A stretch of DNA of 64,000 nucleotides from an uncultured Candidatus Bathyarchaeia archaeon. GTDB taxonomy: Archaea > Thermoproteota > Bathyarchaeia > Bathyarchaeales > Bathyarchaeaceae. The notes beneath the pieces were generated by a model. That model searched no databases and had not been told where the DNA came from. It saw only the letters and a program-made list of their open reading frames with translations. Both the position numbers and the translations under genes were made by a program. Of this stretch, positions 1 to 64,000 are shown one piece after another; the first letter of the stretch is position 1, and each line of letters opens with the position of its first letter. The stretch spans positions 33,035 through 97,034 of the forward strand of contig CAZKWF010000001.1 in the NCBI GenBank assembly GCA_964556565.1. Reading direction: 5' to 3'.

Positions 1-395
1 CAATATAGAATCGAAATGTTTATTAAATCTTACGACATAATATTACTTGGCAGAAACCAAAACCCAAAACACAGTATGCCACAGGTGGAAGCATGAGAAA
101 AACCCAACGCCAAAAATGGCTGATAAGCGCGTACGTAACTCAAATCTTCCACTACTGGGACACTTTCAGAATTGTAATGAGCATTCGCTGAAAACGTACG
201 CGCTATCCTATTTTTTAAAATTTCCACCACAAATACACACACGCAAGAAAGCCTTCTAGACAAAAAACTGAAATCACAACAATAATTATCAATCATATCC
301 AAGGAAAGCCTAAGATAAAATATAGTGAATACCTAGACTATTAGGTTTTATAATCAGAAGAGACATATAACTCGTCTTACAGGAGATTTTTAACC

Positions 396-1682
396 ATGCT
401 TAGTCGTTACGTGTCTAAGACACCCAAATCTCAGCAACTGTATCAAAAAGCTGAGAGAGTTCTTCCCGCTGGAGTCTCATATTTCCTCCGACACATAGAG
501 CCTTATCCCTTCTACACAGCGAAAGCAAAGGGAAGCAAACTGACCGATGTAGATGGAAACGAATACATCGATTTCTGGCTCGGCCACACCGCCCTCATCT
601 TGGGACACAGCCCACCAGAAGTCATGAAAGAAGTTAGAAGACAAATTGATAATGGAACCCATTACGGAACAGCGCACGAACTCGAAATCGCCTTAGCCGA
701 ACAGATAGTGAAGATGGTTCCAAGCGCTGAAATGGTTCGCTTCACGAACTCCGGAACCGAAGCAAACATGTACGCCACACGACTAGCCCGCACATACACT
801 AACAGAGACAAAATCGCAAAGTTTGAAGGCGGATGGCACGGAGGCTACGACGCTCTCGATATAGCTATCAAACCTCCGCTGGATGTTCCCGAATCCGGTG
901 GATTAACACCTGGAACCTTGAAGGATACAATTGCACTTCCATTCAACAACATTGAAGAAGCAAGAAGAGTGATAAAAAATGAGAGACTTGCTGCGATTAC
1001 CATGGAACCTGTGCAGGGAGCTGGAGGCTGCATCCCAGCCGAAAGAGAATTTCTACAAGAGCTGAGAGAATTGTGCACCGAAAATGGGACACTTCTAATT
1101 TTCGATGAAGTCATAACCGGATTCAGACTAGCACCTGGAGGAGCACAACAACACTACGGAGTCCTACCAGACATCACGGTGATGGGAAAAATCCTGGGAG
1201 GAGGATTCCCAGTCGGCGCCTTCGCAAGCCGCAAAGAAATCATGGACCGCATGAACCCTATTCTCCATGAACGACCAAAATTCTCCTTTCATGGAGGAAC
1301 ATTCTGCGCAAACCCCATCACTATGACCGCGGGCTTAGCAACACTAAAACTGCTCCAAGATGGACAACTGTTGAATAAACTGAACAAGCGTGGAAACAAC
1401 CTTCGACAAAAACTTTCCAACATCTTTGAGAAAAACCGCGTTGATGTTCAAGTTACGGGTGAGGGATCGCTTTTACACACACACTTCACACGCGAAAATG
1501 TGAAAGACGTTCGTGACGTTTTTCGAGCAGACCGAGGAAAACTGTTAGACTATCATATGCACTTGATTATGAACGGAGTCTTTTTCCTTCCAACGCGCAC
1601 AGGTGCATTGAGCACTGCACACTCAGAAAGCGACATAGAAAAGCTTTTGACAGAGGCAGAAATCTTCGCAAAGAAAGACTAG
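396..1682 (+). CDS. Class-III PLP aminotransferase, glutamate-1-semialdehyde 2,1-aminomutase (HemL)-like
   Basis: 428-aa ORF. Motifs DVDGNEYIDF, FTNSGTEANM and FDEVITGFR, plus the PLP-lysine context MGKILGGGFP, are typical of the GSA-aminomutase family. Confidence 0.85.
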   Translation: MLSRYVSKTPKSQQLYQKAERVLPAGVSYFLRHIEPYPFYTAKAKGSKLTDVDGNEYIDFWLGHTALILGHSPPEVMKEVRRQIDNGTHYGTAHELEIALAEQIVKMVPSAEMVRFTNSGTEANMYATRLARTYTNRDKIAKFEGGWHGGYDALDIAIKPPLDVPESGGLTPGTLKDTIALPFNNIEEARRVIKNERLAAITMEPVQGAGGCIPAEREFLQELRELCTENGTLLIFDEVITGFRLAPGGAQQHYGVLPDITVMGKILGGGFPVGAFASRKEIMDRMNPILHERPKFSFHGGTFCANPITMTAGLATLKLLQDGQLLNKLNKRGNNLRQKLSNIFEKNRVDVQVTGEGSLLHTHFTRENVKDVRDVFRADRGKLLDYHMHLIMNGVFFLPTRTGALSTAHSESDIEKLLTEAEIFAKKD

Positions 1683-1815
1683 TCACCAAGCCCTTATGTC
1701 AGAAATATCGCGTACACATTCAGTTACTCTTGCTTGTCAATTCCCTGTGTCGCTCAAATACTATGCAGTAGAGACGATTTCGCAAAGATTTCACAACATG
1801 TGGTCGAAAACTACG

Positions 1816-2475
1816 CTAAGACATTTTGGTATCCACTTTAAACCCGTATTCTGCTTTTCTCAAGTCTTCCAAAGTGTTAATGTTGAAAAAGGTTAGTAGT
1901 TTTGGGTCAAATTGTCGAAGAACTAGAGTAGAAACGTATCGTATGTCCTTCATGTGGGCTATCATAGATCGCAAGTCAAGTTTTTTCTCTTTCAAGGCAG
2001 CTTTTGTTACAATCAGAGCTGATTTTGTATGGTAAACAGCTTGAAGCGGTTCGATATATCCGTTAGGCCATCTAGGAATAACTGCACTTTTGTTGATACA
2101 CAAGTCCAAGAGTAGCGACGCTATCTGGCTTGAGACAAACGGCGTGTCGCACGGAAGAAGAAGTGAATATTTGCCTTTAGCATTCCCAAAGCCAGTTGAT
2201 GCGCCAATAAGAGGGCTTTGCGTTCTACTTTCATCGACTACTATTTTTGCTTTGCCTTGCAACAAGCATTCAATTGGGTTTATTTGGCCTTCTGAGCTGA
2301 CAACAACTACGGTTTCATCAACCACTCCAGAAATCGTATCAAGTACGTGGAGAACGAGGGGTTTACCCGCTAATTTAACCAGCCCTTTGTCCTGGCCAAA
2401 TCGCTTGGAGAAACCACCCGCAAGAATTACTGCCGATCTTTTCAGAAGCATCAGCCTCATTTCATTTGTAACCAT
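1816..2475 (-). CDS. mobA: Molybdenum cofactor guanylyltransferase (MobA-like NTP transferase)
   Basis: 219 aa. N-terminal AVILAGGFSKRFG nucleotide-binding loop and LLLPCDTPF motif. Confidence 0.8.
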   Translation of the reverse strand: MVTNEMRLMLLKRSAVILAGGFSKRFGQDKGLVKLAGKPLVLHVLDTISGVVDETVVVVSSEGQINPIECLLQGKAKIVVDESRTQSPLIGASTGFGNAKGKYSLLLPCDTPFVSSQIASLLLDLCINKSAVIPRWPNGYIEPLQAVYHTKSALIVTKAALKEKKLDLRSMIAHMKDIRYVSTLVLRQFDPKLLTFFNINTLEDLRKAEYGFKVDTKMS

Positions 2476-2566
2476 TCGTTCTCTTTCGCCAAGTCTCCCT
2501 TCTGCTCAATTTTTTTTGGTAAAAACACCTATCGCAAAACTTGATCTTTTGCATAACCGATTTCCT

Positions 2567-3463
2567 CTATACTTTCAATTCGGAGAGAACGTACTGGATT
2601 ATCTCGTCTGCAATGTTAATTGTAGTAACCGATTGTAATCCTCTCCATCCTGGTTGACTGTTCAGTTCAACTATCAGGGGTCCTTCGGGTCCTTCTAAGA
2701 TGTCGACGCCAGCCACTCTACAACCGATCACTTTCGCTGATTTCACCGCAAGATTCTCCATCTCTTTATCCAACTTCAACGCCACCGGCTTCGCGCCCAA
2801 GCTTACATTTGTTTTCCAGTTGTCAGCTATCCGTCTCATAGAGGCTACGACATGAACACCTAAAACCAACGCTCGAATATCGGAATTTCCATGAGGGATA
2901 AACTCTTGTATGTACAGAACACCGTGAAGGAAAGAAACTGCCCTGAACACTCTTGCAGCAACCTCTGGATCCGAAACTCTTGTGGAGCCAACTCCCCTTG
3001 ATCCAAACAAAGGCTTTACCACAACATCTTCTCCCAACTCGTAGAAGACCTTCAAAGCCTCATCAGGATTTTCTGTCACTGCTGTGCGCGGGACAGGCAA
3101 TCCGTGCTCCTCCAAAAGAGCCAGTGCACAGTATTTGTCTACTGAACGTTCAATGGACAACGGGGGATTAATGATCAGCATTCCTAGGCGTTCAAGGCGA
3201 TGCAGAAGGTCCATCCTGAAGATGATTTCCTCAAGAGAACCGCGTCCGATAGGGCGTATGATTAACGCGCGTAAATCTCTAAGGATGTCTGTCTTCTCTA
3301 CCGATGCTTTAGCCTTATGTTTGATGCGAGCAACGATTTTGGGAAAGCTGAAACACATAGGCGTGACGTTTCGCCTTTCCATTGCTCTTCGCAGTTGAGT
3401 GATGTCCCATCCATTCTCGTTTATCGTGACGATTCCCATCTCCAAAGCAGCATCCCTCATCAT
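2567..3463 (-). CDS. RimK-type ATP-grasp alpha-L-glutamate ligase (RimK/MptN/CofF family)
   Basis: 298 aa. ATP-grasp signatures VVVKPLFGSRGVG, YIQEFIP and AGVDILE...VELNSQPGW. Confidence 0.75.
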   Translation of the reverse strand: MMRDAALEMGIVTINENGWDITQLRRAMERRNVTPMCFSFPKIVARIKHKAKASVEKTDILRDLRALIIRPIGRGSLEEIIFRMDLLHRLERLGMLIINPPLSIERSVDKYCALALLEEHGLPVPRTAVTENPDEALKVFYELGEDVVVKPLFGSRGVGSTRVSDPEVAARVFRAVSFLHGVLYIQEFIPHGNSDIRALVLGVHVVASMRRIADNWKTNVSLGAKPVALKLDKEMENLAVKSAKVIGCRVAGVDILEGPEGPLIVELNSQPGWRGLQSVTTINIADEIIQYVLSELKV

Positions 3464-3527
3464 TAGCCTTTACTTGGATTAAGGAATAAAGGTTAGCGCC
3501 GCCAAACGCTTTTTTACCTGTGAGAAC

Positions 3528-4478
3528 CTAAAACCTATGAATATATTGTGCGAGTTGTTTGGCGTTTTCTATTTTCTCGGAGAGATTTAGATGCAGGTAC
3601 GCTCCAAACTCGTTGTAGTATGGTGGACCCCTCCTTGAAAACAACGTTAAAATCTTTCCATCATGATTTATCTTGAAACCTTCTCCAGTTGGTTCGTGCC
3701 CCCGAATTAACACTTTGGCATTCAACATTTTTAGAAGCTTCTTTGTGATATCTTCACCAAAAAGCCTTCCAGCTCCTCTAGGCGAGGGATAAATCCCCCT
3801 CACACCCTCTCTAGGATCACTCCAAAGTATCTCCTCCAGATGGGTTTCGCGCGGATGCTTCTCATGAGCGAAGGCTAAATCCTCTATTGTAGAAGCTTGG
3901 CTTGGCACTCCGCCGTGAAGCAAAACGTACCTTTCATTTACAAGCACTCCACTGTACAAATAGTTGAAAAGTCCACGTATCCTTGTATAGACCTGTGATG
4001 CAGCGTCGCCGAACTTCCTCTGCAGGTGAGCTGGCAAATCGTGTGGATGGGCGAGGAGGTCGTCGGGTCCTTCGTGATTGCCTCTCATAAGAACAACATG
4101 CTTTGGAAACAGTTCTTTGAGCTTTAAGATAACGTAGTAGACCTCGGGCGAGTGGAGTCCTCGGTCTCCGTAGTCTCCAAGGAAGATCATAGTGACATCT
4201 TCATCTTTACGGCTTTTCTTCATGAAATCGCCGCCTTTCAAGGCAATCAGGAGGCTTTCCAAGTCTCCATGGATGTCTCCAACGACGATTGCTTCACCTA
4301 CTGGCGGTGTTGAAACGAACCTGCCTGTAACTTGCCTGCTTCCTATTTGCCCGTTCTCTTTGGCCAATAGCTGCGTGACTTTTTCAACTAGCTGAAGAAA
4401 TTCGTTGCTATCTACTTTCTTAGCCATGTCGATCAAGTCAGAAGGTTCTTTAATGTTGACGACCACATTCATCACCAT
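3528..4478 (-). CDS. PPP-family Ser/Thr protein phosphatase (metallophosphoesterase)
   Basis: 316 aa. Contains the GDIHGD, GDYGDRG, RGNHE and LHGG motifs. Confidence 0.8.
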   Translation of the reverse strand: MVMNVVVNIKEPSDLIDMAKKVDSNEFLQLVEKVTQLLAKENGQIGSRQVTGRFVSTPPVGEAIVVGDIHGDLESLLIALKGGDFMKKSRKDEDVTMIFLGDYGDRGLHSPEVYYVILKLKELFPKHVVLMRGNHEGPDDLLAHPHDLPAHLQRKFGDAASQVYTRIRGLFNYLYSGVLVNERYVLLHGGVPSQASTIEDLAFAHEKHPRETHLEEILWSDPREGVRGIYPSPRGAGRLFGEDITKKLLKMLNAKVLIRGHEPTGEGFKINHDGKILTLFSRRGPPYYNEFGAYLHLNLSEKIENAKQLAQYIHRF

Positions 4479-4620
4479 TCGTCCAAATAAGTACTATAGA
4501 TGATTAAGCTTCTTCAAATATTGTTTCCAAGTCTCGGTTCTTGCCTGACCATTTTTTTGATGTTTTCACTTGGCGATTCATCTGTGGGTGTTAAAAAAGG
4601 GGCACCACTAGATGTTACTT

Positions 4621-4971
4621 CTAGTATGGAATGAAGCAGAGGAACTTTAGAGTTTTGTCTCCTATGTTTCTGAAGGAATGTGGGATGTTTGGTGGGATGA
4701 AGATTGCGTAGCCTGGGACGACGCATTTTTATTGGTCTCCGCATTCAACTAAGCATTGTCCATCTAGAATGAAGACTTCGTGTTCCCAACTGTGTGAGTG
4801 ATGTGCTGAGTGTCCTTCTGGCTTGACTTCGAAGTAGCGCATAGCGAAGTTTTTTGCGCCGTCATCTTTCGTTATCAACCATCTGACTTGGATGTCTTTG
4901 TATGCGGGGTCTTCCACTTTTGCTGCTTCTATTTCGCTGAAGTGAACAGCCTTAAATCCCAAATGTTTCAC
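4621..4971 (-). pseudogene. Cupin-domain protein interrupted by one in-frame TAA (4729-4731)
   Basis: The track ORF ends ...HSHSWEHEVFILDGQCLVECGDQ*. The same frame continues KCVVPGYAIFIPPNIPHSFRNIGDKTLKFLCFIPY to TAG at 4621-4623, which is the second cupin motif. GTG start at 4969-4971. Confidence 0.7.
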
Positions 4972-5054
4972 CTTCTCTTGTTTTGATTGCGATCTAACGA
5001 TTATATAAAACTAGTCTTGTGTAAGCGTGTTTTTGTCATGTTGTTTGCTTGTTT

Positions 5055-5097
5055 CTCTCTCTTTCTAAGCCTCCTATAACCCCCTATAATTTATTTT
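5055..5097 (-). promoter_or_regulatory. Conserved promoter/leader module copy (CT-tract, C-run, TATA-like box), facing the cupin gene
   Basis: Sequence ctctctctttctaagcctcctataaccccctataatttatttt. It lies 83 nt from the GTG at 4971 and belongs to the family with copies at 7876, 20243, 23499, 36173, 36229 and 56481. Confidence 0.55.
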
Positions 5098-5387
5098 AAT
5101 GAGCATCTATAGAGGAGGATCTGATTGAGTGTTCTGGTCTGTTTGTGATTTTTGTTTCTGTTTCCGAGTCCTCCTTGATCCGCCAATTTTTCAAGCGCAT
5201 AAACTGTAACGGTAGAGAGAACATCGTAATAGTAGCAGCAAGGGCCCTGAAATGTTGATTATATCTTCATAAACCTCTTAAAAGGGGTAGTTGACGTAGA
5301 ATTTGGCGATTGAAATGGGGATATTGTTGGTGGTGCCTCAGCTTGTTTCATCTATCCTCTGTGTCACATATATGGAACAATCATGCA

Positions 5388-6464
5388 ATGAATAATTTGT
5401 TTGGTGAAATTAGAATGATAGAGGTTGAAAAGAAGGGAATTGGAAAGGCAAAAGTTGGTTTATTGATACCTGTTATCTTAGTGGTCATACTTGCCGTTTC
5501 AAATGTCTGGTCTTATGCAACCCTACAAGACCAAATAAACACTCTTAGCAATGAGAGAGATAATCTGCAGAGTAACGCGAACACATTTCAGTCCCAAATA
5601 AATTCACTAAATACAACACATCAAGATTATGTATCAACGCACAATCACTCAAATTCTGAATACGATACGCTCCAATCTCAAGTAAGCACGCTCAAAAATG
5701 AGAATCTAATACTGCAAGCGCAGGTTGCTGGGATGAATGAGACGCTGACTTTGTTTGAAAGGCAAACAAGAGAAGTGTTTTACTTTAGAATTTTTTCATT
5801 GTACAACTACAAGACTGAAGAGTACTGGTATGCGTGGTACAAGATAAAATCTGCTGATTATTACAACTATAGGTTCGATGTTGAGACTCATGCTCCAGCA
5901 CTTTTGAACGATAGAGTTACTGAAGAGTTGATATCGAAGACTACTGGCTCTTGGAATGACTCGGAAAGCGATGTTATAGAAGAACTAGCGTACGATCTTT
6001 GGCAAGTTAGTCAAGGAGATGAGGAGGTATTCGTGAATCTTGTGATGCAACTCGTCCATCAACTTTGTTATAACGTGACATTATACACAAAATATCCCAT
6101 AGAGACACTAGTTGAAGTATCAGGGGATTGTGATAACTTAGCGGTCTTAACAGCATCGATACTAAATGCTGGCGGATTCGATGTTGTGCTCTTGCTTGTA
6201 TATGCCGATGGCGGAGGTCATTGTATGCTTGGAGTTTCCATGGATTCTCCGCCTGACGATCTTTATGGTTACGGAAGAATTGAGAGCTACTATGTAGATG
6301 ATGATGACGAGCGATACTGGTTGATCGAGGCTACTTGGGGAGACCCTGGAGGAGCCAATTGGATAGACCCTGCAACGCCTGAGGCTTACAATTACGTAGG
6401 TGCTTTTGTAGGGGACAATCCTTGGGAAGAGATAGAGATAGTAAGCATAATCCATCCAGACTAA
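5388..6464 (+). CDS. Membrane-anchored coiled-coil protein with C-terminal transglutaminase-like Cys-His core
   Basis: The track ORF starts at TTG 5310; the first in-frame ATG is at 5388. One TM helix (LLIPVILVVILAV), a Q/N/S-rich coiled coil, and GDCDNLAVL...GGHCMLGV...WLIEAT. Confidence 0.55.
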   Translation: MNNLFGEIRMIEVEKKGIGKAKVGLLIPVILVVILAVSNVWSYATLQDQINTLSNERDNLQSNANTFQSQINSLNTTHQDYVSTHNHSNSEYDTLQSQVSTLKNENLILQAQVAGMNETLTLFERQTREVFYFRIFSLYNYKTEEYWYAWYKIKSADYYNYRFDVETHAPALLNDRVTEELISKTTGSWNDSESDVIEELAYDLWQVSQGDEEVFVNLVMQLVHQLCYNVTLYTKYPIETLVEVSGDCDNLAVLTASILNAGGFDVVLLLVYADGGGHCMLGVSMDSPPDDLYGYGRIESYYVDDDDERYWLIEATWGDPGGANWIDPATPEAYNYVGAFVGDNPWEEIEIVSIIHPD

Positions 6465-6633
6465 CAATTGATTTAGATCAACCTTTGAGAGACTTTTTCG
6501 AGGCAAACAGAAGTCTACACATCAATATTCTATAGAGTGAATGTTGATGGACAAGTGTGTAGTTGCCGCTCTTTCCTTCCTCGTCCTGGATGCAGCAAAT
6601 TTATAAAAGAAGCGATGATGGACAGTATGCGGT

Positions 6634-7554
6634 ATGAGGCCATTTTTGGAATCCATGAAAGAGATGCAGGGTTACGTCTTAATTACTGTAGCGTCGATCT
6701 TATGGGGTACGCTGGGGATTCTCGCGAAGTTATCTTTTGAACATGGGGTTCTTCCAGAAACTTTGATTGCCTTGAGACTTGCCATTAGTTTCGCAACATT
6801 ATCGGTTGTTCTGGCATTATTTAGCAGAAAATCATTTAAAGTCAAGAAAACTGATGCACTTCTCTTTTTGATTTTTGGTGTGTTTGCCACGGCTCTTCAA
6901 AGGATTTCCTATTTTTATGCTGTGGATCTTACAACGGCCACAGTGGCAGCAATACTTTTCTACACATATCCTGTTTTTGTAACCATTTCAGCTTCTTTCT
7001 TTCTAAAGGAGAAAATTACATCAGAAGAATTGTTAGCTATTATTTTGACATTTTCAGGGGTTGCCCTTGTTGTTAGGATATATGACACATCCTCATTGAA
7101 AGGTAACCTTGTCGGAATAATCTTTGGACTGCTTTCAAGCCTTCTCTTCACCCTCTACTTCATGATAACTAAAGAACTTAGAAATAGGTACGCTAGTTGG
7201 ACGTTAACCATTTATGGCGACGGTGTAGGCTTGTTGACTCTAACACCAGTTATTTTCCTTTCTATTCCACAGATAATGAATTTTTCACTGCAACTTTGGT
7301 TACTGATTTTCACGATAGCTTGGATTCCCTCTCTTCTAGCTTACCTACTGTACTCTTACGCGTTAAAACATGTTAAAGCCTCGAAAGGAAGCATACTCTC
7401 AGTAATAGAACCATTGTCAGCAGCACTATTCTCTACAATTTTTATAGGAGAAAGCCTCGAAAAGCTGCAAACAGTAGGAATAGCGCTTGCGTTAATAGGA
7501 GTTGTCCTACTCTTCAGAATGAAAGAAAAACGCATAACAAGGGGATCAGAGTAG
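6634..7554 (+). CDS. EamA/DMT-family transporter
   Basis: 306 aa, about 10 hydrophobic helices, with a duplicated EamA-like architecture. Confidence 0.8.
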   Translation: MRPFLESMKEMQGYVLITVASILWGTLGILAKLSFEHGVLPETLIALRLAISFATLSVVLALFSRKSFKVKKTDALLFLIFGVFATALQRISYFYAVDLTTATVAAILFYTYPVFVTISASFFLKEKITSEELLAIILTFSGVALVVRIYDTSSLKGNLVGIIFGLLSSLLFTLYFMITKELRNRYASWTLTIYGDGVGLLTLTPVIFLSIPQIMNFSLQLWLLIFTIAWIPSLLAYLLYSYALKHVKASKGSILSVIEPLSAALFSTIFIGESLEKLQTVGIALALIGVVLLFRMKEKRITRGSE

Positions 7555-7875
7555 CAAAGGCGCTGATTAACAGTCTTTTAACTTCAGAATACCCACTAAA
7601 ACCTTTAGCGTCACAGCTTACGTTGACCAAAACAACGCGGTTGTCGATAACAAGTCACCACCACAACCCAAACATTTTCTTCGTATTGCTCTACTGATAC
7701 CACGCAAGTGTAAGAATTGTGGTGCATTTAAATCTTCAATGATTCATACCTTCCACACCTCGGACAAACGAACAGGCAAAACAAGTTTTCATTCAACATG
7801 CATCACAATGACAAGTGCGGGTCTATGCCTTTCTCAACACATTACACACACGATTGGCAGTTAACAAGCTTTCCA

Positions 7876-7915
7876 GCAACCACCCCCCTAGGTAGGGGGG
7901 TCTAGAAAGAGAAAG
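7876..7915 (+). promoter_or_regulatory. Promoter/leader module copy, palindromic subtype (CCCCCCTAGGTAGGGGGG + TCTAGAAAGAGAAAG)
   Basis: Matches the reverse complement of 23499-23540 at 43 of 44 positions. It ends 101 nt before ATG 8017. Confidence 0.55.
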
Positions 7916-8016
7916 ATTAACGTAAATAACAGAACAGAATAGTTAACTTTTCAGAGAAAGGCTTATAACATAGCAACGTTTTCTTGTGGCAATCTTCCAG
8001 AAAGGAGAATTACGCT

Positions 8017-8343
8017 ATGCAGATTGTCAAGGAACCATGTGGACACCAAACGCTCTACCGACTTGTAGACAAGCTAGATTGTATACTAGGTCGAGCAACA
8101 ACCTCAGAAACCGCTGAAGAAGTCAGACTACACGAGATCTACGTAAAGCCTGAACATCGCGGAAAAGGCTACGGAAGCACTCTCATACAAGCAATCCTCA
8201 ACGGAGACAAAACAAAACTGATAACATTATGCACAGGATTTACAAACATTCCATTCTTCAAACGACACAACTTTGAAGTAACAGAAACCAGTGACAGCCT
8301 AGTTTTTATGAGCAGAAAAACATTGACACCCAAGATACAGTAA
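8017..8343 (+). CDS. Small GNAT-family N-acetyltransferase
   Basis: Acetyl-CoA motif IYVKPEHRGKGYGSTLIQ. ATG 8017 is preceded by AAAGGAG (8001-8007). The track start is TTG 7984. Confidence 0.6.
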   Translation: MQIVKEPCGHQTLYRLVDKLDCILGRATTSETAEEVRLHEIYVKPEHRGKGYGSTLIQAILNGDKTKLITLCTGFTNIPFFKRHNFEVTETSDSLVFMSRKTLTPKIQ

Positions 8344-8426
8344 CAGCATTCTGAAACTGCTCTCCTTTTACAAGCTACAAAAAATTATTGTCTCTCATTA
8401 TACATAATGAATGTTAGGGCTTCAAC

Positions 8427-9464
8427 TTGGGAGTCAACCTCACACCCATCATAATCAAAAAAACAATACGTTTAGAAGACCTCAGAGACAAAAACCTTGC
8501 AGTAGACGCCAACAACACACTATATCAATTCTTATCGCTAATTCGAACACCAGACGGAACACCCCTAAAAGACTCAAACGGACACATCACCTCCCACCTC
8601 ACAGGACTCATGTTCCGCTCCACACACCTAATACACAATTACGGAATCAACCTAATCTTCGTTTTCGACGGAAAACCCCCACCACTCAAAGAACAAGAAA
8701 TCGCAAAGAGACGAGAACTCCGAAAAAAAGCCACAAAAGAATGGGAAAAAGCACTCGAAACAAAAGACTACGCCACAGCATTCTCCAAAGCAGTTATGAC
8801 AAGCCGCTTGACAAAACCATTAATTGATGACGCAAAACAACTCCTCAAACTCCTCGGAATACCTTTTATTCAAGCACCCAGCGAAGCTGAAGCTCAAACA
8901 TCCTACATGGCTGCAAGAGGCGACGTTTGGGCTTCAAGCAGTCGTGACTACGACGCTCTTCTTTTTGGATCACCCCGCCTCTTAAGATATCTCACAATCT
9001 CAGGCAAGGAGTTTCTACCCAGCAAGGGAGTTTCTCGACCATTGAAACCAGAACTCATCGACTTGAAGAAACTCCTTTCCTATCATGAACTCACTCATAA
9101 ACAACTCATAGACCTAACAATCTTGATTGGAACCGACTTTAATAATAGAGTGAAAGGAATAGGCCCTAAAACAGCCTTGAAGCTGTTGAAAAAATATGGT
9201 AACATAGAGAAACTACCCAGCAACGTTAGGTCAAAGGTTCCTGAACACTACAATGAGGTTCGAAAAATCTTCTTAAAACCTAACGTCACATCTGACTACG
9301 CTCTTAAATATGGAAAACTCGACGAAAAGAACCTCCATCAATTTCTCTGTAACCAACGAGATTTTTCTGAAAAAAGTGTAGGAACTGTTATTCAAAGAAT
9401 GAAGAAGTTTTACTCAACCAAAAAACAAACTAGCCTGAAAAAATGGTTTGCCATGCCTAACTAG
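8427..9464 (+). CDS. fen: Flap endonuclease 1 (FEN-1)
   Basis: 345 aa with a TTG start. MGVNLTPII..., AVDANNTLYQFL, FVFDGKPPPLK and GTDFN match the XPG-N/XPG-I organisation. Confidence 0.95.
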   Translation: MGVNLTPIIIKKTIRLEDLRDKNLAVDANNTLYQFLSLIRTPDGTPLKDSNGHITSHLTGLMFRSTHLIHNYGINLIFVFDGKPPPLKEQEIAKRRELRKKATKEWEKALETKDYATAFSKAVMTSRLTKPLIDDAKQLLKLLGIPFIQAPSEAEAQTSYMAARGDVWASSSRDYDALLFGSPRLLRYLTISGKEFLPSKGVSRPLKPELIDLKKLLSYHELTHKQLIDLTILIGTDFNNRVKGIGPKTALKLLKKYGNIEKLPSNVRSKVPEHYNEVRKIFLKPNVTSDYALKYGKLDEKNLHQFLCNQRDFSEKSVGTVIQRMKKFYSTKKQTSLKKWFAMPN

Positions 9465-9550
9465 TATTTTTGAGACGTAACCGTCATTTACTTCTGAATC
9501 TCCGAACGGCAAGACAGAACTGACCAAGAAAAAAGACAAGGCCCTTTAGG

Positions 9551-9844
9551 CTACTCAGTTTCGCCTTCCTTCGCTTCCTCTACGGTTTCTGCTTCCACTT
9601 TTTCCTCCGCTTTTCCAACCACTTCTGCTTCAGCGAATCTTCGACTTATCTTAGTTATCTTTATCCGCACATGCTCACCAGGTTTGGCATTTGGAATGAA
9701 GCACACGAGTCCCTTGATTCGCGCAATGCCTTCGCCTCGACGGCTAGTCTCTTGAATTTCCACATCGTATTCTTTTCCTAACTCAACGGGTTTTGGGGGA
9801 AATCGTGAGGCATATCCTCTGCGCTCTCCTCTTTCATATCTCAT
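9551..9844 (-). CDS. TRAM-domain protein
   Basis: 97 aa. GKEYDVEIQETSRRGEGIARIKGLVCFIPNAKPGEHVRIKI is a TRAM beta-barrel signature. Acidic C-terminal tail. Confidence 0.85.
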   Translation of the reverse strand: MRYERGERRGYASRFPPKPVELGKEYDVEIQETSRRGEGIARIKGLVCFIPNAKPGEHVRIKITKISRRFAEAEVVGKAEEKVEAETVEEAKEGETE

Positions 9845-9903
9845 GTTTTCACCTCTGCTTATTTTTGAACAAAACTCTTCATTTTAAAGAAACTGATGTT
9901 GAC

Positions 9904-10194
9904 CTATGTGATGTTCAGGGTCCCGTATTTCCCTACGTTTAGTTGAATCTCTCCTCTGAACGAAGTGATATATCCGTTTTCAATCTTGACTGTGTCGTCA
10001 ACGTTAACTTGATCGATTTGTTCGTTCCACAGAGTTAGCTTTATTGTACCAGTGTCGTCGCTAACGAGAGCATCCGCAACGCGGTATGTCTCATTTTTGT
10101 ACCTTGACTGAACCTCACGAGGATCTGATTTTTCGGTCACCTTTGCTACGACATTTACTCTCCGCATTCCATTCCTCAACTCTTTAATTTTCAC
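9904..10194 (-). CDS. Single OB-fold nucleic-acid-binding protein (short SSB/RPA-like)
   Basis: 96 aa. OB pattern VNVVAKV...DDTGTIKLTLWNEQ...V.IENGYI. Has a 4-nt ATGA overlap with the upstream TRAM gene. Confidence 0.7.
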   Translation of the reverse strand: MKIKELRNGMRRVNVVAKVTEKSDPREVQSRYKNETYRVADALVSDDTGTIKLTLWNEQIDQVNVDDTVKIENGYITSFRGEIQLNVGKYGTLNIT

Positions 10195-10484
10195 AACGTT
10201 TCCTCCTGTCTGCTTATTTTCTCCGCGATAGCAAATTTTTTCCCAACACTCACGATTTTCACCTTCAGACGCTCCCCAACCTTGACTTGAGGTACAAATA
10301 TTAGAAAGTTTTGTATTCTCGCTATTCCGTCGCCTCTTGTGCCTATGTCATTTATGACCACATCGATTTCTTGCCCTTTTCTAACTGGAACTGGTTGAAA
10401 AGGTATAGCGTCGAACTTCCGTTCTCTTTTATGTTTACGCCTCGGTCTTACGTGCCTTGGTTTTTCTGAAAGCCTTCTCGGCAT
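10191..10484 (-). CDS. TRAM-domain protein with basic N-terminal tail
   Basis: 97 aa. GQEIDVVINDIGTRGDGIARIQNFLIFVPQVKVGERLKVKI. Paralog of 9551-9844. Confidence 0.85.
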   Translation of the reverse strand: MPRRLSEKPRHVRPRRKHKRERKFDAIPFQPVPVRKGQEIDVVINDIGTRGDGIARIQNFLIFVPQVKVGERLKVKIVSVGKKFAIAEKISRQEETL

Positions 10485-10810
10485 CTGTTCTTTCGTCCCT
10501 TATCGCGGAACCAGCCATCCAGACAGAACTGCATTGTCGGTAAAGCGACTTCTAGCGTAGCTCCGTTCCGGTATGCCGGTGAAGATGAAGGATTATTGAT
10601 GTTGAATATAAATTTTGTCATGTGGCGATTTCGTAGATTGGAGGCGGTGGTAAGCAGGCTAGATCAAAAGACGCACGTGAACTAAACAGGCCAGGACCCA
10701 CATAGAGAGACAAAGACGGGCATTTTCTTTCTGTCTGTCTCCAAGAAAACATTCAAATCTATCATAAAACGATAAGCTGAAAGCTATTCCTAGAGTTGGT
10801 AAGAGCTTAG

Positions 10811-10834
10811 TCGGCGTCATAGCCGAGTTTTTTT
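10811..10834 (+). terminator. Hairpin plus T7 tract with no annotated plus-strand gene upstream
   Basis: tcggc-gtcata-gccga followed by g+ttttttt (T-run 10828-10834), inside a 409-bp ORF-free gap. Confidence 0.3.
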
Positions 10835-10893
10835 GGTACTGAGAATGCGAAAAACTTGAAAGGTTAAAGAATGAATGGTAGACTTTCCGCTTG

Positions 10894-12096
10894 TCAGGTG
10901 GTATAAGGTTTGAATTTCCATTTTTCTCGCTCTGAACAAAGTTTCTTCATGATTTCTACAGCTTTTTCTTCAGGTATGGACATCATAATCTTGCCTACGT
11001 GTTTGCAAAGCTGTTTAACGGGGATGCATCTGCTCCAATCCGCACAATCATGAATCACGGTTTGATTAGAAATGTCGATTAACACGCGATATTTACGAAT
11101 CAACGCATTAACTCGTTCATCCGTAACCTCTTGAATTATGACTTCGCTATCCTTGATACCCTTGGCTCGCTTAATTTTGTAAACGGGCATTAGCACTTGG
11201 AGAAGCTCTTGGAAACCCATTTTCTCAATTTTTTCAGGCATGAACGTGGTCAAAGCCAGAGTCCGTTTCTCCATCGGCGGTGCCGTAGCTTTGGTTTTGA
11301 AATATGTCTCCACGGTCTTTTTTGCTTCTTTTTGTTTTGGCGTTAGGATGTCAAGCATTTCTAATACTTGTAAGCAATTTCTCACCGCGTAGCCATGGTA
11401 GTGGTTGTTGAAGTATCCGTACACGGTTTTGGCTTTTTTTGCAGTTTCCTTGACCTTCGGAATCCAAGGCTCTAGTTCCTCCGTCTTGTAGCTGTAGTTG
11501 TACCATGGGCGTTCGCCTTTTCCATGCCACCTTATGTAGGCGATGTCACTTGTCACTTTCACTTCGGGCGGAAGTAATGGTTCATCCACAATCGTGTATG
11601 CAACCTCATACTTTTCAAGAAGCCTCCAGGTTTCATCTCTCAACCAAGAAGGGTCTCGAAACTCGATGGCAAACTTAGACTCTGTGGGCAACAATTCGAA
11701 GAAAGTCTCCATTAGATCGAGGTCAAATTTTATGCCAGGAGGCAACTGAATGAGCACACATCCGAGTTTTCCGTTCAACTGCAACGGTTGCATCAGTTCA
11801 CAAAAGCGTTGAATATCCTCCTCCACACCCTGTTTTGGGTCCAACTTCTTTTTATGCGTGATCAATCTCGGAAGCTTGGCCGCGTACACAAAATCTGACT
11901 TGGTATATTTGAGCCAGCCCATGACCATGCCCTTTGAAGGATATGCGTAGAAGGTGGAGTTGATTTCGGCTGTCTTGAAAACTTCTGAATATGCTTTGAG
12001 CTTACTCGCTTTCTCAACCTTGTAAAAAGGGCCTATCCAATCTTTGTAGGACCATCCAGAGCACCCTAACAATATTTTGTTCACTAAACCCACCAC
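10894..12096 (-). CDS. DUF72 (YecE-like TIM-barrel) protein with about 130-aa C-terminal extension carrying a SWIM-like ...C..CKH... element
   Basis: The N-terminal 270 aa are about 70% identical by eye to the 43687-44517 product. The C-terminus contains HDCADWSRCIPVKQLCKHVGKIM. Confidence 0.75.
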   Translation of the reverse strand: MVGLVNKILLGCSGWSYKDWIGPFYKVEKASKLKAYSEVFKTAEINSTFYAYPSKGMVMGWLKYTKSDFVYAAKLPRLITHKKKLDPKQGVEEDIQRFCELMQPLQLNGKLGCVLIQLPPGIKFDLDLMETFFELLPTESKFAIEFRDPSWLRDETWRLLEKYEVAYTIVDEPLLPPEVKVTSDIAYIRWHGKGERPWYNYSYKTEELEPWIPKVKETAKKAKTVYGYFNNHYHGYAVRNCLQVLEMLDILTPKQKEAKKTVETYFKTKATAPPMEKRTLALTTFMPEKIEKMGFQELLQVLMPVYKIKRAKGIKDSEVIIQEVTDERVNALIRKYRVLIDISNQTVIHDCADWSRCIPVKQLCKHVGKIMMSIPEEKAVEIMKKLCSEREKWKFKPYTT

Positions 12097-12173
12097 GAGA
12101 CTTGTATAATAAATGGAAACAGACTTGTATATTACTAATTGTTGAATTTGAAGCTGTTTGATTCAGCCAAGCA

Positions 12174-12332
12174 CTAGCGTTTTTCACCTCTAACGAAAAG
12201 GTAAGTTCTGTACGGTTTGAACCCTACTTTCTCGTATGCCCGTACAGCAGATGGATTGTCGCTGAGAACATGAATAAACGCCATTGGGCATCTTGTTAAG
12301 ATTTTCTTAACCAATGAGGACACGATTGATGT
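12174..12332 (-). pseudogene. C-terminal fragment of a disrupted GNAT acetyltransferase
   Basis: Translates as TSIVSSLVKKILTRCPMAFIHVLSDNPSAVRAYEKVGFKPYRTYLFVRGEKR* (stop at 12174-12176). It continues the GNAT fold that breaks off at 14333. Confidence 0.7.
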
Positions 12333-12442
12333 TTACGTATAGATTAACGTGTTGCGAATGTTCTTGTGCCCTAGGGTTCTCATCATATGAGGATTCTTGG
12401 TCTGTAAATGAGGGCAAGGATAGACGAGGCGACGTGATGTGG

Positions 12443-13564
12443 TCAAGTTTGTGCCTTGATTCCGTCGACTTTATGCTCCGCTTCGGTAATGTAAAGCCGA
12501 ACGTTTTTTTTACACTTAATTTTTTCAATTATTCCTTGTGTGGTCAATTTCTGTACATGGTAGTTTACGGTGTTCTTATGGAGCTTTAGTTGCCTGCAAA
12601 TCACGACTTGGGTTATACCTGGGTTAGAGGCTATAAAACCTAATATTTTAGCTGCGTTCTTGTTCAGCAACGCAATACGAATTTGGACTTGGAGTCTGCT
12701 AGGTCTTCTTCCAGTTGGATAGAAGATGAGGTATCGCCCGCATCGATCGTGGCCGATGAAACGGAAACGTTCAAGCACACTTAGGTGCCACTTAACTGCA
12801 TGAACGCCTAAGCCAAAGTTTTTCGTTATTTCACGTAAGTGTGCCCCCGGGTGCTTTTTTAGATACTCGTAGATTTTTCTGCGCTTCTCATTCGACAGAA
12901 TAACAGTCTCTGAAAGTCGCCCCACTTGTACTAAAATTGTTATCGTTAAAGGATAGATATGATCATCTGACAACCTTAAAGTTAGATGAAGTTTAAGAAA
13001 AGTAGTAAAAGAATCTTTTTTAATGATGCCAGATCCAACATAATGCATTTGAATAGGAGTCTGTTGAGCTGGCTTTGTACTTAAGTTCATAGCTTCTGCT
13101 TTGAAAATCTGGTCAGAAACTACCGTTGTAAAATTAAGTTTCCATGACTGTTCAGGAGATTTTATTGTAATGATAAAGGAATGGTCATTTGTAGTTTTAT
13201 TACTACATTTTTCGTCAGACAAGTTATTGTCGTGTTGTACTTCAAACACAGATTTTATCTGTAAATGTATAATTGTCGTTTGATTAAACATAAGTAACGT
13301 GTCATTGACAATTTCAATTACATTATCCGTATAATTTCTCGCGTAATTATTTACCTCGGTCCCTAATTCAATAAGTTTGGTTTGAGTCAGTACCTTAGCA
13401 GAACTACCTTCAAAAGAAAGAACTCTCGGCGTTTGCAACGAGAAACAGACTAAAAGTAGAAGTGCTATAATCACGCTAAAACGAATTTTCAACGTGTTAC
13501 CCGCAATATTTAGGACCAAACTAATATAATTAAGATTTGGTACAAACTTTGTTCCAAAATCCAA
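12443..13564 (-). CDS. Membrane-anchored protein with extracytoplasmic domain and two C-terminal ArsR-like wHTH domains
   Basis: 373 aa. N-terminal TM helix (VIIALLLLVCF). C-terminal KIYEYLKKHPGAHLREITK...VKWHLSVLE and AKILGFIASNPGITQVVICRQLKLHKNTVNYHVQKL. Confidence 0.6.
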   Translation of the reverse strand: MDFGTKFVPNLNYISLVLNIAGNTLKIRFSVIIALLLLVCFSLQTPRVLSFEGSSAKVLTQTKLIELGTEVNNYARNYTDNVIEIVNDTLLMFNQTTIIHLQIKSVFEVQHDNNLSDEKCSNKTTNDHSFIITIKSPEQSWKLNFTTVVSDQIFKAEAMNLSTKPAQQTPIQMHYVGSGIIKKDSFTTFLKLHLTLRLSDDHIYPLTITILVQVGRLSETVILSNEKRRKIYEYLKKHPGAHLREITKNFGLGVHAVKWHLSVLERFRFIGHDRCGRYLIFYPTGRRPSRLQVQIRIALLNKNAAKILGFIASNPGITQVVICRQLKLHKNTVNYHVQKLTTQGIIEKIKCKKNVRLYITEAEHKVDGIKAQT

Positions 13565-13604
13565 TTATGCATGTCTTCCCATCCTATTTATATGGGATGA
13601 AGGA

Positions 13605-14165
13605 ATGAAAATAAAACTAATGTGGACTAATGTGGCTCTGATTGCCTCATTAATCCTCGCGGTGAGTTTTCTGCCCCTGTTGATAAGCAATCCCAAACTC
13701 AGCCCTATTGTTACGTCGGAAGCTCAGCAAGAAGGGATACGTATGATTATGGAGACTATTATAATCTTCGACAATGGTACTAAAGTAAAAATAGGCCCCA
13801 TAGAAGTTCCATGTCGTGTCGTCGAAGTGACTGATAGAGGTGACGTGGTCGTACCTGAGTATCTCCCTCCAGAAGCAAACATGGTAACAAAGACTCCAAG
13901 TGATTCCGATACCACGATAGCTGGACGAATAACATGGAGTGGACTAGGAAGCGGTTGGCATTATCTTCAGGCACCATTTAATTATACATTTTCAGCAACT
14001 CCAGTAGTAGCTATCGGGTGTTTCTACTCTTGGTCAGATTCTGGGCATATTGAGGATAAAAATAATCCCGACAGTGGACTTGGGATATATACAACATATT
14101 TCTGGTACCGTGTCCAGTCTAGTGGCGCTGGCAGGGCGGGAGTTAATTTCTACGCGACGGATTAG
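13605..14165 (+). CDS. Secreted or membrane-anchored hypothetical protein
   Basis: 186 aa. N-terminal signal/TM segment (VALIASLILAVSFLPLLI). No recognisable catalytic motif. Confidence 0.5.
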   Translation: MKIKLMWTNVALIASLILAVSFLPLLISNPKLSPIVTSEAQQEGIRMIMETIIIFDNGTKVKIGPIEVPCRVVEVTDRGDVVVPEYLPPEANMVTKTPSDSDTTIAGRITWSGLGSGWHYLQAPFNYTFSATPVVAIGCFYSWSDSGHIEDKNNPDSGLGIYTTYFWYRVQSSGAGRAGVNFYATD

Positions 14166-14332
14166 CACCAGAGCATCAGAGTTTTAGCGTCAACTCCTTT
14201 TCCTTTTTTGTCTGAGAGTTTTAGATTATAGTTGGATAAACGATTCTAAGGTGGAAAAAGCATTTGGAAGATATGTGACTAAGACTTCAAGGACTCCTTG
14301 CCTTTTTTCCTGCCTATATCACTTCTTTTGTT

Positions 14333-14901
14333 TGCGTAGCCTTTGCATTTATGTGACTCTTCAGTGGCTACCACTCCGATGTTACTTCCCCACCCAGTGA
14401 AACGTGTACCCCCTAGCGAAATAAGCTTTCCATCAACCTTTATTCCCAACCAAAGCCTTCCATCATACCTTCAATGATCCGTTGGGATGCAGTCTCTCTC
14501 CACGACTCTGGATTTGCCTGTCTCATCAAACTAGCTATTTCTTTTGCATCAGTGGGAGTTAGCTTAACTACTGGATGTTTAATGTGTAATCTTTCCTCAC
14601 CTTTTTGCAAGGTCATTAAAATCAATTCGTGCCTTGTCAAGGGCTTGTATTTCTTGAGCACTAGGTTTTCATGTTCCATCAAAACTTGGATCTCAGCTTT
14701 TTCCAAATCGAGATATTCTAAAAGAGCGTTAGCAGCTTCAGCGCTTCCCCTCAGTTGAACTATGCTTTGTCTATAAGTCAACATCATTCCCTGTATCCGA
14801 TTGTCTTTCAAAGCCAGCAGTATCTTTGTCGAGTTTTTCTCGAATTTCCAATCAAGAATGAAAAAATGGTGATGAGGGCATCTTGATATACGTAGTTCCA
14901 A
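14333..14901 (-). pseudogene. N-terminal part of the disrupted GNAT (FR47-like architecture), with a frameshift near 14445-14460
   Basis: The 153-aa track ORF (14440-14901) ends EGFGWE*. The adjacent frame continues WLGIKVDGKLISLGGTRFTGWGSNIGVVATEESHKCKGYA, then runs into the inserted DNA. Confidence 0.65.
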
Positions 14902-15042
14902 AAAATATCCTCAAACCTAGAGTCAAGAGGTAGTATTTCCATTTAAAATCACTCGTCTTTTCCACGTTTTCCTCTTTTTTTGAGATTACTACCGAAAAAG
15001 TCAAAAAGCACAGGCTTTGTTATACGTTTCGGTTACTTAACA

Positions 15043-15771
15043 ATGTGTCCTGCGAGGAAGAAAACGACTATTAAAAAGAGCGACTTCATCATCCTCAATT
15101 ATGTAGGTAGAGTTAAAGAAACAGGAGAAATCTTTGACACCACCTTCGAAGACGTAGCGAAAAAGGAAAAACTGTACAAAGAGGGAGAAATCTATGAACC
15201 GAGACTGATCGTTGTCGGAGAAGGCTGGGTATTGAAGGCCTTAGATGAGAGTCTACTAAAGTTCAAACTAAAGAAAGCTTCCTCCGTCGAAATACCTCCG
15301 GAAAAGGCGTTCGGACCCCGAGATCCAGAAAAGGTCAAAATGGTCGCCCTTCGGAGACTAATCTCCCGCGGAATTACGCCTAAAATAGGAATGCGTCTCG
15401 AAGTTGATGGAAAACTCGCTACTATAAGAACTATGGGGTCTGGAAGAGTTCAACTGGATCATAACCCTCCCTTAGCTGGCAAAACCTTGGTTTATGACGT
15501 GACAGTTGAGAAAAAGCTTGAGACAAAAGCGGAAAAAATTGCTGCTCTCATCCACCGAAGAATACCTTCAGTAGACTTGAAGATGTTTCATGTGAAAATA
15601 GGAAAAACGGGCGTGGTTATAAACGTGCCCGAGGAAGCGTTTTATGTGGAAGGGCTACAGCTTGCGAAAAGAGGCATCGCTACCGACACACAAAGGTTTT
15701 TCCCAGAGACAACAACAGTGAAATTCGTTGAAACGTTTAAGAAGAAGGAAGTCAAGGCAAAAAAACCTTGA
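15043..15771 (+). CDS. Long archaeal FKBP-type peptidyl-prolyl isomerase
   Basis: DFIILNYVGRVKETGEIFDTT... and VQLDHNPPLAGKTLVYDVTVEK. First ATG is at 15043; the track start is TTG 14980. Confidence 0.85.
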   Translation: MCPARKKTTIKKSDFIILNYVGRVKETGEIFDTTFEDVAKKEKLYKEGEIYEPRLIVVGEGWVLKALDESLLKFKLKKASSVEIPPEKAFGPRDPEKVKMVALRRLISRGITPKIGMRLEVDGKLATIRTMGSGRVQLDHNPPLAGKTLVYDVTVEKKLETKAEKIAALIHRRIPSVDLKMFHVKIGKTGVVINVPEEAFYVEGLQLAKRGIATDTQRFFPETTTVKFVETFKKKEVKAKKP

Positions 15772-15845
15772 TGACGACAAGTTTTCACATTGCTTGACAA
15801 CTACAAAGGTAACCACCGGCTTTCTGAGTCAACACCACTCCTGTT

Positions 15846-16910
15846 TCAATCTATCACACCCGTGGCTTTTACAATTTTCTCCGCAGAATCATAATCCAAT
15901 CTTTTTTCTTCCAAAATCGTATATCGCTCAGGACGAATTGCACGAGCTCGTACTAAAGCCTGTATAATATACTTCGGTTCTATTCCAAGCTCCGCAGCAG
16001 TGGTAGGAGCACCCACTTTTCGTAGCGTCTCTTTGATGTGTTTCCAATTCATTTCATAAAGGTATGCCATCATTATTGTTCCCACGCCACACTGTTCCCC
16101 ATGCAAGCCTGGTTTTGACGCGATAAGATCGAGAGCGTGACTGAATAAATGTTCGGAGCCACTACAAGGTCTACTGCTTCCCGCGATGCTCATGGCGACC
16201 CCACAACTTATCAACGCCTCCAAGAGAACCCGAACTCCCTCTTCAATTCTATGTTCCATTATGCCCGCATTTTTCGCAACAAGCTTTGCACTCATCAAGG
16301 CTAAACTTGCAGCATATTCACCATAATACTCGTTTTTCACGCTATTGGCTAGTTTCCAGTCGCGAACCGCTGTGAATTTAGATATTGCGTCTCCACATCC
16401 GCTTGCTGTGAAACGATGAGGTGCTTGGGTGATTATACTGGTATCTGCAATAATGGCCATAGGAGACTGCGCCACATCAGAGTAAGGTTTGTCTAGCCCT
16501 TTAACTGACACGAAGGGGCTTGCAATTCCATCATGAGAGGCAGCGGTAGGTATGCTTATGAATGGAATGTTTTGACGTGCAGAACTAAGTTTTGCAACGT
16601 CGATTTTGGTGCCGCCACCGACCCCAAGAACCACCTGCGGTTTTAACTCATGTATCCTTTTTTCAACCAACTCAACATCTTTCATGGTGGAAGAGTCTAC
16701 GATTATTTGATCAACATTCATTCTTGCATCATCGAGTAAATCAATGATTTTTTGACCTGCAATTGAACGTGTGTGAGGACCCGTTACCGCAAAGGCGGAT
16801 TCCGAAAAGCCAAGTTTTTTGCAAATATCCCAAACAAGTTCTAAGGTTTCGTTTCCCACAATGACTTCTCTCGGAAGTTGCATGCGATGTAGCTTCATAG
16901 TCAAGGGCAA
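15846..16910 (-). CDS. egsA: sn-glycerol-1-phosphate dehydrogenase
   Basis: 354 aa. GVGGGTKIDVAK, ASHDGIASP and GSEHLFSH...HGEQCG metal-site motifs. This is an archaeal lipid hallmark enzyme. Confidence 0.9.
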   Translation of the reverse strand: MPLTMKLHRMQLPREVIVGNETLELVWDICKKLGFSESAFAVTGPHTRSIAGQKIIDLLDDARMNVDQIIVDSSTMKDVELVEKRIHELKPQVVLGVGGGTKIDVAKLSSARQNIPFISIPTAASHDGIASPFVSVKGLDKPYSDVAQSPMAIIADTSIITQAPHRFTASGCGDAISKFTAVRDWKLANSVKNEYYGEYAASLALMSAKLVAKNAGIMEHRIEEGVRVLLEALISCGVAMSIAGSSRPCSGSEHLFSHALDLIASKPGLHGEQCGVGTIMMAYLYEMNWKHIKETLRKVGAPTTAAELGIEPKYIIQALVRARAIRPERYTILEEKRLDYDSAEKIVKATGVID

Positions 16911-17011
16911 TCACTGTTTCAAGGTCTCATTTTAATGAGTCTCAAAGCATTTTTAAATTGGTCGGTGAAGTGCCCATATTGTTAAATTCGCATTTACTTC
17001 AGTAAAACGAG

Positions 17012-17359
17012 CTATTCAGCTGGAGTTTCCCCAAGAAAGTCTTTTAGCACTTGTTGCACCGGCATTTCGAAAAGCTCCCGCAGTCGTTCCAGCAATTTCG
17101 TTCCTTCTTCTGTTATCGAGTAGTAATTGATACGCCTTCTACCTCTTTGCCTCCACTTGCTGACAGTGAACCCTTTTTCTTCCAGCTCGTAGAGTAGAGG
17201 GTACACTATGCCCGGACGGAAACTTTGACCAGTTAATCTTTTCATCTCCTTCACAATTCTGTATCCCGACATAGGCTCCCGGCTGACTAACCAAAGAATG
17301 ATAGCTCTGTTAAAACCTCTGATGGTAGTTTTAATCAAGTCTTTCTCCATGTCAGCCAA
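17012..17359 (-). CDS. PadR-family transcriptional regulator
   Basis: 115 aa. wHTH pattern MSGYRIVKEMKRLTG...PGIVYPLLYELEEKGF. Confidence 0.85.
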   Translation of the reverse strand: MADMEKDLIKTTIRGFNRAIILWLVSREPMSGYRIVKEMKRLTGQSFRPGIVYPLLYELEEKGFTVSKWRQRGRRRINYYSITEEGTKLLERLRELFEMPVQQVLKDFLGETPAE

Positions 17360-17491
17360 TGATGAAGCCTCTAGCTACCTCATTAGACTTCCTCAGGTCT
17401 TGATATGATTTACGTGAAGGCCAGTTGAAGCCTTTTCCCACAAGTGTAGGAGACTCGAGGAACTTCAATTTTCAAAAAGTTGATACATAAA

Positions 17492-17833
17492 CTAATCGAT
17501 CTCGCCTTTGTCAGCCAGCATATCTGTAATGAGCTCTTTGATCGGCATTTTGAAAAAATTGCGAACTCTACCTAGAAGGTTCTCGCCTTTTTTGGTTAGT
17601 GAGTAATATTTTATTTTACGTTTGCCCTTTTCAATCCATTTACTTACGGTGAAACCGCCTTTTTCTAAATGGTGGAGAAAAGGATATACTATTCCAGGCT
17701 TCAACTTCTGCCCAGTTAGTTTAGTGAACTCCTTCATGAGCTCGTATCCAGATCTTGGTTTAACGTACAGAAGCCATAGTATTATTGGTTTATTGAGCCC
17801 TCGTATGAATGCGTAAACGAAGTTTTTGACCAT
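17492..17833 (-). CDS. PadR-family transcriptional regulator (tandem paralog)
   Basis: 113 aa. RSGYELMKEFTKLTG...PGIVYPFLHHLEKGGF. Confidence 0.85.
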   Translation of the reverse strand: MVKNFVYAFIRGLNKPIILWLLYVKPRSGYELMKEFTKLTGQKLKPGIVYPFLHHLEKGGFTVSKWIEKGKRKIKYYSLTKKGENLLGRVRNFFKMPIKELITDMLADKGEID

Positions 17834-17916
17834 GTGCTCACCAGGTAGTAAGTCTTATATATATCAAAATTTAAATGTTTTGCAATTTGTGATACGAAAT
17901 CTCTGGGGGTGCTTGG

Positions 17917-18798
17917 ATGTTTCAATATCTCAGGGCTTGCAGAGTCGATAGTTGGATCGGATGGGCTTTCAGTTTTGGTTTGGGAAGCATAATCTTTGAC
18001 CTTCCCCCTTTTGAACGCGCTGCCATAGTTTTTACAGCTTTCCTGCTCGTCACAGCCAGCGTCTTCGTTTTAAATCAATACGTTGACCGTGAAGCGGATC
18101 AAAAAAACAAAGTCAAATCACGTTTACCTGTTGCATCAGGGAAAATAACACCACGTAATGCATTGATTTTTTCCTTATTACTGATCATCTTAGGTTTAGC
18201 TCTGGTTTTCGTAGTTGATGTTTATCTCTCTGCGTTGTTTCTTATATATCTCGGACTATGGACTGCCTACTCCACTCCACCTTTCAGGCTTAAAGCTCTG
18301 CCAGTTGTAGACCTCGTCGTTTCAGGTTTAGGTGCCGGGTTTTTACCATTCTTCATGGGTTTGGGAGTGACTCACCACCTAAACAGTGATGTTTCATTAA
18401 TTATGTTAGTTGCCATACCCTTAACATTGATTCACTCAGGAGGTCACATAATTCAAGCCGTCGGAGACTGTGAAGCAGACAGTGAAACGGGGATTAACAC
18501 CTCTGCCGTAAAGTATGGAAAGAAGAAAACTGTTGTAGTTGCTGGGTTAATGATACTTGTGGCAGTTCTCTCACCATTTGTATATTCAGCTTTTGGTTTA
18601 CTCTCTTATAGCCACCTACTTTTGTTTTTTATACTCTTTCCGCTTTCCATGCCTGTTGTTAAACGATATGCAGATGTTTTGAAAGACCCTTCAACAAGAA
18701 GCGTCGTTAACCTACAGAAAACAGCTGGAAAGTATGGGACCATCGCAATAGCCGTAGTGTGGGCTTATGCAGTGTTTACAAAGATAGCTGGCTTCTAA
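17917..18798 (+). CDS. UbiA-family prenyltransferase (possible ether-lipid or quinone prenyltransferase)
   Basis: 293 aa, about 8 TM helices, with Asp-rich motif NQYVDREADQKN. Confidence 0.8.
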   Translation: MFQYLRACRVDSWIGWAFSFGLGSIIFDLPPFERAAIVFTAFLLVTASVFVLNQYVDREADQKNKVKSRLPVASGKITPRNALIFSLLLIILGLALVFVVDVYLSALFLIYLGLWTAYSTPPFRLKALPVVDLVVSGLGAGFLPFFMGLGVTHHLNSDVSLIMLVAIPLTLIHSGGHIIQAVGDCEADSETGINTSAVKYGKKKTVVVAGLMILVAVLSPFVYSAFGLLSYSHLLLFFILFPLSMPVVKRYADVLKDPSTRSVVNLQKTAGKYGTIAIAVVWAYAVFTKIAGF

Positions 18799-18867
18799 AG
18801 GCTCAACATAGAACCTGCAAGATGTTAATGGCTAATCTCAACGCCAAAAAAGCTGGGGAGGTTTGCG

Positions 18868-19245
18868 CTATTCGATTCCCCATCGTTTGGTGACTTTGAC
18901 TATTATGAAGATTACGAAGGCTACGATGAGAAAGGTTATCAATGCACCCAAGAAGTGCCCAACTAGAAACGGGCCAACTGATATTTCATCCCACTTACCC
19001 ATGCCTGGAACTAGCTGTATTGTTGGCATGATAAGATCGCTTACTAGTGCTTGAACCAATGCACCAAGGTATATACCCATAATGAAAGCTACTGCTAATC
19101 CCATGACCTTGTATTTTGAGAGGAACTCTAAGAACTCGGCCCACACTCCTTTGGGTGCTGGGGTAGGTGGAGTAGGTTTAGGTTCAACAGCTTCCCTAAT
19201 CTTCTTAAGTTCTTCCAACATTTCCTTCTCAATAGAGTTTGACAA
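18868..19245 (-). CDS. mscL: Large-conductance mechanosensitive channel
   Basis: 125 aa. FLEFLSKYKVMGLAVAFIMGIYLGALVQALVSDLIMP matches the MscL TM1 signature. Confidence 0.8.
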   Translation of the reverse strand: MSNSIEKEMLEELKKIREAVEPKPTPPTPAPKGVWAEFLEFLSKYKVMGLAVAFIMGIYLGALVQALVSDLIMPTIQLVPGMGKWDEISVGPFLVGHFLGALITFLIVAFVIFIIVKVTKRWGIE

Positions 19246-19349
19246 TTAATCCCCTCAAAACTATCTTTTCGATCCATGTTCAGTTTTAAATGTTTCGAAA
19301 AGAAGAAACCTATAAAACGTGAAAAAGTCTGAAATGCCAATTACACAAG

Positions 19350-19667
19350 TTAGATGACATCTTCCAACTCGAAAGCCATGAACTCATCTGCATCTGGGTA
19401 AAGCTCTCTCGTTGCCTTAACAGCCTTAAACACAGTCGAGGCTTCAGGAAATATTCGCTTGTAGTTTACATCTTTAAAGATTCTCGCTAGTGATCCCCTA
19501 TGAACCCTCGTGATCCTCTTTCTTAGAAGAGCTTTTCCACATTGAATAGTAGCTATGTCTCCTGCCTTGCTGTTTTTCCATTGAGGCTTGACTGCTCTCA
19601 AATCCACATCTCTCTTGCCCAATCTGCACGAGTCAAAAGCTTCTTTCTTAACCATGAACAAGGGCAT
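19350..19667 (-). CDS. ASCH/PUA-like small beta-barrel protein (tentative)
   Basis: 105 aa. The pattern ...FD..RLGKRDVDLR...KAGDIATI....LLRKRITRV resembles ASCH-type domains. Confidence 0.4.
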   Translation of the reverse strand: MPLFMVKKEAFDSCRLGKRDVDLRAVKPQWKNSKAGDIATIQCGKALLRKRITRVHRGSLARIFKDVNYKRIFPEASTVFKAVKATRELYPDADEFMAFELEDVI

Positions 19668-20130
19668 AACATCACAATTTTCATTATAGCGTTCACTCTT
19701 TGAAAGTCTTGTGCATCATTCGAATATCTTAGGAAATAGTTCATCAAGAAGTTCAATTGAACTTGTGCAGGAAGTAACTACCTTAGGGGCAGAAATTGAA
19801 TATGTATAGTTACTCACACGCTTACCATTCATAACAAGCATGAGTTATGGGATCCTAAAATGGGAACAAGCACATCAAGCAGATGGACTTCTATCATTGC
19901 TGGACTGGTCATAAATTGCCATCTAATATTTCTCTAGCAAGCTGTGATAGAGCTTGCTCCCTATATTTCTCTCATTCTGGCTTACTGAATGCCAAATCCT
20001 CCCATTCAAAACCGTTTAGGTGGTGGCGGGCAATTTGTTCTTGAGTTCGGTGGAGGAACTCGCAGTTAAGGACTACACGCGTTTACAACATCACATGAAA
20101 ACCGCATCGTCTAATACAGACGCCGTCGAT

Positions 20131-20180
20131 TCCCATCTTTTCGTATCTTTTCCTATCTTTTGCTATCTATTCCTATCGTG
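20131..20180 (+). promoter_or_regulatory. Five 10-bp-periodic repeats (TATCTTTTCC-like) upstream of the psmB/aCPSF1 promoter module
   Basis: tcccatcttt/tcgtatcttt/tcctatcttt/tgctatctat/tcctatcgtg. Homologous to the reverse complement of 36314-36360. Confidence 0.6.
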
Positions 20181-20242
20181 ATATAAACCGTTTTCAAGCT
20201 TAGCTTCAAAAAACCAATCAGAAACAAGCTTTGTGAAAAACT

Positions 20243-20276
20243 AAAAAAATATAGGGGGGGTCTATAAGAGAGAGAC
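20243..20276 (+). promoter_or_regulatory. Promoter/leader module copy (AAAAAAATATA, G7, TCTATAAGAGAGAGAC)
   Basis: Same architecture as the copies at 5055, 36173, 36229 and 56481. Followed by a G-poor leader, GCAAACAACCAAGCAAAAAACACACACAG... Confidence 0.6.
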
Positions 20277-20466
20277 TAGTGCAAACAACCAAGCAAAAAA
20301 CACACACAGAAAACACATCTATTCTCAACAAGTCAGCTTCTCACAAACCACCACAAAAACAAGAAAAATAACGTAAAGTTTTTATGCAAACACACCATGA
20401 ATACATCTCTCTCACTTCTCCCGAGAAAATCTCTTGGGGAAATAGATTATCTAGGAGGAACAACAA

Positions 20467-21111
20467 ACGCATCAAAACCCAGATCACCCAACACTAAAAG
20501 GAACAACAACAATAGGAGTAATCTGCAAAGACGGAGTCATCCTAGCCTCAGACACCCGCGTAACAATGGGATACTTCGTAGCCCACAAAAAAGGAAAAAA
20601 AGTATACAAAATCGACAACCACCTAGCAATGACCATCTCAGGAAGCGTCGCCGATGCACAACGAACAGTAGACATCCTCAAAGCAAACGCACAACTATAC
20701 AAACTAAACACCAAACGCCCAATACCAGTAAACTCAGCAGCCAGACTCATCGCAAACCTTCTGTTCTCAGCCCGCCTAGCCCCACTGATAGCTCAAGTTC
20801 TCGTCGGAGGCATCGATGACACAGGACCACACATATTTTCGTTAGATCCCTTCGGCAGCCTCACCGAAGAAAAATGCGTCGCCACCGGTTCAGGCTCGCC
20901 CATAGCCTACGGAGTACTGGAAGACAAATACAAAGAAAATATGATAATCAAGGATCTCCTATCTGTAGTCGTGCGCGCCGTTGACTCAGCTATGAAAAGA
21001 GACGCTGCAAGTGGAGATAACTTTGACGTAGCAATCATAGACAAGAAAGGATTTCACGAATTAAACGATGAAGAAAAAGGAAACATTCTAGGAGGCTCTG
21101 AGGAGCGATAA
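20467..21111 (+). CDS. psmB: Proteasome subunit beta; 5' end unresolved
   Basis: The frame encodes ...HPTLKG/TTTIGVICKDGVILASDTRVT, with the catalytic Thr1 codon at 20503-20505, upstream of the track ATG (20566). No ATG, GTG or TTG lies between the TAG at 20452 and Thr1. AGGAGG (20453-20458) sits 8 nt before ACG 20467. Confidence 0.8.
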   Translation, partial: THQNPDHPTLKGTTTIGVICKDGVILASDTRVTMGYFVAHKKGKKVYKIDNHLAMTISGSVADAQRTVDILKANAQLYKLNTKRPIPVNSAARLIANLLFSARLAPLIAQVLVGGIDDTGPHIFSLDPFGSLTEEKCVATGSGSPIAYGVLEDKYKENMIIKDLLSVVVRAVDSAMKRDAASGDNFDVAIIDKKGFHELNDEEKGNILGGSEER

Positions 21112-21117
21112 AACAGC

Positions 21118-23034
21118 GTGACAGCACTCGACAAAACAAAAGTAGAAATCAGTCAATCAATACTAGAACGTGTTCCTAAAGAGGCAGAAATCACACGAAT
21201 AGAATTCGAAGGTCCAGCTCTAGCCGTTTATACAAAAAAGCCAGAAGTTCTCATCGAGCAAAGTTACGTAATCGCAGACATCGTCAACCTGATCAGAAAA
21301 CGAATCGTTGTACGTTCTGACCCCTCGGTAAGACTGCCTGAGAAGGACACAGAAAAAATCATACAGAAAGTAGTTCCTCCAGAAGCACAAATTTCAGGAA
21401 TGAGTTTTGATCCCAGCCTAGGCGAGGTTATCATCGAAGCCGAAAAACCCGGCTTGGTCATTGGAAAAAACGGGGTTATCCTACAAGAGATCATAAAACA
21501 GTCACGATGGAGGCCCCGCGTTCTAAGGAGCCCTCCAATACCATCTAAAATCATGGCCCACATGCGACATTATCTCCACACTGAAAGCAAGGAACGAGAA
21601 AGAATACTCCGTACAGTGGGCGAAAGGATTTTCAGACCAACAGTTTACGGAGTCGGAGACATCCGAATCTCTGCGTTAGGTGGCTTTCAACAGGTGGGAA
21701 GGTCTGCCATCCTTGTACAAACAAGAGAAAGTCAAGTCCTACTGGATTGTGGCATAAACCCGGGCTCCTCGAATTCGCTCTTAATTTTCCCAAGACTCGA
21801 TGCACCTCAGTTTGATTTAGACACGTTAGACGCTGTTGTAATAAGTCATTCACATCTAGATCACTGCGGCTTCCTTCCATTTCTTTTTAAATATGGGTAT
21901 GATGGTCCGGTTTATTGTTCAGCCCCCACGTCAAATCTGATGACTTTGCTTCAATTAGATTATCTTGACGTAGCGAGTAAACAAGGGGTGATGCCGCCAT
22001 ACGATCAAAGAGATGTGCGGTCAACCGTGTTACACACCATCCCCCTGCGATACGGCGCCGTGACTGACATAGCCCCAGATGTTCGTTTAACCCTTCATAA
22101 CGCTGGACACATTTTGGGTTCATCGATCGTTCATTTGCATGTTGGAGAAGGTTTGCATAACATCGTCTACACTGGCGATTATAAATACGGGAAAACGATG
22201 CTTCTTGAACCTGCGGTCGCAGAGTTTCCCAGAGTAGAGACCATAATAACTGAAAGCACGTATGGAGCTCCGCAAGATGTAATGCCATCTAGAGTTGAAG
22301 TTGAAGAAAAACTTACGGCGGTCATAAATGGCACTTTAGATAGGAGAGGCAAAGTTTTAATCCCAGTTCCAGCTGTCGGCAGAGCTCAGGAGATTATGCT
22401 GGTCATTGATGGGTATATGCGCCGAGGACTGATGAGGGAAACGCCCGTGTTTATTGAGGGTATGATTTCTGAGGCTACTGCTATTCACACAGCTTATCCA
22501 GAGTATTTAGAAAGGGAAGTGCGAAACAGCATTTTGCATGAGGGAGTTAATCCGTTTCAATCGGATTATTTCACGATTGTGGAGCACCCCAGTGCCCGAG
22601 AAGAAATTGTGGATGGAGATCAATGTATTATCATAGCAACTTCTGGCATGCTTGAGGGTGGGCCGGTGATAGATTACTTTAAGCGTTTGGCATCAGATGA
22701 ACGCAATACGATAATTTTTGTGAGTTATCAAATTGAGGGGACACGAGGGAGTAGGGTGCAAAAGGGTTTGGCAGAAACGCCTATAATAAATAGTGAGGGA
22801 AAAATTGAAGTTATAAAATCGAATATGAAGGCTGAAACTATTAATGGGTTTTCTGGGCATTCTGATAGGAGGCAGATTATTAATTATATTCGCCGAGTTA
22901 TGCCGAAACCTGAGAGAATAATTGTGTGTCATGGTGAGAGCGCAAAATGTTTGGGTTTAGCGAACTTTTTGCGGAGAAGGTATAATGTTGAAACGTTAGT
23001 GCCAGAGGTTTTGGAGACTGTTAAGCTGCGGTAG
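21118..23034 (+). CDS. aCPSF1/FttA-type beta-CASP ribonuclease (2x KH + metallo-beta-lactamase + beta-CASP)
   Basis: 638 aa with a GTG start. N-terminal KH repeats, HSHLDHCG motif and a beta-CASP C-terminal region. Confidence 0.9.
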   Translation: MTALDKTKVEISQSILERVPKEAEITRIEFEGPALAVYTKKPEVLIEQSYVIADIVNLIRKRIVVRSDPSVRLPEKDTEKIIQKVVPPEAQISGMSFDPSLGEVIIEAEKPGLVIGKNGVILQEIIKQSRWRPRVLRSPPIPSKIMAHMRHYLHTESKERERILRTVGERIFRPTVYGVGDIRISALGGFQQVGRSAILVQTRESQVLLDCGINPGSSNSLLIFPRLDAPQFDLDTLDAVVISHSHLDHCGFLPFLFKYGYDGPVYCSAPTSNLMTLLQLDYLDVASKQGVMPPYDQRDVRSTVLHTIPLRYGAVTDIAPDVRLTLHNAGHILGSSIVHLHVGEGLHNIVYTGDYKYGKTMLLEPAVAEFPRVETIITESTYGAPQDVMPSRVEVEEKLTAVINGTLDRRGKVLIPVPAVGRAQEIMLVIDGYMRRGLMRETPVFIEGMISEATAIHTAYPEYLEREVRNSILHEGVNPFQSDYFTIVEHPSAREEIVDGDQCIIIATSGMLEGGPVIDYFKRLASDERNTIIFVSYQIEGTRGSRVQKGLAETPIINSEGKIEVIKSNMKAETINGFSGHSDRRQIINYIRRVMPKPERIIVCHGESAKCLGLANFLRRRYNVETLVPEVLETVKLR

Positions 23035-23401
23035 GTGTTTCCTCTCCAGAGATAGTAGTTTTTTCTCGCCATATTCGAACGAAGGAGGGCGTGATGACGA
23101 CGCGTTCTTCGCCTAGTCGGGCTATGTCTCCTCCTACTGATTCGGTGAATTTGCATAGTTCGTTTACTGCGTGTTTGATGTCTTCGATGCTTTTTTTTGC
23201 GAGTGGGCTGACTCTTAGGATGAGGATGTTTCCTGATTTGACTTCGCGTTTGATTGTGTCTATGTCGTTGAGGTTGCGCAAAGGTAGAGCTCTTAGGTAA
23301 ACTTTGGCGGGGAGATTGGTGGAAGGAGTTTGTTCGGTTAGTTTTTCGGTTCTTTTGATTCTGTCGACGAATCTGTCTATTGCTTTTCCAAAACTTGACA
23401 A
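23021..23401 (-). CDS. sepF: SepF-like cell-division protein (DUF552)
   Basis: 126 aa with a TTG start after GAGGAG. Core LRNLNDIDTIKREVKSGNILILRVSPLAKKSIEDIKHAVNEL...GGDIARLGEERVVITP. Its 3' end overlaps the aCPSF1 gene's by 14 bp, convergently. Confidence 0.75.
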   Translation of the reverse strand: MSSFGKAIDRFVDRIKRTEKLTEQTPSTNLPAKVYLRALPLRNLNDIDTIKREVKSGNILILRVSPLAKKSIEDIKHAVNELCKFTESVGGDIARLGEERVVITPSFVRIWREKTTISGEETPTAA

Positions 23402-23498
23402 GTCTATCTCCTCATGTAGTTTGGTTGTGGCTTGAAGTTTAAATTTTTCCTTTTTTTGGTGCTTAAATATGTGCGTGTGTTTGTTTCGTTATTTGCAT

Positions 23499-23540
23499 AT
23501 CTCTCTCTTTCTAGACCCCCCTACCTAGGGGGGTGGTTGC
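23499..23540 (-). promoter_or_regulatory. Promoter/leader module copy, palindromic subtype
   Basis: atctctctctttctagacccccctacctaggggggtggttgc. The CT-tract lies 99 nt from the sepF start. Confidence 0.55.
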
Positions 23541-23704
23541 TTTATCAGATTTGCTTTTGTGTCTCGGTCCTCTCTCTAAGCGTTGTGGATGTTCTGTCTA
23601 GGTAGTGATTCACGTGAGATTCGCATTATAATGTGGGCTTTTGCGATGTGGAATGCTAGTTCAGTGATAACGTGTAGTCTGCGATCTGAAGAGTTTGTGG
23701 AGTT

Positions 23705-24160
23705 TTAGGCTTGTTGTTCTCCGAAAATGAACTCGCAGTGTTCGTCTCCTTTTCCAGCGCATTTTTCTTCGGTTACGATTATTGTTTTCTTCAAGAGTTC
23801 TGAGAGAAAACCTGCTATGAAGCCTCTGAAGAAGTGGCAACTTGGCTGATTTGTTTTACGAGTCATTGCCTCAAACGAGTCGTCTATTATGATTCGTCCG
23901 GACCCGTTTTTGAAGTCAACTTTTTGGAAAGACATTTTTCCCCAGTTCTCTTTCTTTTTTAACGAGGAGAGATAGTTGAGTGCCTCTTCTTTTTTGTTAA
24001 ATTCTTTTTTCTTTTTTTGGTGTAAATGTACGCCGCATTTTATTGCTGCTGTATATAGTATCACTGAAGCTGCAGAAGGAGAGAAAATCAGTTCTAGAGC
24101 ATTTTCCATTTGGCCGAACGTTTCGAACTGAAATGTGAAGCTTCCTTCTCTTGCTTTCAA
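23705..24160 (-). CDS. V4R-domain protein
   Basis: 151 aa. C-terminal CHFFRGFIAGFLSELL...EEKCAGKGDEHCEF is typical of V4R domains. Confidence 0.7.
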   Translation of the reverse strand: MKAREGSFTFQFETFGQMENALELIFSPSAASVILYTAAIKCGVHLHQKKKKEFNKKEEALNYLSSLKKKENWGKMSFQKVDFKNGSGRIIIDDSFEAMTRKTNQPSCHFFRGFIAGFLSELLKKTIIVTEEKCAGKGDEHCEFIFGEQQA

Positions 24161-24417
24161 ATTACATGTTCACCTTTGCGTTTGCCAATCTGAGGTTATG
24201 ATTAATGCTATATACGTATATAATTTTCGAGAATAAACAAGATTGCTTGATTCTGAATTCGATTTTGTCTTATGCGTTTAGGTATTGACGGAATAACTGT
24301 GAAATCCTTATCCTGACCATCAGCTGAACTGCTTTCTAGCTTCTGATGATTTTCATCTATTGAATTCTTCTTGAAAGCAAAAATTTTTTAATTTCAGTTT
24401 AGACTAAGCAAGTTGCT

Positions 24418-26235
24418 GTGATGAAAATGGATCTCTTTGAGAAGATCAAACTGATAATCGAAACACAGGGCTACATCCCATTTGATATTGGGAATGCGAA
24501 GAAATTGTTTACTGGGCCTTTTCTGACGCCAAATAATGCTTTTATCTTGCATCTAACATCTTTGGAAAATCCGAATGATCATAGTCCTGTTCTTCCAGAA
24601 AATGCCTACACTGCTGACGCCAAATTTTCTCCGGATGACTCTTGGATTGCGATTCCTGTTGACTACACTGGAAAAGAAGAAAGTGCACTGTATCGGTTAT
24701 CTACGACAAATCCTGAACGTCCAATACCTATGGAACGTCTTAGCAAAATTGCGGGTAGACATTTGGGTTTTGACTGGAGTCCCGATGGGAAGAAAATTGT
24801 TTGGGGATTTTCTAAACAGAAGAAAAATCATGTTGCAATTCAAAAGAACGAAGCTGAAACAGATGAACATTCTTTATGGAAAGGGGATGAGACGGTTCAA
24901 GCTTTTCACTGGAAACATCCCAATTTTTTGAAGTTCACTCGAATAAATGGTAAAACCAATGAATTCGATGAAATAATAATGAATCCCAACTCAGGCGAGA
25001 TTATTCGGACCATTCCAGTCGTCAGTTCTTTTATTTTTGATGGTTCATGGCATCCCCAGAAACCGATTATTCCGTTTCTGAATAGAGAAGATGGCAAATT
25101 AACAGTGTTAGATGTGGATTCCGGTGAAAAAATAGCCCTGCCACAGCCAGAGGGCGAAATAGAGAAAATTGTTTGGAGTATTGATGGCAATACTCTCTAT
25201 TTGTCTTCAACAAAGGATGCACGAGACAAAGTTTATTCAATTGATTTTGATTCACTAGAGCTGAATCCTCTTCCATTGCCACAGGGGATTAACAAAATTG
25301 GTAAAATACGAAAAATAGACAATGAAGAAATTCTGTTTTTTGCACATGCGGATGCAACTACACGTATGAATTTGTGGAAGTTCGACTTGGGGTCACATAA
25401 TGTTGAACAGTTAACAAGGAAGCGCTCTCCCAAAATCGGAACAGATGAGTTCCCTTTGGTCAATTCAATCAGTGAACACTGGAACTCGAAAGATGGACTT
25501 GGAATCCACGGCTTTGTTATGGTTCCTCAGTCTCCACCGCCTGTAGAAGGATACCCTGCCATTGTTTTTGTTCATGGTGGGCCTACAGGACAAGACGTAG
25601 ACTCTTTTGTAGGGACATATCAAATTTTGGTACAGGAAGGCTTTGTTGTCTTTCGTCCTAATTTTCGTGGTTCAACAGGGTATGGTGTGGCTTTTCAGAG
25701 AGCCAACTATAGAGAGATAGGGAATGCAGATTTAGTGGACATAGTGAGTGGGGTCGAAATGTTAATCGAAAAATACCGAGTGAATCCGAAGAAGGTGGCT
25801 ATAACTGGAGGGTCATATGGCGGGTATATGACTTTACGAGCTCTAACTAAACCAGAGATATTCGAGTTTGCTACAGGTTGGGCAACGGCAGCTATTTCAG
25901 ATTTTGAATACCTGTGCAATAATAGTGATGCCGTATTCCGTGATTATATTGCTTATCTGTTTGGTCCAATAGAAGAGAGTCGTTCACTCTTGAAAGAGGC
26001 CTCACCCATGACAGACTGGGAAAAAGTTAGAAAGCCTTTAGGAATAGTTCAGTTTGCTAATGACACTAGGACTCCACTGAAACCAGTATGGGATTTTGCA
26101 AACAAGCTTGTTGAAAGAGGCGACCATGTTGAATTCCATGTTGAACCAGCGATGGGACATGCTAACATACCTAAGGGATACTTAATTCGTTCAGTTGCTC
26201 GGCAGATCCAGTTTTTTCAAAAAGTAATGAAATGA
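24418..26235 (+). CDS. S9-family serine peptidase (acylaminoacyl-peptidase/prolyl oligopeptidase type)
   Basis: 605 aa. Beta-propeller N-terminal half, with an alpha/beta hydrolase C-terminal half carrying the nucleophile elbow GGSYGGYM. Confidence 0.85.
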   Translation: MMKMDLFEKIKLIIETQGYIPFDIGNAKKLFTGPFLTPNNAFILHLTSLENPNDHSPVLPENAYTADAKFSPDDSWIAIPVDYTGKEESALYRLSTTNPERPIPMERLSKIAGRHLGFDWSPDGKKIVWGFSKQKKNHVAIQKNEAETDEHSLWKGDETVQAFHWKHPNFLKFTRINGKTNEFDEIIMNPNSGEIIRTIPVVSSFIFDGSWHPQKPIIPFLNREDGKLTVLDVDSGEKIALPQPEGEIEKIVWSIDGNTLYLSSTKDARDKVYSIDFDSLELNPLPLPQGINKIGKIRKIDNEEILFFAHADATTRMNLWKFDLGSHNVEQLTRKRSPKIGTDEFPLVNSISEHWNSKDGLGIHGFVMVPQSPPPVEGYPAIVFVHGGPTGQDVDSFVGTYQILVQEGFVVFRPNFRGSTGYGVAFQRANYREIGNADLVDIVSGVEMLIEKYRVNPKKVAITGGSYGGYMTLRALTKPEIFEFATGWATAAISDFEYLCNNSDAVFRDYIAYLFGPIEESRSLLKEASPMTDWEKVRKPLGIVQFANDTRTPLKPVWDFANKLVERGDHVEFHVEPAMGHANIPKGYLIRSVARQIQFFQKVMK

Positions 26236-26375
26236 TTCTTCCAAAGTTTTGAACTAACCCTCTTGTCTTTCCGTCAATAATACTCGCGTTCGTCATGCAC
26301 GTATATTTGTGTTTGGGATTAAAGTTTAAATCTTTATAAGCACAATCAAATGGTGGAAAAAGGAAGGAAAACTGC

Positions 26376-27062
26376 ATGGTTACGGCTGGAAAGGTCTTTA
26401 AGCTTGTTGAACCCGCGCCGTTGTCTGATCTGGCGTCTAGGCTTAGTGGCTACAAAAGGGAGGAACCTTACGAAGAAGGCGACTACAAGTTCACGTTAAT
26501 CACGGAAATTGTACGTCTTACGCCTCGTGGTAACACTCTCACAGGTGTATATTCCCATGATTATGTCACTCAGGCGTTTCATCGAGGGAAAACCATTCCG
26601 CTTCCGCGAACTGTTGAGGCGTTATTCAGTTTTGCACAACGTGGAGACCGAGCGTTTTTGACTGTTGTTGAAAGAAAGAAAATAGCTAATTCTATCGCCA
26701 ACAAACTCAGTGATACAATCTATGAAAAGGTTGGGCACATATTGGAAGCACGAATACCTCCAGAAAGTCTTCGAGATTTCCACACGCAAAATCCTGAGGA
26801 TACAAAGATCACTTTTTTCGACAACGTGGACATTCCTAATATAAATAAGCTTTCTTTGTATGGGCCAGACTTGGTGGGCACTACGCTTTTTGAGGATTAT
26901 GGGAAGCACGGCGACCTGTGGTACGTTGTGGCAAGGTCTAAAGAATATGGATACGTGGTTGGGGTGACGCGGGATGCCTCGGTTACGATATTCAATGTCA
27001 CTGACAAAGACAAGTATCTAGAGTATGTTGCGAAGGAAATTTATCCACTAATTTTGGTTTGA
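26376..27062 (+). CDS. Hypothetical protein
   Basis: 228-aa ORF with ordinary composition and no recognisable motif. Confidence 0.5.
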   Translation: MVTAGKVFKLVEPAPLSDLASRLSGYKREEPYEEGDYKFTLITEIVRLTPRGNTLTGVYSHDYVTQAFHRGKTIPLPRTVEALFSFAQRGDRAFLTVVERKKIANSIANKLSDTIYEKVGHILEARIPPESLRDFHTQNPEDTKITFFDNVDIPNINKLSLYGPDLVGTTLFEDYGKHGDLWYVVARSKEYGYVVGVTRDASVTIFNVTDKDKYLEYVAKEIYPLILV

Positions 27063-27069
27063 TACCAGC

Positions 27070-27080
27070 TGCATGCATGC
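27070..27080. repeat. ATGCATGCAT-family palindrome
   Basis: tgcatgcatgc, between the convergent stops at 27062 and 27085. Confidence 0.7.
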
Positions 27081-27084
27081 GATT

Positions 27085-28248
27085 CTATTGTGTAACAGAG
27101 TGATACCAATTGATTATGTATTCTGGCAGGTTTAGTCCTCTTTCACTCAGTCTTTCAGCAAGTTTCACGGGTAATGGGCTTAGGACGTATGCTGCTCGCA
27201 TATAAAACCTCCTAGGTTGACCTAACTTCACAGTTTCTTCTAGGGCTATTTGGAAGTCTGACTTCTCGGCTAAAGTTGACTTTCTTGTCCCCGTGATTGA
27301 CAGAACCATTCCGTTCAGTTTTTTGAAGACATCACACCAGTTGATGACAGGTTTTGTTTCTCCGGAAAACGACACCAAGATCTCAAAGTCTCCGGCTCTA
27401 GGATGTGGTGTGTTCACCCCCCGGGCTATGTATACGTTGTCTCCCAAAAAGCCCTTGATGTGAAAAAGCCTTATGGCAACCATCTTAATGATCTCGTTTG
27501 CCGTGCCTCGCCCCCCAAGAAAAACGTTGGTCCGCTTTTCCATCATATCAACAAGGTGTGCATAGGTTTCCGACTCCAAATTCGAGTCGATCATGGGTCC
27601 TAGCTTTGTGAATTCCTCTTCACAAAGTTGAAACACTCCATCCAATTTGAGGTTTCGGAAGATCGCTTCGGTCATCATACACAAAAGGAATAGGCTACCA
27701 AGTTCGAACACATCGCCCATAATACCTATCTCGCTGTATTCCAAGGAAGGCTTCGAGCTTCGTCGCCCTTTCAATTTGGCGACATGCCCGTGTTCACGAA
27801 CTATTTTGGCTAATGGTGAGTTCGTGTTAGAGGTTATAAGTCCCATAGAAAATTTCGACGTCTTCTTGTCTTCGATATATCTTGCCAAGTCTTGCGCCAT
27901 TGTCACGGAGTCTCCGGAGAGGCCGCTTCCAGAGTTGATTAATAGCAAGATCTTTTTGTATCTTCTTTCAAGTTCGGCTGCCGCATCGTACATGTTTTTC
28001 CCAGGAAAACCTGGGTCGTCGGGGGTCAACACCACTTTGTTTCTCCAGCCTATCTGGCTCATTGCAATTTGGCTCATTGCAGCGTTCAGGGAATATAATG
28101 ATCTTCCAGATCCGCCACAGACTACGCAGTTTGCAGATTTTAAGTTCTCATAAAGTGGTAACAGTTTTTTTCTTTTTATGGCAAGAATGTTATCTTGTAT
28201 CCTATTAACGTATCCTATACGACTAATCTTGCTTCTGATTGTACTCAC
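27085..28248 (-). CDS. Tandem SIS-domain sugar-phosphate-binding protein
   Basis: 387 aa with two SIS-like halves (CVVCGGSGRS...LLLINSGSGLSGDS...LITSNTNSPLA and FLGGRGTANE...LVSFSGETKP...SITGTRKSTLA). Confidence 0.6.
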   Translation of the reverse strand: MSTIRSKISRIGYVNRIQDNILAIKRKKLLPLYENLKSANCVVCGGSGRSLYSLNAAMSQIAMSQIGWRNKVVLTPDDPGFPGKNMYDAAAELERRYKKILLLINSGSGLSGDSVTMAQDLARYIEDKKTSKFSMGLITSNTNSPLAKIVREHGHVAKLKGRRSSKPSLEYSEIGIMGDVFELGSLFLLCMMTEAIFRNLKLDGVFQLCEEEFTKLGPMIDSNLESETYAHLVDMMEKRTNVFLGGRGTANEIIKMVAIRLFHIKGFLGDNVYIARGVNTPHPRAGDFEILVSFSGETKPVINWCDVFKKLNGMVLSITGTRKSTLAEKSDFQIALEETVKLGQPRRFYMRAAYVLSPLPVKLAERLSERGLNLPEYIINWYHSVTQ

Positions 28249-28331
28249 ACCTTATTAGAAGAAATGCCTCTAGCAATTTAAATCTTGAACCATTATGCGT
28301 GCATTTGTGTACAAAATAGTGGGCTCTAGGG

Positions 28332-29033
28332 TCATGAATCCGTTGCTTTTCTCAGTGCAGCCATCGCTAGTAACCGCGTAGAATCCAATGTTGGCAGAGG
28401 TGAATCTTCTTGGGTTATGAGAAGAGGTATCTCGGTGCAGCCAAGAACTACGGCGTCACAGCCTCGGTTTTTCAATTGGTCAATAACCTTGGTGAAGTAA
28501 GCACGAGATTTGGTGGTGAACAAGCCCTTAACCAGTTTGTCGAAAATTATCTCGTTAATGTGTCCTTGTTCATTTGTCGTTGGTATCAGGTGGTCAATGT
28601 TCACGGCGGCAAGCTTGGTGGGATAAACTGGGCCTTCCATCAAATAGCATGTGCCCAGTATGCCGAGGCATTTGTAGTTTTTGCGTGCTGCCTCAGCGGC
28701 AACTATTTCAGCAATGTGAAGCCAAGGTAATGTTGATTCCTCGGTGACTTGGTCAAATGCTTGATGGATTGTGTTGTCGGGACATATGATGAAGTCTGCT
28801 CCTGCCTTCGCCACCTTTTCTGCTGACGATAACATCAAATCTGCTACTTGGTCCCAATTGCCTGCTTCGATGTGTCGCATGTATTCGTTAAGGGGATAAG
28901 TGTGCATTGTGATCTCGGGATGTGAGTGTTTTCCCATCTGTTTCATCCCTTCTATGCAGATTGTGCGATAACAGAGGGCGGCTCCTTCTGCGCTGCATGC
29001 GACTATGCCGATGTGCTCAGTCTTTTTCTTCAC
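28332..29033 (-). CDS. Aspartate/glutamate racemase-family protein
   Basis: 233 aa. IGIVACSAEGAALCY and VVLGCTEIPLL match the two catalytic-Cys regions. Confidence 0.8.
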   Translation of the reverse strand: MKKKTEHIGIVACSAEGAALCYRTICIEGMKQMGKHSHPEITMHTYPLNEYMRHIEAGNWDQVADLMLSSAEKVAKAGADFIICPDNTIHQAFDQVTEESTLPWLHIAEIVAAEAARKNYKCLGILGTCYLMEGPVYPTKLAAVNIDHLIPTTNEQGHINEIIFDKLVKGLFTTKSRAYFTKVIDQLKNRGCDAVVLGCTEIPLLITQEDSPLPTLDSTRLLAMAALRKATDS

Positions 29034-29227
29034 TATGTTATAACCCCCACAGTTTTGTCATAGTTTTTGCCTTTTGAAAGCTTTGCTCTTGAACGCCTGA
29101 AACACTGTTTGCTGAATTGGAATGAGCAGGTGACAGCTACATAGAAGATAAGTTTCAACATTCAACTATTGGAAAAAGCCAAGATATATGAATAAATTAT
29201 ATAAACGAATTAGCTTAACCACTCTTC

Positions 29228-29503
29228 ATGCCAAACAAAGTTCATTGCGCCCACATCCTCGTAAAGACTGAAAAAGAGGCAAAAGAGATTCTGGAACGGT
29301 TGAAGAAAGGAGAAAAGTTTACAAACATCGCCAAAGAAGTTTCGCTCTGTCCCTCAGGAAAACAGGGTGGAGACCTTGGAACATTCGGCAGAGGAAAGAT
29401 GGTGAAGGAATTCGAGAACGCCGCTTTTGCCCTCCAGAAAGGACAGACTTCACCTATTGTAAAAACGAAGTTTGGATACCACATAGTAAAGAGGCTTGAA
29501 TAA
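29228..29503 (+). CDS. Parvulin-type peptidyl-prolyl isomerase (PpiC/PinA-like)
   Basis: 91 aa. HILVKTE...CPSGKQGGDLGTFGRGKMVKEFE...FGYHIVKR. Confidence 0.9.
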   Translation: MPNKVHCAHILVKTEKEAKEILERLKKGEKFTNIAKEVSLCPSGKQGGDLGTFGRGKMVKEFENAAFALQKGQTSPIVKTKFGYHIVKRLE

Positions 29504-29749
29504 CCAAAATTCTCCTTCGTACAATCGTGTCTAAAGACTAAATGCTGGTTGTATAGAGCTAGTTGTGACACGGTGACCGTGCATTACGAGTTGGACTTGA
29601 CCTAATTTTCCTTCGCGCTTGCTAAACCTTTTTATATGAGGGTTGCTGTTTAGTCGGTTGTCACATTAACTCATGTTGAATTAAAGAAGCTTTTTGAAGG
29701 CTTTTGAAAGATTACATGCGGAATTTTTGTGACAGGAGATGTGAAATAT

Positions 29750-30865
29750 ATGCAAATAGAATATTTCAAAGATTTGCCTTTGAGTTCAGAAGTTATGAAA
29801 GGCATTGAGGAGCTTGGATTCAGTAATCTTTTCCCAATTCAAGCTCAAGCGATAATACCATTACTTGAAGGAAAAGATGTCATTGGACAGGCAAAGACCG
29901 GAACAGGAAAGACTGCGGCTTTCGGAATACCGATGATTGAACGACTAGACCCGAAAATCAACAGTGTTCAAGGTTTAGTCTTGGAGCCTACACGCGAGCT
30001 TGCTATACAGGTTGCAGAACACATAAGTCGACTCAACAAATATGCACCATTCAAGGTTTTGCCAATTTACGGAGGAGAATCTATTCGGAAACAGATATAC
30101 GCATTGGAAAGAGGGGTCCACATTGTTGTGGGCACGCCGGGTCGCATGATAGATCATTTGAAACGAGGAACATTGAATCTGGCGTCAGTGAAAATTGTTG
30201 TTCTTGATGAGGCTGATAGAATGCTGGATATGGGGTTCATAGATGATATAGAATACATACTTTCAAAGGTGCCGGTGAACAGGCAGACAAGTCTTTTCTC
30301 GGCAACAATAGACAAGTCTGTAATGAATGTGTGCAATAGATACATGAGGAACCCTGAAAAAATACTTGTAAGCAAAGACGAAATAGCCCTTACACAGATA
30401 GACCAGTATTACATGGTTGTAAACCCTAAAGGCAAATTCAGAATCCTATGTGACATATTAGACGAAAATCACATAGAACGGGCTATAATATTCTGCAGAA
30501 CACGCATAGGCACAAGCACACTAGCAGACAAATTGAGGGAAAGAGGCTACGACGCAAGACCTTTGCATGCAGGCTTCACACAAGCGCAAAGAGACTTTGT
30601 TCTTAATTCCTTCAGAGACAGAAAGCTGAAGTTGCTTGTTGCAACGGATGTAGCTGCAAGAGGCTTGGACATTCAAGGAATAACCCATATAATAAACTAT
30701 GACATCCCATTAGACGCATTAGTGTACTTTCACAGGATTGGGCGGACAGCTAGAGTGGGACGCCCGGGAACAGCGATTACGCTTGTAGGCTACGGAGAAA
30801 TACCTGAACTTAACCAGATAAAATCTTTGACGAAAACTACTATTGACGAGTTGGAGCATAGCTAG
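29750..30865 (+). CDS. DEAD-box RNA helicase
   Basis: Q motif, AKTGTGKT, DEAD, SAT and HRIGRTAR. I prefer ATG 29750 (after AGGAG) to the track's GTG at 29729. Confidence 0.9.
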   Translation: MQIEYFKDLPLSSEVMKGIEELGFSNLFPIQAQAIIPLLEGKDVIGQAKTGTGKTAAFGIPMIERLDPKINSVQGLVLEPTRELAIQVAEHISRLNKYAPFKVLPIYGGESIRKQIYALERGVHIVVGTPGRMIDHLKRGTLNLASVKIVVLDEADRMLDMGFIDDIEYILSKVPVNRQTSLFSATIDKSVMNVCNRYMRNPEKILVSKDEIALTQIDQYYMVVNPKGKFRILCDILDENHIERAIIFCRTRIGTSTLADKLRERGYDARPLHAGFTQAQRDFVLNSFRDRKLKLLVATDVAARGLDIQGITHIINYDIPLDALVYFHRIGRTARVGRPGTAITLVGYGEIPELNQIKSLTKTTIDELEHS

Positions 30866-31033
30866 GCACAGATAAAACGGGAGAATTTGTGAGGATATAT
30901 AGCCGCTTTGTCTGCAGGCTAGATGTTGCAGAGAAAGTGGTCACTTTTTCCCAGAAAAGATAACCGTAGTGACCAAGATTATTATTGGGTTGAAATGTAA
31001 GTTGAGCCAATAATAGGTGTAAATGTAGGAGCA

Positions 31034-32317
31034 ATGCGATTGCCGATCATCTCTAGGCTGAAGCAAGAATTCTCGTTCATTCAAGGAAACTATGCTATTC
31101 TTGTGTTAAGCTGGATCATCATGGATTTCGCTATGGAACTGCCAGGCACATACTACTCGCTTTACGTTATCGATCCTGCGTTAGGGGGCACAGAGACAAT
31201 CCTTGGCGTCATAGGGTTTGCTTCTTTCTTAGCCTTAGCTCTGGTTCAGTTTCCTGGGGGTTACTTGGCGGACAGACATGGAAGAAAATGGTTGATTTCA
31301 ACAATGACTTTCGGAGTAGCGCTGTCATACATTTTTTATGCTTTAGCTCCCAGTTGGCATTCGATCTTGGTTGGAGCTATGATTGGAAACTTATGCCTAA
31401 TCTATCAGCCAGCTCTCTTGGCCATGGTCGCAGATTCGCTTCCGTCTGAGAAAAGGGGCATGGGTTTCTCGATCATCACCCTTATTACCCGTGTTGCGAC
31501 GACTCCTGCTCCTGCAGTGGCCGCTTTTCTGGTAACCTTTTACGAGTTTGTCCCTGGTATGAGAATATGTTATTTTATTCTGGTGGCTCTTTTCTTGACT
31601 GCAGCTACTTTGAGGTCACGATTGCGAGAAACTGTGGGAGAGGGTGGGAGTATAGATCGTCGAGAGTTCGTGAGCTCTTATCCTAGAGCTATAAGAGAGG
31701 GTGTGGCTGTTTGGAGGAAGGTGCCTCGTTCAATGATCTATCTTTTCTTGTCCAATCTGGTAGGAACACTCGGTTTTGCTGTAGGTATGCTTCTTTTCAA
31801 TGTCTATGCGGTGGACACTTATGATGCGTACGGGAACATCGTGCACGCATCTGTGTTACATATTTCAACTGTTGACTGGGCGATATTAGGGATGTTCCTT
31901 TTTGTGACAATGATAATATTCGCCATTCCCGTTGGCAAACTTGTTGATAAGGTGGGAAGAAAGATTCCGATACTATTAGGGCTAGGGCTCCTTGCGCCTT
32001 CCAGTTTGCTCTTTGTCTATGGAGATTTACCAAAGCTGTATATTTGTATGCCATTATTTGGTCTAGCACAAATACTACTGATGGTTGGATTTTCAGCTCT
32101 GCAAGCTGACTTGGTTCCTAAAGAGCAGCGAGGAAAAATCATTGGGTCTTCGAACTTCGTTAACTACATCATAATGGCGCTGGGTACGTTAGCTGGGGGT
32201 TTCATCTATGAACATGTCTCTCCTCAACTTCCGTTTCTTATTCCGGTAGTGTTTGTTGTTCCCGAGATTTTGATAATTCTGTTCTTAGTTCATGAACCTG
32301 AGAAGAGAGAAGAATAA
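31034..32317 (+). CDS. MFS transporter
   Basis: 427 aa, about 12 TM helices, with GGYLADRHGRK loop motif. Paralog of 61784-63028. Confidence 0.85.
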   Translation: MRLPIISRLKQEFSFIQGNYAILVLSWIIMDFAMELPGTYYSLYVIDPALGGTETILGVIGFASFLALALVQFPGGYLADRHGRKWLISTMTFGVALSYIFYALAPSWHSILVGAMIGNLCLIYQPALLAMVADSLPSEKRGMGFSIITLITRVATTPAPAVAAFLVTFYEFVPGMRICYFILVALFLTAATLRSRLRETVGEGGSIDRREFVSSYPRAIREGVAVWRKVPRSMIYLFLSNLVGTLGFAVGMLLFNVYAVDTYDAYGNIVHASVLHISTVDWAILGMFLFVTMIIFAIPVGKLVDKVGRKIPILLGLGLLAPSSLLFVYGDLPKLYICMPLFGLAQILLMVGFSALQADLVPKEQRGKIIGSSNFVNYIIMALGTLAGGFIYEHVSPQLPFLIPVVFVVPEILIILFLVHEPEKREE

Positions 32318-32377
32318 GACGAGTGTGGGTTAACCGATTTCTTGATAGAAGCGTCACTTTGTTTCAATAATGTTGTT

Positions 32378-32920
32378 CTAGTATTCGATTCCTTTTCTGC
32401 CGAGTGTGCCTTGGGCATAAGGATGCTTGACTTCTCTCATTTCAGTAACGAGGTCAGCTGCATCAATGATTTCAGAAGGAGCGTAACGACCGGTTAGAAC
32501 CAATTCTACGTGTTTAGGCTTGTTTTCAATTAGTTCAACCACTTCATTAGTCTTTATCATTTTTAGGTTCAGAGCTACGTTGATCTCATCCAAAATGACG
32601 ATGTCGTATTCACCGCTGTTAACGATTTCCTTGGCAAACTTCAAGGCTTCATTGGCTCGTTTGACATCTTCTACGAGTGGAGGGTCTTCCGTAATGTATC
32701 TGCCTTGGCCGAAAGCCTTCAGTTTGAAGTCTGGAAGTTGCTCGATAATGTGAAGTTCGCCATGTTTGAAGTCGCCGCCTTTGATGAACTGGATCATATG
32801 AACCTTGAAACCCCATCCGATGGCGCGTAATGCTAATCCGAGAGCGGCTGATGTCTTGCCCTTTCCATCTCCTGTATAGACCTGCGTTAGTCCTTTTTCT
32901 AATCGTTGTTTCGTCATCAC
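32378..32920 (-). CDS. cobO: Cob(I)alamin adenosyltransferase (CobO/BtuR type)
   Basis: 180 aa. VYTGDGKGKTSAALGLALRA P-loop, with ILDEINVAL. Confidence 0.85.
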   Translation of the reverse strand: MMTKQRLEKGLTQVYTGDGKGKTSAALGLALRAIGWGFKVHMIQFIKGGDFKHGELHIIEQLPDFKLKAFGQGRYITEDPPLVEDVKRANEALKFAKEIVNSGEYDIVILDEINVALNLKMIKTNEVVELIENKPKHVELVLTGRYAPSEIIDAADLVTEMREVKHPYAQGTLGRKGIEY

Positions 32921-32935
32921 GGTTTCTCCATTACC

Positions 32936-33901
32936 TTACCGGTGTCTTTTGAATCCTTTCAGCCTCTCTTCAAGTAATGTATCTGCAGCTGAATATGGAT
33001 CTGTTTTCTTTGCAAAAATTTTCTCAACGAGTTTTTCTAATTCGCCCTTGCGCTTCAGCTCGTCTATGATAGAATCAGTTGTCTTTTGCTTGATTGCTTC
33101 GACCAGTTCTGTTTCAGCTTTTTGTCTGCGCTGTGTGTCAAAGCCTTCTTTTTTCAGATATTTCATGTGCTGGTTTATGTGGTTGAGAAGCTCTGTGGTT
33201 CCTTCGCCTTTCGCGGCTGTTGTCTTGATGACTGGTGGCTTCCATTTTTCCTTCTCTGAACTCATATTCAACATTGTTTCTATGTCAATCACAGCCTCAT
33301 CTGCGTTCTCGCGGTCAGCCTTGTTCACTACGAAAATGTCTCCTATTTCCATCATGCCTGCTTTGATGGCTTGTATGTCATCGCCTAATCCTGGAGCCAG
33401 CACAACAACTACGGTGTGAGCGACTTTTATGATGTCAACTTCGGATTGTCCGGCTCCAACGGTTTCAACTATGACCGCGTCTTTGCCCGAAGCGTCTAAC
33501 ACTTTAACTGCGTCTTTTGTAGCCCTCGCTAGTCCGCCAGGACTGTTTCTTGTTGCCATGCTTCGGATGAAAACTTCTTCGTCTGTGCTGAGTTTCTGCA
33601 TGCGTATGCGGTCTCCGAGGAATGCGCCTCCTGTGAAGGGGCTGCTTGGGTCTACGGCTATTATGCCTACGCGTTTTCGTTTTTTTCGTAGTTCTTCGAC
33701 TAGTCTTTTTATTAATGTGCTTTTTCCTGAGCCTGTGGGTCCGGTTATGCCTATTATGTGTGCTTTGCCTGTGTGTGGGTAGAGTTTGGATACGGCTTTT
33801 TGGGCTTCTGTTGGGTTGTTTTCGATGAGGGTGATGGTTTTGGCTATGGATCTTTGGTTGCCTTTGAGTACGCCGTTGACGAGTTGTTTGGTTTGGTTCA
33901 A
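32936..33901 (-). CDS. meaB: MeaB/ArgK-type G-protein chaperone of methylmalonyl-CoA mutase
   Basis: 321 aa. GITGPTGSGKSTL, ETVGAGQSE and VVNKADR motifs. Confidence 0.9.
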   Translation of the reverse strand: MNQTKQLVNGVLKGNQRSIAKTITLIENNPTEAQKAVSKLYPHTGKAHIIGITGPTGSGKSTLIKRLVEELRKKRKRVGIIAVDPSSPFTGGAFLGDRIRMQKLSTDEEVFIRSMATRNSPGGLARATKDAVKVLDASGKDAVIVETVGAGQSEVDIIKVAHTVVVVLAPGLGDDIQAIKAGMMEIGDIFVVNKADRENADEAVIDIETMLNMSSEKEKWKPPVIKTTAAKGEGTTELLNHINQHMKYLKKEGFDTQRRQKAETELVEAIKQKTTDSIIDELKRKGELEKLVEKIFAKKTDPYSAADTLLEERLKGFKRHR

Positions 33902-33932
33902 TGTTGGTCCCGTGTTTTTGAGAGTCGGTGGA

Positions 33933-34340
33933 CTATTTTCTTTCTTGTGTGTGCTTTTTGATGTACCCTATGATTGTGTTTGTGGGGGTGTCTGGTCCGA
34001 ATACTTCGGCTATGCCGATTTTCTTTAATGCGGGGATATCTTCATCTGGGATGACTCCTCCTCCGAGTACTAGGATGTCGTTTAGTCCTTTTTGTTTCAT
34101 TAGTTCTGTTATTTTTGGGAAGAGTGTCATGTGGGCGCCTGATAGTATGCTCAGGGCGACTACGTCTACGTCTTCTTGTAAAGCGGTTTCTACGATTTGT
34201 TCGGGTGTTTGCCATAGCCCTGTGTAGATGACTTCCATGCCGGCGTCTCTGAACGCTCTTGCGATGACTTTGGCTCCTCTGTCGTGGCTGTCAAGTCCTG
34301 GTTTTGCGACTACGATTCTGATTTTTCTTTTTGTGCTCAT
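33933..34340 (-). CDS. Methylmalonyl-CoA mutase, B12-binding subunit
   Basis: 135 aa. [15 protein letters not shown] (the DxHxxG cobalamin motif) and a GGGVIP tail. Confidence 0.9.
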
Positions 34341-34359
34341 TTTTTCGGTTCGCCCTCCT

Positions 34360-36075
34360 TTAAATTATGATTTGTTCTTTATATTGTCCGTAGACATTGC
34401 GGAGGACGTCGCAGATTTCTCCAAGCGTAGCATAAGCCTTTACGGCTTCTATTATTGTGGGCATCAGGTTTTCGTCATGTTCAGCGGCCTTGTGGAGCTT
34501 ATCAAGCATGTCTTTTGGTTTTTTGTTGTTTCGTTTCTTTTTCAGCCTTTCTAGTCCGTCTACTTGTTCTTTTTCTGCTTGCTGCTCTATTCTCAACAGT
34601 TTTATGGGTATCCATTCTTTCTCTACCGTGTATTCGTTGACTCCGACTATGGTTCTTTGTTCGTTTTCTATCTCTTTTTGATATTTGTAAGCGCTATCAG
34701 CGATTTCTTTTTGGAAGAATCCTTTTTCTATTCCAGCGATTACTCCGCCCATTGAATCTATTTTGTTAATGTATTCCATCGCGTGTTCTTCCATTTCGTT
34801 TGTTAAGGCTTCTAGGCAGTATGATCCTGCGAGTGGGTCTATGGTGTCTGTTACTCCGGTTTCGTGGGCGATTATTTGTTGAGTTCGTAGAGCTACTCTG
34901 ACTGCCTCTTCAGACGGTAGAGCTAGTGCCTCGTCAAATGAGTTGGTGTGTAGTGATTGTGTGCCTCCTAGTACTGATGCTAAGGATTGGAATGCGACTC
35001 GTATGACGTTGTTGATTGGTTGCGTTGCGGTTAGTGTGCATCCTGATGTTTGGATGTGCATTCTCATCCATTGTGATCGTGGTTTTTTGGCTTTGAATCG
35101 TTCTTTCATGATCTTAGCCCATAGTCTTCGTGCTGCTCTGAATTTGGCTATTTCTTCTAGGAAGTTGTTGTGGGCTGCGAAGAAGAATGATAGTCTGGGT
35201 GCGAATTGGTCGACTTTTAGTCCTCGTTCGAGTGCGGATTCTACGTAGGTGATTCCGTCTGCTAGTGTGAAGGCGAGTTCTTGTACGGCGTTTGAGCCTG
35301 CTTCTCGGATGTGGTATCCGCTGATGCTTATGGGGTTCCATTTAGGCAAATGTTTCGCACAGTATTCTGTGATGTCTGTGACGAGTTTGACTGAGGGTTT
35401 TGGTGGGAATATGCATAGTTTTTGTGCGTGGAATTCTTTTAGGTTGTCGTTTTGGGTTGTTCCTCCGAGTTTTTTTCTGGGTACTCCTTGCATATCCCCT
35501 ATTGCGATGTACATTGCTAGTAGCATGGTTGCTGGTCCGTTTATGGTCATGGATGTGGTTACTTTGTTTAAGGGTATTCCGTTGAATAGAACCTCCATGT
35601 CTTGTAATGAAGATACTGCTACGCCGCATTTGCCTACTTCGCCTTGTGACAGTGGGTGGTCTGAGTCTAGGCCTAGTATGGTTGGGTAGTCGAATGCGAT
35701 GCTTAGTCCTGTCTCGCCTTCTTTCAGTAGGTATTTGAATCGTTTGTTTGTTTGTTGGGCTGTTCCGTATCCTGAGAATTGTCTCATGGTCCATAGGCGT
35801 CCTCTGTACATGGTTGCGTGTAGGCCTCTTGTGAATGGGGGTTCTCCTGGGAAGCCTAGGTCTCGTGTGTAGTCTACGTTTTTGTTGTCTTCTGGTGTGT
35901 ATAATCGTTTGATGTGTATGTTTGATGAAGTGTGAAAATCATTTTTTCTTTCAGGGTGTCTGCTTATCCATTCTGGAACTGTTTTTGTTTTCCAGTTTTT
36001 TCTTTTTTTCTGGACTTCGCTGAGTTTGTGTTCGTCAAACACTTGTTTCTTGCCTCCGTCAATTTTAGTAATCAT
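34360..36075 (-). CDS. Methylmalonyl-CoA mutase, catalytic (substrate-binding) subunit
   Basis: 571 aa. [24 protein letters not shown] and IAFDYPT match the mutase TIM-barrel signatures. Confidence 0.9.
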
Positions 36076-36172
36076 ATTATTGTTCGTCCTAAAAAGTTGT
36101 TTCTGCTTGATTCTTCTTGTTTATGGGTGTTCTGTTTTGTATTTGTGTTTGGGTTTTTCACATTCTTTTATT

Positions 36173-36210
36173 CTCTCTCTTTTATAGACCCCCCTATAGC
36201 CCCCCCTAAT
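36173..36210 (-). promoter_or_regulatory. Promoter/leader module copy (proximal of a tandem pair)
   Basis: ctctctcttttatagacccccctatagccccccctaat. The CT-tract lies 97 nt from the mutase ATG (36075). Confidence 0.6.
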
Positions 36211-36228
36211 TCTTTGTAGCTCCTTATG

Positions 36229-36260
36229 TCTCTCTCTAGACCCCCTACCTAATTTTTTTT
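36229..36260 (-). promoter_or_regulatory. Promoter/leader module copy (distal of the tandem pair)
   Basis: tctctctctagaccccctacctaatttttttt. Confidence 0.5.
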
Positions 36261-36313
36261 GATAAGCTTGAAGTGAGCTTCTTTTTGTGAACAGCGCTTG
36301 AATATTGCTCAAG

Positions 36314-36360
36314 TCACGAGGGAATAGATGGGAAAAGATGCAAAAAGGCGGGAAAAGTGA
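36314..36360 (-). promoter_or_regulatory. 10-bp-periodic repeat array upstream of the mutase promoter modules
   Basis: cacgagggaatagatgggaaaagatgcaaaaaggcgggaaaagtga aligns with the reverse complement of 20131-20180 (cacgataggaatagatagcaaaagataggaaaagatacgaaaagatggga). Confidence 0.6.
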
Positions 36361-36936
36361 GCCAGGTTGCTGGAGTGAATGTCGTAAGTAAGGTGCAGTT
36401 GTATGTAGACCTTTTTAATTACCCAGCCTGTGGAGAGGAAGCCGCTGAGATGATACTTAGGGTTCTAGAGAAGGAGTGGGCCATCCAAGAAAGCTAGAGG
36501 CAATTCAAAATTTTCGCTTGAGTTTAAATAGTTTCGCTATTAACGAAAACGCTACCATATGAAATGCACACGTTTCCTTTTGTCTTAGATTTTCTTCTTA
36601 ACGAAACTGTAAGGCAATCCGACAGAAGATGCACTATCGCTATCGGATATTTTTCTCGGGAAATACGTACGCATGAACGACAGATCAGGGTATAAAACAT
36701 GGAGAAACTCGTATGTCTTGTAGAGAGGAAAAGTTGGCCTGACCAAGCCTAGAGTCTGCCATGGGCATGGAGAGATTATTGCGCTATTCTATTTGGAGCA
36801 TATTTGGCGAGGTATGTTGAAAACAACCGCTTTTTAATGGAGATGTGCTTCGCATGCTTGCTTTTCGTGTGGGTTTGGTTTTCGAAAATGATTTAAGGTT
36901 TGCTGCGTATGTTTGTTTGAGTCTGGTGATTTAGAA

Positions 36937-37179
36937 ATGGAGCCTGTTGTTGCTATGCTTTCAAGGTATGAGGAAAATGCGAAATGGCTTAGTAGTCACT
37001 ATGAGGAGTTGAAGAAGAGGTTTAAGGACGAGTGGATTGGGGTTCTGAACGAAACTGTTGTTGATCATGACCGCGAGTTGGGTAGGCTTGTTAAAAGGTT
37101 GCGTAAGAAGTATTCAGAGGCTTACAATGAGATTGCAGTGGAGTACGTCACTGCTAAAGAGATAGAGCTGATACTCTGA
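36937..37179 (+). CDS. DUF5678-like small protein (antitoxin-like partner)
   Basis: 80 aa from ATG 36937 (track TTG 36913). Pattern ...YEELKKRFKDEWIGVLNETVVDHDRELGRLVKRLRKKY. Confidence 0.55.
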   Translation: MEPVVAMLSRYEENAKWLSSHYEELKKRFKDEWIGVLNETVVDHDRELGRLVKRLRKKYSEAYNEIAVEYVTAKEIELIL

Positions 37180-37192
37180 AAAAGGGGATTTT

Positions 37193-37636
37193 TTGAGGAT
37201 TCCCTGCTTTTTTAAGCCTGGAATTTTTGAAGCGGCTTATGTTGTTGCCGTCTTAGAATCTAATGCTCTGGGTATGTGTGAGACAATTGAGTTTTTGGTT
37301 GATACTGGGGCTTCGAGGACAACGATCTGCGATAAGGATGCGATTAGATTAGGCATAGATTTTGGCAAGTTGGAGAAGCTTGGCGAGGGCATGCTTGGAA
37401 TAGGCGGAGTGGTTGACACCTATGTTTTGAAGGATGTTAAACTCGTTTTCCGCAGGGAAGACGAGAAAGGTCATGTGCAAAATTTTGAAAGAATTTACGT
37501 TTTGAAGCATGCTGCCTTAGACGAGAGAATTATGAGGATTCCAAGCATTCTCGGAAGAGACATACTAAACAAGTACGCGCTTATTTACGATAAAAGACAT
37601 GAAAAGGCATACATAACGGATGAAACGCTTACCTAA
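37193..37636 (+). CDS. Retropepsin-like (clan AA) aspartic protease
   Basis: 147 aa. Catalytic FLVDTGASRTTI (D-T-G-A) and C-terminal ILGRDIL. Starts 13 nt after the upstream gene. Confidence 0.7.
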   Translation: MRIPCFFKPGIFEAAYVVAVLESNALGMCETIEFLVDTGASRTTICDKDAIRLGIDFGKLEKLGEGMLGIGGVVDTYVLKDVKLVFRREDEKGHVQNFERIYVLKHAALDERIMRIPSILGRDILNKYALIYDKRHEKAYITDETLT

Positions 37637-38040
37637 AATCTTAAGCTATATTGGCTTTAAGTTTAGGTTCCAAATATTCTTAGGTTTCACGATGGGATTT
37701 AGGTTTGAAGCAAACCATCAAGGGCTTGTAGGTCTGTCGATGCTTATTGTCAAGTGCAAAGATGACAACGCAACAGGATGCCGAAATGTTGTTAAGGCTG
37801 GATGTGATTTTGTTTCAGAAGTCTGATCTTTCTCTTCTCGAAAGTCTCTTTCTGAAGCATTCATTCAATCGCATTATTTCACTACCGGAAGGTTGCCTTG
37901 GAGCGCGATGCCGTCAACCAACATTCATGTAGAGTGTAAATGAGGATGGCGGCTTTTGTTTTCAATCTCCTCTGCTGAGATATAGACGTGGATCAAACGC
38001 TATGCTATATAGTATTGGTAACAGACCTTGCAGCGTGAGT

Positions 38041-38244
38041 TTACGTTTTCTTAATGAATTCGATTAGTGCAATTATGATGCCAGCTAACGCTACTAGTCC
38101 GCCTAGAATTTCCATAGCTGTCCAGAAGTTCATGTCGCCTCTTGTGATGAAGGCTATTAGGCAATTCCTTTGAGAAGCGTAAAAACCCAAAATTGTGCCG
38201 ACAATGAAAAGAGCTAAACCGAAGAGAATCAAGCTTTTCCTCAT
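38041..38244 (-). CDS. 67-aa two-TM membrane protein (copy 1)
   Basis: Its C-terminal 44 aa are identical to those of the 44575-44778 product. Confidence 0.6.
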   Translation of the reverse strand: MRKSLILFGLALFIVGTILGFYASQRNCLIAFITRGDMNFWTAMEILGGLVALAGIIIALIEFIKKT

Positions 38245-38307
38245 AAATCATCCCAACAAATCATACATCTAATTTAATGCATAGGCAAAGTCTTCTTTTG
38301 AGTTTGG
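38041..38307. repeat. Direct repeat, left copy (pairs with 44575-44840)
   Basis: By hand alignment the first 120 nt have 3 mismatches (97.5%) and the next 84 nt have 16 mismatches (81%). Similarity continues about 60 nt beyond the start codon. Confidence 0.85.
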
Positions 38308-38413
38308 TCTGCATGTATGCGCACGGCCTGCAAGGACCACAGGTTTGGCAGGCTTAGACTCGATTCTCCCCCTACCAGGCTAGGGCAACCCCGTAAAGGT
38401 AACTCCCTCATTT

Positions 38414-38423
38414 TGCATGCATG
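38414..38423. repeat. ATGCATGCAT-family palindrome
   Basis: tgcatgcatg, 61 nt beyond the 3' end of 38484-39173. Confidence 0.7.
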
Positions 38424-38483
38424 GGGCGACTATTCTCTATCTCTTCTGGTCTCTAATCGTTTCTCCTTTCGGTCTTCGCAATG

Positions 38484-39173
38484 TTAGTTTGTCTCTAATG
38501 GAAGAATATGGAATAGGAGTTCTCTCCCTCTCTTTCCAACTTCTGCTATTGTGCCCATCTTCTTAAGACAATAGGTAATTTTGCGTGCCAAGTTGACTGA
38601 AGCGGCAACACGTGCTGAAAGATCTTTGTTGGTGAAGGGATCAGGCAGTTCTCCTGGGAGGAATCTAAGAAAATCCTTTTCATCCTTGAACAGGACCCGT
38701 TCAGTGACACTTATCAGCTTCCTGTCCTTGACGCTCACTCCTCTTCTTCTCCAGCTTCCCCTTCCATCATTGCATCTCACTTCCTCCTCCTCAATCATTA
38801 AGACTTCGAGAGAAAAATTCCTATGCTCTACCAGATCTGGCAGTCTTACAAGTTCATGGAATAAGTCAACCAGCCTTCCTTTCTTCGGAGACTTTCTTCT
38901 GCTAAGTGGTTCGCCAGATTGCGCAACTCGGATTATCCATTTCTGTTTCGCTATAGGGTACACTAGCCGGACCTTGTGATCTCGAACTAATCTTTGGAGT
39001 TTTCTCTTAGCTGCAGAGAAATTATTAGTCTGGATTTCAACCAGCAAGCTACCTTGCACAACATCAACCACAAAGCCCCCAATATTGACTTCAAACATGT
39101 CTCCTGGAAGCGAATACCATTGTTTGATTGCTGAATGGAGAGTATATTCATTCATTGCATTCCAACTGTACAT
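38484..39173 (-). CDS. PD-(D/E)xK-like nuclease-fold protein with C-terminal wHTH-like region (tentative)
   Basis: 229 aa. The segment GGFVVDVVQGSLLVEIQTNNF...KVRLVYPI has a D...E-x-Q/K-like core. Confidence 0.4.
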   Translation of the reverse strand: MYSWNAMNEYTLHSAIKQWYSLPGDMFEVNIGGFVVDVVQGSLLVEIQTNNFSAAKRKLQRLVRDHKVRLVYPIAKQKWIIRVAQSGEPLSRRKSPKKGRLVDLFHELVRLPDLVEHRNFSLEVLMIEEEEVRCNDGRGSWRRRGVSVKDRKLISVTERVLFKDEKDFLRFLPGELPDPFTNKDLSARVAASVNLARKITYCLKKMGTIAEVGKRGRELLFHILPLETN

Positions 39174-39257
39174 AGATGGATAATTGAATTGCTAACATGG
39201 ACCCATATACATCGCGTACACCTGCTTTCGTTTCTTACCAAAAAAAGGGAAGATTAC

Positions 39258-39307
39258 AGGGGACATCTCCACCGTGGCGGAGGTTCAAATCTCTCCGGAC
39301 CCATTGA
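39258..39307 (+). other. tRNA 3'-half-like remnant (T-arm GGAGGTTCAAATCTCTCC plus GGACCCA)
   Basis: Carries the canonical GGTTCAAATC T-loop context but with an 8-nt loop. I found no complementary 5' acceptor strand (TGGGTCC) upstream. Confidence 0.3.
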
Positions 39308-39351
39308 CTCCACAGACCTATCATGCATTTGAAAATTGGAAAGCCTCAGGG

Positions 39352-41652
39352 TTAAAACGAGGTAAGTTTTGTGGACTCGTAGCCTCTAACTGAATTGTAA
39401 ATGTCCTTTGCGGAATAGCCAAATGGGCTCAAAAGGTTGGAAGCCGCTGAATAGAGGAGAAGAAGGTATTTTTTAATATCTGAACTCATGTTTCCCTCAA
39501 TCAATTCTTCCGCTTTGACCCTTCGTTCGTACCGTTTGTTTTTTGCACTCGTAAAGAGAAATCTAACACTCTTCCCAGCGGAAACCTCTACGCCTTCCTT
39601 CAAAAGTTGTTCGGCTGCAATCACTTGGCTGACTTTCTGCTTATAGCTTTCCAGATTCTTAGAAAGACGCTTAGTAACGATCAAGTCCCAGATAGACACT
39701 TCTCCATCTATCAATCTCTTTCTACATTCCCTAACTACGTTCAAAGCGTCGGGTATTTTCTCAATGAAGACCTTAGAATCACCAGCAGTAGCCAACACTC
39801 TGATCATTTCCATCTGCGCATCATACACGAATTTTGGCGTATCCCTTCTTCTAATCTCTATGCCCCTAACTTTAATTCTCCCATCTTCCTTAACACCGTA
39901 ATAGCGATTCAACACGGCAACGTTAGGGTGCATCTTAGAAGGAAGGAAAACAATCCACTTGTAGCGGCCTTCAAAATTTAGAGGTACTCCAATTTTTGCA
40001 CTTACCTCTCTACATAGGCTGATGTATTCCTGTGTTGTGGCGTCTACCTTCTTGAGCCACAGTGAATCAACGATTCCATGAATTATGCTGAATCCTCTTC
40101 TCTCAGCAATATGAGCGGTCTCCAGAAATGCTTGTCTGCCGAAAGCACAAACACCAATATGGCCGTCAACAGTGCCAAATTTAGCGTTTCTATATCCAAG
40201 GTAGCCGAAGCACGTTACTAGAATCCATTTCAAGGCATCTTGACGTCTTTCATAAACTTCTTTTAACCTCTCATCTTTAGCTTCTCTCTTCAACCTCTTA
40301 TAACGCAACCTTTTTGCAACCGCGAACCTCAAAGTCTTGGGCACGATTCCAATACGTTTCTCGCAGATGTTGTATCCAAGCTCAGGGATACGCAATGGCG
40401 AATCTGGACAACACTTGCAAAGAACAGTTTCAGCTGATATGTTGTTTTTGACCATCAAGGAAGGATACATTGACGAGAAATCTACTTCGCCAACCCAATT
40501 GTGAATGCCCATCCTGGGCTCATAGATAAAGCCTCCGCGGTCTCCAACTAATAGCTCATAGGCAGATTTGAAAGCTTCTGGAATACGTTTATTCCTAGGG
40601 ATCAAAACGTCATCCTTTATTGCTTGGTAGAACTGGAGAGACGACATGCTTGAGCCTATTGAAGATCGTGAAGCTCGATGTAGAGGCACTCTGCAGGTTC
40701 TGGCGATTTCGATAAGTCCTTCAATTCCACACTCGTTGAGAATGAACGTGTTGTTTTCGTCGATGTGAACTCTACCATAAAGTCTCCTCATAGGAGCCCG
40801 ATAGTATGTTCTGCCGTAAGAAAAGAAAGTTGTTCCACGTTTCCGCTTGGCAACAAGAGGTATGTTCGCTCTACTCAGAACAAACCTGTCTAAAACACCG
40901 TTAACCAGCGCCCTTCTTGCAAGATAAGGAAGTACATGCGAGTCACCACCGCTAGTCAACAAAATATCTGGATCAAGTTTCTTAGCAACTTCAACAAACT
41001 GCAGTAGTTTATCTTTCTCGTCACCAGAGTCAAGGATTATTTTCTCGCCATCTTGAAAAACAACTATATCCTCCAATGGGTCATCAAGGTTTGCTATCTT
41101 CCCTTTCTTAGCAATATCAACATGGATTCTCATGATACGCAAAGGCGGAATCTGATAATCAACACTTTCCACAGAGTCTAAAAGCCGATATCTCAACCCA
41201 TGCTTTTCAACCTCGATTTCAACAAAAGCAAGTGGAAAAATATCACGGTCATAAAGATAGGCTTGAGTGCTCCGCAGATCACAGTTGTGCACTTGATAAC
41301 GTAAATATCCACCGATTTCTAGGATTTCACGCACAAAGAATGGAATCCTTCTGCAATCTTTCAATGTAACCTCTAAAACCTTTGACTTTTCAGTATCAAT
41401 TGGATTAGCATATTTGTGAACGAAACTGCATGAGATTATTGATCTGTTAGCAAAGAATCGAGTTGAAAGTCTCTCTATATCTTCTTCTTTGCCGGAAATG
41501 TAGATTTTCGGTTTAAACTCATCTATCAAACGGATTCTTTCGCCATCCTCAGTGATAATCCAAATGCTCATCTGGCCAAATGCTGAAGGATAGAGGTCGA
41601 AAACCCAACCTTTCACATGCTTAAGGTTGACTGCATTACTTTCTGATTGCAT
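39352..41652 (-). CDS. Family-B DNA polymerase, PolB2-like, with degenerate exonuclease motifs and altered motif C
   Basis: 766 aa. Motif A DFSSMYPS is intact. Motif B reads KWILVTCFGYLG. Motif C reads HGIVDS instead of YxDTDS. ExoI reads HVDIA (E lost) and ExoII reads GGDSHVLPYL (FD lost). Confidence 0.85.
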   Translation of the reverse strand: MQSESNAVNLKHVKGWVFDLYPSAFGQMSIWIITEDGERIRLIDEFKPKIYISGKEEDIERLSTRFFANRSIISCSFVHKYANPIDTEKSKVLEVTLKDCRRIPFFVREILEIGGYLRYQVHNCDLRSTQAYLYDRDIFPLAFVEIEVEKHGLRYRLLDSVESVDYQIPPLRIMRIHVDIAKKGKIANLDDPLEDIVVFQDGEKIILDSGDEKDKLLQFVEVAKKLDPDILLTSGGDSHVLPYLARRALVNGVLDRFVLSRANIPLVAKRKRGTTFFSYGRTYYRAPMRRLYGRVHIDENNTFILNECGIEGLIEIARTCRVPLHRASRSSIGSSMSSLQFYQAIKDDVLIPRNKRIPEAFKSAYELLVGDRGGFIYEPRMGIHNWVGEVDFSSMYPSLMVKNNISAETVLCKCCPDSPLRIPELGYNICEKRIGIVPKTLRFAVAKRLRYKRLKREAKDERLKEVYERRQDALKWILVTCFGYLGYRNAKFGTVDGHIGVCAFGRQAFLETAHIAERRGFSIIHGIVDSLWLKKVDATTQEYISLCREVSAKIGVPLNFEGRYKWIVFLPSKMHPNVAVLNRYYGVKEDGRIKVRGIEIRRRDTPKFVYDAQMEMIRVLATAGDSKVFIEKIPDALNVVRECRKRLIDGEVSIWDLIVTKRLSKNLESYKQKVSQVIAAEQLLKEGVEVSAGKSVRFLFTSAKNKRYERRVKAEELIEGNMSSDIKKYLLLLYSAASNLLSPFGYSAKDIYNSVRGYESTKLTSF

Positions 41653-41896
41653 CTAACTTCTTCTCTAGCCTGTTCAAAGTCTTCTGTTGATGTAGGAGAA
41701 TCGACATGACCATGGATTCGAATAGTACAGGACGCGTGGCGTTGCCCCCGGCAGACGCGTAGTTTCTACATGCATCCATCATACGATCAAAAGCTGTTCT
41801 ATCTTCCTTTCGCAGAGCTCTCGCAAATCCACTCCAACTCTGCAATTCTCTATCTAGTGCCATTCGATATGATTCAACTGTTTTTCCCATCTTCAC
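41636..41896 (-). CDS. 86-aa helical hypothetical protein, translationally coupled within the polymerase operon
   Basis: Overlaps the polB start by 17 nt and the upstream RadA-like stop by 4 nt. Confidence 0.55.
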   Translation of the reverse strand: MKMGKTVESYRMALDRELQSWSGFARALRKEDRTAFDRMMDACRNYASAGGNATRPVLFESMVMSILLHQQKTLNRLEKKLDAIRK

Positions 41897-42612
41897 ACCT
41901 TCATGAATCTAGTGAGTGAGCGATTTTCTGAAGGGAAGCGAGCACTTCCTAAGGTGAAAAAAGGATGCTTCTCCAAGAGAAACTGCTGGCCTTGTTTAGA
42001 AGGTTTAATTGATGCTACAGCGTTGGCTCGTCCACAAACTACTGCTTTAAGAAAAATATTCTGCTTTGATGGATAATGAGGGGGGTAAGTAGCAACTACG
42101 ATCGCACGTTTTTCTTCAGCAAACTTTGAGAGAAAGAGGATCACTTTGTTGAAAACATGTCTAGCCTCTCTCTTAGGCACATCCTTGTCAAGATACAAGC
42201 CTGCAATATCTGATATAATAACAAGCTTCGAATTATGTTTCTTAACAGCCGTCTCCATTTTGTCAAGAATTAGAGAAGTCATCTGATAGGCTGTGAATGC
42301 TCTAGAAATGAAGATCCGTTCTAAAACTTCCTTCGGGCCAAGCTTGTGAAGTTGGGCAATATATGAAATGTCATACAATCTGAAAGTGTTGCCCCCGTCG
42401 ACGAACACCACGTTTGTCTCTAAGCCTCCAAGTTGATATGGAAGCTGGGCTCTAACGCAGAGAAGCATTGATAAGGGCAAGATTGTAGAAGCGCCATGAA
42501 GGACAGCAAAGTCGCCTAGGACAAAGCCTGGAAACAAGGCATCTATATTTTTGATGTTGAAAGATAAGCGAAGTTGAGAGGAAACGGTCTCTAACAATGT
42601 GCTTGCTGACAA
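41893..42612 (-). CDS. RadA/RadB-like RecA-fold protein lacking the Walker A lysine
   Basis: 239 aa. Collinear with RadB (NIDALFPGFVLGDFAVLHG, VVFVDGGNTFRL, LVIISDIAGLY), but GxxGxGKT is replaced by HGASTILP. Confidence 0.7.
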   Translation of the reverse strand: MSASTLLETVSSQLRLSFNIKNIDALFPGFVLGDFAVLHGASTILPLSMLLCVRAQLPYQLGGLETNVVFVDGGNTFRLYDISYIAQLHKLGPKEVLERIFISRAFTAYQMTSLILDKMETAVKKHNSKLVIISDIAGLYLDKDVPKREARHVFNKVILFLSKFAEEKRAIVVATYPPHYPSKQNIFLKAVVCGRANAVASIKPSKQGQQFLLEKHPFFTLGSARFPSENRSLTRFMKV

Positions 42613-42775
42613 AACTATCTTTCTCTCCTAACGTTGGGGTTAAAAACTTGGGATTCGAAGATTCTTAAAGATTTGGCAGTAGAATATTCTGGAAAAGGGG
42701 ACAGAGTAGAGCAAAAGTGAAAGCGGGGATGAAGATTAATTTGTCTGAATGTGAAAGTAAACAAGAGGGCGAAGA

Positions 42776-43690
42776 TTGACAGAGTACCTTGTTGGAACAG
42801 GCGGTTGGGCCTACTTCAAAGTTCCGAACAAACTTTCACTAAAAGCTTATTCTGAAAACTTCAACTTTGTAGAAGTGAACTATACCTTTTACAAATATCC
42901 TAGCGCCAAAATGGTGGAGAGATGGCGGCAAATAGTACCTAAGGATTTCACATTCACCGTTAGATGTCATCAAGACCTAACTCATAGAATCGGCTTTGTA
43001 CCAGTAGACCAAGCTTACGCAGTATTCGGTCGGATGATAGGTATATGTAGAATCCTTGACGCTCCCTTTCTACATTTGCTGACACCTGCAAGCTGTGTTC
43101 TCGACCACGTAAAGATAAGACAAGCAGAAGATTTCTTCTCAACAATCGATCTGAAGGGCGTACGCCTTGTTTGGGAAGTAAGAAGCCCCATAACTACGAA
43201 ACTCGTCAATCTTATGGAAGACTTTGGGATAGTCTATTCAGTTGACCTATCAAGGGAACCGCCAGCATACGAATCTGGTGTTATCTACAGCAGGGTTTTC
43301 GGTAAGGGGAAGCACAACCTCTACCAGTTCACTGATGAGGAGCTTGGGGAGATCGATCAGAAAATACTCAAAACTGAAGCGAAAATCGCAGTCATTACAT
43401 ATCATGGTCCACGAATGACAAGCGATGCTTTGAGATTCACGAAATACAAAGAAACAGGGAAATTTCCGCCAGTTACTGCTCACACAGGGATTGAATCAGC
43501 CAAAACAGTTCTTCAAGAGGATGCTAGACTTCCCTCAACAAAAGCAGAACTTGTCAGGCACCAAGGCTGGAAGGTAATCGATCTAGCAGCCGACAAGAGA
43601 GTCCACCTACATGAGTTACTTTCTAAAATACCTGAGAAGACTTACAATAGCATCCAAGAAGTGATTGAAGAATTGGAGGGTATCCAATGA
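42776..43690 (+). CDS. DUF72-family protein (divergent)
   Basis: 304 aa with a TTG start. YLVGTGGWAY...VEVNYTFYKYPS matches the DUF72 N-terminal signature. Confidence 0.75.
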   Translation: MTEYLVGTGGWAYFKVPNKLSLKAYSENFNFVEVNYTFYKYPSAKMVERWRQIVPKDFTFTVRCHQDLTHRIGFVPVDQAYAVFGRMIGICRILDAPFLHLLTPASCVLDHVKIRQAEDFFSTIDLKGVRLVWEVRSPITTKLVNLMEDFGIVYSVDLSREPPAYESGVIYSRVFGKGKHNLYQFTDEELGEIDQKILKTEAKIAVITYHGPRMTSDALRFTKYKETGKFPPVTAHTGIESAKTVLQEDARLPSTKAELVRHQGWKVIDLAADKRVHLHELLSKIPEKTYNSIQEVIEELEGIQ

Positions 43691-44517
43691 GCACAAGCAA
43701 CATTTTGCTAGGCACTTCAGGTTGGAGCTACAGGGAGTGGATAGGACCCTTCTATAGTAAGGGGGAGAAGAGTATGTTGCGTGCTTATGGAAGAGTCTTC
43801 AAAACGGCTGAGATAAATTCCACGTTCTACAGGTACCCTACAGATAAAATGGTCATGGGTTGGACGAGATATAGCCCTGCTGACTTCGTGTTCACGGCGA
43901 AGCTACCTAAGCTTATCACTCATGAGAAGAAACTCGATTTGGAGCAAGGGGTTGAGGAGGATCTTCAAAGATTTTGTGAAACAATGCGAATTCTGCTATT
44001 GAACGGGAAACTTGGGTGTTTGCTCATTCAGTTGCCCCCAAAATACGGGTATGATGTTGACCATTTGGAGTCTTTCTTCAAAATTCTTCCCGCCGACTTC
44101 AAATTTGCCGTGGAATTTCGCAACCTATCGTGGCTACAGAGTGAAACATGGAATTTGCTGAACAGATACAAGGTTGCTTACACCATCGTCGACGAGCCTC
44201 TGTTGCCGCCTGAAATTCACGTAACCTCAAGCTTTGCCTATTTCCGTTGGCACGGAAAGGGTGACAAACCGTGGTTTAACTACAGATATTCAAAGGATGA
44301 GTTGGAGCCTTGGATACCAAAGGTGAAGGAGACTTCTAAGAAAGTCAAGAAGGTATACGGCTATTTTAACAATCATTTCCACGGGTATGCACCTGAGAAC
44401 TGCCTGCAGGTATTGAAAATACTTGGCATGATCGAGTCTGGTCAGCAAGAAGCAATGCGACGCGTCAAAAAACACAGGCAAAAGCCGAAACAGACAACTC
44501 TCGGAGCATTTGGTTAG
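43687..44517 (+). CDS. DUF72-family protein
   Basis: 276 aa. ATGA overlap with the upstream DUF72 gene. About 70% identical by eye to residues 1-270 of the 10894-12096 product. Confidence 0.85.
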   Translation: MSTSNILLGTSGWSYREWIGPFYSKGEKSMLRAYGRVFKTAEINSTFYRYPTDKMVMGWTRYSPADFVFTAKLPKLITHEKKLDLEQGVEEDLQRFCETMRILLLNGKLGCLLIQLPPKYGYDVDHLESFFKILPADFKFAVEFRNLSWLQSETWNLLNRYKVAYTIVDEPLLPPEIHVTSSFAYFRWHGKGDKPWFNYRYSKDELEPWIPKVKETSKKVKKVYGYFNNHFHGYAPENCLQVLKILGMIESGQQEAMRRVKKHRQKPKQTTLGAFG

Positions 44518-44574
44518 AAAGAATGATAGCGTCTGACCTTTGGCCTGCGTTGTGATATGTCCGTAATGCATACA

Positions 44575-44778
44575 TTATGTTTTCTTAATGAATTCGATTA
44601 GTGCAATTATGATGCCAGCTAACGCTACTAGTCCGCCTAGAATTTCCATGGCTGTCCAGAAGTTCATGTCGCCTCTTGTGATGAAAGCTATTAGACAGTT
44701 CCTCTGAGAAGCAGAAAAACCCAAAGCTGCGCCAACAACAAAAAGAACCAAACCGAACAGAATCAAGCTTCTCCTCAC
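44575..44778 (-). CDS. 67-aa two-TM membrane protein (copy 2, GTG start)
   Basis: Paralog of 38041-38244. Confidence 0.6.
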   Translation of the reverse strand: MRRSLILFGLVLFVVGAALGFSASQRNCLIAFITRGDMNFWTAMEILGGLVALAGIIIALIEFIKKT

Positions 44779-44840
44779 AAGTCAACCCAACAAATCAACA
44801 TCTAGGATAATGCAAAGGCAAAATATTCTTTTAAACTTTG
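44575..44840. repeat. Direct repeat, right copy (pairs with 38041-38307)
   Basis: See the left copy. Same orientation, 6534 bp apart. Confidence 0.85.
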
Positions 44841-45016
44841 ATTATCATTCAAGGAGTAACTCGACGCTTTGATAATTATGCTGCGTTTCGAACAACCATT
44901 CATGACTAAACCCTCAATTTAATATGTCCAACTTTCAAACATGAAAACCTAAAATAATGCTTGTATTTTTCTCCTTCCCATAGCAGGAGACCAGCAAGCC
45001 TGTGTATACACCATGC

Positions 45017-45757
45017 CTAGGTTCTCTGGAATATCTGCGATAAATCTTCAAAGATTCTTTCATAACGTTTTACTTTTGTGCTTTCCCATCCTTTCTTGAA
45101 ATCCTCTCTGAGAATGTAAACACCATCCAACTCATACTCAGCGATTATTCTGTTTCTGCTTTTCCCGTCAAACGACCCTTTTTTATTCTTACTTATGATG
45201 AAGTCGTCGTCATTATCCGTAGTCGCTAAAAAGACACGGATGTTTTTTGTAACGTCCGATGATACTAGTTTCAACTTCCAATAACATGCTTGTGCTATCC
45301 GCTCTCGCAAGCTTGTCTTACAAGATATTATTGCTATTATATCGGATTTCCAAGGCTCTAAATTCGCAAATTTAACAATAGCTAGATCAGTATCTGGAAG
45401 TAGCAAGTATTCTCCATACTTCACAGCAAGTTTTCTGAGGATAATATCATTCTTTTTTATCTCGTTTTCTTGCAGAACTTCAAAATCCCGAAAGCTCTGG
45501 TCTTGGCTTTTAAGCTTAAGCAGGTACCCTTTGGTGATGGAGTAAATAACTTTTTGAAACTTATTTCCTATGTAACCATGCCAAGATTGTTCTAGGTCTT
45601 TGTCAGGATGAATCTGCCTCAAAACTTCGATGTACTCGTCTTTCAGTTTCTGAATCTCGTCCCATGCTGTCTCAGGAGGCAACTCTCCGGTTTTGACTTG
45701 ACTTATTAAGTTGTCTATCTTTTTTCTTGGGTCTGCTTTCATTTCTTTCCTCTCCAA
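45017..45757 (-). CDS. Type II restriction endonuclease-like PD-(D/E)xK protein
   Basis: 246 aa. LLLPDTDLAIV ... IIAIISCKTSLRERIAQ is a PD...SxK variant with the K-T-S-x-R-E-R tail common in type II REases. Lies 27 nt downstream of the methyltransferase gene. Confidence 0.65.
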   Translation of the reverse strand: MERKEMKADPRKKIDNLISQVKTGELPPETAWDEIQKLKDEYIEVLRQIHPDKDLEQSWHGYIGNKFQKVIYSITKGYLLKLKSQDQSFRDFEVLQENEIKKNDIILRKLAVKYGEYLLLPDTDLAIVKFANLEPWKSDIIAIISCKTSLRERIAQACYWKLKLVSSDVTKNIRVFLATTDNDDDFIISKNKKGSFDGKSRNRIIAEYELDGVYILREDFKKGWESTKVKRYERIFEDLSQIFQRT

Positions 45758-45784
45758 TTGAAGGGTCGACTACTCATTTGACTT

Positions 45785-47038
45785 TTACCTTTCGTATTGG
45801 GTCCACTCAATTTTCCGCGGCTTAGTCCTTTTGATTTTCTCTCCATTTGACTTTCGCATAATAAACAAATATTTGAAGCCTCGTAGAAAGAAGTTGAATC
45901 GTCTTGCACGATTGTACCACAAGCCCGTATGTGATGCTTGTCCTCTTCTGGCTATACATATAATATCGACTGTATCGAAGTGTTTGCATAATCTTTGATA
46001 AACTTTGAACCCTACTGGAGTAAATTGTCTTTTTACCCATTGGTCGCCAATTAGCCATCCAAGTACTTTTCCAGACTTTAGAATCCGATGACATTCTTTC
46101 ATCACCTTTTCAAGCTCATCGTAGAACAGTTCATTTTCACTTGAAATCTTACCTATGCAGTCGGCATGTTCATTATATCTTATGTTATCCCCATATGGAG
46201 AGTCAACGAATACTAGATCTACATGATTACCTGTGAGAGGAATTTTTCGTGAGTCATTTTGAATAATATCAGATCTTACTGGCGCAATATCGTAACCAAT
46301 CACTCTACGACCTTCTTCTTTGCAAACATCAATTGTGGTGCCACTACCGCACATTGGGTCGACTACCAAATCTCCAGGTTCGGTGTATCTCCAAATAATG
46401 TTCCATATAAGTAGAGCAGGTGTCACACCCGGATACTTATTATCCCCTTTGGGATATTTACCGTAGCTTTGTCTAGGAAAATCCCAAAGAGTTGTGGCCT
46501 CCAACAAAGGCAGTTCTTCATGAGGATCTTGGCCAATTTGCTTCACTTCACCTAGTAACTCCCATGATCTAAGTTCCTTTGATACCTCGAGATCTGAACC
46601 TTCGGTTTCTAACAAGAATTGGAACCAGTCGTCCATCCGTAAATTTTTGGGACGATAAAGCTCAAGGAGTTTAATAGTGACTTTCCTGTTCATAGGAGAA
46701 GAACGTTCTATTCCCAATGTTTTCAGCAGTTTCTTTGCGTTTTTTGTTGGTATAATTTTTCCAAGGGGTTCTGCTTTCACCTGATATGGATATTTGCCAT
46801 CCCATGCTTCTGGCTGGATGTTCATCTCTGCATCAGAGGTCGCTCTGAATACACCGTATAGCATGTCAGAGTCCAGATTTAGAAGGAATAAGAAGCTTCC
46901 CTTTCTCACTTTCATTGCAGCGGGCGCATAGAGCCTGTTTGTTCCGAAGAGCAGACGACTGAAGCATTCATTCTCCGATTTATTCGTACATGCAAAAACT
47001 TGTCCATGTATGATTGATTTCTTGGAGAGCTGAAGCAA
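45785..47038 (-). CDS. DCD (PUA-like) domain fused to an N4/N6-type DNA methyltransferase
   Basis: 417 aa. The N-terminus IHGQVFACTNKSENECFSRLLFGTN...GSFLFLLNLDSDMLYGVFRATSDAEMNIQPEAWDGKYPYQVK matches the DCD consensus. The C-terminal half has LVVDPMCGSGTT (motif I) followed by VFVDSPYG (motif IV). Confidence 0.8.
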   Translation of the reverse strand: MLQLSKKSIIHGQVFACTNKSENECFSRLLFGTNRLYAPAAMKVRKGSFLFLLNLDSDMLYGVFRATSDAEMNIQPEAWDGKYPYQVKAEPLGKIIPTKNAKKLLKTLGIERSSPMNRKVTIKLLELYRPKNLRMDDWFQFLLETEGSDLEVSKELRSWELLGEVKQIGQDPHEELPLLEATTLWDFPRQSYGKYPKGDNKYPGVTPALLIWNIIWRYTEPGDLVVDPMCGSGTTIDVCKEEGRRVIGYDIAPVRSDIIQNDSRKIPLTGNHVDLVFVDSPYGDNIRYNEHADCIGKISSENELFYDELEKVMKECHRILKSGKVLGWLIGDQWVKRQFTPVGFKVYQRLCKHFDTVDIICIARRGQASHTGLWYNRARRFNFFLRGFKYLFIMRKSNGEKIKRTKPRKIEWTQYER

Positions 47039-47230
47039 TAGTAAATATCTCCCTTCAACTTGTTAAGTAGAACTGCTTATTTAAGCATAGCAGAACTCGA
47101 AAACTTACCTTCCTAGCTTATGCGCACTTGGATAAATAATAAAATGTTTGTTAAGAAAAAAAGGAAAACTGTTCTTTTAATCTATTCTATCTCTGGAAAA
47201 GTTATAAGAGAACACGTGCTCTGATTAAAT

Positions 47231-47238
47231 TGCATGCA
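47231..47238. repeat. ATGCATGCAT-family palindrome (8-mer core)
   Basis: tgcatgca, 34 nt upstream of ATG 47272. Confidence 0.6.
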
Positions 47239-47271
47239 GTTTTTATATTCTGATTACTACTATCCTTAGTC

Positions 47272-48312
47272 ATGAGTTCAAAATTAGGCTTCTCAGAGTG
47301 GCCTTTCCGTACAATCCCAGACGAGGAATTCGTCAAGATATGGTGCGGTCGTAAAGAACTCTACGAAAGATTAGATAGGATATTCAACGGTATTGTCCGA
47401 AGACCGATGTTCCAGATTCATTTGGTGTACGGAGATTTTGGAACAGGGAAAACACACAGTATCAAGCATATGATAACCAAGTACCGTGAAAAGGTTAAGC
47501 TCTTGACGTCAGAGTTAGAATACGATATCACAATTAGGACGTTCACACAGTTATATCAGGCTCTGGTGAGTCGGTTAGACTTCAAAACAATTATAAAGTG
47601 GCCTAATCCCCCAGAAAAGAATTTCTGGCATGATTTTAGGTCTTTTGTTGGAGCAATCAAATCAAAGGACGAAGAAGAAAAAACAATAGCCACGAGATGG
47701 TTTACAGGTGAAGAAAAAAGCAAGAAAGCTCTAAGCAGAATCGGTATCAGAAGCCCTGTAGACAGCGTTGACACAACTATACGTGCATTTTCGCAACTCA
47801 CCAAACTGGCTGGGAGAAACAGATCTGCAGTTGTGTTGTTTATAGACGAGTTCCAACATATTGGCAAGCTCAACAGGAATTGGAAGGAGAGCATCCTGAA
47901 TGGATTAACCAAACTGGTGAACTCAAGCCCAAAGCATTTTTGTCTAATAATCTCGTTCAGACTTAGAATGCCGATGAAAATCCTTTCAATTATCCCGGAG
48001 AGCATGAAAACTAGATTCTCAGGGGATCCATTCATAGAGGTTACAAACTTTTCCAGAGATGAAGCGGAAGAATTCATGAAATGCCTTTTTAGGAAATTTC
48101 GCACTCGTAAATCTGAAGATCCATATCTTCCCTTCACACCCGAAGCTTTTGAAGCAATATTTGCGTTTCTAAAGAAGAGGAATGTAGAGTACAATCCCAG
48201 ATCTTTAATGAAGGTATTCGGATATGTAAGTGAGCGCTTTGAGGATTCCTCCCAAAACCCACCAATTTCTGAAGATTTCACAAAGGTATCATTGTGGTCT
48301 TATCAGGCATAA
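47272..48312 (+). CDS. ORC/Cdc6-like P-loop ATPase (paralog of 52274-53437)
   Basis: 346 aa. CGRKELYERL..., Walker A VYGDFGTGKTHS and Walker B VVLFIDEFQH. Its stop lies 1 nt from the convergent 48314-49351 stop. Confidence 0.7.
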   Translation: MSSKLGFSEWPFRTIPDEEFVKIWCGRKELYERLDRIFNGIVRRPMFQIHLVYGDFGTGKTHSIKHMITKYREKVKLLTSELEYDITIRTFTQLYQALVSRLDFKTIIKWPNPPEKNFWHDFRSFVGAIKSKDEEEKTIATRWFTGEEKSKKALSRIGIRSPVDSVDTTIRAFSQLTKLAGRNRSAVVLFIDEFQHIGKLNRNWKESILNGLTKLVNSSPKHFCLIISFRLRMPMKILSIIPESMKTRFSGDPFIEVTNFSRDEAEEFMKCLFRKFRTRKSEDPYLPFTPEAFEAIFAFLKKRNVEYNPRSLMKVFGYVSERFEDSSQNPPISEDFTKVSLWSYQA

Positions 48313-48313
48313 G

Positions 48314-49351
48314 TCATTCCGGTAAATTGTGTGGATACGTGTATAAACCATCGATTATGGGTGAAAACGCTTCTTTGTCGAAGACAAGATTTGTCGAAGT
48401 AGTATGAACCTCAATCCGACCTCTTAGCCTAGAAAAAATTTCTGGGCCTTCGGGGACTTCTGAAAGATCTCTCCAAATAGGATTCTTCGTTGGAACTTCC
48501 TTTTCAACTGCTGCTATTGATTCCACGAATTTCGGAGCATGACTTGTTATGCAGGAAGTTTCAACTATCCGAGAATTGTAAAGAATTAACACGTTTTGTA
48601 GAAATCGTTTCTGAACTGAGTTATCTTTCGAGAACATGAGGACGGGATCACCACGATAGAGAGGTTGGTTTATGTAGGCGTCTAACATGCCACTAATGAA
48701 GTTTTTCAGTTGTTTTGAATTCAGCTGCATACACACTCTTTCAAGCCGAGCAGCACATATTATTCTATGAAGTTCTGCCAACGCATTTCCCTTGAGTATA
48801 ATCCACAAATGTCCAAGCTTTCCTTTTTTTATTTTCACCACAATCTTCCTGTTTATACTATCTGCTAAACTCGTGATGCAATGTTCGACGAATTTTACAT
48901 ATTTAGGATCGGTCGCATTACGGACCAGCGAGACAATACATTTGTTGTTACTACTTACAATATCGGTAGCCAACCCGCTTCCATACACCGCATCGGATTG
49001 CCAATCCATGATTTCTCCTTTCACTCCTGGTACGAACTCAGGGGATTTAGGGGGATTGTAAAATTCAATAGCGCTGACCGAACATAGATCCTTTGTCTTG
49101 AAAGGCCTCTCTGAAAAAACAACAGTTTCAGGTACCAGAACACTATCTGTAGTTTGTGTGATCAGCCTAGTGCCACAGGATTTCTCTTCATTGCGTAATC
49201 CGACTTTCCGGTATTTTGTGTGCTTACCTATTCCTTCGACACCTAAGACCTTCGCATCTCTTGGAAGTTGGTTCAGAGAAATGACTCCACATCTGGTGAA
49301 AACAAAGCTATCCTTCGAAACTACTACGCCATAGCTCATTTCATATCCCAA
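48314..49351 (-). CDS. Free-standing intein-like protein (degenerate Hint + LAGLIDADG domains)
   Basis: 345 aa. Block-A-like VVSKDSFVFTRCGVISLNQL, LAGLIDADG-like YGSGLATDI and FISGMLDAYI, and terminal IEVHTTSTNLVF...IDGLYTYPHN followed by only 3 residues. The nucleophile and the TxxH His are absent. Confidence 0.55.
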   Translation of the reverse strand: MGYEMSYGVVVSKDSFVFTRCGVISLNQLPRDAKVLGVEGIGKHTKYRKVGLRNEEKSCGTRLITQTTDSVLVPETVVFSERPFKTKDLCSVSAIEFYNPPKSPEFVPGVKGEIMDWQSDAVYGSGLATDIVSSNNKCIVSLVRNATDPKYVKFVEHCITSLADSINRKIVVKIKKGKLGHLWIILKGNALAELHRIICAARLERVCMQLNSKQLKNFISGMLDAYINQPLYRGDPVLMFSKDNSVQKRFLQNVLILYNSRIVETSCITSHAPKFVESIAAVEKEVPTKNPIWRDLSEVPEGPEIFSRLRGRIEVHTTSTNLVFDKEAFSPIIDGLYTYPHNLPE

Positions 49352-49776
49352 GGTATAAAGAAAGTTGGTGAATCTAGGGTACCCTGATAGTCCACTATAC
49401 CTTCTAAAAGAAGATGTGTAAACAAGGTCCTCACTATTAACGATGAATATCCAGTGAGTCGCGAAGCATCTGTGACAGACAACTTCTTTTTCTTGTACAG
49501 CATTTTCATTAACGGTGATAGAATGCTACTTAGATTGTTCTCCTTTGTCGCAAGCGTAAAAAAGGAGTAAGGTCTCTCTTTTTTGCTCAATGCAATATGC
49601 TCGTAGATTTTTCGTTCGATCACCAATTTCTTTATGATTTCATTTACTTCATTTCTTGATGTATCACTTGCTACATTTTGGATAATATGAATCAAATGTG
49701 GTTTGTTCACGATCAATCTTGATCCTATCTGCTCAAAAACGTGTTCCACGATTTTCTTGTAACTGTTGATTGTCAA
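49336..49776 (-). CDS. Small protein with two wHTH-like halves
   Basis: 146 aa. 16-nt overlap with the downstream Hint-like gene. Confidence 0.45.
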   Translation of the reverse strand: MTINSYKKIVEHVFEQIGSRLIVNKPHLIHIIQNVASDTSRNEVNEIIKKLVIERKIYEHIALSKKERPYSFFTLATKENNLSSILSPLMKMLYKKKKLSVTDASRLTGYSSLIVRTLFTHLLLEGIVDYQGTLDSPTFFIPWDMK

Positions 49777-49787
49777 AGTAGTTCAAC

Positions 49788-50831
49788 CTAAAGTTTGATT
49801 CTGAGAAACCTTTTTTCGCCGTATCTGTCTGGAAGTATCTGATACCTATGCCTATCGTTTGTTTGCGCCTCATTTATCATTTCCCTAGCTTCAGATTCCT
49901 TCAGTCTATAACCTTGTAAGCCTTTTTGAATCACCAGTATATTAATCAAAGTGTTTATGTCGCAAACATTGAAAGCTGGGTCACGCAATTTTTCGTACAG
50001 GTTCTCTACATGTTCAATCGTTTCTTGACCTGAAACTATCTTGGTTCCTGGGTATCCACAGTTTCTAAGAAGAGTGTGCAATAGATCCTCCTGCGCTCGT
50101 GAAACAACTGTCTTGTAATTTGGTAAGAATCTAATGATTTCACAGTATGGCCTTACAACGTTTTTCTCTAAGAAGGAAATTCTATTGTTGCTGGGTCCCT
50201 CTCTATTTACAAGGTTCAAGTCTTCCATGATGCCAAGCGAAGGCTTTATCTTTGGATATAACGCCTTGGCGGTTTTTCCTCGTCTAACCGCTTTTCTATA
50301 CAACTTTAGATATCTCCTTCGAATGTCTAGACTATGAACAGACTCGACAGCAATCTTGAGTGCGTGGACGTAGACGGAGAAAGCATGATCAACCAATTCG
50401 TTTTTTGGCAGCATTTTTCTCGCCTTATACCAGCGGTAATCGTCACGGATTTCCCCAAATCTCTCAAGGTGATCGTGAAGCGATTTCACCATAGCATAAT
50501 TCTCCAATAGAAAACATCTCAAAAAAAAGATCTTGAATTCAACGGGAAGCTCTATCGGAATTTCCTCTACTGGTGTGAAAAATTCCAGAGTTCTACCCCA
50601 TGGAGTCAATTTGTTGTTCCTGAAAATCACTTCCAGTTCTTTTGCTATCGTTATTGTGTATTGTATAGACCTTTTATTCTGTTTATATCCTTCTTCAATC
50701 CCATGGATTTTCCTGAAGGAACTCAATGCCTCTCCAAACTTTCGAGCAATCATCATATCAGAACTTGGCTCTCTTGTCTTGACGCATCCCTTGAGAAGCA
50801 GTGCAAAATAGACAATCTTGTCAACTTGCAT
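49788..50831 (-). CDS. Alpha-helical hypothetical protein of the island operon
   Basis: 347 aa with no recognisable motif. Gaps of 11 and 23 nt to the neighbouring genes. Confidence 0.5.
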   Translation of the reverse strand: MQVDKIVYFALLLKGCVKTREPSSDMMIARKFGEALSSFRKIHGIEEGYKQNKRSIQYTITIAKELEVIFRNNKLTPWGRTLEFFTPVEEIPIELPVEFKIFFLRCFLLENYAMVKSLHDHLERFGEIRDDYRWYKARKMLPKNELVDHAFSVYVHALKIAVESVHSLDIRRRYLKLYRKAVRRGKTAKALYPKIKPSLGIMEDLNLVNREGPSNNRISFLEKNVVRPYCEIIRFLPNYKTVVSRAQEDLLHTLLRNCGYPGTKIVSGQETIEHVENLYEKLRDPAFNVCDINTLINILVIQKGLQGYRLKESEAREMINEAQTNDRHRYQILPDRYGEKRFLRIKL

Positions 50832-50854
50832 ATGTGTATTAATAAGAAGAGGCT

Positions 50855-52267
50855 TCAGTACTCTTTTCCACCATGAACGCTTACACGGGGTCTTATTTTG
50901 ATTGTGAATAGTCTGTTGACCGTCTCAGAGGAGATTATGCAGTACCCAAGTTTTAGGTCTCTACCTACCTCTTTAAAGAGATTTCTTTGTATTTCTCTCG
51001 AACCTATCTTTGCTCTTTCGAAATCTGATGTATTTCTCATGTTATATGCAGTCAAGATGTCTTGATCTCTTGATAGGCTATGGATAATTCCGATGTCTAG
51101 ATTCGCCTGAATTGAGGCATCGAGAGCTGAAGGCGATTGTGTGGCGAAAGCAGCAGATAACCCTATGTTCCGACCCTCTTTAACATATTTTAAAAGAGGC
51201 CCTTTTGAAGGCGGACTTCTTGTGGCAGGTATGTAGTTATGTGCTTCATCCATCAGGATCCAACCTCTTGGCGTCCACTCTTTTTTTAGTAAGAGTTGAA
51301 GTTTCTTAATTTCCCCTTTGTAATCAGATGAAGATGACTTGGTTAATAATTCCAATCTCTTCTCACATTCGTCCGTTATACCTCGGGCTTGGAAGATTTT
51401 TCGAGTTAGGACACCAACCACAGTCGTTCTCAACTCTTGTTCTAGATCCCGTAGCAACAAAACTGAGATTTTTCCATCCTTGAATATTTCCCGCACAGGT
51501 ATAGAGAAAGAGCCAAATATTTTTGCCAATTCAAGAGACCGTACTCTTCTAAATGCCGCATCCAAAGTTTTTTGTTCATATCGGTTCTTGGTTGAAGATG
51601 ATTCAAGCTTCGAATAAATATCAGAAAATGAAATTTCATCTTGCTCTTGCAGTGAAGTAATTAGATCCATGAATAGCTGTCCAAGGGGATCGGCTATCGG
51701 ATCTAATCCAAACATAAAACACCAATCTGCAGGTTCAAGATCTTTTAGGCTCAGCGAAAACTCAGTGAACTCAGGCGGATAATAATCCCTCTTGTATCCG
51801 TATGGAAAATAGAAGTCCGCAGGGACTTTTTCCTCCTTAATTCCCCATCTTTCAAGTTCGTTAATTCTCTCTTTTCCCTCCATGCTGGCTAGGTATTGCA
51901 TGCCCCAAAATACGTTGAGGGAATCAAACACTATAACAGCTTGGTGATCCTTCATCTGATTTATCCACTGCTTGCTAACTAGGCCCTCTGCAAGCACACC
52001 TAATGTATAGCTCTTGCCACTACGTCTTTTTCCCATAACGTAAACTATGTGGGCTCTATCAGTGTCCATCCAGACATCACAAGAATTAGTATCATATTCA
52101 TTGGATTTGCCAAGATATATACAAGATGGCGAATCCTCAGATGAGGAGCCAATGATCATGCCAGTTTTGGATGACCATGGCTTTTGTGGCTTAAGTTTTG
52201 GCAGAAAGCGATACCATTGTTCAAAAAGGATTCGTCTGAATTCAGGAATGTTTTCTGGTTTATCCAT
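50855..52267 (-). CDS. HerA/FtsK-superfamily ATPase (DUF87-like)
   Basis: 470 aa. Walker A MGKRRSGKSYTLG and Walker B WILMDEAHNYIP, plus GRNIGLSAAFATQSPSALD and GIIHSLSRDQD, as in HerA-type ATPases. Confidence 0.75.
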   Translation of the reverse strand: MDKPENIPEFRRILFEQWYRFLPKLKPQKPWSSKTGMIIGSSSEDSPSCIYLGKSNEYDTNSCDVWMDTDRAHIVYVMGKRRSGKSYTLGVLAEGLVSKQWINQMKDHQAVIVFDSLNVFWGMQYLASMEGKERINELERWGIKEEKVPADFYFPYGYKRDYYPPEFTEFSLSLKDLEPADWCFMFGLDPIADPLGQLFMDLITSLQEQDEISFSDIYSKLESSSTKNRYEQKTLDAAFRRVRSLELAKIFGSFSIPVREIFKDGKISVLLLRDLEQELRTTVVGVLTRKIFQARGITDECEKRLELLTKSSSSDYKGEIKKLQLLLKKEWTPRGWILMDEAHNYIPATRSPPSKGPLLKYVKEGRNIGLSAAFATQSPSALDASIQANLDIGIIHSLSRDQDILTAYNMRNTSDFERAKIGSREIQRNLFKEVGRDLKLGYCIISSETVNRLFTIKIRPRVSVHGGKEY

Positions 52268-52273
52268 ATCGAT

Positions 52274-53437
52274 CTACTCAACAAAACGTGAGTAAACATA
52301 TGGGGATTTGTCTAAGGCTGCGTTTCCAACAGCATTTGATAAGGCGTCGATCAATCTTCTCGGAGTTAGCTGAGACTCTTCAGTTATGCCTGCCAAAATT
52401 TGTTCCAAAGCTTCTTCAGAAAATGGATAAGTCGAATCATCGACTTTTTCATTTGGTGGGCTTTTAGCTGTCTTTGCTTTAATGTTGCATTTTGGGTCTC
52501 TCACGTATTGTATAACATCCTTCATAAACCTCATGGCATCAGGTTGTTCTAGTGTTGGGATTTCAATCCTGTTTCTCGGCCCTATTCTACTTATCACAGG
52601 CTCTTCGACAACTGTGGTTTCTGTTTCCCACCCACCAGCCTCAGTCGAGATTGACCAAATTACTGAAATGTACTTATTCGATTTGTCTGCCAATCTTAGA
52701 AATCCAAGGTTTAGTGAATCAAGTGCGTCATTGCTCAGGTCTTCCCAGCGTTCACACTCGTCCAACAGAATAATGATTTTCTTTTTCTCATAGGTCTCAA
52801 ACAATTTACCTATTGTTTCTAGCATCTTCACTAACATCTGTGGGTCAGCTTCTTTCAAATGAGAAGATACGCCTAAGTTGCTCAAATCTGAACTTGAGCT
52901 TGTGCTTCCTATCAGCCAGCGCCACACTAGGTTCTCGTCGGCCAAACTAATGCTCAGAACGCTCGCAAGATCATAATTAACTTCCTCAAGTCTCTTGTGG
53001 ATTGCAGCTGCCAGTTCGTCTCGCTTCCATCCAATTTTTTGCTTTATGAAATCTTGTTGTAGCTTTTGGAATAGCGTCAATATTTTTGGCTTACCTATAT
53101 TTTTGAGGATGTGTGCATACAAATCAAGAAACCTTGCATTTCTCGGGAAATCAGGGGCAGAGACGTACACAATCTCCACACCATATGGCGTTTTAGAAAG
53201 AGCTTGCTTAAGAGCAGTCGTCACCGTGAACAGAGTATGTGTCTTTCCTGCCCCATATGTACCAGTGACAAATCGCTTAGGACATCTAGCGGTTACAAGA
53301 TCAACTCGGATCTTTCTGGTTATTGAATCTACGTCGACTCCACTTCGTGGAACGTAAAAACCTGAATCTTTATCAGCGTATATTTCGAAGTTGTTTCTGC
53401 CTTTTTTAAGAGAGTATAGTTCTTGCACTGTAGACAC
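52274..53437 (-). CDS. ORC/BrxC-like P-loop ATPase
   Basis: 387 aa. Walker A TGTYGAGKTHTL and Walker B KIIILLDECERW. Shares the post-P-loop pattern (..F..LY..) with the 47272-48312 product. Confidence 0.7.
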   Translation of the reverse strand: MSTVQELYSLKKGRNNFEIYADKDSGFYVPRSGVDVDSITRKIRVDLVTARCPKRFVTGTYGAGKTHTLFTVTTALKQALSKTPYGVEIVYVSAPDFPRNARFLDLYAHILKNIGKPKILTLFQKLQQDFIKQKIGWKRDELAAAIHKRLEEVNYDLASVLSISLADENLVWRWLIGSTSSSSDLSNLGVSSHLKEADPQMLVKMLETIGKLFETYEKKKIIILLDECERWEDLSNDALDSLNLGFLRLADKSNKYISVIWSISTEAGGWETETTVVEEPVISRIGPRNRIEIPTLEQPDAMRFMKDVIQYVRDPKCNIKAKTAKSPPNEKVDDSTYPFSEEALEQILAGITEESQLTPRRLIDALSNAVGNAALDKSPYVYSRFVE

Positions 53438-53449
53438 AAAACAACCCTT

Positions 53450-54193
53450 CTAGTTGGAAATCTTAAACCTTTTCCAAGTAATAAGACTTGCTAATCTTGC
53501 TTTGGCTTCTCTAAATAATCTATCATCGTATATACAAAGAGAAAGTTCAGGGTTTCTAGAGAAGGTGAGGTTTTCCGAACCCAATAACAGGACTCGATTT
53601 CTCCAAGAATCTATGCTTTGTTCAAGCAAGTAGACCTTGGCATGTACACTTCCATGTAGACTTATTTTTCTAATACCTTGATTCCAGAGCCATCTAAGAG
53701 AGTTCTCAATACTATTTCTTAGATTAGCAGTTGCCGTCTTTTCCGGAGGTCGAGTTATGATCTGAACTCTATGCACCTTCTCCAAACATCTCTTGAAACG
53801 AGATTGATGTTCCTTTCCTATCACAATCCAAGGTGAACAGATCCAAAAACTCTCCAATTTTGGCAATTTTTCCATAAAAGACATGATGAAGTTACAAGCA
53901 TCATTCACCAAACGAGGTTTGCGGCTTTGCCGATGAAAATTCATTAGCGCCTGTAGAGAGCGTTTTCCAAATAGATATCCAAGATGGTAGAACCATTCCT
54001 TACCCTTATCTGTGAGACATACCATATCCTCTTTCACATCAATGAGAAGGGTACCAGACATCTGCTCAATCTGGTCAAACGATAGATTATATGTCGAAAG
54101 CACGCCCGAGAAATACACTCTAGAAACTGGACCGCGTTGAAGAACTGAGCAGATATTTAAGAGAGCTTCAAGACTTGCTGGTTTTGAACTCAT
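53450..54193 (-). CDS. wHTH + single-HKD phospholipase-D-family nuclease
   Basis: 247 aa. FWICSPWI, then LHGSVHAKVYLLE...LLLGSENLT (HxK...GSxN). The N-terminal ~90 aa are wHTH-like. Confidence 0.75.
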   Translation of the reverse strand: MSSKPASLEALLNICSVLQRGPVSRVYFSGVLSTYNLSFDQIEQMSGTLLIDVKEDMVCLTDKGKEWFYHLGYLFGKRSLQALMNFHRQSRKPRLVNDACNFIMSFMEKLPKLESFWICSPWIVIGKEHQSRFKRCLEKVHRVQIITRPPEKTATANLRNSIENSLRWLWNQGIRKISLHGSVHAKVYLLEQSIDSWRNRVLLLGSENLTFSRNPELSLCIYDDRLFREAKARLASLITWKRFKISN

Positions 54194-54340
54194 GAATTGA
54201 AACCAGCTTATGATTTACAAAAGTAATACTATTTATATTTCTCCGCCCCGCGAATCGAATTTTTAAGAAATAAACATTTCTCGCATGCGTGCATTTTCAA
54301 AGGTTGAGAAAGGCGGAAGAAAGCAATGTAGTTGTTATCT

Positions 54341-54348
54341 TGCATGCA
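54341..54348. repeat. ATGCATGCAT-family palindrome (8-mer core)
   Basis: tgcatgca. A degenerate gcatgcgtgcat lies at 54283-54294. Both sit between the island operon start and the amidohydrolase 3' end. Confidence 0.6.
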
Positions 54349-54471
54349 GAACATAGGGTGTCTGCAAGGAGATTATACGCGAATTGAAAGAGAAGGTTTT
54401 CACCTTTGTATTTGGTTCATATCTTAGACCCTGGTAGAAGCCGTCACACAGGCACACGATCCTTCAAACAA

Positions 54472-56046
54472 TCACTCTGACCTGACATAGACCACGTTTC
54501 CGCCTACAATGGTCATCTCCACTTTAACGTCTCTAATTTCATTAGGCGGGATTTCATGTGGTTCACGAGACAAAACTACGAGGTCCGCCAGTTTACCAAC
54601 ATCAATCAACCCCTTAATATCCTCTTCAAAAGATGCATACGCCGCGTTAACCGTGTAGAGACGTAGAGCATCATCCACACTGATTCGTTCCTCAGGAAAG
54701 GCTTCTCTCGCCACAGCCGCCCAAACGCCTAATAAAGGATCAATAGGCTCAACTGGACAATCTGACCCGCCAGTCGTCAACACACCCTCTTGAACCAGTG
54801 TTCTGAAAGGATAAACCCATCTAGCTCTGGTAGAACCTACACGATTTGCCACCCAGAAATCAGAAACAACAAAATGCGGCTGTACAGATGCTATCACCTT
54901 CAACTTCTTCATATGTTGAATCAGCCTCTCGTTAAGAACAGACGCGTGCTCTATACGGTGACGATGATTCTCCTTCGGCGCTTCCTTTAACGCGTTTTCC
55001 AGTACGGTCAACACCATGTCTATAGCCCGATCACCGATAGCATGTATGGCCAACTGAAAGCCAGCTCTATGTGCCTCCATAACAAGCGTATTCAGCTTCT
55101 CTTGAGTGTACAGCATCATTCCTTTCCTTGTAGGCTCATCTTGATACGGCTGAAATAAAGCTGCAGTACGCGCACCTAGAGAACCGTCTGAAAAGATTTT
55201 CACACTTCCAATTCGTACCCTGTTGTCTCCGAAGCCTGTGTGCATGCCTAAATCGATCAGATGGTCCAAAAGCTTCACTGAAACTATGACATACACTCTT
55301 AGAAGCAGTTTATTCTGTTCACGAAGCTTCTGGATAACGCGTATCTCGGTTGGTGAGCTGATCAGCCAGTGGACGCTGGTCAGTCCCGCTTCTACGGCTT
55401 TCTGGCACGCTAGACTGCACGCTTCTGTGAGTTCTTCCTCGCTGGGCTCCGGCTTCACCTCCCAAACTAGATTCATTGCATTTTCACGTAAGATGCCCGT
55501 CGGTTCGCCTGTTTTCGGATCTTTATCGATCTGTCCAGCGGGTGGAAGCGTGGCTTCTCTTGTAATGTTTGCTAGTTCTAATGCTTGGCTGTTTGCAACG
55601 CAGACGTGTCCGCATACGCGTGTAAGAATTACTGGGTTGTTCGGTGAAAACTTGTCCAAGTCCCATCGAGTAGGGTATCGTCTCTCTGTGAGGCGGTCTT
55701 GGTCCCATCCGCGGCCTAAAATCCATTGTCCTTTGCCTGTCTTTTGTATACGTTTTTTTAGTTTTTTCTGCATTTCTTTGATGGAGTTGACTCCTCTAAG
55801 GTTGATTTGTTTTAGTGATTTTCCGTATCCTGTGACGTGTGCGTGAGTGTCTATGAAGCCGGGAACAACGGTTTTTCCTTTAAGGCTTATTATCTTCGTG
55901 TTTTTTCCAATCCATGGTTTGATTTCTTTGTTTGTGCCCACTTCAATGATTCTGTCATCTTTGACGGCTATGGCTTGAGCGTGGGGCTTAGAAGGGTTCA
56001 TGGTCAAAACGTTTCCGTTGGTTAAAACCAAGTCTGCCCACATCAT
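54472..56046 (-). CDS. Amidohydrolase-3 (YtcJ-like) metal-dependent hydrolase
   Basis: 524 aa. PGFIDTHAHV (HxH), HAIGDRA and a GSDCPVEP tail. Confidence 0.85.
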   Translation of the reverse strand: MMWADLVLTNGNVLTMNPSKPHAQAIAVKDDRIIEVGTNKEIKPWIGKNTKIISLKGKTVVPGFIDTHAHVTGYGKSLKQINLRGVNSIKEMQKKLKKRIQKTGKGQWILGRGWDQDRLTERRYPTRWDLDKFSPNNPVILTRVCGHVCVANSQALELANITREATLPPAGQIDKDPKTGEPTGILRENAMNLVWEVKPEPSEEELTEACSLACQKAVEAGLTSVHWLISSPTEIRVIQKLREQNKLLLRVYVIVSVKLLDHLIDLGMHTGFGDNRVRIGSVKIFSDGSLGARTAALFQPYQDEPTRKGMMLYTQEKLNTLVMEAHRAGFQLAIHAIGDRAIDMVLTVLENALKEAPKENHRHRIEHASVLNERLIQHMKKLKVIASVQPHFVVSDFWVANRVGSTRARWVYPFRTLVQEGVLTTGGSDCPVEPIDPLLGVWAAVAREAFPEERISVDDALRLYTVNAAYASFEEDIKGLIDVGKLADLVVLSREPHEIPPNEIRDVKVEMTIVGGNVVYVRSE

Positions 56047-56198
56047 GAGACCTCCTTTGTAATTCCGATATGTTTTGAGACTATTTGAACAATCTTATCA
56101 ATTAATAAAACTCTTTAGAAATTCTGATAATTACAGATGCTTTTTGTTGGGATGAACAGTTTTCAGAATGTTTGTGGATGATTTTGAGGCTGTGAGTT

Positions 56199-56384
56199 TC
56201 AGCGTCGTCTTCTTCGTCTTCGCTTGAGCGGATTTTGGCCTGGGGTGCGTTGTAGGACTACTCGTTTTTCGTAATTGCGTCGGCATCGTACCCTTGGCAT
56301 TCGTGTTTTTCTCGGCGTGGTTGCGATCTTTGGGGTTTGTGACCGAACTTTTCCGGCTTTTGACAGTGATCCGTGTGTTGGCAT
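56199..56384 (-). CDS. rps30e: Ribosomal protein eS30
   Basis: 61 aa. MPTHGSLSKAGKVRSQTPKI matches the eS30 signature. Ends in an R7 run. Confidence 0.8.
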   Translation of the reverse strand: MPTHGSLSKAGKVRSQTPKIATTPRKTRMPRVRCRRNYEKRVVLQRTPGQNPLKRRRRRRR

Positions 56385-56480
56385 TTATTGTTCCTCTGTC
56401 CTGTGTACTTTTGTGTTGGTCGGGGTTCTTTTAAGTGTTTTTCTTTTTGTCCTTGATGTGTTTGTCCTGTTGTTTGCGCG

Positions 56481-56510
56481 TATCTCTCTTTAGGCCCCCT
56501 ATAATTTTTT
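56481..56510 (-). promoter_or_regulatory. Promoter/leader module copy
   Basis: tatctctctttaggccccctataatttttt. The CT-tract lies 99 nt from the eS30 ATG. Followed directly by ATGCAT. Confidence 0.6.
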
Positions 56511-56688
56511 ATGCATACATAAAGCGGTTAACATAGATCGTTTACATTTAAACATTATAGAGTGTAAAGAACGTGTAAAACTCCAAAAATCGGGGACTGA
56601 TGGGCTCCGCTTATATACATTTCAGAAATCAGTTTTTAGAAAAAAGAGAGGGGGAATGTTTTTCTCAGCAGATTCTTCTAAGGGCTAC

Positions 56689-57150
56689 TTATGATATTAC
56701 CCAGATGTACACACGTATCTCCTCCCAACGAATATCGTCGGGGGCTCTATGAACGAGGATCTGGTTGATGCTCTGCGCCCACCAGGAAGCACCATCGTTG
56801 TACCATTCACCATCATAATAGTATGCAAAGCCTCCATACAGCATTTGGTGGAGGTCACTATTTACCCACCTCCCAACCATATAAACGAAGAGCTCATTGG
56901 TTCCAAGATTGTGCTCGCATATGACCCCCCCAGGGCTAACTGCCATCCATCCACTGTCGTATGCTGGTGGACCCATAAATCCAAGCGGTAATGATTGATT
57001 CTCCAACACTTCAATTCTGGATTCAAGACCATAGAATGCTTCCCAAATCTGATCAAAGGGATTACCACCATTTGAAGCCATACTTGTTCCAATTAGGAAA
57101 CAGATGAGTGCAATGCTTGTTATCATAACAGCTTGTTTCTTCCCAATCAC
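56689..57150 (-). CDS. Small secreted/anchored hypothetical protein
   Basis: 153 aa. N-terminal TM/signal segment (VMITSIALICFLIGT), W/Y/G-rich. Confidence 0.5.
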   Translation of the reverse strand: MIGKKQAVMITSIALICFLIGTSMASNGGNPFDQIWEAFYGLESRIEVLENQSLPLGFMGPPAYDSGWMAVSPGGVICEHNLGTNELFVYMVGRWVNSDLHQMLYGGFAYYYDGEWYNDGASWWAQSINQILVHRAPDDIRWEEIRVYIWVIS

Positions 57151-57258
57151 GTTATCACCCCCTTATCCCTTCTAACAACCTAACAGACTCTTTCAACCCA
57201 TACTAAACATTTGAGGAACTAACTTCTATAACATACATGCACAATGTAAAATTCCTTA

Positions 57259-57268
57259 ATGCATGCAT
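57259..57268. repeat. ATGCATGCAT palindrome
   Basis: Exact 10-mer, 109 nt upstream of the 57150 start. Confidence 0.7.
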
Positions 57269-57425
57269 AGTCACATCGAGTAGCCTTTTCTCCTTAGCAA
57301 GGATTCAGAATCTTTAAATCCTAGTGTGAGAATGTCGAATTAAATAGCGGTTGGTAATTTCTGGAGTACTAGATGTTCTGTTGTTTCTGGAAGTTTCTGG
57401 CTAACAAATAAATTGAGGTGATAAA

Positions 57426-57521
57426 ATGCCATATAAACCTAGAAAAAAGCGTATGCCAATTAAACAGGTATTAAGGATAGAAAAAGGATTTAGGATGGAG
57501 GACCTGGAAGGGAAATACTGA
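57426..57521 (+). CDS. Candidate 31-aa basic micro-ORF
   Basis: MPYKPRKKRMPIKQVLRIEKGFRMEDLEGKY*. GAGGTGA lies 6 nt upstream of the ATG. The stop abuts ATGCATGCAT (57521-57530). Confidence 0.25.
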   Translation: MPYKPRKKRMPIKQVLRIEKGFRMEDLEGKY

Positions 57522-57530
57522 TGCATGCAT
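57521..57530. repeat. ATGCATGCAT palindrome
   Basis: Exact 10-mer. Confidence 0.7.
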
Positions 57531-57581
57531 TAAATTTGTTGGTTTCTACATCTTCGTAACATCCTCTGATTCTTCAAGAGC

Positions 57582-57612
57582 AACAAATCCAACATCAAAA
57601 TAATCCATGCAT
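57582..57612 (+). repeat. 31-nt direct repeat, left copy (AACAAATCCAACATCAAAATAATCCATGCAT)
   Basis: 29 of 31 positions identical to 59922-59952. Lies 74 nt beyond the 3' end of 57686-59524. Confidence 0.8.
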
Positions 57613-57685
57613 ACTGAAAATCCGTTAGAAAAAATGGAGTGTACGGGAGATATCTCCACATTTTTGTTGCTCGCGTAGAGGGCGG

Positions 57686-59524
57686 TTAAGCCAAGTTGGC
57701 AATGTAGATATCGATGAGTTCTCGAATCTCTACCTGCGCTGTACAGTCCACGATCCAGTCGTTTCCGTCAGGTGACAAGCCGCAACCATCAACGTGCCGT
57801 CGTGTGTTCTCCAGCAGCTTCATCGCTTCATCAATATTGCCGTCAGCCACGGCTAGTTCGACATCGTTGAGTATGTTGATCATGGCATTCCTAAGACCTC
57901 GGCTACGACTTCGATCCTTGAAAGCACTATCTGGCAAAGCGTTTATGGCATTCTGAAGCCACTCCACGTCTTCCCCGTCTGGTATGCCGTCGTCGTCAGT
58001 ATCAGAGTCCAACGGGTCAGTTCCGTACTCAACCTCCAAACCATCAGTGAGACCATCGTCGTCAGTATCGGAGTCTAGGGGATCAGTGCCGTAGACGTCA
58101 ACCTCGTCACCATCCGTGAGTCCATCGTCGTCACTATCAGGGTCCAAGGGGTCAGTACCGTAAACATTAACCTCGTCACCGTCAGTTAAGCCGTCGTCGT
58201 CGCTGTCCGTGTCTAGTGGGTCTGTACCATAGACATTAACTTCGTCACCGTCTGTCAGTCCATCGTCGTCGCTATCAGAGTCATCCGGGTCTGTGCCCAT
58301 CGCGATCTCCGTTCCATCCATGAGACCGTCGTCGTCGCTGTCCAAGTCAATTGCGAATGTTAGATTTCCAAGCGGTGGGGTGTATGTTGCGTTGATTGCT
58401 CCGATTTCGGGTTCAAGGAGGGGAACTGGAAGGTTGCCCATACCTACGAGGGTTCCGACACCTGGGTCGAGGCCTAGGATGTTAGTTGCTGCAACTGCGT
58501 CTCCGATTGTATCATCTAGACCTATCTGCTGGTAGAGGGGGCCTAGGCTGCCGGAGAATATGTTGATAGTTCGATCACCAACTATGGGGTCCAAGAAGCC
58601 CTTCATGTCGAGGTTCAGGTCTATGTCTGCAGATGTATTCAGCCAGTGGAGAACGGGTGTTAATAGTGCATTGACGGTATCAGGTTCATCTGGGAGCTGA
58701 ACGGTAACATCTAGAGTCTCACCGGCAGTTCCCCACTCGAGGATGCTTGGAAACCCTGGAAACCCCAATATCGGACCTGGATCTGTGATGTTAGCTCCAG
58801 TGGCATCGATGAAAGCCACCGCGCCACCGGCACCGCCTCCTATAGGTGTATCAGGAAAGTCATCTAGAGGCACAGGCGAAAGCGTAAGGGCGCTTGTTAA
58901 ACTCGCATCAAGTATGTGAAGGGTGAAGAGAGTCAAACCGATTGTACTACTACTCATAGGGACAACGACAGACGGTTCTCCGTTGAGAGGTGCTGTGAAG
59001 TTTGCTGATCCTGTGGCCAGATCCATGGGTACTGGTACGTTGTCGATAAGTTCAAGTTCTACGAGAAAGGGAATGATAGCGGCACCGAAGGGAATTATTA
59101 GCTCAGTCCAGGCTAGCGCGGTGACATTGAAAGAGACGGTGATCACTGCTGATGCATCAAGGCTGATCTCTGGGCCAGAATCATCGGTGGGTGTGTAGGT
59201 TATCTGTAGTGGCATGGGTTGTCCGGGCAGAATATCCGCAGTGTCATAGGTGAGAGTTATGTCAACTCCCATGTCAACCATGACATTAGCCGTTCCATTG
59301 ATGTCAAATTCGTAATTGATTAGTTCCTCACCAAAAGGTCCTAGAAGCGCATCGTCTATGTTTTCGTCAAACGTGAAAGTAGCGTTGAATCCAAGTCGCA
59401 GATGCTCCGTAATGGTGACCTCGGTTTGGGCATGTACAGATGGGACGAGTGCAGACGGAAACAACACCAAGGAAGCGAACATCAGGATTATCAGGCTCAA
59501 TGTGCCTACGTGGTTTCTTCTCAT
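57686..59524 (-). CDS. Secreted protein with thrombospondin-type-3-like Ca-binding repeats
   Basis: 612 aa. Signal/TM segment at the N-terminus, with about 6 tandem units TDPLDxDSDDDGLTDGDEVNVYG. Confidence 0.75.
   Translation of the reverse strand: MRRNHVGTLSLIILMFASLVLFPSALVPSVHAQTEVTITEHLRLGFNATFTFDENIDDALLGPFGEELINYEFDINGTANVMVDMGVDITLTYDTADILPGQPMPLQITYTPTDDSGPEISLDASAVITVSFNVTALAWTELIIPFGAAIIPFLVELELIDNVPVPMDLATGSANFTAPLNGEPSVVVPMSSSTIGLTLFTLHILDASLTSALTLSPVPLDDFPDTPIGGGAGGAVAFIDATGANITDPGPILGFPGFPSILEWGTAGETLDVTVQLPDEPDTVNALLTPVLHWLNTSADIDLNLDMKGFLDPIVGDRTINIFSGSLGPLYQQIGLDDTIGDAVAATNILGLDPGVGTLVGMGNLPVPLLEPEIGAINATYTPPLGNLTFAIDLDSDDDGLMDGTEIAMGTDPDDSDSDDDGLTDGDEVNVYGTDPLDTDSDDDGLTDGDEVNVYGTDPLDPDSDDDGLTDGDEVDVYGTDPLDSDTDDDGLTDGLEVEYGTDPLDSDTDDDGIPDGEDVEWLQNAINALPDSAFKDRSRSRGLRNAMINILNDVELAVADGNIDEAMKLLENTRRHVDGCGLSPDGNDWIVDCTAQVEIRELIDIYIANLA
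57965..58348. repeat. About 69-bp tandem coding repeats (TSP3-like units)
   Basis: Recurrent ccgtcgtcgtc...gggtc(a/t)gt(a/g)cc blocks on the plus strand. Confidence 0.8.
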
Positions 59525-59921
59525 GTGTTTTCACCATTAGGCACACCTTTTGAATCATTTTAAATATTAGACTTGTGAAAGAAAACTCTAGAACGGTTCT
59601 TCTCTTCTTCAGCACGTAAAAAAGGGTTCGCCGGAGCTAACTGGCGGGCTTGCGACCTAGCTGATGTATCATGGCATGCATACTCCGATTTATAGGCATA
59701 CACGAACTTGAGCACAGTTGGGTGCTTTTATATTCAAGAGCCGTTGGAGTTGTGTCCGCCTGCCTGCTATTGCCAAATCATACCCATGCGCGCGCGCAGA
59801 AAAAAACCAGCAAATCAGCTTTGTGCGTTAAGAATTTCAAAGATGCCTTCATTGAAAATCAGAGAATTTCATGTTTTTCCGGACTTGTTGCTTTCCTTGT
59901 TGGTTTTTTGATGTTAAAAGT

Positions 59922-59952
59922 AACAAATCCAACATCAAATTAATTCATGCAT
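59922..59952 (+). repeat. 31-nt direct repeat, right copy
   Basis: AACAAATCCAACATCAAATTAATTCATGCAT. Lies 398 nt upstream of the 59524 start. Confidence 0.8.
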
Positions 59953-59955
59953 GCA
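59946..59955. repeat. ATGCATGCAT-family palindrome
   Basis: catgcatgca, overlapping the end of the 31-nt direct repeat. Confidence 0.7.
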
Positions 59956-60097
59956 AACTCATACGCACAAAAGAGTTTAAATAGCCAGCATGTCAACTGA
60001 TTGAACACACGAGAATTAGAATTCCATGAGAATGCTGGTTTTTCGTTGACTGTTAAATGGAGGTGTAGTTCGATTGTCGTATAGAGAAAAGCGAGAA

Positions 60098-60217
60098 ATG
60101 CACAAGGCTGTATGCGCTGATTGCGGTCAAGAATGTGAAGTTCCCTTCAAACCTGACGGAACCAGGCCCATATATTGCCGAGAATGCTATTCCAAACGAA
60201 GACCCCCAAGAAGATAA
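60098..60217 (+). CDS. 39-aa CxxC-x17-CxxC zinc-ribbon protein (below the ORF-track length cutoff)
   Basis: MHKAVCADCGQECEVPFKPDGTRPIYCRECYSKRRPPRR*. Matches the widespread C..CG....VPF.P...RPvYC..C small-protein pattern. Confidence 0.65.
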   Translation: MHKAVCADCGQECEVPFKPDGTRPIYCRECYSKRRPPRR

Positions 60218-60272
60218 TAAGCTTATTAGCTAAATCTTCGGTCCGTCTTACGCACTTCCTTCCTTTTTATTA

Positions 60273-60283
60273 CATGCATGCAT
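60273..60283. repeat. ATGCATGCAT-family palindrome
   Basis: catgcatgcat, 56 nt after the zinc-ribbon stop. Confidence 0.7.
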
Positions 60284-60339
60284 CAAAATTCGTTATACAC
60301 ATCTTTTACGTTCATGTTAAAAGAATGTAAACATCTTCA

Positions 60340-60350
60340 ATGCATGCATG
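60340..60350. repeat. ATGCATGCAT-family palindrome
   Basis: atgcatgcatg, 8 nt beyond the 3' end of 60358-60675. Confidence 0.7.
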
Positions 60351-60357
60351 GATAGTA

Positions 60358-60675
60358 CTATCTTACAAATGTCTGCGCGTGCGCTTTGTCTGTGCATTCT
60401 GTTAACTTTTTGCATGTTAGGCATTCTTCTGGAATCTGACCTCCACTAGAGAATAGCTTCAGATATCCAAAGTAGTGCGGGCAACTTGACGGGTCTTCTT
60501 TTCTCACTTTGCGAGAATGGCTTGGGAATTTCAAGCCTTCCTCTTCCAAGGTGAGATCAATTCGGTTTTTGCAGTGTGGGCAAGCGTAGTAAGTTTCCCG
60601 CGGGATCCTTGAGAGATCGATCTGTGCAATAAGCTGATTAATCTTCTTTCCACAGCCTGGATGAGGACACTTCAC
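60358..60675 (-). CDS. Cys-rich zinc-finger protein
   Basis: 105 aa. CPHPGCG...CPHC plus a further C..C pair. Confidence 0.5.
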   Translation of the reverse strand: MKCPHPGCGKKINQLIAQIDLSRIPRETYYACPHCKNRIDLTLEEEGLKFPSHSRKVRKEDPSSCPHYFGYLKLFSSGGQIPEECLTCKKLTECTDKAHAQTFVR

Positions 60676-60801
60676 TGGCCTTTCAACCCGATATATTAAG
60701 TATCAATCGGAGGCGTAGTTCCTAACACTCGTAGCATTCTTCTATTGTCAGATTAAACGTTTATGAACAGACAGTCAACATTCAAAAACGCGCATAGAAG
60801 T

Positions 60802-60810
60802 TGCATGCAT
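60802..60810. repeat. ATGCATGCAT-family palindrome
   Basis: tgcatgcat, 42 nt beyond the 3' end of 60852-61553. Confidence 0.7.
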
Positions 60811-60851
60811 TCGAAGGCAGTGGTTGAGCTATAACAAAGATAAGCAGTGAA

Positions 60852-61553
60852 TCAAGTTAGGCCAGAAATGAAAGCAAAAGCCATGATGAGAAGGATAATT
60901 CCACTAACTTTGGGAATGTATTTCTCGTAGTGTTTGACTTTTGATTCGACTTTTTGATATGCTTTGATGCTGAAAAGTGTGACTCCAATCAAAGCTATGG
61001 TAACCGATAGAGCATAGCATATCATTAGAGTGAATGGGTTAACGCCTCCAATAGTCAGCGCTAAGAGTGCAAACTCTTCTTCATGGGCGAAGCCGAGCAC
61101 AAAAGCGAAGACCGCTATGCCTAGAAGAGTCAACTTCACTCTCTTTTTGTGTTTGTGCCAATGACTGTGTCTCCCTGTGTCAGGGTGCTCATGCTCGTGT
61201 TCATGTTCAAACTCCCCAAGGTTCTCATGGAGATGCCCATGTTGACTTTCACCTTCATCTTCAACCTTTTCAAAGAAAAACCTGAGGGCAAGCAATATCA
61301 AAACTGCGCCCGCAAGGTACTTCATGATCTGAGATGGAAAAGTAACGAAAGAACTGATCAAGATGTAAACTATGACAACCGCAATTGATGAGATAAAATG
61401 GAAAAGTGAAATAATAGTTGAGCTAACAAAACCGTAGAATATGGGTCTTCGGGTCCTTGAGGAATATAAAAAAGCGACTGGCCAGCCATGTGCGGGCTCC
61501 AGCCCATGTAACAACCCTATTGCGATCACAGCAAGAAAAACCGAATCAAACAA
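60852..61553 (-). CDS. His-rich-loop metal (Ni/Co-type) transporter-like membrane protein
   Basis: 233 aa, about 6 TM helices. GLLHGLEPAHGWP motif and cytoplasmic loop HGHLHENLGEFEHEHEHEHPDTGRHSHWHKH. Confidence 0.6.
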   Translation of the reverse strand: MFDSVFLAVIAIGLLHGLEPAHGWPVAFLYSSRTRRPIFYGFVSSTIISLFHFISSIAVVIVYILISSFVTFPSQIMKYLAGAVLILLALRFFFEKVEDEGESQHGHLHENLGEFEHEHEHEHPDTGRHSHWHKHKKRVKLTLLGIAVFAFVLGFAHEEEFALLALTIGGVNPFTLMICYALSVTIALIGVTLFSIKAYQKVESKVKHYEKYIPKVSGIILLIMAFAFISGLT

Positions 61554-61783
61554 CTTCCATTCACTTGCTCTTCTTAACGAACCGCTTTAAGAAAAATCTT
61601 CCCGTTCGTCATGTATGCATCCCGAACAAACTGTGACTCCTTGACTTGTTTTGGTTTGGATAGAAACTCTGTGACTCTACATGAATGTACCTGTTCGCTT
61701 TTGAGGGAAGGTTAGGGGTTCTGGGTGTCATGTTGAAACTAAGCCTTATATTGATGGGTATTGTTTGTTCGGGAGTGGAATTC

Positions 61784-63028
61784 ATGGGGTTAGTGGACGT
61801 TCTTAGGCGAGAGTTCTCTTTCATTACAGGGAATTATCGAATTCTTGTAGTGAGCTGGATAATAATGGACTTGGCTTTTGAAATGCCTGCCCCAAACTTT
61901 CAGTACTACGTTGAAGCTCTAGACGGAACAGGCGTAGCTCTAGGACTCATAGGTCTTGCCAACTTCCTCGCAATGGCAGCAGTAGCCTTTCCCGGTGGCT
62001 ACCTTACAGACAAATATGGAAGACGTTGGCTGATAACGACCATGACGTTTGGAATGGCCTTGTCATGGCTGTTCTTTGCGCTTGCACCCACATGGCACTT
62101 CATTCTATTAGGATCAATCGTGAGCAGTCTTTGCCTAATTTATCAACCTGCACTGTTCGCTATGGTCCAGGATTCGCTTCCACCGGAGCGTAGAGGCATG
62201 GGCTCTTCAATTATACAGCTCATCCACGGCACCTTCAATACTCCTGGCCCCATAATCGCTGGTTTTTTGCTGCTACAGTTCGGGCTGATTACAAGCATGA
62301 GAATCATCTACCTAGTTATGACCGCTCTGTTTCTTACCGCAGCAGTGTGGCGGCTCAGATTGAAGGAAACCATTACGAACGGAGAGCCCATTCGCTTTAG
62401 ATACTTCATCTCTTCGTACCCCAAGGCCATCAAAGAAAGCTTCAAGGTCTGGAAAGTCGTGCCACGATCAATGTTCTGGCTGTTTATTATTCAAAGCCTC
62501 ATGATGTTCGGCATGTCGCTTACCAACGTGATCAACGCACTGTACGCTAGAGATGTGCTTCAAATACCCCAGGAACAATGGTGGCTTGTCTTCATCCCAC
62601 TCTTGCTGACCATAGTTGTAGCTTCTATCCCAATTGGCAAAACGGTTGACAAGATTGGAAGAAAAATTCCATTAGCTACTGGCCTCATCATCTTTGGTGT
62701 AGCAACATGGATTTTTATGACTGGCGACTTTTTGAGAGTCATGGTTTCGATGTGCATGTTTGCAATCGGTCAGTTGTTGGTGATGTCTTCGGTGATGGCG
62801 CTTGCAGCAGATCTTGTACCTCCAAAGAATAGGGGCAAGGTAGTTGGATTCAGAAATTTCGTCGGTTACATCGTGATGGGTTTCGGTATGCTGTTTGGTA
62901 ATTATCTCTATGTTAGCTCAATTCCTCAACTGCCCTTTTACGTAACACTTGGATTGATCGCAATAGCACTCTCCATAGTTCTGCTTCATGTACATGAACC
63001 TGAGAAACGAGTGGATGAGCACACATAG
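61784..63028 (+). CDS. MFS transporter (paralog of 31034-32317)
   Basis: I chose the start at ATG 61784 by alignment to its paralog (MGLVDVLRREFSFITGNYRILVVSWIIMD against MRLPIISRLKQEFSFIQGNYAILVLSWIIMD). The track start is 61685. Confidence 0.8.
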   Translation: MGLVDVLRREFSFITGNYRILVVSWIIMDLAFEMPAPNFQYYVEALDGTGVALGLIGLANFLAMAAVAFPGGYLTDKYGRRWLITTMTFGMALSWLFFALAPTWHFILLGSIVSSLCLIYQPALFAMVQDSLPPERRGMGSSIIQLIHGTFNTPGPIIAGFLLLQFGLITSMRIIYLVMTALFLTAAVWRLRLKETITNGEPIRFRYFISSYPKAIKESFKVWKVVPRSMFWLFIIQSLMMFGMSLTNVINALYARDVLQIPQEQWWLVFIPLLLTIVVASIPIGKTVDKIGRKIPLATGLIIFGVATWIFMTGDFLRVMVSMCMFAIGQLLVMSSVMALAADLVPPKNRGKVVGFRNFVGYIVMGFGMLFGNYLYVSSIPQLPFYVTLGLIAIALSIVLLHVHEPEKRVDEHT

Positions 63029-63094
63029 GCGCACATTTACCTTTGTGTGCGTACGTGTAGTACCTTAGCCTCTCTATTCCAAAAGCTTGGAAAT

Positions 63095-63976
63095 CTACTT
63101 TCTTCTTACTTTCAACACTTCAAGACTCATATCGAGTGCTTTTGCGCAACCGGTTAGCTCTCCGAGACTGAGGACGTCTATCCCCGTGGCAGCGTATTCG
63201 AGAATATTTTGTTCGGTTATCCGCCCACTCGCTTCGATTAAAACATTGTTTCGTAATCCTTCCCTTTTCAACAGCGCTACAGCTTCCTTTGCTTGTTGAG
63301 GAGTGAAATTGTCAAACATGACGATATCTGCTCCAGCTTTCGCCGCTTCCAAAGCTTCTTCGACATTGGTAACCTCAATCTCAATTTTCTTAGAAAACGA
63401 AACAGCATCTCTAACCTTTTTCACAGCATCCGCAACGTTTCCAATGATTGCAAGATGATTGTCTTTTATGAGGACAAGGTCATCCATGTGGAGACGATGT
63501 GTGTCACCACCCCCAAGCATTACCGCCTTCTTATCGAAATACAGAAGCCCAGGTGCTACCTTTCGGGTGCATGCGATTCGGGTCTCATAGCCAGCGCCTC
63601 GAACCTTTTTGATCAGCCGATTGGTTGTGGTGGCTATACCGCTCATTCTCGTTAGAAGATTGAGAAGGGTTCTCTCAGTTGAAAGCAACGTTCTAGCGTC
63701 TCCGACAATCTTCATTATGGTTGCTTTCTCCTCAATCTTAGAACCATCAGTCACAAGAGCTTCAGCCTGCAATTTCAAACTCTCCAACAACGTTAAGGCT
63801 TCCTCTACTCCAGCTACTACTCCAGCCTCCTTTGCAACGACTTCGGCTTCAACAATTGTTCCAGAAGAAACTGTGAGCGCGGTAGTTGTGTCTCCCTGTC
63901 CAATGTCCTCCTCTAGAAACTTGCGAACCTTCTCCTCCAAAACTCTCTTAGGAAGAAACATTGCTAATTTCCCCAC
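63095..63976 (-). CDS. nadC: Nicotinate-nucleotide pyrophosphorylase (carboxylating)
   Basis: 293 aa. TRKVAPGLL, GGGDTHR and IVMFDNF motifs. Confidence 0.9.
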   Translation of the reverse strand: MGKLAMFLPKRVLEEKVRKFLEEDIGQGDTTTALTVSSGTIVEAEVVAKEAGVVAGVEEALTLLESLKLQAEALVTDGSKIEEKATIMKIVGDARTLLSTERTLLNLLTRMSGIATTTNRLIKKVRGAGYETRIACTRKVAPGLLYFDKKAVMLGGGDTHRLHMDDLVLIKDNHLAIIGNVADAVKKVRDAVSFSKKIEIEVTNVEEALEAAKAGADIVMFDNFTPQQAKEAVALLKREGLRNNVLIEASGRITEQNILEYAATGIDVLSLGELTGCAKALDMSLEVLKVRRK

Positions 63977-64000
63977 TCAGTTACTTCCATTATGTTTTGA

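Follow-up and report, generated by a model that had tools for sequence, protein, structure and literature searches.

Strand skew linked to a promoter-like cassette crosses into the 3' end of aCPSF1 in a Bathyarchaeia genome

In a Bathyarchaeia genome, a repeated promoter-like cassette is followed by about 1-1.5 kb of DNA whose cassette-sense strand is A+C-rich regardless of what is encoded there. The unusual G/T-ending, C-starved codons at the 3' end of the aCPSF1 gene are the part of the sepF cassette's zone that lies antisense to that gene. We analyzed a 64,000-nucleotide stretch of contig CAZKWF010000001.1 (hereafter, the window). Within it, aCPSF1 lies between two facing copies of the cassette (TATA-GGGGGG-YCTA-AGAGAGA plus an A/C-rich leader): one at 20250-20275(+) before psmB, and one at 23502-23533(-) before sepF. 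An earlier note had proposed that the asymmetry follows distance and direction from a module upstream of sepF, not the coding strand of the affected gene, and that its cause is linked to transcription. Every test we could run supports the first proposal; as for the second, run-on transcription from the cassette is inferred from sequence, and the skew may be driven either by mutation bias or by selection on nascent RNA.

The skew itself is real. Base counts reported in the earlier note proved correct to within one base (23221-23280, A8 C9 G18 T25; 22981-23040, A14 C6 G19 T21; 22741-22800, G21 C7; 21661-21720, A13 C14 G16 T17). Plus-strand GC skew is +0.43 for 22600-22999 and about 0 for 21500-22100. 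The effect sits at third codon positions: the first 60 codons of aCPSF1 read A30 C15 G5 T10 and codons around 22738-22917 read A16 C1 G19 T24, whereas first and second positions change little and follow the third weakly. Change-point analysis placed the best single split at 21799, with G/T3 of 0.33 before and 0.61 after (logLR 24.1; the largest of 1000 permutations was 8.3). The best two splits, at 21670 and 22384, gave G/T3 of 0.30 (codons 1-184), 0.50, and 0.70 (codons 423-638). C3 drops from 0.216 to 0.028 at 22705 (permutation p<0.001), so that 22705-23034(+) is a C3-depleted core with C at only 3 of 109 third positions.

The earlier note placed the start of the zone at 22650 and gave its length within aCPSF1 as about 400 nt; this marks the C-depleted core, but the G/T-rich zone is longer, at about 650-720 nt, from 22312/22384 to 23034. 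The note also missed that the 5' third of the gene carries the mirror-image A/C-rich skew. The 3' ends of other genes do not look like this: among 1152 sliding 100-codon intervals in 57 ORFs, the five lowest C3 values and the top keto skew all come from this stretch, and only the 3' part of the amidohydrolase gene 54472-56046 comes close. An independent Logan assembly encoding the identical protein (L001) and a relative with 96% amino acid identity (L002) show the same gradient.

The psmB-side cassette (AAAAAAATATA-GGGGGGG-TCTA-TA-AGAGAGAGA) matches a consensus built from 112 metagenomic instances; skew is absent upstream of it and starts immediately downstream. It is followed by an A/C-rich leader at 20276-20466(+) (keto skew about -0.39) that contains the conserved GCAAACAAC and is noncoding: it has no credible ORF, and the overlapping 140-aa ORF at 20397-20819 has no Pfam hit. 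Next is psmB (20467-21111(+); proteasome beta, PF00227), whose putative start codon is ACG where relatives have ATG, as judged by reading-frame comparison with L002 and a further relative, L003. The aCPSF1/FttA gene (21118-23034(+)) encodes KH_TffA, metallo-beta-lactamase, Beta-Casp, and RMMBL domains (PF17214, PF16661/PF00753, PF10996, and PF07521) and has orthologues in 80 Bathyarchaeia loci. Its A/C-ending 5' zone (21118-21883(+)) continues the zone of the psmB cassette: k3 is -0.46 from the psmB start to 21883 and +0.15 after a T5 tract at 21884-21888. A compositionally balanced middle (21884-22311) separates this zone from the 3' zone (22312-23034(-)), where codons are G/T-ending on the coding strand and the sepF-sense strand is A/C-rich; k3 in the sense of sepF is -0.26 for 22312-22804 and -0.4 to -0.46 for 22704-23103.

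On the other side, sepF (23021-23401(-); PF04472; A3.45, C3.40, G3.04, T3.11) is convergent with aCPSF1 and overlaps it by 14 nt, an overlap conserved in about 76 loci. Comparison of sepF upstream regions from 13 loci identified a conserved core motif, GGAAAAATTTAAAC, at 23438-23451(-) that is present in all lineages and is inferred to be the sepF promoter. The cassette is an additional, lineage-specific element upstream of it, consisting of an A/C-rich leader segment at 23452-23501(-) (..ATGCAAATAACGAAACAAACACAC..) and the element at 23502-23533(-), which includes the palindrome CCCCCCTAGGTAGGGGGG (23516-23533) and corresponds to the module of the earlier note. The L001 contig breaks inside this element, as expected at a repeat. 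An exact search for the palindrome in related loci gave no hits; a relaxed cassette pattern was needed.

From the sepF-side cassette, the skew starts sharply, is one-sided, and fades over about 1.2 kb across the sepF/aCPSF1 border. The cassette occurs at five loci in the window, each of which starts a one-sided A/C-rich zone that decays over 1-1.5 kb (2.6 kb for the methylmalonyl-CoA mutase operon) and crosses gene borders; one runs from rps30e into the first 250 codons of an amidohydrolase gene, although the short intergenic stretch between these two genes is not skewed. The noncoding leaders are as skewed as fourfold sites. We found no tRNA or known noncoding RNA that could explain the zones using ARAGORN or Rfam, the latter at gathering thresholds and at E<=1. 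Two ORFs antisense to the 3' end of aCPSF1, 22693-22932(-) and 22929-23156(-), have no Pfam hit and are the expected by-product of a stop-poor strand.

Across 75 Bathyarchaeia with the conserved psmB>aCPSF1<sepF arrangement, sepF skew covaries only with the 3' part of aCPSF1, and psmB skew only with the 5' part. By independent contrasts, sepF k3 against the last 240 codons of aCPSF1 gives r=-0.51 (p=3e-6), but r=-0.01 against the first 200 codons; psmB k3 against the first 200 codons gives r=+0.41 (p=3e-4). A lineage-wide codon polarization is thus rejected as a confounder, because psmB skew does not predict the aCPSF1 3' skew and the psmB and sepF skews are uncorrelated. Leader skew upstream of sepF also predicts the aCPSF1 3' skew (r=-0.32, p=0.005). 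The lineages that have a cassette upstream of sepF, namely those of the window and L002 and, on the other side of the tree root, of loci L048/L049, are also those with a G/T3-rich aCPSF1 3' end.

The pattern extends to 124 metagenomic cassette instances, in which mean skew jumps from -0.12 to -0.31 at the cassette and reaches 0 by about 2.1 kb. Per 300 nt, third positions read on the cassette-sense strand give -0.60, -0.47, -0.29, -0.18, and -0.07 in antisense genes, and -0.44, -0.45, -0.33, -0.28, and -0.21 in same-strand genes. Fourfold sites within 600 nt downstream read about A.47, C.30, G.10, T.12 (range, G.09-.12 and T.10-.15) and are nearly identical in the two classes; de-duplicated per-gene tests give p=4e-4 for antisense and p=5e-5 for same-strand genes. 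Gene calls in these loci were crude ORF calls; only 10 antisense genes were tested against Pfam, and 9 had hits, including rpS12, rpL30, rpS5, and PhoU. Ribosomal-protein genes away from a cassette have k3 near 0, whereas those facing one have k3 of +0.5 to +0.9 (S12, +0.89); A/C3 is therefore not simply the high-expression codon set of this clade.

We tentatively favor the explanation that the skewed field marks the stretch traversed by RNA polymerases that start at the cassette. The psmB cassette's field covers psmB and about the first 255 codons of aCPSF1, while that of the sepF cassette covers sepF and continues antisense through about the last 240 codons of aCPSF1. The cassette resembles an archaeal promoter, with an A-rich BRE/TATA, a G-run, YCTA, and AGAGAGA, followed by a 70- to 200-nt leader, and 42 of 57 neighbors are same-strand genes starting about 154 nt downstream; however, about a quarter of cassettes point straight into the 3' end of an antisense gene, which is odd for an mRNA promoter. 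Read-through from sepF into aCPSF1 is inferred, without RNA evidence, because the sepF-sense strand has only two T5 tracts and no T6 or longer tract for 1.55 kb after the sepF stop. At the first T5 (22800-22804(-)) the skew steps from -0.64 to -0.26, and beyond the second (22307-22311(-)) it falls to +0.08; the first T6 on this strand comes only at 21465-21470. A T6 tract at 23059-23064(+), 25 nt after the aCPSF1 stop and inside sepF, is the likely aCPSF1 terminator and is followed by a T8 at 23191-23198; oligo-U tracts terminate archaeal transcription (PMC8716108, PMC8501993). The oligo-T boundaries are confounded, since T-runs cannot occur inside a T-depleted zone, and the rps30e field ends without any T5.

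As the proximate cause, we tentatively propose a strand-asymmetric substitution bias coupled to this transcription: net G>A and T>C/A on the nontemplate strand, the signature expected if the template strand, rather than the nontemplate strand, suffers deamination-type damage or escapes repair. Such a mutational account needs a nonstandard mechanism, because its sign is opposite to that of the established transcription-associated asymmetry, in which ssDNA cytosine deamination produces G+T excess on the nontemplate strand (PMC10030826). Moreover, k3 values of -0.8 to -0.98 in some same-strand genes imply rate ratios above 20:1 if purely mutational; an added selective component is likely there. 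Substitutions polarized between the window and L002, with L003 as the outgroup, offered only about 10-20 informative sites per segment, too few to show direction.

A less likely but serious alternative keeps the same geometry, but the field is maintained by selection on the nascent RNA or DNA: G-poor RNA disfavors R-loops, U-poor RNA avoids oligo-U pausing and termination, and A/C-rich RNA is unstructured. Downstream of a very strong promoter, such selection would act on every synonymous or noncoding site regardless of coding strand, and would weaken as polymerase density falls. Field RNAs are predicted to be much less structured (-12 to -16 versus -19 to -23 kcal/mol per 100 nt), G is the most strongly avoided base, the extreme k3 values are easier to reach with selection, and selection does not have to explain the reversed sign. 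On the other hand, selection would have to override codon usage in highly expressed ribosomal-protein genes for the sake of an antisense RNA with no known function. Weak selection on thousands of individual synonymous sites is also hard to sustain in organisms that, like Bathyarchaeia, are probably slow-growing, and the shared composition of leaders and antisense fourfold sites is that expected for a neutral equilibrium.

It is unlikely that the cassette instead acts as a terminator or pause site for polymerases arriving from the other side (aCPSF1 read-through across sepF, or ribosomal-protein operons ending at a cassette), with pausing and R-loops over the last kilobase exposing the coding strand of the incoming gene to classical C>T and A>G deamination. 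For antisense genes, this model has the correct sign (PMC10030826); the GC skew of +0.43 on the aCPSF1 coding strand would favor R-loops, the cassette read in reverse gives a U-rich tract plus a perfect hairpin, and in 15 of 57 instances the cassette lies about 70 nt after the stop codon of a facing gene. However, it cannot explain fields over same-strand units with no convergent gene to supply incoming transcription, such as rps30e-amidohydrolase, where all neighbors lie on the same strand, and the 2.6-kb mutase operon field. Three quarters of cassettes sit at promoter distance from a same-strand gene, and only 28 of 112 instances carry the hairpin.

Similarly unlikely is a DNA-level process unrelated to transcription, in which the cassette's G-run or hairpin is a site of strand-specific nicking with 5'>3' resection, or of polymerase stalling with helicase uncoupling, repeatedly leaving the cassette-antisense strand single-stranded for about 1 kb. 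The fourfold-site signature and its gradient with distance are those of the vertebrate mitochondrial L/H-strand asymmetry attributed to ssDNA deamination (PMC3269012), and the onset at a structured element is sharp and one-sided. Replication-based versions, however, need forks to approach every cassette from the same relative side, yet cassettes point both ways within 64 kb; no nickase or HUH gene was seen next to cassettes, albeit without a systematic search, and the position of cassettes at promoter distance from genes is left unexplained. A replication origin or terminus was rejected on skew geometry, without a search for origin genes or ORB boxes: the five zones are at most 2.6 kb long and of both polarities, and skew returns to about 0 between them.

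Ordinary codon heterogeneity is very unlikely: A/C3-rich genes do include plausibly well-expressed ones (psmB, the mutase genes, and rps30e), and k3 of +0.36 to +0.40 occurs in four other genes, but the skew is shared by noncoding leaders, mirrored in antisense genes, and coupled across lineages specifically between sepF and the aCPSF1 3' part. A mosaic or chimeric origin, suggested by the large compositional change within a conserved gene of the kind where chimeras typically join, can be all but dismissed, since the ranking of relatives is the same in all four quarters of the protein, L001 encodes the identical protein across the junction, L002 shares the gradient, and the change is gradual, with two change points.

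Like transcription-associated strand asymmetry (PMC10030826), the field is oriented with an inferred transcription direction, is present in coding and noncoding DNA, is strongest near the start of the unit, and is independent of reading frame; it differs in its reversed sign, its far larger magnitude, its link to one specific cassette rather than to all expressed genes, and its overriding of codon usage in antisense ribosomal-protein genes. It shares with the mitochondrial asymmetry an A/C-rich strand opposite a G/T-rich one, G as the most depleted base, dominance of third positions in both coding orientations, and a positional gradient (PMC3269012), but here the zones are local 1- to 2-kb patches on a cellular chromosome that start at a promoter-like element, not a genome-wide consequence of strand-displacement replication. 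Closely spaced convergent eukaryotic genes probably show comparable terminal GC skew and R-loop zones (Ginno et al. 2013; PMC10030826); in our case, the skew continues unchanged through the convergent gene up to its cassette, and also occurs over 5' leaders and same-strand genes with the opposite sign relative to their own transcription, so it is not a property of gene 3' ends. Translational codon bias likewise produces strong third-position bias in some genes, but the bias seen here changes abruptly within genes. Literature searches on Bathyarchaeia codon or skew patterns, archaeal transcription-associated asymmetry, and Bathyarchaeia promoter motifs yielded nothing relevant.

It is possible, though less likely than not, that some Bathyarchaeia possess a transcription-coupled mutational process of reversed polarity, localized to the first 1-1.5 kb downstream of one family of very strong, duplicating promoter cassettes. 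It would be strong enough to drive fourfold sites to about 77% A+C on the sense strand and to force essential antisense genes (rpS12, rpL30, and the aCPSF1 3' end) into almost pure G/T-ending codon usage. That would be a natural, promoter-targeted local hypermutation field in an archaeon, comparable in geometry to somatic hypermutation zones but acting on the germ line of the lineage.

If the field is mutational, it is a transcription-linked asymmetry of the opposite sign to every described case and large enough to dominate codon usage, which would bear on how archaeal polymerases, repair systems, and R-loops treat the two strands. If it is selective, it shows that nascent-RNA composition downstream of strong promoters can be optimized at the expense of the codon usage of neighboring genes, even ribosomal-protein genes. 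Either way, codon-usage indices do not measure expression in these genomes, gene finders will call spurious ORFs on the stop-poor strand, and the cassette plus its skew zone gives a sequence-only marker of strong transcription units and of antisense read-through in an uncultured phylum. For aCPSF1 specifically, the result predicts abundant sepF-derived antisense RNA over the 3' end of the gene for the archaeal termination factor, a possible regulatory link between cell division and termination.

The psmB>aCPSF1<sepF locus studied here belongs to a Bathyarchaeia genome whose closest relative in GTDB genomes is MAG CSMAG_2176 (locus L002; 96% amino acid identity for aCPSF1). The local genes are psmB, encoding proteasome beta (to 21111, +); aCPSF1/FttA (21118-23034, +); sepF (23021-23401, −), which overlaps aCPSF1 by 14 nt at the 3′ ends; and a V4R-domain gene (23705-24160, −). 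The psmB>aCPSF1<sepF arrangement, including the 3′ overlap, is conserved in about 76 of 80 Bathyarchaeia loci fetched. psmB itself has no ATG, GTG, or TTG between the in-frame stop (20452-20454) and the catalytic Thr motif (GTTTIGV), in the region 20452-20475: the codon that is ATG in L002 and in a further relative, L003, is ACG here (20467-20469), representing either a noncanonical start, a very recent T>C change in the direction of the skew described below, or an error or pseudogene. ORF calling therefore starts the psmB ORF at 20566, downstream of the active-site threonine.

We found that the base counts in the earlier note, which reported a C-poor, G+T-rich plus strand at the aCPSF1 3′ end, were correct to within one base. 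Plus-strand GC skew is +0.43 over 22600-22999, against about 0 in the middle of the gene. The signal lies at third codon positions, which read A30 C15 G5 T10 in the first 60 codons and A16 C1 G19 T24 around 22738-22917. A change-point analysis rejected homogeneity (logLR of 24.1, against a maximum of 8.3 in 1000 permutations), giving three segments with G/T frequencies at third positions (G/T3) of 0.30 (codons 1-184), 0.50, and 0.70 (codons 423-638); C at third positions (C3) collapses from 0.216 to 0.028 at 22705. Among all 100-codon windows of 57 ORFs in the 64 kb, this stretch has the lowest C3 and the highest keto skew, and so is not how 3′ ends generally look. The gradient is also present in an independent assembly that encodes the identical protein (L001) and in L002, and relatives rank the same way in every quarter of the protein, excluding a chimera or a recombinant.

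The palindrome used as a landmark in the earlier note occurs twice in the window (0.01 expected by chance), with both copies in the same orientation relative to the downstream gene. A relaxed pattern found six copies at five loci: GNAT-FEN1 (7893-7912, +), psmB-aCPSF1 (20250-20275, +), sepF (23502-23533, −), the methylmalonyl-CoA mutase operon (two tandem copies within 36174-36247, −, at 36174-36198 and 36229-36247), and a small gene that we identified as rps30e (56199-56384, −), with its cassette at 56483-56503 (−). The latter gene encodes a 61-aa ribosomal protein S30e (PF04758; E = 1.8e-11) and lies in what looked like a 640-nt intergenic gap upstream of an amidohydrolase gene; it is too short to appear in ORF lists made at 100 aa. 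The consensus from 112 metagenomic instances is an A-rich stretch, then TATAGGGGG(G)YCTA, a few bases, AGAGAGA, then ..ACACAAA.., which looks like an archaeal BRE/TATA with an initiation region, although this is inferred from established promoter architecture rather than demonstrated. The cassette behaves like a duplicating element: contigs often break at it (L001 and the metagenomic locus L184), the double copy upstream of sepF in L002 is nearly identical to the double copy upstream of the mutase operon in the window, and 28 of 112 instances carry an extra C-run that makes a perfect hairpin. The five cassette-bearing units are exactly the strongly A3/C3-biased ones in the window, and each has a 70- to 200-nt noncoding leader that is as A/C-rich as the coding third positions.

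We oriented each cassette and measured third-position keto skew (G+T−A−C; k3) by distance. There is no skew upstream of the psmB, mutase, and rps30e cassettes, while downstream the skew is strong (−0.4 to −0.9) and decays to about 0 by 1.0 to 1.6 kb (2.6 kb for the mutase operon). The mutase-operon field drops abruptly inside the MeaB gene (32936-33901), within 33380-33780 (−), from a k3 of −0.94 (33580-33779) to −0.34 (33380-33579), with no T5 tract nearby. A small gene pair 0.7 to 1.4 kb behind (upstream of) the mutase cassette, encoding a DUF5678 protein and a retropepsin-like aspartyl protease (36913-37636, +), has a plus-strand GC skew of +0.37 to +0.47, as strong as the aCPSF1 3′ end; this may be foreign codon usage or the mild upstream skew seen in the metagenomic average (see below). 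The rps30e field continues into the first 250 codons of the next gene, the amidohydrolase (54472-56046, −), which shows an even larger intragenic flip than aCPSF1, its k3 running from −0.64 in codons 51-100 to +0.48 in codons 351-400. The A/C part is explained by the rps30e cassette field, but the 3′ 250 codons, which stand well above the window's baseline (+0.3 to +0.5), are not; a TATA-like sequence at about 54233-54240 could drive antisense transcription, but no cassette is there. Long ORFs without Pfam hits lie opposite to, or out of frame with, real genes inside skew zones (30-302, −; 20397-20819, +; 55223-55846, +; 22693-23156, −); because strongly skewed strands are poor in stop codons, gene finders are likely to overcall here.

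aCPSF1 lies between two facing cassettes 3.2 kb apart. Its 5′ part continues the psmB field (k3 is −0.46 from the psmB start to 21883), and its 3′ part continues the sepF field on the other strand (−0.64 to 22805, then −0.26 to 22312); the balanced middle (21884-22311) is where both have ended. This explains the asymmetry described in the earlier note, as well as the mirror skew at the 5′ end, on which the note did not comment.

Across 75 Bathyarchaeia, sepF third-position skew correlates with aCPSF1 bins 291-638 (r down to −0.48) but not with bins 1-232, while psmB skew correlates only with bins 59-174. With phylogenetically independent contrasts, albeit on a tree built from aCPSF1 itself, sepF skew is correlated with that of the last 240 codons (r = −0.51; p = 3e-6) but not the first 200 (r = −0.01), and psmB skew with that of the first 200 codons (r = +0.41; p = 3e-4) but not significantly with the last 240 (r = +0.14); psmB against sepF gave r = +0.04. 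Thus, the coupling is local and strand-wise, rather than a lineage-wide codon trend. All lineages share a core sepF promoter motif (GGAAAnnTTTAAA; here 23438-23451, −, and at equivalent positions in loci L002-L055), which lies about 40 nt upstream of the sepF start, is conserved across distant Bathyarchaeia, and is a candidate core BRE/TATA for sepF that predates the cassette. The cassette is an extra upstream element found in the window genome and L002; a diverged form occurs in L048/L049, two loci that lie across the root of the tree. These are the lineages with the most A/C-rich sepF leaders and the most G/T3-rich aCPSF1 3′ ends.

A metagenome scan for the cassette returned 120 loci (L082-L201) and 124 unique instances, which probably come from a limited set of related sediment Bathyarchaeia. 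Mean cassette-sense keto skew is −0.04 to −0.13 upstream, jumps to −0.31 in the first 100 nt, and declines to 0 at about 2.1 kb. Third positions read on the cassette-sense strand are −0.44, −0.45, −0.33, −0.28, and −0.21 per 300 nt in same-strand genes, and −0.60, −0.47, −0.29, −0.18, and −0.07 in antisense genes. At fourfold-degenerate sites within 600 nt, composition on the cassette-sense strand is A.44, C.29, G.12, T.15 in same-strand genes and A.50, C.30, G.09, T.10 in antisense genes, compared to a background of about.27/.22/.21/.28. Deduplicated per-gene medians of own-sense k3 for antisense genes are +0.38 (0-600 nt), +0.21 (600-1500 nt), +0.01 (far), and −0.04 (upstream); the tests give p = 4e-4 and 5e-3.

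Gene calls in the metagenomic loci are simple ORF calls with composition filters, and we first suspected that the antisense ORFs were artifacts; however, spot checks with Pfam show that nine of the ten tested are real. They encode ribosomal proteins S12 (own k3, +0.89), L30 (+0.66), and S5 (+0.48), PhoU (+0.75), DUF4152, an RNA methyltransferase, a beta-CASP protein, an epimerase, and DUF1028. In one metagenomic locus, L091, the ribosomal-protein operon runs L6 (−0.14), L32e (+0.05), L19e (+0.09), L18 (+0.12), S5 (+0.48), and L30 (+0.66) toward a facing cassette 66 nt beyond the L30 stop. A/C-ending codons are therefore not this clade's generic high-expression codons.

A link to transcription is inferred, in the absence of RNA data. 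Of 57 cassettes with a called right-hand neighbor, 42 have a same-strand gene starting a median of 154 nt downstream, and the other 15 face the stop codon of an antisense gene about 70 nt away. Archaeal termination depends on oligo-U tracts, assisted by aCPSF1 itself (PMC8716108, PMC8501993). After the sepF stop, the sepF-sense strand has only two T5 tracts (22800-22804 and 22307-22311) and no T6 until 21465-21470, while the aCPSF1-sense strand meets a T6 25 nt after its stop and then a T8. In the window, the field steps down at these T5 tracts, and at the T5 at 21884 for the plus-strand field. Averaged over the metagenomic instances, skew is −0.12 just before the first T5 or longer tract and −0.04 just after (distance-matched control, −0.13). 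This fits a field bounded by termination, but it is confounded because T-runs cannot arise inside a T-depleted zone; the rps30e field, moreover, ends without a T5.

We consider it likely that the cassette directs an orientation-independent field, most likely transcription linked. Codon selection is excluded as its driver for the antisense and noncoding parts, which leaves two classes of explanation. Our tentative preference, for the chain as a whole, is a transcription-coupled substitution bias. The signature (A/C-rich on one strand and G/T-rich on the other, with G the most depleted and a positional gradient) is that of the vertebrate mtDNA L/H strands, attributed to deamination of the strand left single stranded (PMC3269012); here, however, the strand that looks deaminated is the template strand, the opposite of the classical non-template-strand effect (PMC10030826). 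In favor of this reading, leaders, same-strand fourfold sites, and antisense fourfold sites have the same composition, the field is imposed on antisense ribosomal-protein genes, and positions 1 and 2 follow position 3 weakly. Less likely, in our view, is selection for G/U-poor nascent RNA downstream of very strong promoters: such RNA would be less prone to R-loops, have fewer oligo-U pauses, and be unstructured, and predicted folding energies are −12 to −16 versus −19 to −23 kcal/mol per 100 nt. The reversed sign and the extreme values (−0.8 to −0.98) reached in same-strand genes favor this alternative.

The remaining explanations fare worse. A flipped model, in which the cassette terminates incoming transcription, is improbable and fails for units with no convergent partner; a transcription-independent single-stranded DNA process at the cassette appears slightly less probable still. 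Ordinary codon heterogeneity is very unlikely, and mosaicism the least likely of all.

The phenomenon works like transcription-associated strand asymmetry and looks like the mtDNA strand gradient, but it has the reverse of the classical sign, is far stronger, and is tied to a specific duplicating cassette. We found nothing on it for Bathyarchaeia, or for archaea generally, in the literature searched. The field can override codon usage even in ribosomal-protein genes. In L091 (5171-8766, oriented) and L184/L171, cassettes point directly into the 3′ ends of the spc-like ribosomal-protein operon (..L18-S5-L30) and of the rpoA2-nusA-S12 cluster, which predicts abundant antisense RNA against ribosomal-protein mRNAs in these organisms.

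What the first reader, a model, noticed from the sequence alone, without database searches (positions are those of the whole stretch)
33600..36172. Kb-scale keto/amino strand-composition gradients emanating from the conserved promoter modules
Downstream of each module, in the direction of transcription, the RNA-like strand is A+C-rich and the template strand G+T-rich. The effect is strongest near the module and decays over 0.4-2.5 kb. My hand counts on the plus strand, per 60 nt, follow. For the mutase operon (minus-strand genes), G+T is 73% at 35881-35940 (T28 G16 A12 C4) and 80% at 33781-33840 (T26 G22 A7 C5). It falls to 58% at 32401-32460. For fen (plus-strand gene), A+C is 72% at both 8461-8520 and 8581-8640, with G only 5 of 60 at the latter. 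Similar zones follow the modules at 5055 (leftwards to about 4100), 20243 (rightwards to about 21600) and 56481 (leftwards to about 55500). The skew generates many spurious low-complexity ORFs in the track, R/T/K/P/N-rich in alternative sense frames and L/F/V/C-rich on the antisense strand. An RNA made mostly of A and C cannot base-pair with itself. One hypothesis is therefore selection for unstructured or R-loop-averse transcripts. The alternative is template-strand C-to-U and A-to-I deamination bias. I do not know of a description of this pattern.
Basis: partly seen in the sequence, partly recalled or inferred. Interest (0 to 1): 0.7.

Follow-up and report, generated by a model that had tools for sequence, protein, structure and literature searches.

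The report
Promoter-repeat-anchored strand composition gradients in Bathyarchaeia
In this uncultured archaeon, the 0.2-2.8 kb of DNA downstream of each copy of a repeated promoter-like element has become A+C-rich on one strand, whichever way the resident genes point, so the cause is an undescribed direction-dependent bias in how DNA changes rather than codon choice.

Summary
All five hand counts match exactly. The skew is mainly a third-codon-position effect. A+C at third positions is 0.84-0.88 in the mutase genes against about 0.50 in most genes, while G+C there is unchanged, so T has been replaced by C and G by A.

The window is Bathyarchaeia. A MAG 92% identical to it (CSMAG_2176) carries at least 54 copies of the same module. 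Across 43 module clusters, A+C on the module-oriented strand jumps from 0.51 to 0.68. It returns to baseline by about 1.8 kb, with no mirror image upstream.

The skew follows module orientation, not gene orientation. Pfam-confirmed genes lying antisense just downstream of a module are G+T-rich on their own coding strand: uS12 has third-position A+C of 0.09, FtsZ 0.27, and the 3' end of FttA in the window 0.25. This excludes codon selection. Replication skew does not fit the scale or orientation.

Synonymous transition divergence is lower inside the zones, which excludes simple one-way hypermutation. My best reading (0.4) is a transcription-coupled strand-asymmetric mutation or repair bias. Selection for A+C-rich RNA (0.3) is not excluded. 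I found no published description.

The parts
33540..36172 (-). Strong skew zone: leader plus the first 2.6 kb of the methylmalonyl-CoA mutase operon. The minus strand is A+C-rich.
   Evidence: Third-position A+C is 0.72-1.00 in 40-codon bins from 36075 down to about 33540, apart from 0.60 in the last bin of the mutase gene (about 34515-34400), then drops to 0.55-0.70. The change point lies 2630 nt from the module.
32378..33539 (-). Weak tail of the same zone (3' part of MeaB and the CobA gene).
   Evidence: Third-position A+C is mostly 0.55-0.71, with one bin at 0.47, still above the roughly 0.50 baseline.
36173..36265 (-). Three tandem module units (cores at 36245, 36205 and 36193), preceded by an A-run. 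Putative promoter cassette.
   Evidence: Consensus across at least 54 copies in the sister MAG: aaaaaaattaTAGGGGGGTCTAaAGAGAGAGAcacacgcaaataacgtaacaaaca.
34360..36075 (-). Methylmalonyl-CoA mutase large subunit gene.
   Evidence: PF01642 annotation. Third-position A+C 0.84.
33933..34340 (-). B12-binding small subunit gene.
   Evidence: PF02310. Third-position A+C 0.88.
32936..33901 (-). MeaB GTPase gene. The skew steps down inside this gene.
   Evidence: PF03308. Third-position A+C is 0.97, 1.00 and 0.88 in the first three bins, then 0.70-0.55.
32378..32920 (-). Corrinoid adenosyltransferase gene (CobA/BtuR).
   Evidence: PF02572. Third-position A+C 0.62.
7875..7914 (+). Module with a palindromic C-run/G-run. 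It heads the GNAT-FEN1 zone, which runs to about 9300.
   Evidence: (I1). Third-position A+C in FEN1 is 0.85-0.95 for the first 120 codons, then 0.75 falling to 0.50-0.65. Pfam XPG_N/XPG_I.
20243..20275 (+). Module heading the zone over the proteasome beta gene and the 5' part of FttA (to about 21600).
   Evidence: Third-position A+C is 0.93, then 0.88, then 0.82, falling to 0.65. Pfam Proteasome and KH_TffA/Beta-Casp.
23501..23541 (-). Module heading the SepF zone, which continues leftwards into the 3' end of the convergent FttA gene.
   Evidence: (I1). SepF third-position A+C 0.85. Plus-strand third-position G+T rises smoothly through 0.54, 0.57, 0.63, 0.73 and 0.90 across the gene boundary.
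21118..23034 (+). FttA/aCPSF1 gene. Its 5' end lies in the plus-oriented zone and its 3' end in the minus-oriented zone.
   Evidence: Sense third-position A+C falls from 0.75 to 0.25-0.33 along one gene. Pfam.
56482..56510 (-). Module upstream of ribosomal protein S30e (56199-56384, minus strand). The zone continues about 940 nt, into the amidohydrolase gene.
   Evidence: PF04758 Ribosomal_S30, E=1.8e-11. Amidohydrolase third-position A+C is 0.80 for about 160 codons, then 0.25-0.35 at the 3' end.
5052..5095 (-). Variant module (GGGGGTTATAGGAGGCTTAGAAAGAGAGAGA) upstream of a cupin gene that carries an in-frame stop.
   Evidence: Third-position G+T on the plus strand is 0.72-0.79 at 4501-5100.

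Best explanation
The module is a multi-copy promoter cassette that probably spreads. It has TATA-like boxes, a G-run and a conserved CA-rich leader. Whatever DNA lies in the first 0.2-2.8 kb downstream of it accumulates T-to-C and G-to-A replacements on the strand reading 5' to 3' away from the module (call it X), which means A-to-G and C-to-T on the complementary strand (Y). This happens regardless of which strand encodes the resident genes.

I think the most likely cause is a transcription-coupled, strand-asymmetric mutation or repair process that is a neutral or mildly harmful by-product of module activity. In this model the non-template strand X is repeatedly re-copied or corrected from the template strand Y. 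Deamination or misincorporation on Y therefore becomes fixed, while damage on X is erased. The effect falls off as fewer polymerases, or shorter repair tracts, reach further from the start site.

Shown: anchoring to the module; dependence on module orientation; independence from gene orientation; a synonymous transition signature with G+C unchanged; maintenance of the skew in three lineages that are 89-92% identical.

Inferred: that the module is an active promoter; that the bias is mechanistic rather than selected; and the strand re-copying step itself.
For: Anchoring. Across 43 module clusters (the window plus MAG CSMAG_2176), A+C on the module strand runs 0.51, then 0.68, 0.65, 0.62, 0.60, and back to 0.51 by about 1.8 kb. 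Upstream it is only 0.53-0.56. Chance matches of the same pattern in bacteria show 0.49.

Blind to coding strand. Third-position A+C on the module strand is 0.75-0.83 in co-oriented genes and 0.81-0.88 in opposite genes within the first 500 nt. X-strand third-position composition is nearly identical in the two classes: A .455 C .333 G .106 T .106 against A .437 C .364 G .055 T .143. Ten opposite genes are Pfam-confirmed. Integrated skew is the same for the two classes, 129 against 137, p=0.86.

All site classes shift the same way. Codon positions 1 and 2 shift by +0.06-0.09, and non-coding sequence reaches 0.60-0.69. G+C at third positions does not change.

Codon selection looks weak in the few translation and transcription genes sampled. 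L30e, NusA, RpoA2, aIF5A and uL16, none of them inside a strong skew zone, have third-position A+C of 0.41-0.54. A selection coefficient of about 2.5-3 on every synonymous site of antisense RNAs therefore seems unlikely.

No motif-level signal. T-runs occur no less often than composition predicts in synonymous-codon shuffles.

Orthologues track the module. Mutase third-position A+C is 0.84 in the window and 0.85 in the MAG, both with modules. It is 0.68 in L002 and 0.55 in L004, which lack one.

Promoter-like placement. In 17 of 25 co-oriented cases the start codon lies 69-200 nt after the module. One module precedes r-protein S30e.
Against: The polarity is opposite to every transcription-associated mutational asymmetry I know of, in which non-template-strand deamination gives a G+T-rich coding strand (own knowledge; the same point appears in PMC12999951).

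The zones do not diverge faster. Synonymous transitions between the window and the MAG drop from about 0.148 (C/T) and 0.122 (A/G) at baseline to 0.086 and 0.049 in the strongest bins. Effective forward rates are up 2.3-5 fold and reverse rates down about 4 fold. That is exactly what selection would produce as well, so the mechanistic model needs an ad hoc 'strand refresh' step.

Non-coding sites are less skewed than third positions beyond 250 nt from the module: about 0.49-0.61 against 0.62-0.83 out to 1.5 kb.

There is no transcript or start-site data, so promoter activity is inferred only. In L003 the mutase zone starts at the native start region without a recognisable module.
Confidence: 0.4

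Rival explanations
1. Selection on the RNA made from the module. Abundant module-driven transcripts are selected to contain few G and U. This would keep them unstructured, prevent pairing with one another, help translation, or help them resist U-dependent termination or decay. The gradient would then follow RNA abundance.
For: The substitution pattern fits a fixation bias of S about 2-3 with an unchanged mutation rate. Predicted folding energy of X-strand RNA is -16.0 kcal/mol per 100 nt, against -23.5 for control genes and -25.6 for Y-strand RNA. The leaders are CA-rich, and most modules sit 69-200 nt upstream of a co-oriented start codon. There is a precedent for composition selected against premature termination: purine bias and Rho in Bacilli (PMC13323073).
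Against: It would need selection on antisense RNAs strong enough to force 73-91% G/T at third positions of uS12, FtsZ, ELP3 and PhoU. Yet the translation and transcription genes sampled outside strong zones show no codon bias at all. Skew is equally strong in co-oriented and opposite genes. T-runs are neither depleted on X nor selected on Y beyond what composition predicts. Opposite genes carry T5+ runs in their own sense strand at the chance rate.
Confidence: 0.3
2. A transcription-independent process anchored at the module. The module, which contains a C-run/G-run palindrome, would be nicked or bound in a strand-specific way. One-directional 5'-to-3' excision and resynthesis of strand X would start there, as in nick-directed mismatch correction or gap repair. 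Tract length would set the gradient.
For: The effect is one-sided, begins at the module and decays over 1-2 kb. It is independent of gene orientation. Forward rates are up and reverse rates down. Many copies contain the palindrome CCCCCCTAGGTAGGGGGG.
Against: In L003 the mutase zone begins at the gene's own start region with no recognisable module, which points to transcription as the anchor. No nickase or similar gene was identified. Module copies without the palindrome also show the skew.
Confidence: 0.12
3. Ordinary codon-usage bias: translational selection for A- and C-ending codons in highly expressed genes.
For: The effect is largest at third positions. NNC and NNA codons match GNN and UNN anticodons (own knowledge). 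S30e, SepF and the proteasome subunit are plausibly well expressed.
Against: The skew reverses within single genes: FttA 0.75 to 0.25, amidohydrolase 0.80 to 0.30. It is inverted in genes antisense to a module, with uS12 at 0.09. It affects leaders and codon positions 1 and 2. Other translation genes are unbiased.
Confidence: 0.02
4. Replication-associated skew (leading against lagging strand, or local origins), or a compositional artefact such as foreign DNA or assembly error.
For: The A+C against G+T transition signature is the same as that of replication and mitochondrial strand asymmetries (own knowledge).
Against: The domains are 0.2-2.8 kb, and six orientation switches occur within 64 kb. 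The sign is set by module orientation. The polarity is opposite to a strand displaced from an origin. Zone boundaries cut through conserved genes. The pattern recurs in independent assemblies from NCBI MAGs, JGI and Logan.
Confidence: 0.03

Closest known systems
Start-site-anchored strand asymmetries in mammalian genes (transcription-associated mutational asymmetry; Green et al. 2003, Polak and Arndt 2008; cited from own knowledge)
   Same: The compositional skew starts at the promoter, is oriented by the direction of transcription, is strongest near the 5' end, decays over 1-2 kb, and is made of complementary transitions.
   Different: There the coding strand becomes G+T-rich; here the module-oriented strand becomes A+C-rich. 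The magnitude here is far larger, up to 100% A/C at third positions. It overrides resident genes on the other strand and is tied to a repeated element.
Somatic hypermutation domain of immunoglobulin genes (own knowledge)
   Same: The domain is defined by the promoter, extends about 1.5-2 kb and decays with distance. It is independent of the sequence placed downstream. Patch resynthesis is biased to the non-transcribed strand.
   Different: Hypermutation raises the mutation rate enormously. Here divergence is not raised. No deaminase has been implicated, and the base changes differ.
Vertebrate mitochondrial strand asymmetry with a gradient in time spent single-stranded (own knowledge)
   Same: Nearly the same signature: one strand A+C-rich at third positions, with very low G and T, produced by C-to-T and A-to-G on the other strand, with a positional gradient.
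   Different: In mitochondria the strand displaced from the origin becomes G+T-rich. Here the strand running away from the anchor is A+C-rich. The scale is kilobase domains repeated many times per genome.
Purine bias of Bacilli genes as avoidance of Rho termination (PMC13323073)
   Same: A strand-composition 'code' that separates the sense strand from the antisense strand and constrains codon usage.
   Different: That bias follows gene orientation genome-wide and enriches A+G. Here the enrichment is A+C, it is local, it follows the module, and no terminator-motif signal was found.
Intergenic repeats that carry promoters, as in halovirus HF2 (PMC8707807, seen)
   Same: A multi-copy intergenic repeat containing TATA-like motifs, placed upstream of genes.
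   Different: As far as I know, no downstream compositional effect has been reported there (I saw only the title and abstract). Here the repeat also sits at the 3' ends of genes, pointing into them.

Membership tests
Transcription-associated strand asymmetry (start-site anchored) | The skew begins at the promoter or transcription start and is oriented with transcription. | tested here: inconclusive
   It begins at the module and follows module orientation in 43 clusters. The start site itself is not mapped.
Transcription-associated strand asymmetry (start-site anchored) | The coding (non-template) strand is enriched in G+T. | tested here: not met
   The module-oriented strand is enriched in A+C: third positions are A .455 C .333 G .106 T .106.
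Transcription-associated strand asymmetry (start-site anchored) | Decay over about 1-2 kb from the start. | tested here: met
   Return to baseline by about 1.8 kb. Change points lie at 150-2790 nt.
Translational codon-usage bias | The bias follows the coding strand and is shared by ribosomal protein genes. | tested here: not met
   uS12 has third-position A+C of 0.09 when antisense to a module. L30e is 0.46, uL16 0.52 and aIF5A 0.54.
Translational codon-usage bias | The bias is restricted to synonymous sites. | tested here: not met
   Leaders and non-coding sequence reach 0.60-0.69, and codon positions 1 and 2 shift by +0.06-0.09.
Replication strand skew | The sign switches only at origins and termini, with domains of 100 kb or more. 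| tested here: not met
   Six oriented zones of 0.5-2.9 kb lie within 64 kb.
Hypermutation domain (SHM-like or one-way mutator) | The substitution rate is elevated inside the domain. | tested here: not met
   Synonymous transitions in the strongest-skew bins are 0.4-0.6 times baseline, where a one-way mutator predicts about 2.4 times. Transversions are 1.7 times baseline.
Termination-avoidance composition code (Rho or FttA type) | Terminator motifs are depleted on the protected strand beyond what base composition predicts. | tested here: not met
   T5+ runs: 6 observed against 4.9 expected. T4+ runs: 36 against 22.8. Expectations come from synonymous-codon shuffles.
Archaeal promoter cassette / promoter-bearing repeat | A multi-copy element at a fixed short distance upstream of start codons. 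| tested here: met
   At least 54 copies in 36 loci of one MAG. In 17 of 25 co-oriented cases the start codon is 69-200 nt downstream. However, in roughly a fifth to a quarter of cases the module points into a convergent gene just beyond its stop codon: five of the 32 scored clusters are at 20-45 nt, and ten of all 43 at 20-64 nt.
Archaeal promoter cassette / promoter-bearing repeat | A BRE/TATA box about 25 nt upstream of a mapped transcription start. | not testable with these tools
   TATA-like strings are present (TCTATAAAAG; AAAAAATTATAG). No transcript data are available.

The most novel reading that the evidence does not exclude
Bathyarchaeia carry a spreading promoter cassette whose activity triggers an undescribed strand-specific DNA transaction, for example repeated resynthesis of the non-template strand from the template. 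Over evolutionary time this rewrites 0.2-2.8 kb downstream of each copy to as much as 100% A/C at synonymous sites on one strand. It overwrites the codon usage of essential genes on either strand. The polarity is opposite to all known transcription- or replication-associated asymmetries.
Probability: 0.35. Interest if true: 0.85.

Novelty: new variant of a known kind. Interest (0 to 1): 0.75.

Why it matters
If the bias is mechanistic, it points to an unknown transcription-linked DNA repair or resynthesis pathway in archaea. It would be a natural system in which a promoter leaves a heritable, directional mutational footprint.

If the bias is selected, it is the most extreme case I know of (third positions 90-100% A/C) in which RNA base composition is the direct target of selection, including for antisense RNAs.

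Either way there are practical consequences:
- The zones create long spurious ORFs and can flip gene-caller strand choices.
- They distort expression or horizontal-transfer inferences based on codon usage.
- They inject strong compositional heterogeneity into universal marker genes (uS12, FtsZ, S30e) that are used for archaeal phylogeny.
- They may also reveal a family of mobile promoters in a globally abundant, uncultured lineage.

Tried and rejected
- Codon or translational selection: rejected by the antisense genes and the within-gene reversals.
- Replication skew or local origins: rejected by scale, by the mix of orientations, and by polarity.
- Two-sided break with resection: rejected because there is no mirror-image skew upstream.
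- One-way hypermutation (AID-like, error-prone reverse transcription, or exposure only): rejected because synonymous transitions are fewer, not more, inside the zones.
- Oligo-T termination code: no motif signal beyond composition.
- Zone ends against T-runs: a T4+ run lies near the change point in some cases (the mutase zone, L026, L050, L057), but this could not be separated from composition effects.
- Number of tandem module units against zone strength: no correlation, rho 0.12, p=0.50.
- Polarised substitution counts with L002 as outgroup: the direction agrees, but the result is biased by the outgroup's weaker skew. Repeating with three close lineages under majority rule showed an excess of common-to-rare changes. 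That excess is probably a parsimony artefact, so equilibrium cannot be rejected.
- In-frame TAA in the cupin gene as a footprint of G-to-A pressure: rejected, because the MAG has GAA there, making it a G-to-T change.
- tRNA and Rfam scans of the window: nothing found.
- The window's own genome was not recovered in the genome collection; none of the fetched MAG stretches matched it exactly, and the best match is a MAG about 92% identical over the shared regions.
- Literature searches found no description of this pattern.
Full report
**1. The observation**

The window has 42.5% G+C. All five 60-nt hand counts in the finding are exact.

The interval covers an archaeal-type methylmalonyl-CoA mutase operon on the minus strand:
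- large subunit, 34360-36075
- B12-binding subunit, 33933-34340
- MeaB, 32936-33901
- CobA/BtuR, 32378-32920

The skew lies overwhelmingly at third codon positions. Third-position A+C is 0.84, 0.88, 0.75 and 0.62 in these four genes, against roughly 0.40-0.58 in most other genes. Third-position G+C stays at 0.42-0.46. In the mutase genes the third-position composition is A 0.51, C 0.32-0.38, G 0.09 and T 0.03-0.07. In a typical unskewed gene it is roughly A 0.30, C 0.19, G 0.22 and T 0.29. So T has been exchanged for C and G for A, which are two complementary transitions.

In 300-nt bins, plus-strand G+T at third positions is mostly 0.4-0.6 across the window. It reaches 0.75-0.99, or falls to 0.07-0.27, only in a few zones. 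The strongest zones all start at copies of a repeat: 7896(+), 20256(+), 23520(-), three tandem units at 36245-36193(-), 56499(-), and a variant near 5085(-). The mean A+C downstream of the six sites is 0.632, and none of 100000 random tile sets reached it.

**2. Where the window comes from, and more copies of the module**

The closest homologues of the mutase are from Bathyarchaeia.

A scan of one genome per species for the module pattern returned 60 stretches. Thirty-six came from a single MAG, Candidatus Bathyarchaeota archaeon CSMAG_2176. A few came from other Bathyarchaeia MAGs. About a dozen were chance hits in bacteria.

The CSMAG_2176 stretches hold at least 54 module matches, often as two or three tandem units. 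The consensus is about aaaaaaattaTAGGGGGGTCTAaAGAGAGAGAcacacgcaaataacgtaacaaaca. Many copies are preceded by a C-run that makes a palindrome with the G-run.

This MAG is about 92% identical to the window over four shared regions. It has modules at the same places, but the number of units differs.

**3. The anchored profile**

Over 43 module clusters, A+C on the module-oriented strand is about 0.51 far upstream and 0.53-0.56 in the last kilobase before the module. Downstream it runs 0.68, 0.65, 0.62, 0.60, 0.60, 0.565, 0.55 and 0.53 in successive 200-nt bins, and is back at 0.51 by about 1.8 kb.

There is no mirror-image skew upstream. Individual zones end 150-2790 nt from the module.

Genuine modules in other Bathyarchaeia MAGs have 0.60-0.77 in the first 300 nt. 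The bacterial chance matches have 0.49, which serves as a negative control.

**4. The skew follows the module, not the gene**

Within the window, the plus-strand FttA/aCPSF1 gene (21118-23034) starts in the zone of the plus-oriented module at 20256. It ends in the zone of the minus-oriented module at 23520. Its sense third-position A+C falls from 0.75 to 0.25 along the gene. The amidohydrolase gene downstream of the S30e module goes from 0.80 to about 0.30.

In the sister MAG, many modules sit 20-64 nt beyond the stop codon of a convergent gene and point into it. Those genes are G+T-rich on their own coding strand:
- uS12: third-position A+C 0.09
- a PhoU-domain protein: 0.10
- ELP3: 0.22
- FtsZ: 0.27
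- UDP-GlcNAc 2-epimerase: 0.27

All ten such genes that I tested are confirmed by Pfam.

On the module-oriented strand, third positions are A .455 C .333 G .106 T .106 in co-oriented genes and A .437 C .364 G .055 T .143 in opposite genes. Integrated skew does not differ between the two classes (p=0.86). Codon positions 1 and 2 shift by +0.06-0.09 in the same direction in both classes, and non-coding sequence shifts too.

Translation and transcription genes outside strong skew zones are unbiased. L30e is 0.46, NusA 0.41, RpoA2 0.50, aIF5A 0.54 and uL16 0.52.

Codon or translational selection is therefore excluded. Replication skew is excluded by scale, by the mix of orientations within 64 kb, and by polarity.

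**5. Orthologue comparison**

Third-position A+C of the mutase gene across relatives:
- window, with modules: 0.84
- sister MAG, with modules: 0.85
- L003 (JGI contig, 79% protein identity): 0.80
- L002 (CP070754, 86% protein identity), no module: 0.68
- L004 (82% protein identity), no module: 0.55

L003 has its own module variant, CCCCCCCTCTAGAGAGAGGTTCTCACACACGCACACACA. Two copies flank a thiolase operon, and third-position A+C along that operon runs 0.56, 0.42, 0.30 and 0.29 towards the copy that points into it. The L003 mutase zone, however, starts sharply at the gene's own start region, with only a decayed module-like string 170 nt upstream. In L002, SepF (third-position A+C 0.75) is preceded by a degenerate module that keeps the TATA-like core CTATAAGAAAGAGACACC.

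These cases suggest that the anchor is a transcription start, and that the module is a strong, portable version of one.

**6. Is the module a promoter?**

This is indirect. The evidence is:
- TATA-like strings inside or just before each unit.
- Start codons 69-200 nt downstream in 17 of 25 co-oriented cases.
- One copy upstream of ribosomal protein S30e.
- One copy about 95 nt upstream of a tRNA-like sequence in L044 (by eye only).

No transcript data were available. The reverse complement of the module ends in a T-run. It could therefore also act as a terminator for convergent genes.

**7. Mutation or selection?**

Between the window and the MAG, the skew is conserved gene by gene.

Synonymous transition differences fall as the skew rises. 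C/T differences are 0.137-0.159 per site at baseline and 0.086 in bins with third-position A+C above 0.9. A/G differences are 0.10-0.15 at baseline and 0.049 in those bins. Transversions rise from about 0.025 to 0.043.

A pure increase of T-to-C and G-to-A would predict about 2.4 times more transitions at equilibrium. That class of models (an AID-like deaminase, error-prone cDNA conversion, or simple single-strand exposure) is rejected. A pure suppression of the reverse changes would predict about 0.1-0.2 times baseline, which is also not seen.

The effective rates are forward up 2.3-5 fold and reverse down about 4 fold. This fits a fixation-type bias of S about 2.5-3. It fits equally well a repair process that both fixes changes arising on one strand and erases changes arising on the other.

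Polarised counts give the same direction, whether from a distant outgroup or from three close lineages at 89-92% identity. Both are affected by known parsimony biases and do not settle the question.

T-runs are no rarer than composition predicts on either strand. An oligo-U termination code is therefore not supported. RNA from the A+C-rich strand is predicted to be much less structured: -16.0 kcal/mol per 100 nt, against -23.5 for controls. This is a consequence of composition and does not prove selection.

**8. Judgement**

I favour a mechanistic bias coupled to transcription from the module (0.4), for three reasons:
- The effect ignores what is encoded.
- It overwrites essential genes on the opposite strand.
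- The few translation and transcription genes sampled outside strong zones show no codon bias, which suggests that selection on synonymous sites is weak in this organism.

The polarity requires the template strand to be the source of fixed changes and the non-template strand to be the one corrected or re-copied. That is the reverse of known transcription-associated asymmetries and would be new.

Selection on RNA composition (0.3) fits the substitution rates and the co-oriented majority of cases. It strains to explain the antisense cases. A transcription-independent nick-and-resynthesis process at the module (0.12) fits the one-sided decay but not the module-less zone in L003.

**9. Novelty**

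Searches for strand asymmetry in archaea, Bathyarchaeia codon usage or promoters, transcription-associated mutagenesis in archaea, and keto skew at transcription starts found no description of this pattern.

The nearest known phenomena are:
- start-site-anchored skews in mammalian genes, which have the opposite polarity and are much weaker;
- the promoter-defined hypermutation domain of antibody genes, where the mutation rate is raised, unlike here;
- mitochondrial strand asymmetry, which has the same base signature but a different geometry;
- the purine bias of Bacilli that avoids Rho (PMC13323073), which is oriented by genes rather than by a module.

I classify this as a new variant of a known kind.

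Noticed in passing
window 4729-4734 (minus strand), inside the cupin gene 4660-4971: There is an in-frame TAA stop in an otherwise intact cupin-domain gene. The sister MAG has GAA (Glu) at this codon, so the change is G-to-T. It is either a recent nonsense mutation or an assembly error.
   Followed up: yes
window 57961-58360, inside gene 57686-59524 (minus strand): Five or six tandem 66-69-nt repeats encode Asp-rich units. Pfam assigns them to bacterial TSP3 (thrombospondin type 3, calcium-binding) repeats, in a 612-aa protein whose N-terminus looks like a signal peptide. Local G+C is 51-54%, higher than the rest of the window.
   Followed up: partly
window 38041-38263 and 44575-44797: A 223-nt direct repeat, 91% identical, in two intergenic regions 6.5 kb apart. 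The copies flank the family-B DNA polymerase gene (39352-41652) and neighbouring genes. It is unrelated to the promoter module and its nature is unknown.
   Followed up: no
window 57243-57268, 59931-59956, 60324-60349; also 57576-57612 and 59916-59952: A recurring intergenic motif ends in the palindrome ATGCATGCAT. The same palindrome appears just downstream of modules in related MAGs (L030, L015, L050). It may be a regulator binding site.
   Followed up: no
window 56199-56384 (minus strand): A 61-codon gene for ribosomal protein S30e (Pfam E=1.8e-11) lies right after the module at 56499. It falls below the length cut-offs I used when listing ORFs (70-150 aa), so it was absent from those lists.
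   Followed up: yes
window 54600-55200, 30301-30600, 36900-37500 and 23700-24900: These are weaker skewed stretches (third-position keto fraction 0.29-0.32 or 0.62-0.76) with no recognisable module at their edge. Unrecognised start sites, or read-through from neighbouring units, may be responsible.
   Followed up: partly
L052 36-57 and L061 359-381 (Ignavibacteria MAG X2_MaxBin.003): Two contigs of a bacterial MAG share the module-like string TAGGGGGGTCTATAAAGAGAGA followed by an identical flank (AGTATCCGTTATTTC...). There is no downstream skew. It is a different repeat that happens to match the search pattern.
   Followed up: partly
L001 (window 32169-36199) and L065-L068: Logan contigs from five sequencing runs that carry this operon all break in the module or leader region upstream of the mutase gene. 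Four of them break at the same base, 48 nt before the start codon. This is the behaviour expected of a multi-copy repeat in short-read assembly.
   Followed up: partly
L044, about 95 nt downstream of its module (minus orientation): A tRNA-like 5' end (GGGCCGGTAGTTCAGTTTGG) with its own TATA-like box follows the module. I did not run a tRNA scan on this locus.
   Followed up: no

Follow-up and report, generated by a model that had tools for sequence, protein, structure and literature searches.

The module that recurs seven times between the genes of a 64,000-nt stretch of Candidatus Bathyarchaeota DNA (the whole of which we call the window) belongs to a family of dispersed intergenic repeats that is specific to one group of Candidatus Bathyarchaeota. 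We give an even chance to the reading that each unit is a recombinationally mobile, self-contained core-promoter cassette that fires rightward. The sequences show that the copies form a family, and show their anatomy, turnover, contexts, and composition, whereas promoter activity, the start site of transcription, and the function of the hairpin are inferred. A previous interpretation of the window, made from its letters and hereafter called the sequence-only reading, had taken the module for a promoter joined to a conserved leader of ~100 nt that lies at a near-fixed distance from gene starts. Its observation of seven related copies is confirmed, and its interpretation is partly supported by the wider set of loci described here.

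Distribution of the repeat family

The exact core pattern (GGGGGGTCTAKA-N0-2-AGAGAGAG) was found in only three MAGs, all Candidatus Bathyarchaeota, among 596 Gb of species-representative genomes, where it marked 12 loci, 10 of them in a single MAG. It was also present in 111 metagenome contigs; approximately 10 metagenome matches were unrelated GA microsatellites and were set aside. No viral contig carried the pattern. None of the matched contigs is the window itself, and several are orthologous to it at 90%–94% identity. We found no description of the module in the literature, and an exact-protein look-up of the window's SepF and eS30 for transcript-derived contigs returned no record.

Within the window, all seven copies proposed by the sequence-only reading were verified in both position and strand (Table 1). 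A degenerate version of the core pattern matched the window 5 times (0.21 expected), a number reached by none of 100 shuffles. An nhmmer profile trained on 55 units from related contigs, with the window excluded, recovered exactly the same seven sites (E 4e-10 to 3e-4) and no further window site at E ≤ 10. At six of six window loci, the gene downstream is co-oriented with the module. Pfam identified these genes as encoding GNAT, proteasome, SepF, methylmalonyl-CoA mutase, and eS30 proteins, with a weak match for the cupin, the ORF of which is truncated.

Table 1. Positions of module copies, their parts, and the neighboring gene starts in the window (E, nhmmer E value against the profile from relatives; bits, score of the proximal box under the position weight matrix)
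Feature	Position	Strand	Sequence or remark
Copy A	5027–5097	-	E 9.8e-8
Copy A, first part	5054–5097	-	A-rich/TTATA box, G5, second TTATA-GGAGG, CTTAGAAAGAGAGAGA
Copy A, right-end block	5027–5053	-	AACAAGCAAACAACATGAC
Cupin start, target of copy A	4971	-	GTG
Canonical-looking box within cupin leader	5001–5010	-	TTTTATATAA; 6.3 bits
Copy B, hairpin type	7883–7935	+	E 8.4e-9
Copy B, hairpin	7883–7900	+	CCCCCCTAGGTAGGGGGG; overlaps core
Copy B, core	7895–7916	+	GGGGGGTCTAGAAAGAGAAAGA
Copy B, right end	7917–7935	+	TTAACGTAAATAAC
GNAT start, target of copy B	8017	+	ATG
GNAT proximal box	7961–7969	+	GCTTATAAC; 6.3 bits
Copy C, long form without left hairpin	20057–20303	+	E 7.8e-9
Copy C, conserved internal block	20057–20133	+	
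Copy C, 10-nt phased repeats	20134–20173	+	ATCTTTTCCn
Copy C, A-rich block with two AAGCTT sites	20196, 20226	+	
Copy C, TATA-like box and core	20241–20275	+	CTAAAAAAATATAGGGGGGGTCTATAAGAGAGAGA
Copy C, right end	20276–20303	+	
psmB start by orthology	20384	+	ATG
Copy D, hairpin type	23477–23533	-	E 3.9e-10
Copy D, hairpin	23516–23533	-	
Copy D, core	23500–23521	-	
Copy D, right end	23477–23499	-	TATGCAAATAACGAAACAAACAC
sepF start, target of copy D	23401	-	TTG
sepF proximal box	23437–23448	-	AAAAATTTAAAC; 12.3 bits
Copy F, upstream short unit of tandem pair	36229–36260	-	AAAAAAAATTAGGTAGGGGGTCTAGAGAGAGA; E 3.4e-4
Copy E, downstream unit of tandem pair	36145–36211	-	E 8.7e-8
Copy E, first part	36172–36211	-	AATTAGGGGGGGCTATAGGGGGGTCTATAAAAGAGAGAGA
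Copy E, initial leader	36145–36171	-	
A/C-rich tract from copy E to mutase start	36076–36171	-	MFE −2.5 kcal/mol over 97 nt
Methylmalonyl-CoA mutase start	36075	-	ATG
Copy G	56458–56510	-	E 7.1e-6
Copy G, first part	56483–56510	-	AAAAAATTATAGGGGGCCTAAAGAGAGA
Copy G, right end	56458–56482	-	TACGCGCAAACAACAGGAC
eS30 start, target of copy G	56384	-	ATG
eS30 proximal box	56428–56435	-	CTTAAAAG; 8.7 bits
X-module, second repeated block adjoining copy G upstream	56511–56596	-	

The claimed spacing between GA tract and start codon was confirmed for the cupin (83 nt), GNAT (101 nt), sepF (98–99 nt), the mutase (97 nt), and eS30 (98–99 nt). The psmB start, which had been placed at 20397 (122 nt), moves to the ATG used by its orthologues, at ~108 nt from the tract; by the same comparison, the window's psmB has lost its intact N-terminus. 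Near-fixed spacing describes the window loci (~83–108 nt) but not the family, in which distances range from 41 to >300 nt with a mode at ~95–110 nt.

Anatomy of the unit

From roughly 125 clusters, we derived a conserved unit of ~55–60 nt that comprises, in order, a left box, a run of G5-7, TCTA(K)A(A)(A), (GA)4, a pyrimidine-purine run (cACACG), and CAAATAACGTAAC-AAA. The left box takes one of two forms, namely A5-8-TTATA or a C-run plus a loop of 4–7 nt, in which case the C-run pairs with the G-run. An A-rich, TATA-like box, previously taken as the first part of every copy, is present in copies A, C, F, and G, and weakly in E, but is absent from B and D, where a hairpin takes its place (CCCCCC-TAGGTA-GGGGGG, with the G-run as the 3' arm; −15.6 kcal/mol). 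Past the GA tract, only the first 20–25 nt are conserved (consensus cACACG-CAAATAACGTAAC-AAA), and beyond this right-end block the sequences are locus-specific, with composition alone in common. Because the leaders are non-homologous past ~25 nt, the proposed ~100-nt conserved leader becomes a conserved block of ~25 nt followed by a compositional tract, the remaining ~75 nt being particular to each locus.

Units occur singly in 82 clusters, in double arrays in 48, and in triple arrays in 9. They fall into two discrete subfamilies, and this division was found in place of any length compensation between the TCTA..GA box and the spacer that follows it, as a fixed TATA-TSS geometry would have. Several other identities were considered and rejected. 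A G-quadruplex is ruled out as a common feature by single units, which have one G-run; a C/D-box sRNA, suggested by CTGA/ATGATA motifs, by the lack of a proper C box; and ORB or origin elements by the dispersal of the copies.

Long form, hairpin type, and turnover between strains

At about 40 loci, the repeat extends to a long form of ~330 bp. Its left part consists of a left flank (CTGACAnnAGCCACGA), a C6-TAGGTA-G4 hairpin, and a conserved block of ~80 nt; its right part consists of 3–8 phased ATCTTTTCCn repeats, an A-rich block with two AAGCTT sites, and the core. The hairpin type is the left hairpin of the long form fused straight to the core, and its sequence resembles the product of an internal deletion between two TA-Gn sites.

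Orthologous psmB, sepF, mutase, and eS30 loci all carry the module and differ only in the number and type of units. The sepF locus has 1, 2, 2, 3, and at least 2 units in five strains (the window, with copy D, has one), and the last units are decaying in two of the five; its right-end block is conserved among orthologues, with few substitutions. The left half of the psmB module is of the long form in the window and at loci L033 and L071, a tandem pair at L010, and of the hairpin type at L103. At eS30, the sequence upstream of the G-run is wholly different between the window and L095. Copies evidently swap parts by recombination and gain or lose units in tandem. The X-module next to copy G is shared by the window and three unrelated contigs, which indicates that the intergenic regions are repeat mosaics.

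Terminal inverted repeats were absent from an alignment of 18 long-form copies, in which the C-run and G-run of the left-end hairpin make up the sole inverted repeat. No target-site duplication was evident at the orthologous psmB, sepF, mutase, and eS30 loci, and over 691 kb of loci we noticed no transposase linked to the repeat. One mobile element turned up, at L016; it carries an integrase and is unrelated to the repeat. The module would seem to have spread through recombination or tandem duplication, not through transposition.

Promoter-like signals within and downstream of the module

Module-free genes in the same genomes are preceded by AAAnn-TTTAAA/TTTATA, with the start of the hexamer peaking 45 nt before the start codon and a Shine-Dalgarno G-enrichment 29–38 nt past the hexamer. 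The module's AAAAA-TTATAG has one mismatch to this lineage's own BRE/TATA consensus, and 29–30 nt downstream of the module TATA is a pyrimidine-purine run, where a transcription start site (TSS) is expected. This run, cACACGCA, lies directly 3' of the GA tract and 27–33 nt from the start of TTATA. An alternative TATA box, TCTATAAA, has G in place of A at the BRE positions and would set the start at ACGTAAC; under either choice of TATA, the predicted TSS falls within the conserved right-end block. Calibration of the TATA-TSS spacing on the RNase P RNA gave an ambiguous result. Ordinary promoters of these genomes have no G-run/GA block between TATA and TSS.

In keeping with the promoter-cassette reading, the unit spans the footprint of a pre-initiation complex, from BRE to about +15. 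The A-run would act as the BRE and TTATA as the TATA box, and the G5-7/TCTA(K)A/(GA)4 block, at about −23 to −1, would presumably be read by TFB or a dedicated factor, or else exclude chromatin. Transcription would start within the pyrimidine-purine run, about 0–6 nt 3' of the GA tract, or, less likely, ~16 nt further on at ACGTAAC, with TCTATAAA as the TATA box. The transcript would then have CAAATAACGTAAC as its 5' end and continue through an unfoldable, locus-specific A/C-rich tract to the Shine-Dalgarno motif and start codon.

Some genes downstream of the module also have a canonical TATA of their own. Such boxes lie within the presumed leaders of sepF, eS30, cupin, and GNAT, 42–54 nt before the start codon, and were scored with a position weight matrix built from canonical sites (Table 1). 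No canonical proximal TATA was found for psmB, mutase, eL38, HAD, or MBL, and a matrix scan of the psmB and mutase leaders likewise returned none. Among 40 co-oriented loci, a TATA hexamer was present at −60 to −36 in 14 (a few genes being counted more than once). A second TSS with a short leader is likely, on these box matches, for sepF, eS30, cupin, and GNAT. As proximal boxes are present at some loci and missing from others, there are probably two promoters for some genes and the module alone for others; in the mutase tract, where there is no canonical proximal TATA, the module is the only promoter candidate.

The proximal boxes could belong to a different arrangement, in which the G-run/TCTA(K)A/GA block, together with the phased T-tracts, is an upstream activating or architectural element that, as the binding site of a regulator or by shaping the DNA, boosts a canonical promoter ~45–60 nt downstream and the mRNAs have ordinary short leaders. 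We regard this as rather unlikely. It is consistent with the placement of a canonical TATA 45–61 nt past the GA tract at sepF, eS30, GNAT, POR alpha, and L7Ae (85 nt at 23S), and with the sepF proximal box (AAAAAAGGAAAAATTTAAACT), which combines the 12.3-bit score with near invariance in five strains (a single substitution, in L033) while the module itself varies. Ordinary promoters lack any counterpart of the conserved block, and the 10-nt phasing of T-tracts in the long form is typical of bent DNA. However, psmB, mutase, eL38, HAD, MBL, and a POR fragment (41 nt to the ATG) have no proximal TATA to be boosted, module and proximal TATA lie a variable distance apart (33–85 nt or more), the A/C-rich, structure-free tract starts at the module and not at the proximal TATA, and the convergent copies described below have no promoter to activate.

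The downstream A/C-rich tract

On the module strand, the ~80 nt starting at the GA tract have mean base fractions of 0.5 A, 0.25 C, 0.1 G, and 0.14 T, with A+C at 0.7–0.78 over about this length. Five of the six window leaders have a minimum free energy (MFE) of −0.9 to −2.8 kcal/mol, the exception being GNAT (−12.9 kcal/mol). Across the family, leaders average −5.9 ± 4.7 kcal/mol versus −15.4 ± 5.3 kcal/mol for controls, which were the 100 nt upstream of module-free genes (P 1e-33). At the 23S rRNA locus (L026), the A/C-rich tract spans the 290 nt from module to gene and flanks an internal TTTATAT; the presence of this composition on both sides of the internal box argues that transcription starts at the module. 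A low G content is seen on the forward strand upstream of the module as well, so base composition by itself is no marker of the TSS.

The sequence-only reading had also raised the possibility of a regulon, which the module may define, or of a translational-control leader. A structured cis-regulatory RNA, such as a riboswitch or r-protein leader, was rejected because there is neither an Rfam match nor a conserved structure, the leaders being nearly structure-free. An Rfam scan of the window and 32 loci returned no family for the module, and the only matches in Rfam and tRNA scans were an RNase P RNA and a tRNA-Leu, both oriented divergently from the module, and the downstream 23S rRNA gene. A structured RNA in the upstream part of the long form was likewise rejected (−6 kcal/mol, of which the covariation term contributes only −0.66 kcal/mol). 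In its broader version, in which the conserved leader acts on the RNA level, by translational control or protein binding, to define a post-transcriptional regulon, the idea seems to us very improbable. In >100 copies, the predicted RNA begins with ~20 conserved nt (CAAAUAACGUAAC), leaders are unusually unstructured, and Shine-Dalgarno motifs precede the starts, all of which would suit such a role; against it, besides the missing Rfam family and secondary structure, leaders are non-homologous past ~25 nt and a third of copies have no downstream ORF to control.

Gene context in relatives

Crude gene calls disagreed on the context of the module in relatives, with longest-ORF calling giving too many convergent genes and a codon model too few, so neighbors were validated by Pfam or Rfam. 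This left 13 convergent and about 21 co-oriented neighbors. Counting all 40 loci, ~27 were co-oriented versus 13 convergent (binomial P 0.04); for validated genes only, the split was 21 versus 13 of 34 (P 0.23).

The co-oriented targets are a typical highly expressed set. They include the 23S rRNA gene (290 nt downstream of the module in L026), genes for Alba, uL22, eL38, L7Ae (with S28e next), eS30, SepF, POR alpha, AOR, fumarase, and an Lsm_C protein by Pfam, as well as PsmB-FttA and the mutase. Further co-oriented genes encode a metallo-beta-lactamase-fold protein, an HAD protein, a beta-helix secreted protein, a B12-radical-SAM enzyme, an AAA/chelatase-like protein, and an NTP-transferase. 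Units of the translation apparatus are found at 5 of the ~27 co-oriented loci, for which P ranges from ~7e-4 (assuming a genomic share of 2.5%) to 0.012 (5%).

At the 13 distinct, Pfam-validated convergent loci, by contrast with the co-oriented ones, the module points at the 3' end of a gene, the stop codon of which lies 13–92 nt past the GA tract. These genes encode PyrI, UDP-GlcNAc 2-epimerase, an Sm protein, uL30, Elp3, AglB, ThrRS, archaemetzincin, an RNA methyltransferase, a PhoU-domain protein, and proteins with DUF1616, DUF4152, and DUF2096. The units found there look like those before rRNA and r-protein genes, and by inspection hairpin-type and A-run units do not segregate between convergent and co-oriented contexts. 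The tie to gene starts seen in the window thus fails in relatives; the sequence-only reading had named random genomic placement of further copies as evidence against itself, and the convergent loci are placements of this kind. With about one-third of copies elsewhere facing gene tails, it would be too simple to describe the module as a promoter plus leader belonging to a set of genes. What persists of the promoter interpretation is the BRE/TATA fit, the pyrimidine-purine run at the expected TSS, the unfoldable A/C-rich sequence downstream, and the highly expressed targets, all of them consistent with promoter function; what weighs against it are the convergent loci, with the modest excess of co-oriented ones, the proximal TATA boxes, the hairpin-type copies that lack an A-run/TTATA box, and the G-run/GA block, which is foreign to the canonical promoters of these genomes.

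A rival reading takes the module for a selfish or structural intergenic repeat (REP-, MITE-, or Correia-like). Such a repeat would act, if at all, mainly on the 3' ends of genes, and its likeness to a promoter would be incidental; we consider this reading similarly doubtful to that of an activating element. The hairpin would stabilize or end upstream transcripts, and the A-rich right flank would supply oligo-T terminators for convergent ones, in keeping with the short distances to convergent stop codons. At L015, the element fills nearly all of a 135-nt convergent spacer and reads CGTTTTTGTTTTG on the reverse strand, and the Elp3 stop codon lies within the right-end palindrome. The gene preceding the unit is co-oriented in 32 versus 11 cases for hairpin-type left ends and in 15 versus 19 for A-run types (Fisher P 0.01). 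Internal-deletion derivatives of the ~330-bp long form and the exchange of parts between copies are further points in its favor. However, the examined loci showed neither terminal inverted repeats nor target-site duplications, and neither empty sites nor a linked transposase; the hairpin is missing from most units, and no forward-strand T-run follows it. An incidental likeness also fails to explain why genes for rRNA, r-proteins, and Alba are enriched downstream of co-oriented copies, or why the module is the only promoter candidate at some loci.

A portable promoter cassette, on the other hand, is the most economical reading. In the window, the module occupies positions that suit a promoter at all six loci, and the cassette explains the extent of the unit, the tandem repetition, the high-expression targets, the loci without another promoter, and the unstructured tract. 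Its units would be gained and lost through tandem duplication, unequal recombination, and exchange among copies, and hairpin-type copies would have arisen by fusion of the left-end C-run of the long form with the G-run; these, mostly situated behind a co-oriented gene, may also mark the 3' end of that gene. The cassette leaves the convergent third of copies unexplained, unless they serve as antisense promoters or are insertions that the genome tolerates. For the convergent copies and the hairpin type, it is plausible that they act at the 3' ends of transcripts. Given the stable hairpin and the oligo-T at L015, we retain the structural-repeat alternative, and the activating-element alternative is retained alongside it.

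Comparison with known systems

Like canonical archaeal BRE/TATA/Inr promoters, the module has, in its A-run copies, an A-rich, BRE-like run, TTATA, and a pyrimidine-purine step ~29–30 nt on, and at its co-oriented loci it sits upstream of genes, one 23S rRNA gene among them. It departs from them in its invariant G5-7/TCTA(K)A/(GA)4 block and conserved initial transcribed sequence, and in those copies that have a C-run in place of BRE/TATA. Tandem, near-identical promoter units ahead of a highly expressed RNA gene are found in haloarchaeal rRNA operons, which L026 resembles in having two units and a proximal TATA before the 23S gene. In contrast to the haloarchaeal units, those of the module occur at dozens of unrelated loci, some of them at the 3' ends of genes.

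Halovirus HF2 carries 58-bp intergenic repeats (class I), all of which were shown to be promoters, and long counter-transcripts have been observed in the same virus (PMC8707807). These repeats are comparable with the module in being archaeal, ~58 bp long, located between genes, and conserved in position among relatives, with A/T-rich promoter motifs. They differ in belonging to a virus genome and in having been experimentally tested; the module is described here from sequence, on a Bathyarchaeota chromosome and in no viral contigs, and additionally has tandem arrays, a G-run/GA block, and a hairpin variant.

Among bacteria, promoter-bearing repeats include Correia, ERIC, and REPIN elements and putative mobile promoters, the last defined as stretches of 50 nt or more that share 80% identity or more between positions −150 and −50 of genes whose coding sequences are unrelated (PMC3575422). 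Copies B and D, which precede non-homologous genes, reach this level of upstream identity (41 of 42 nt, and ~88% over 60 nt, counted by eye); copy C, the upstream 232 nt of which are 77% identical to the non-orthologous L001, falls slightly below it over this greater length. The module shares with these bacterial repeats a small size, an intergenic location in either orientation, and a potential to supply promoters, terminators, or hairpins, whereas the bacterial promoters are of the sigma-70 type. Terminal inverted repeats and target duplications, which mark Correia elements and MITEs, were not found for the module, and the absence of the former excludes it from the MITEs. Enterobacterial REP/BIME elements are likewise G+C-rich intergenic hairpins, often behind a gene and in mosaics with short motifs; the module has its hairpin in a subset of copies only, and its invariant core (G-run, TCTAKA, and GA tract) is not palindromic, so it is not a member of the REP/REPIN class.

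Implications for Bathyarchaeota

Bathyarchaeota are abundant sediment archaea that have barely been cultivated, and we know of no experimental work on their promoters. A more far-reaching scenario, which we consider improbable, would combine several of the traits above: a self-propagating cassette with a dedicated factor (e.g., a TFB/TBP paralogue on the G-run/GA block) would drive a growth regulon of rRNA, r-proteins, Alba, proteasome, SepF, an S-layer-like protein, and POR/AOR. Its transcripts would share the 5' tag CAAAUAACGUAAC and an unpairable A/C leader, as a prokaryotic functional analogue of eukaryotic 5'-TOP mRNAs. Transcription units would in addition be insulated by the cassette through the hairpin for upstream transcripts, oligo-T on the opposite strand for convergent ones, and antisense RNAs at convergent loci.

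If the module proves not to be a promoter, it would be the first REP-like family of mosaic repeats to be described in this phylum and a caution against inferring regulons from a single window. If it is an active promoter, it would provide a clear archaeal chromosomal case of promoter spread via repeat dynamics, in which the number of units, varying from strain to strain, could tune expression. Promoters would then have a new design feature to account for in the G-run/GA block that separates TATA from TSS, and mRNAs one in the A/C-only leaders. In practical terms, genetic tools could take over an active module as a strong promoter complete with leader, and its sequence would be a marker by which highly expressed genes could be recognized in MAGs.

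Association of the module with genes and other repeats

The module, a dispersed intergenic promoter-like repeat, was found overlapping, or apparently duplicated together with, genes in related loci. In L025, one module is joined to a short piece from the 5' end of the POR alpha gene, with only 41 nt from the GA tract to the ATG, and lies 1.86 kb 5' of an intact module-plus-gene copy, which suggests that the cassette was duplicated together with the gene start. In three other loci, a convergent Elp3 gene has its stop codon within the right-end palindrome, such that the repeat overlaps the end of a coding sequence. Module and mutase gene are kept apart in the L016 strain by an insertion with a terminal tyrosine-recombinase-like C-terminus and a 19-bp direct repeat (GCAGAAACAACTTTTTAGG) on both flanks.

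Further repeats accompany the module. The block beside copy G is common to the window, L080, L032, and L029 (83%–88% match), adjoining other module parts in these three contigs. In copy C (the ~330-bp long form without the left hairpin), phased repeats number four, versus three to eight in relatives, and their T4 tracts are spaced by one helical turn 5' of the core. Long-form copies at three related loci have divergent RNase P RNA/tRNA-Leu(GAG) genes 400–500 nt upstream, the tRNA gene with a canonical TATA of its own.

Features associated with the module
Feature	Location	Strand	Remarks
Phased 10-nt repeats ATCTTTTCCn	window 20134-20173	+	4 copies
Second dispersed repeat block CCCCGATTTTTGGAGTTTTACACGTT...ATGCATGCAT	window 56511-56596	-	
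Convergent Elp3 stop codon	L012 1402-1415; also L076, L106		within right-end palindrome GTAACGTGTTAC
Two modules	L025 839-960 and 2696-2820		on POR alpha 5' fragment; with intact gene
"Cupin" ORF	window 4729-4971	-	80 aa
~4.1-kb insertion	L016 410-4505		within mutase leader
psmB	window 20384-21111	+	seemingly disrupted
FttA/aCPSF1	window 21118-23034	+	transcription termination factor (KH_TffA, beta-CASP)
RNase P RNA and tRNA-Leu(GAG) genes	L002 3526-3828; L036 2712-2798; L105 892-978	+; -; +	

Genes downstream of copies A and C

The "cupin" ORF following copy A is possibly truncated, given its length, its coverage of half of the Cupin_2 domain, and a score under the Pfam cut-off. Judged by its sequence, psmB looks disrupted, owing either to pseudogenization or to a mistake in the assembly. 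Compared with orthologues, whose reading frame begins at the ATG equivalent to 20384, it differs in length by 1 nt near 20432-20450 and carries TAG in place of CAG; its longest ORF starts at 20566, without the propeptide/Thr1 region, and matches Pfam from profile position 27 onward. FttA/aCPSF1 starts 6 nt past psmB and would therefore share a transcript with it from module C.
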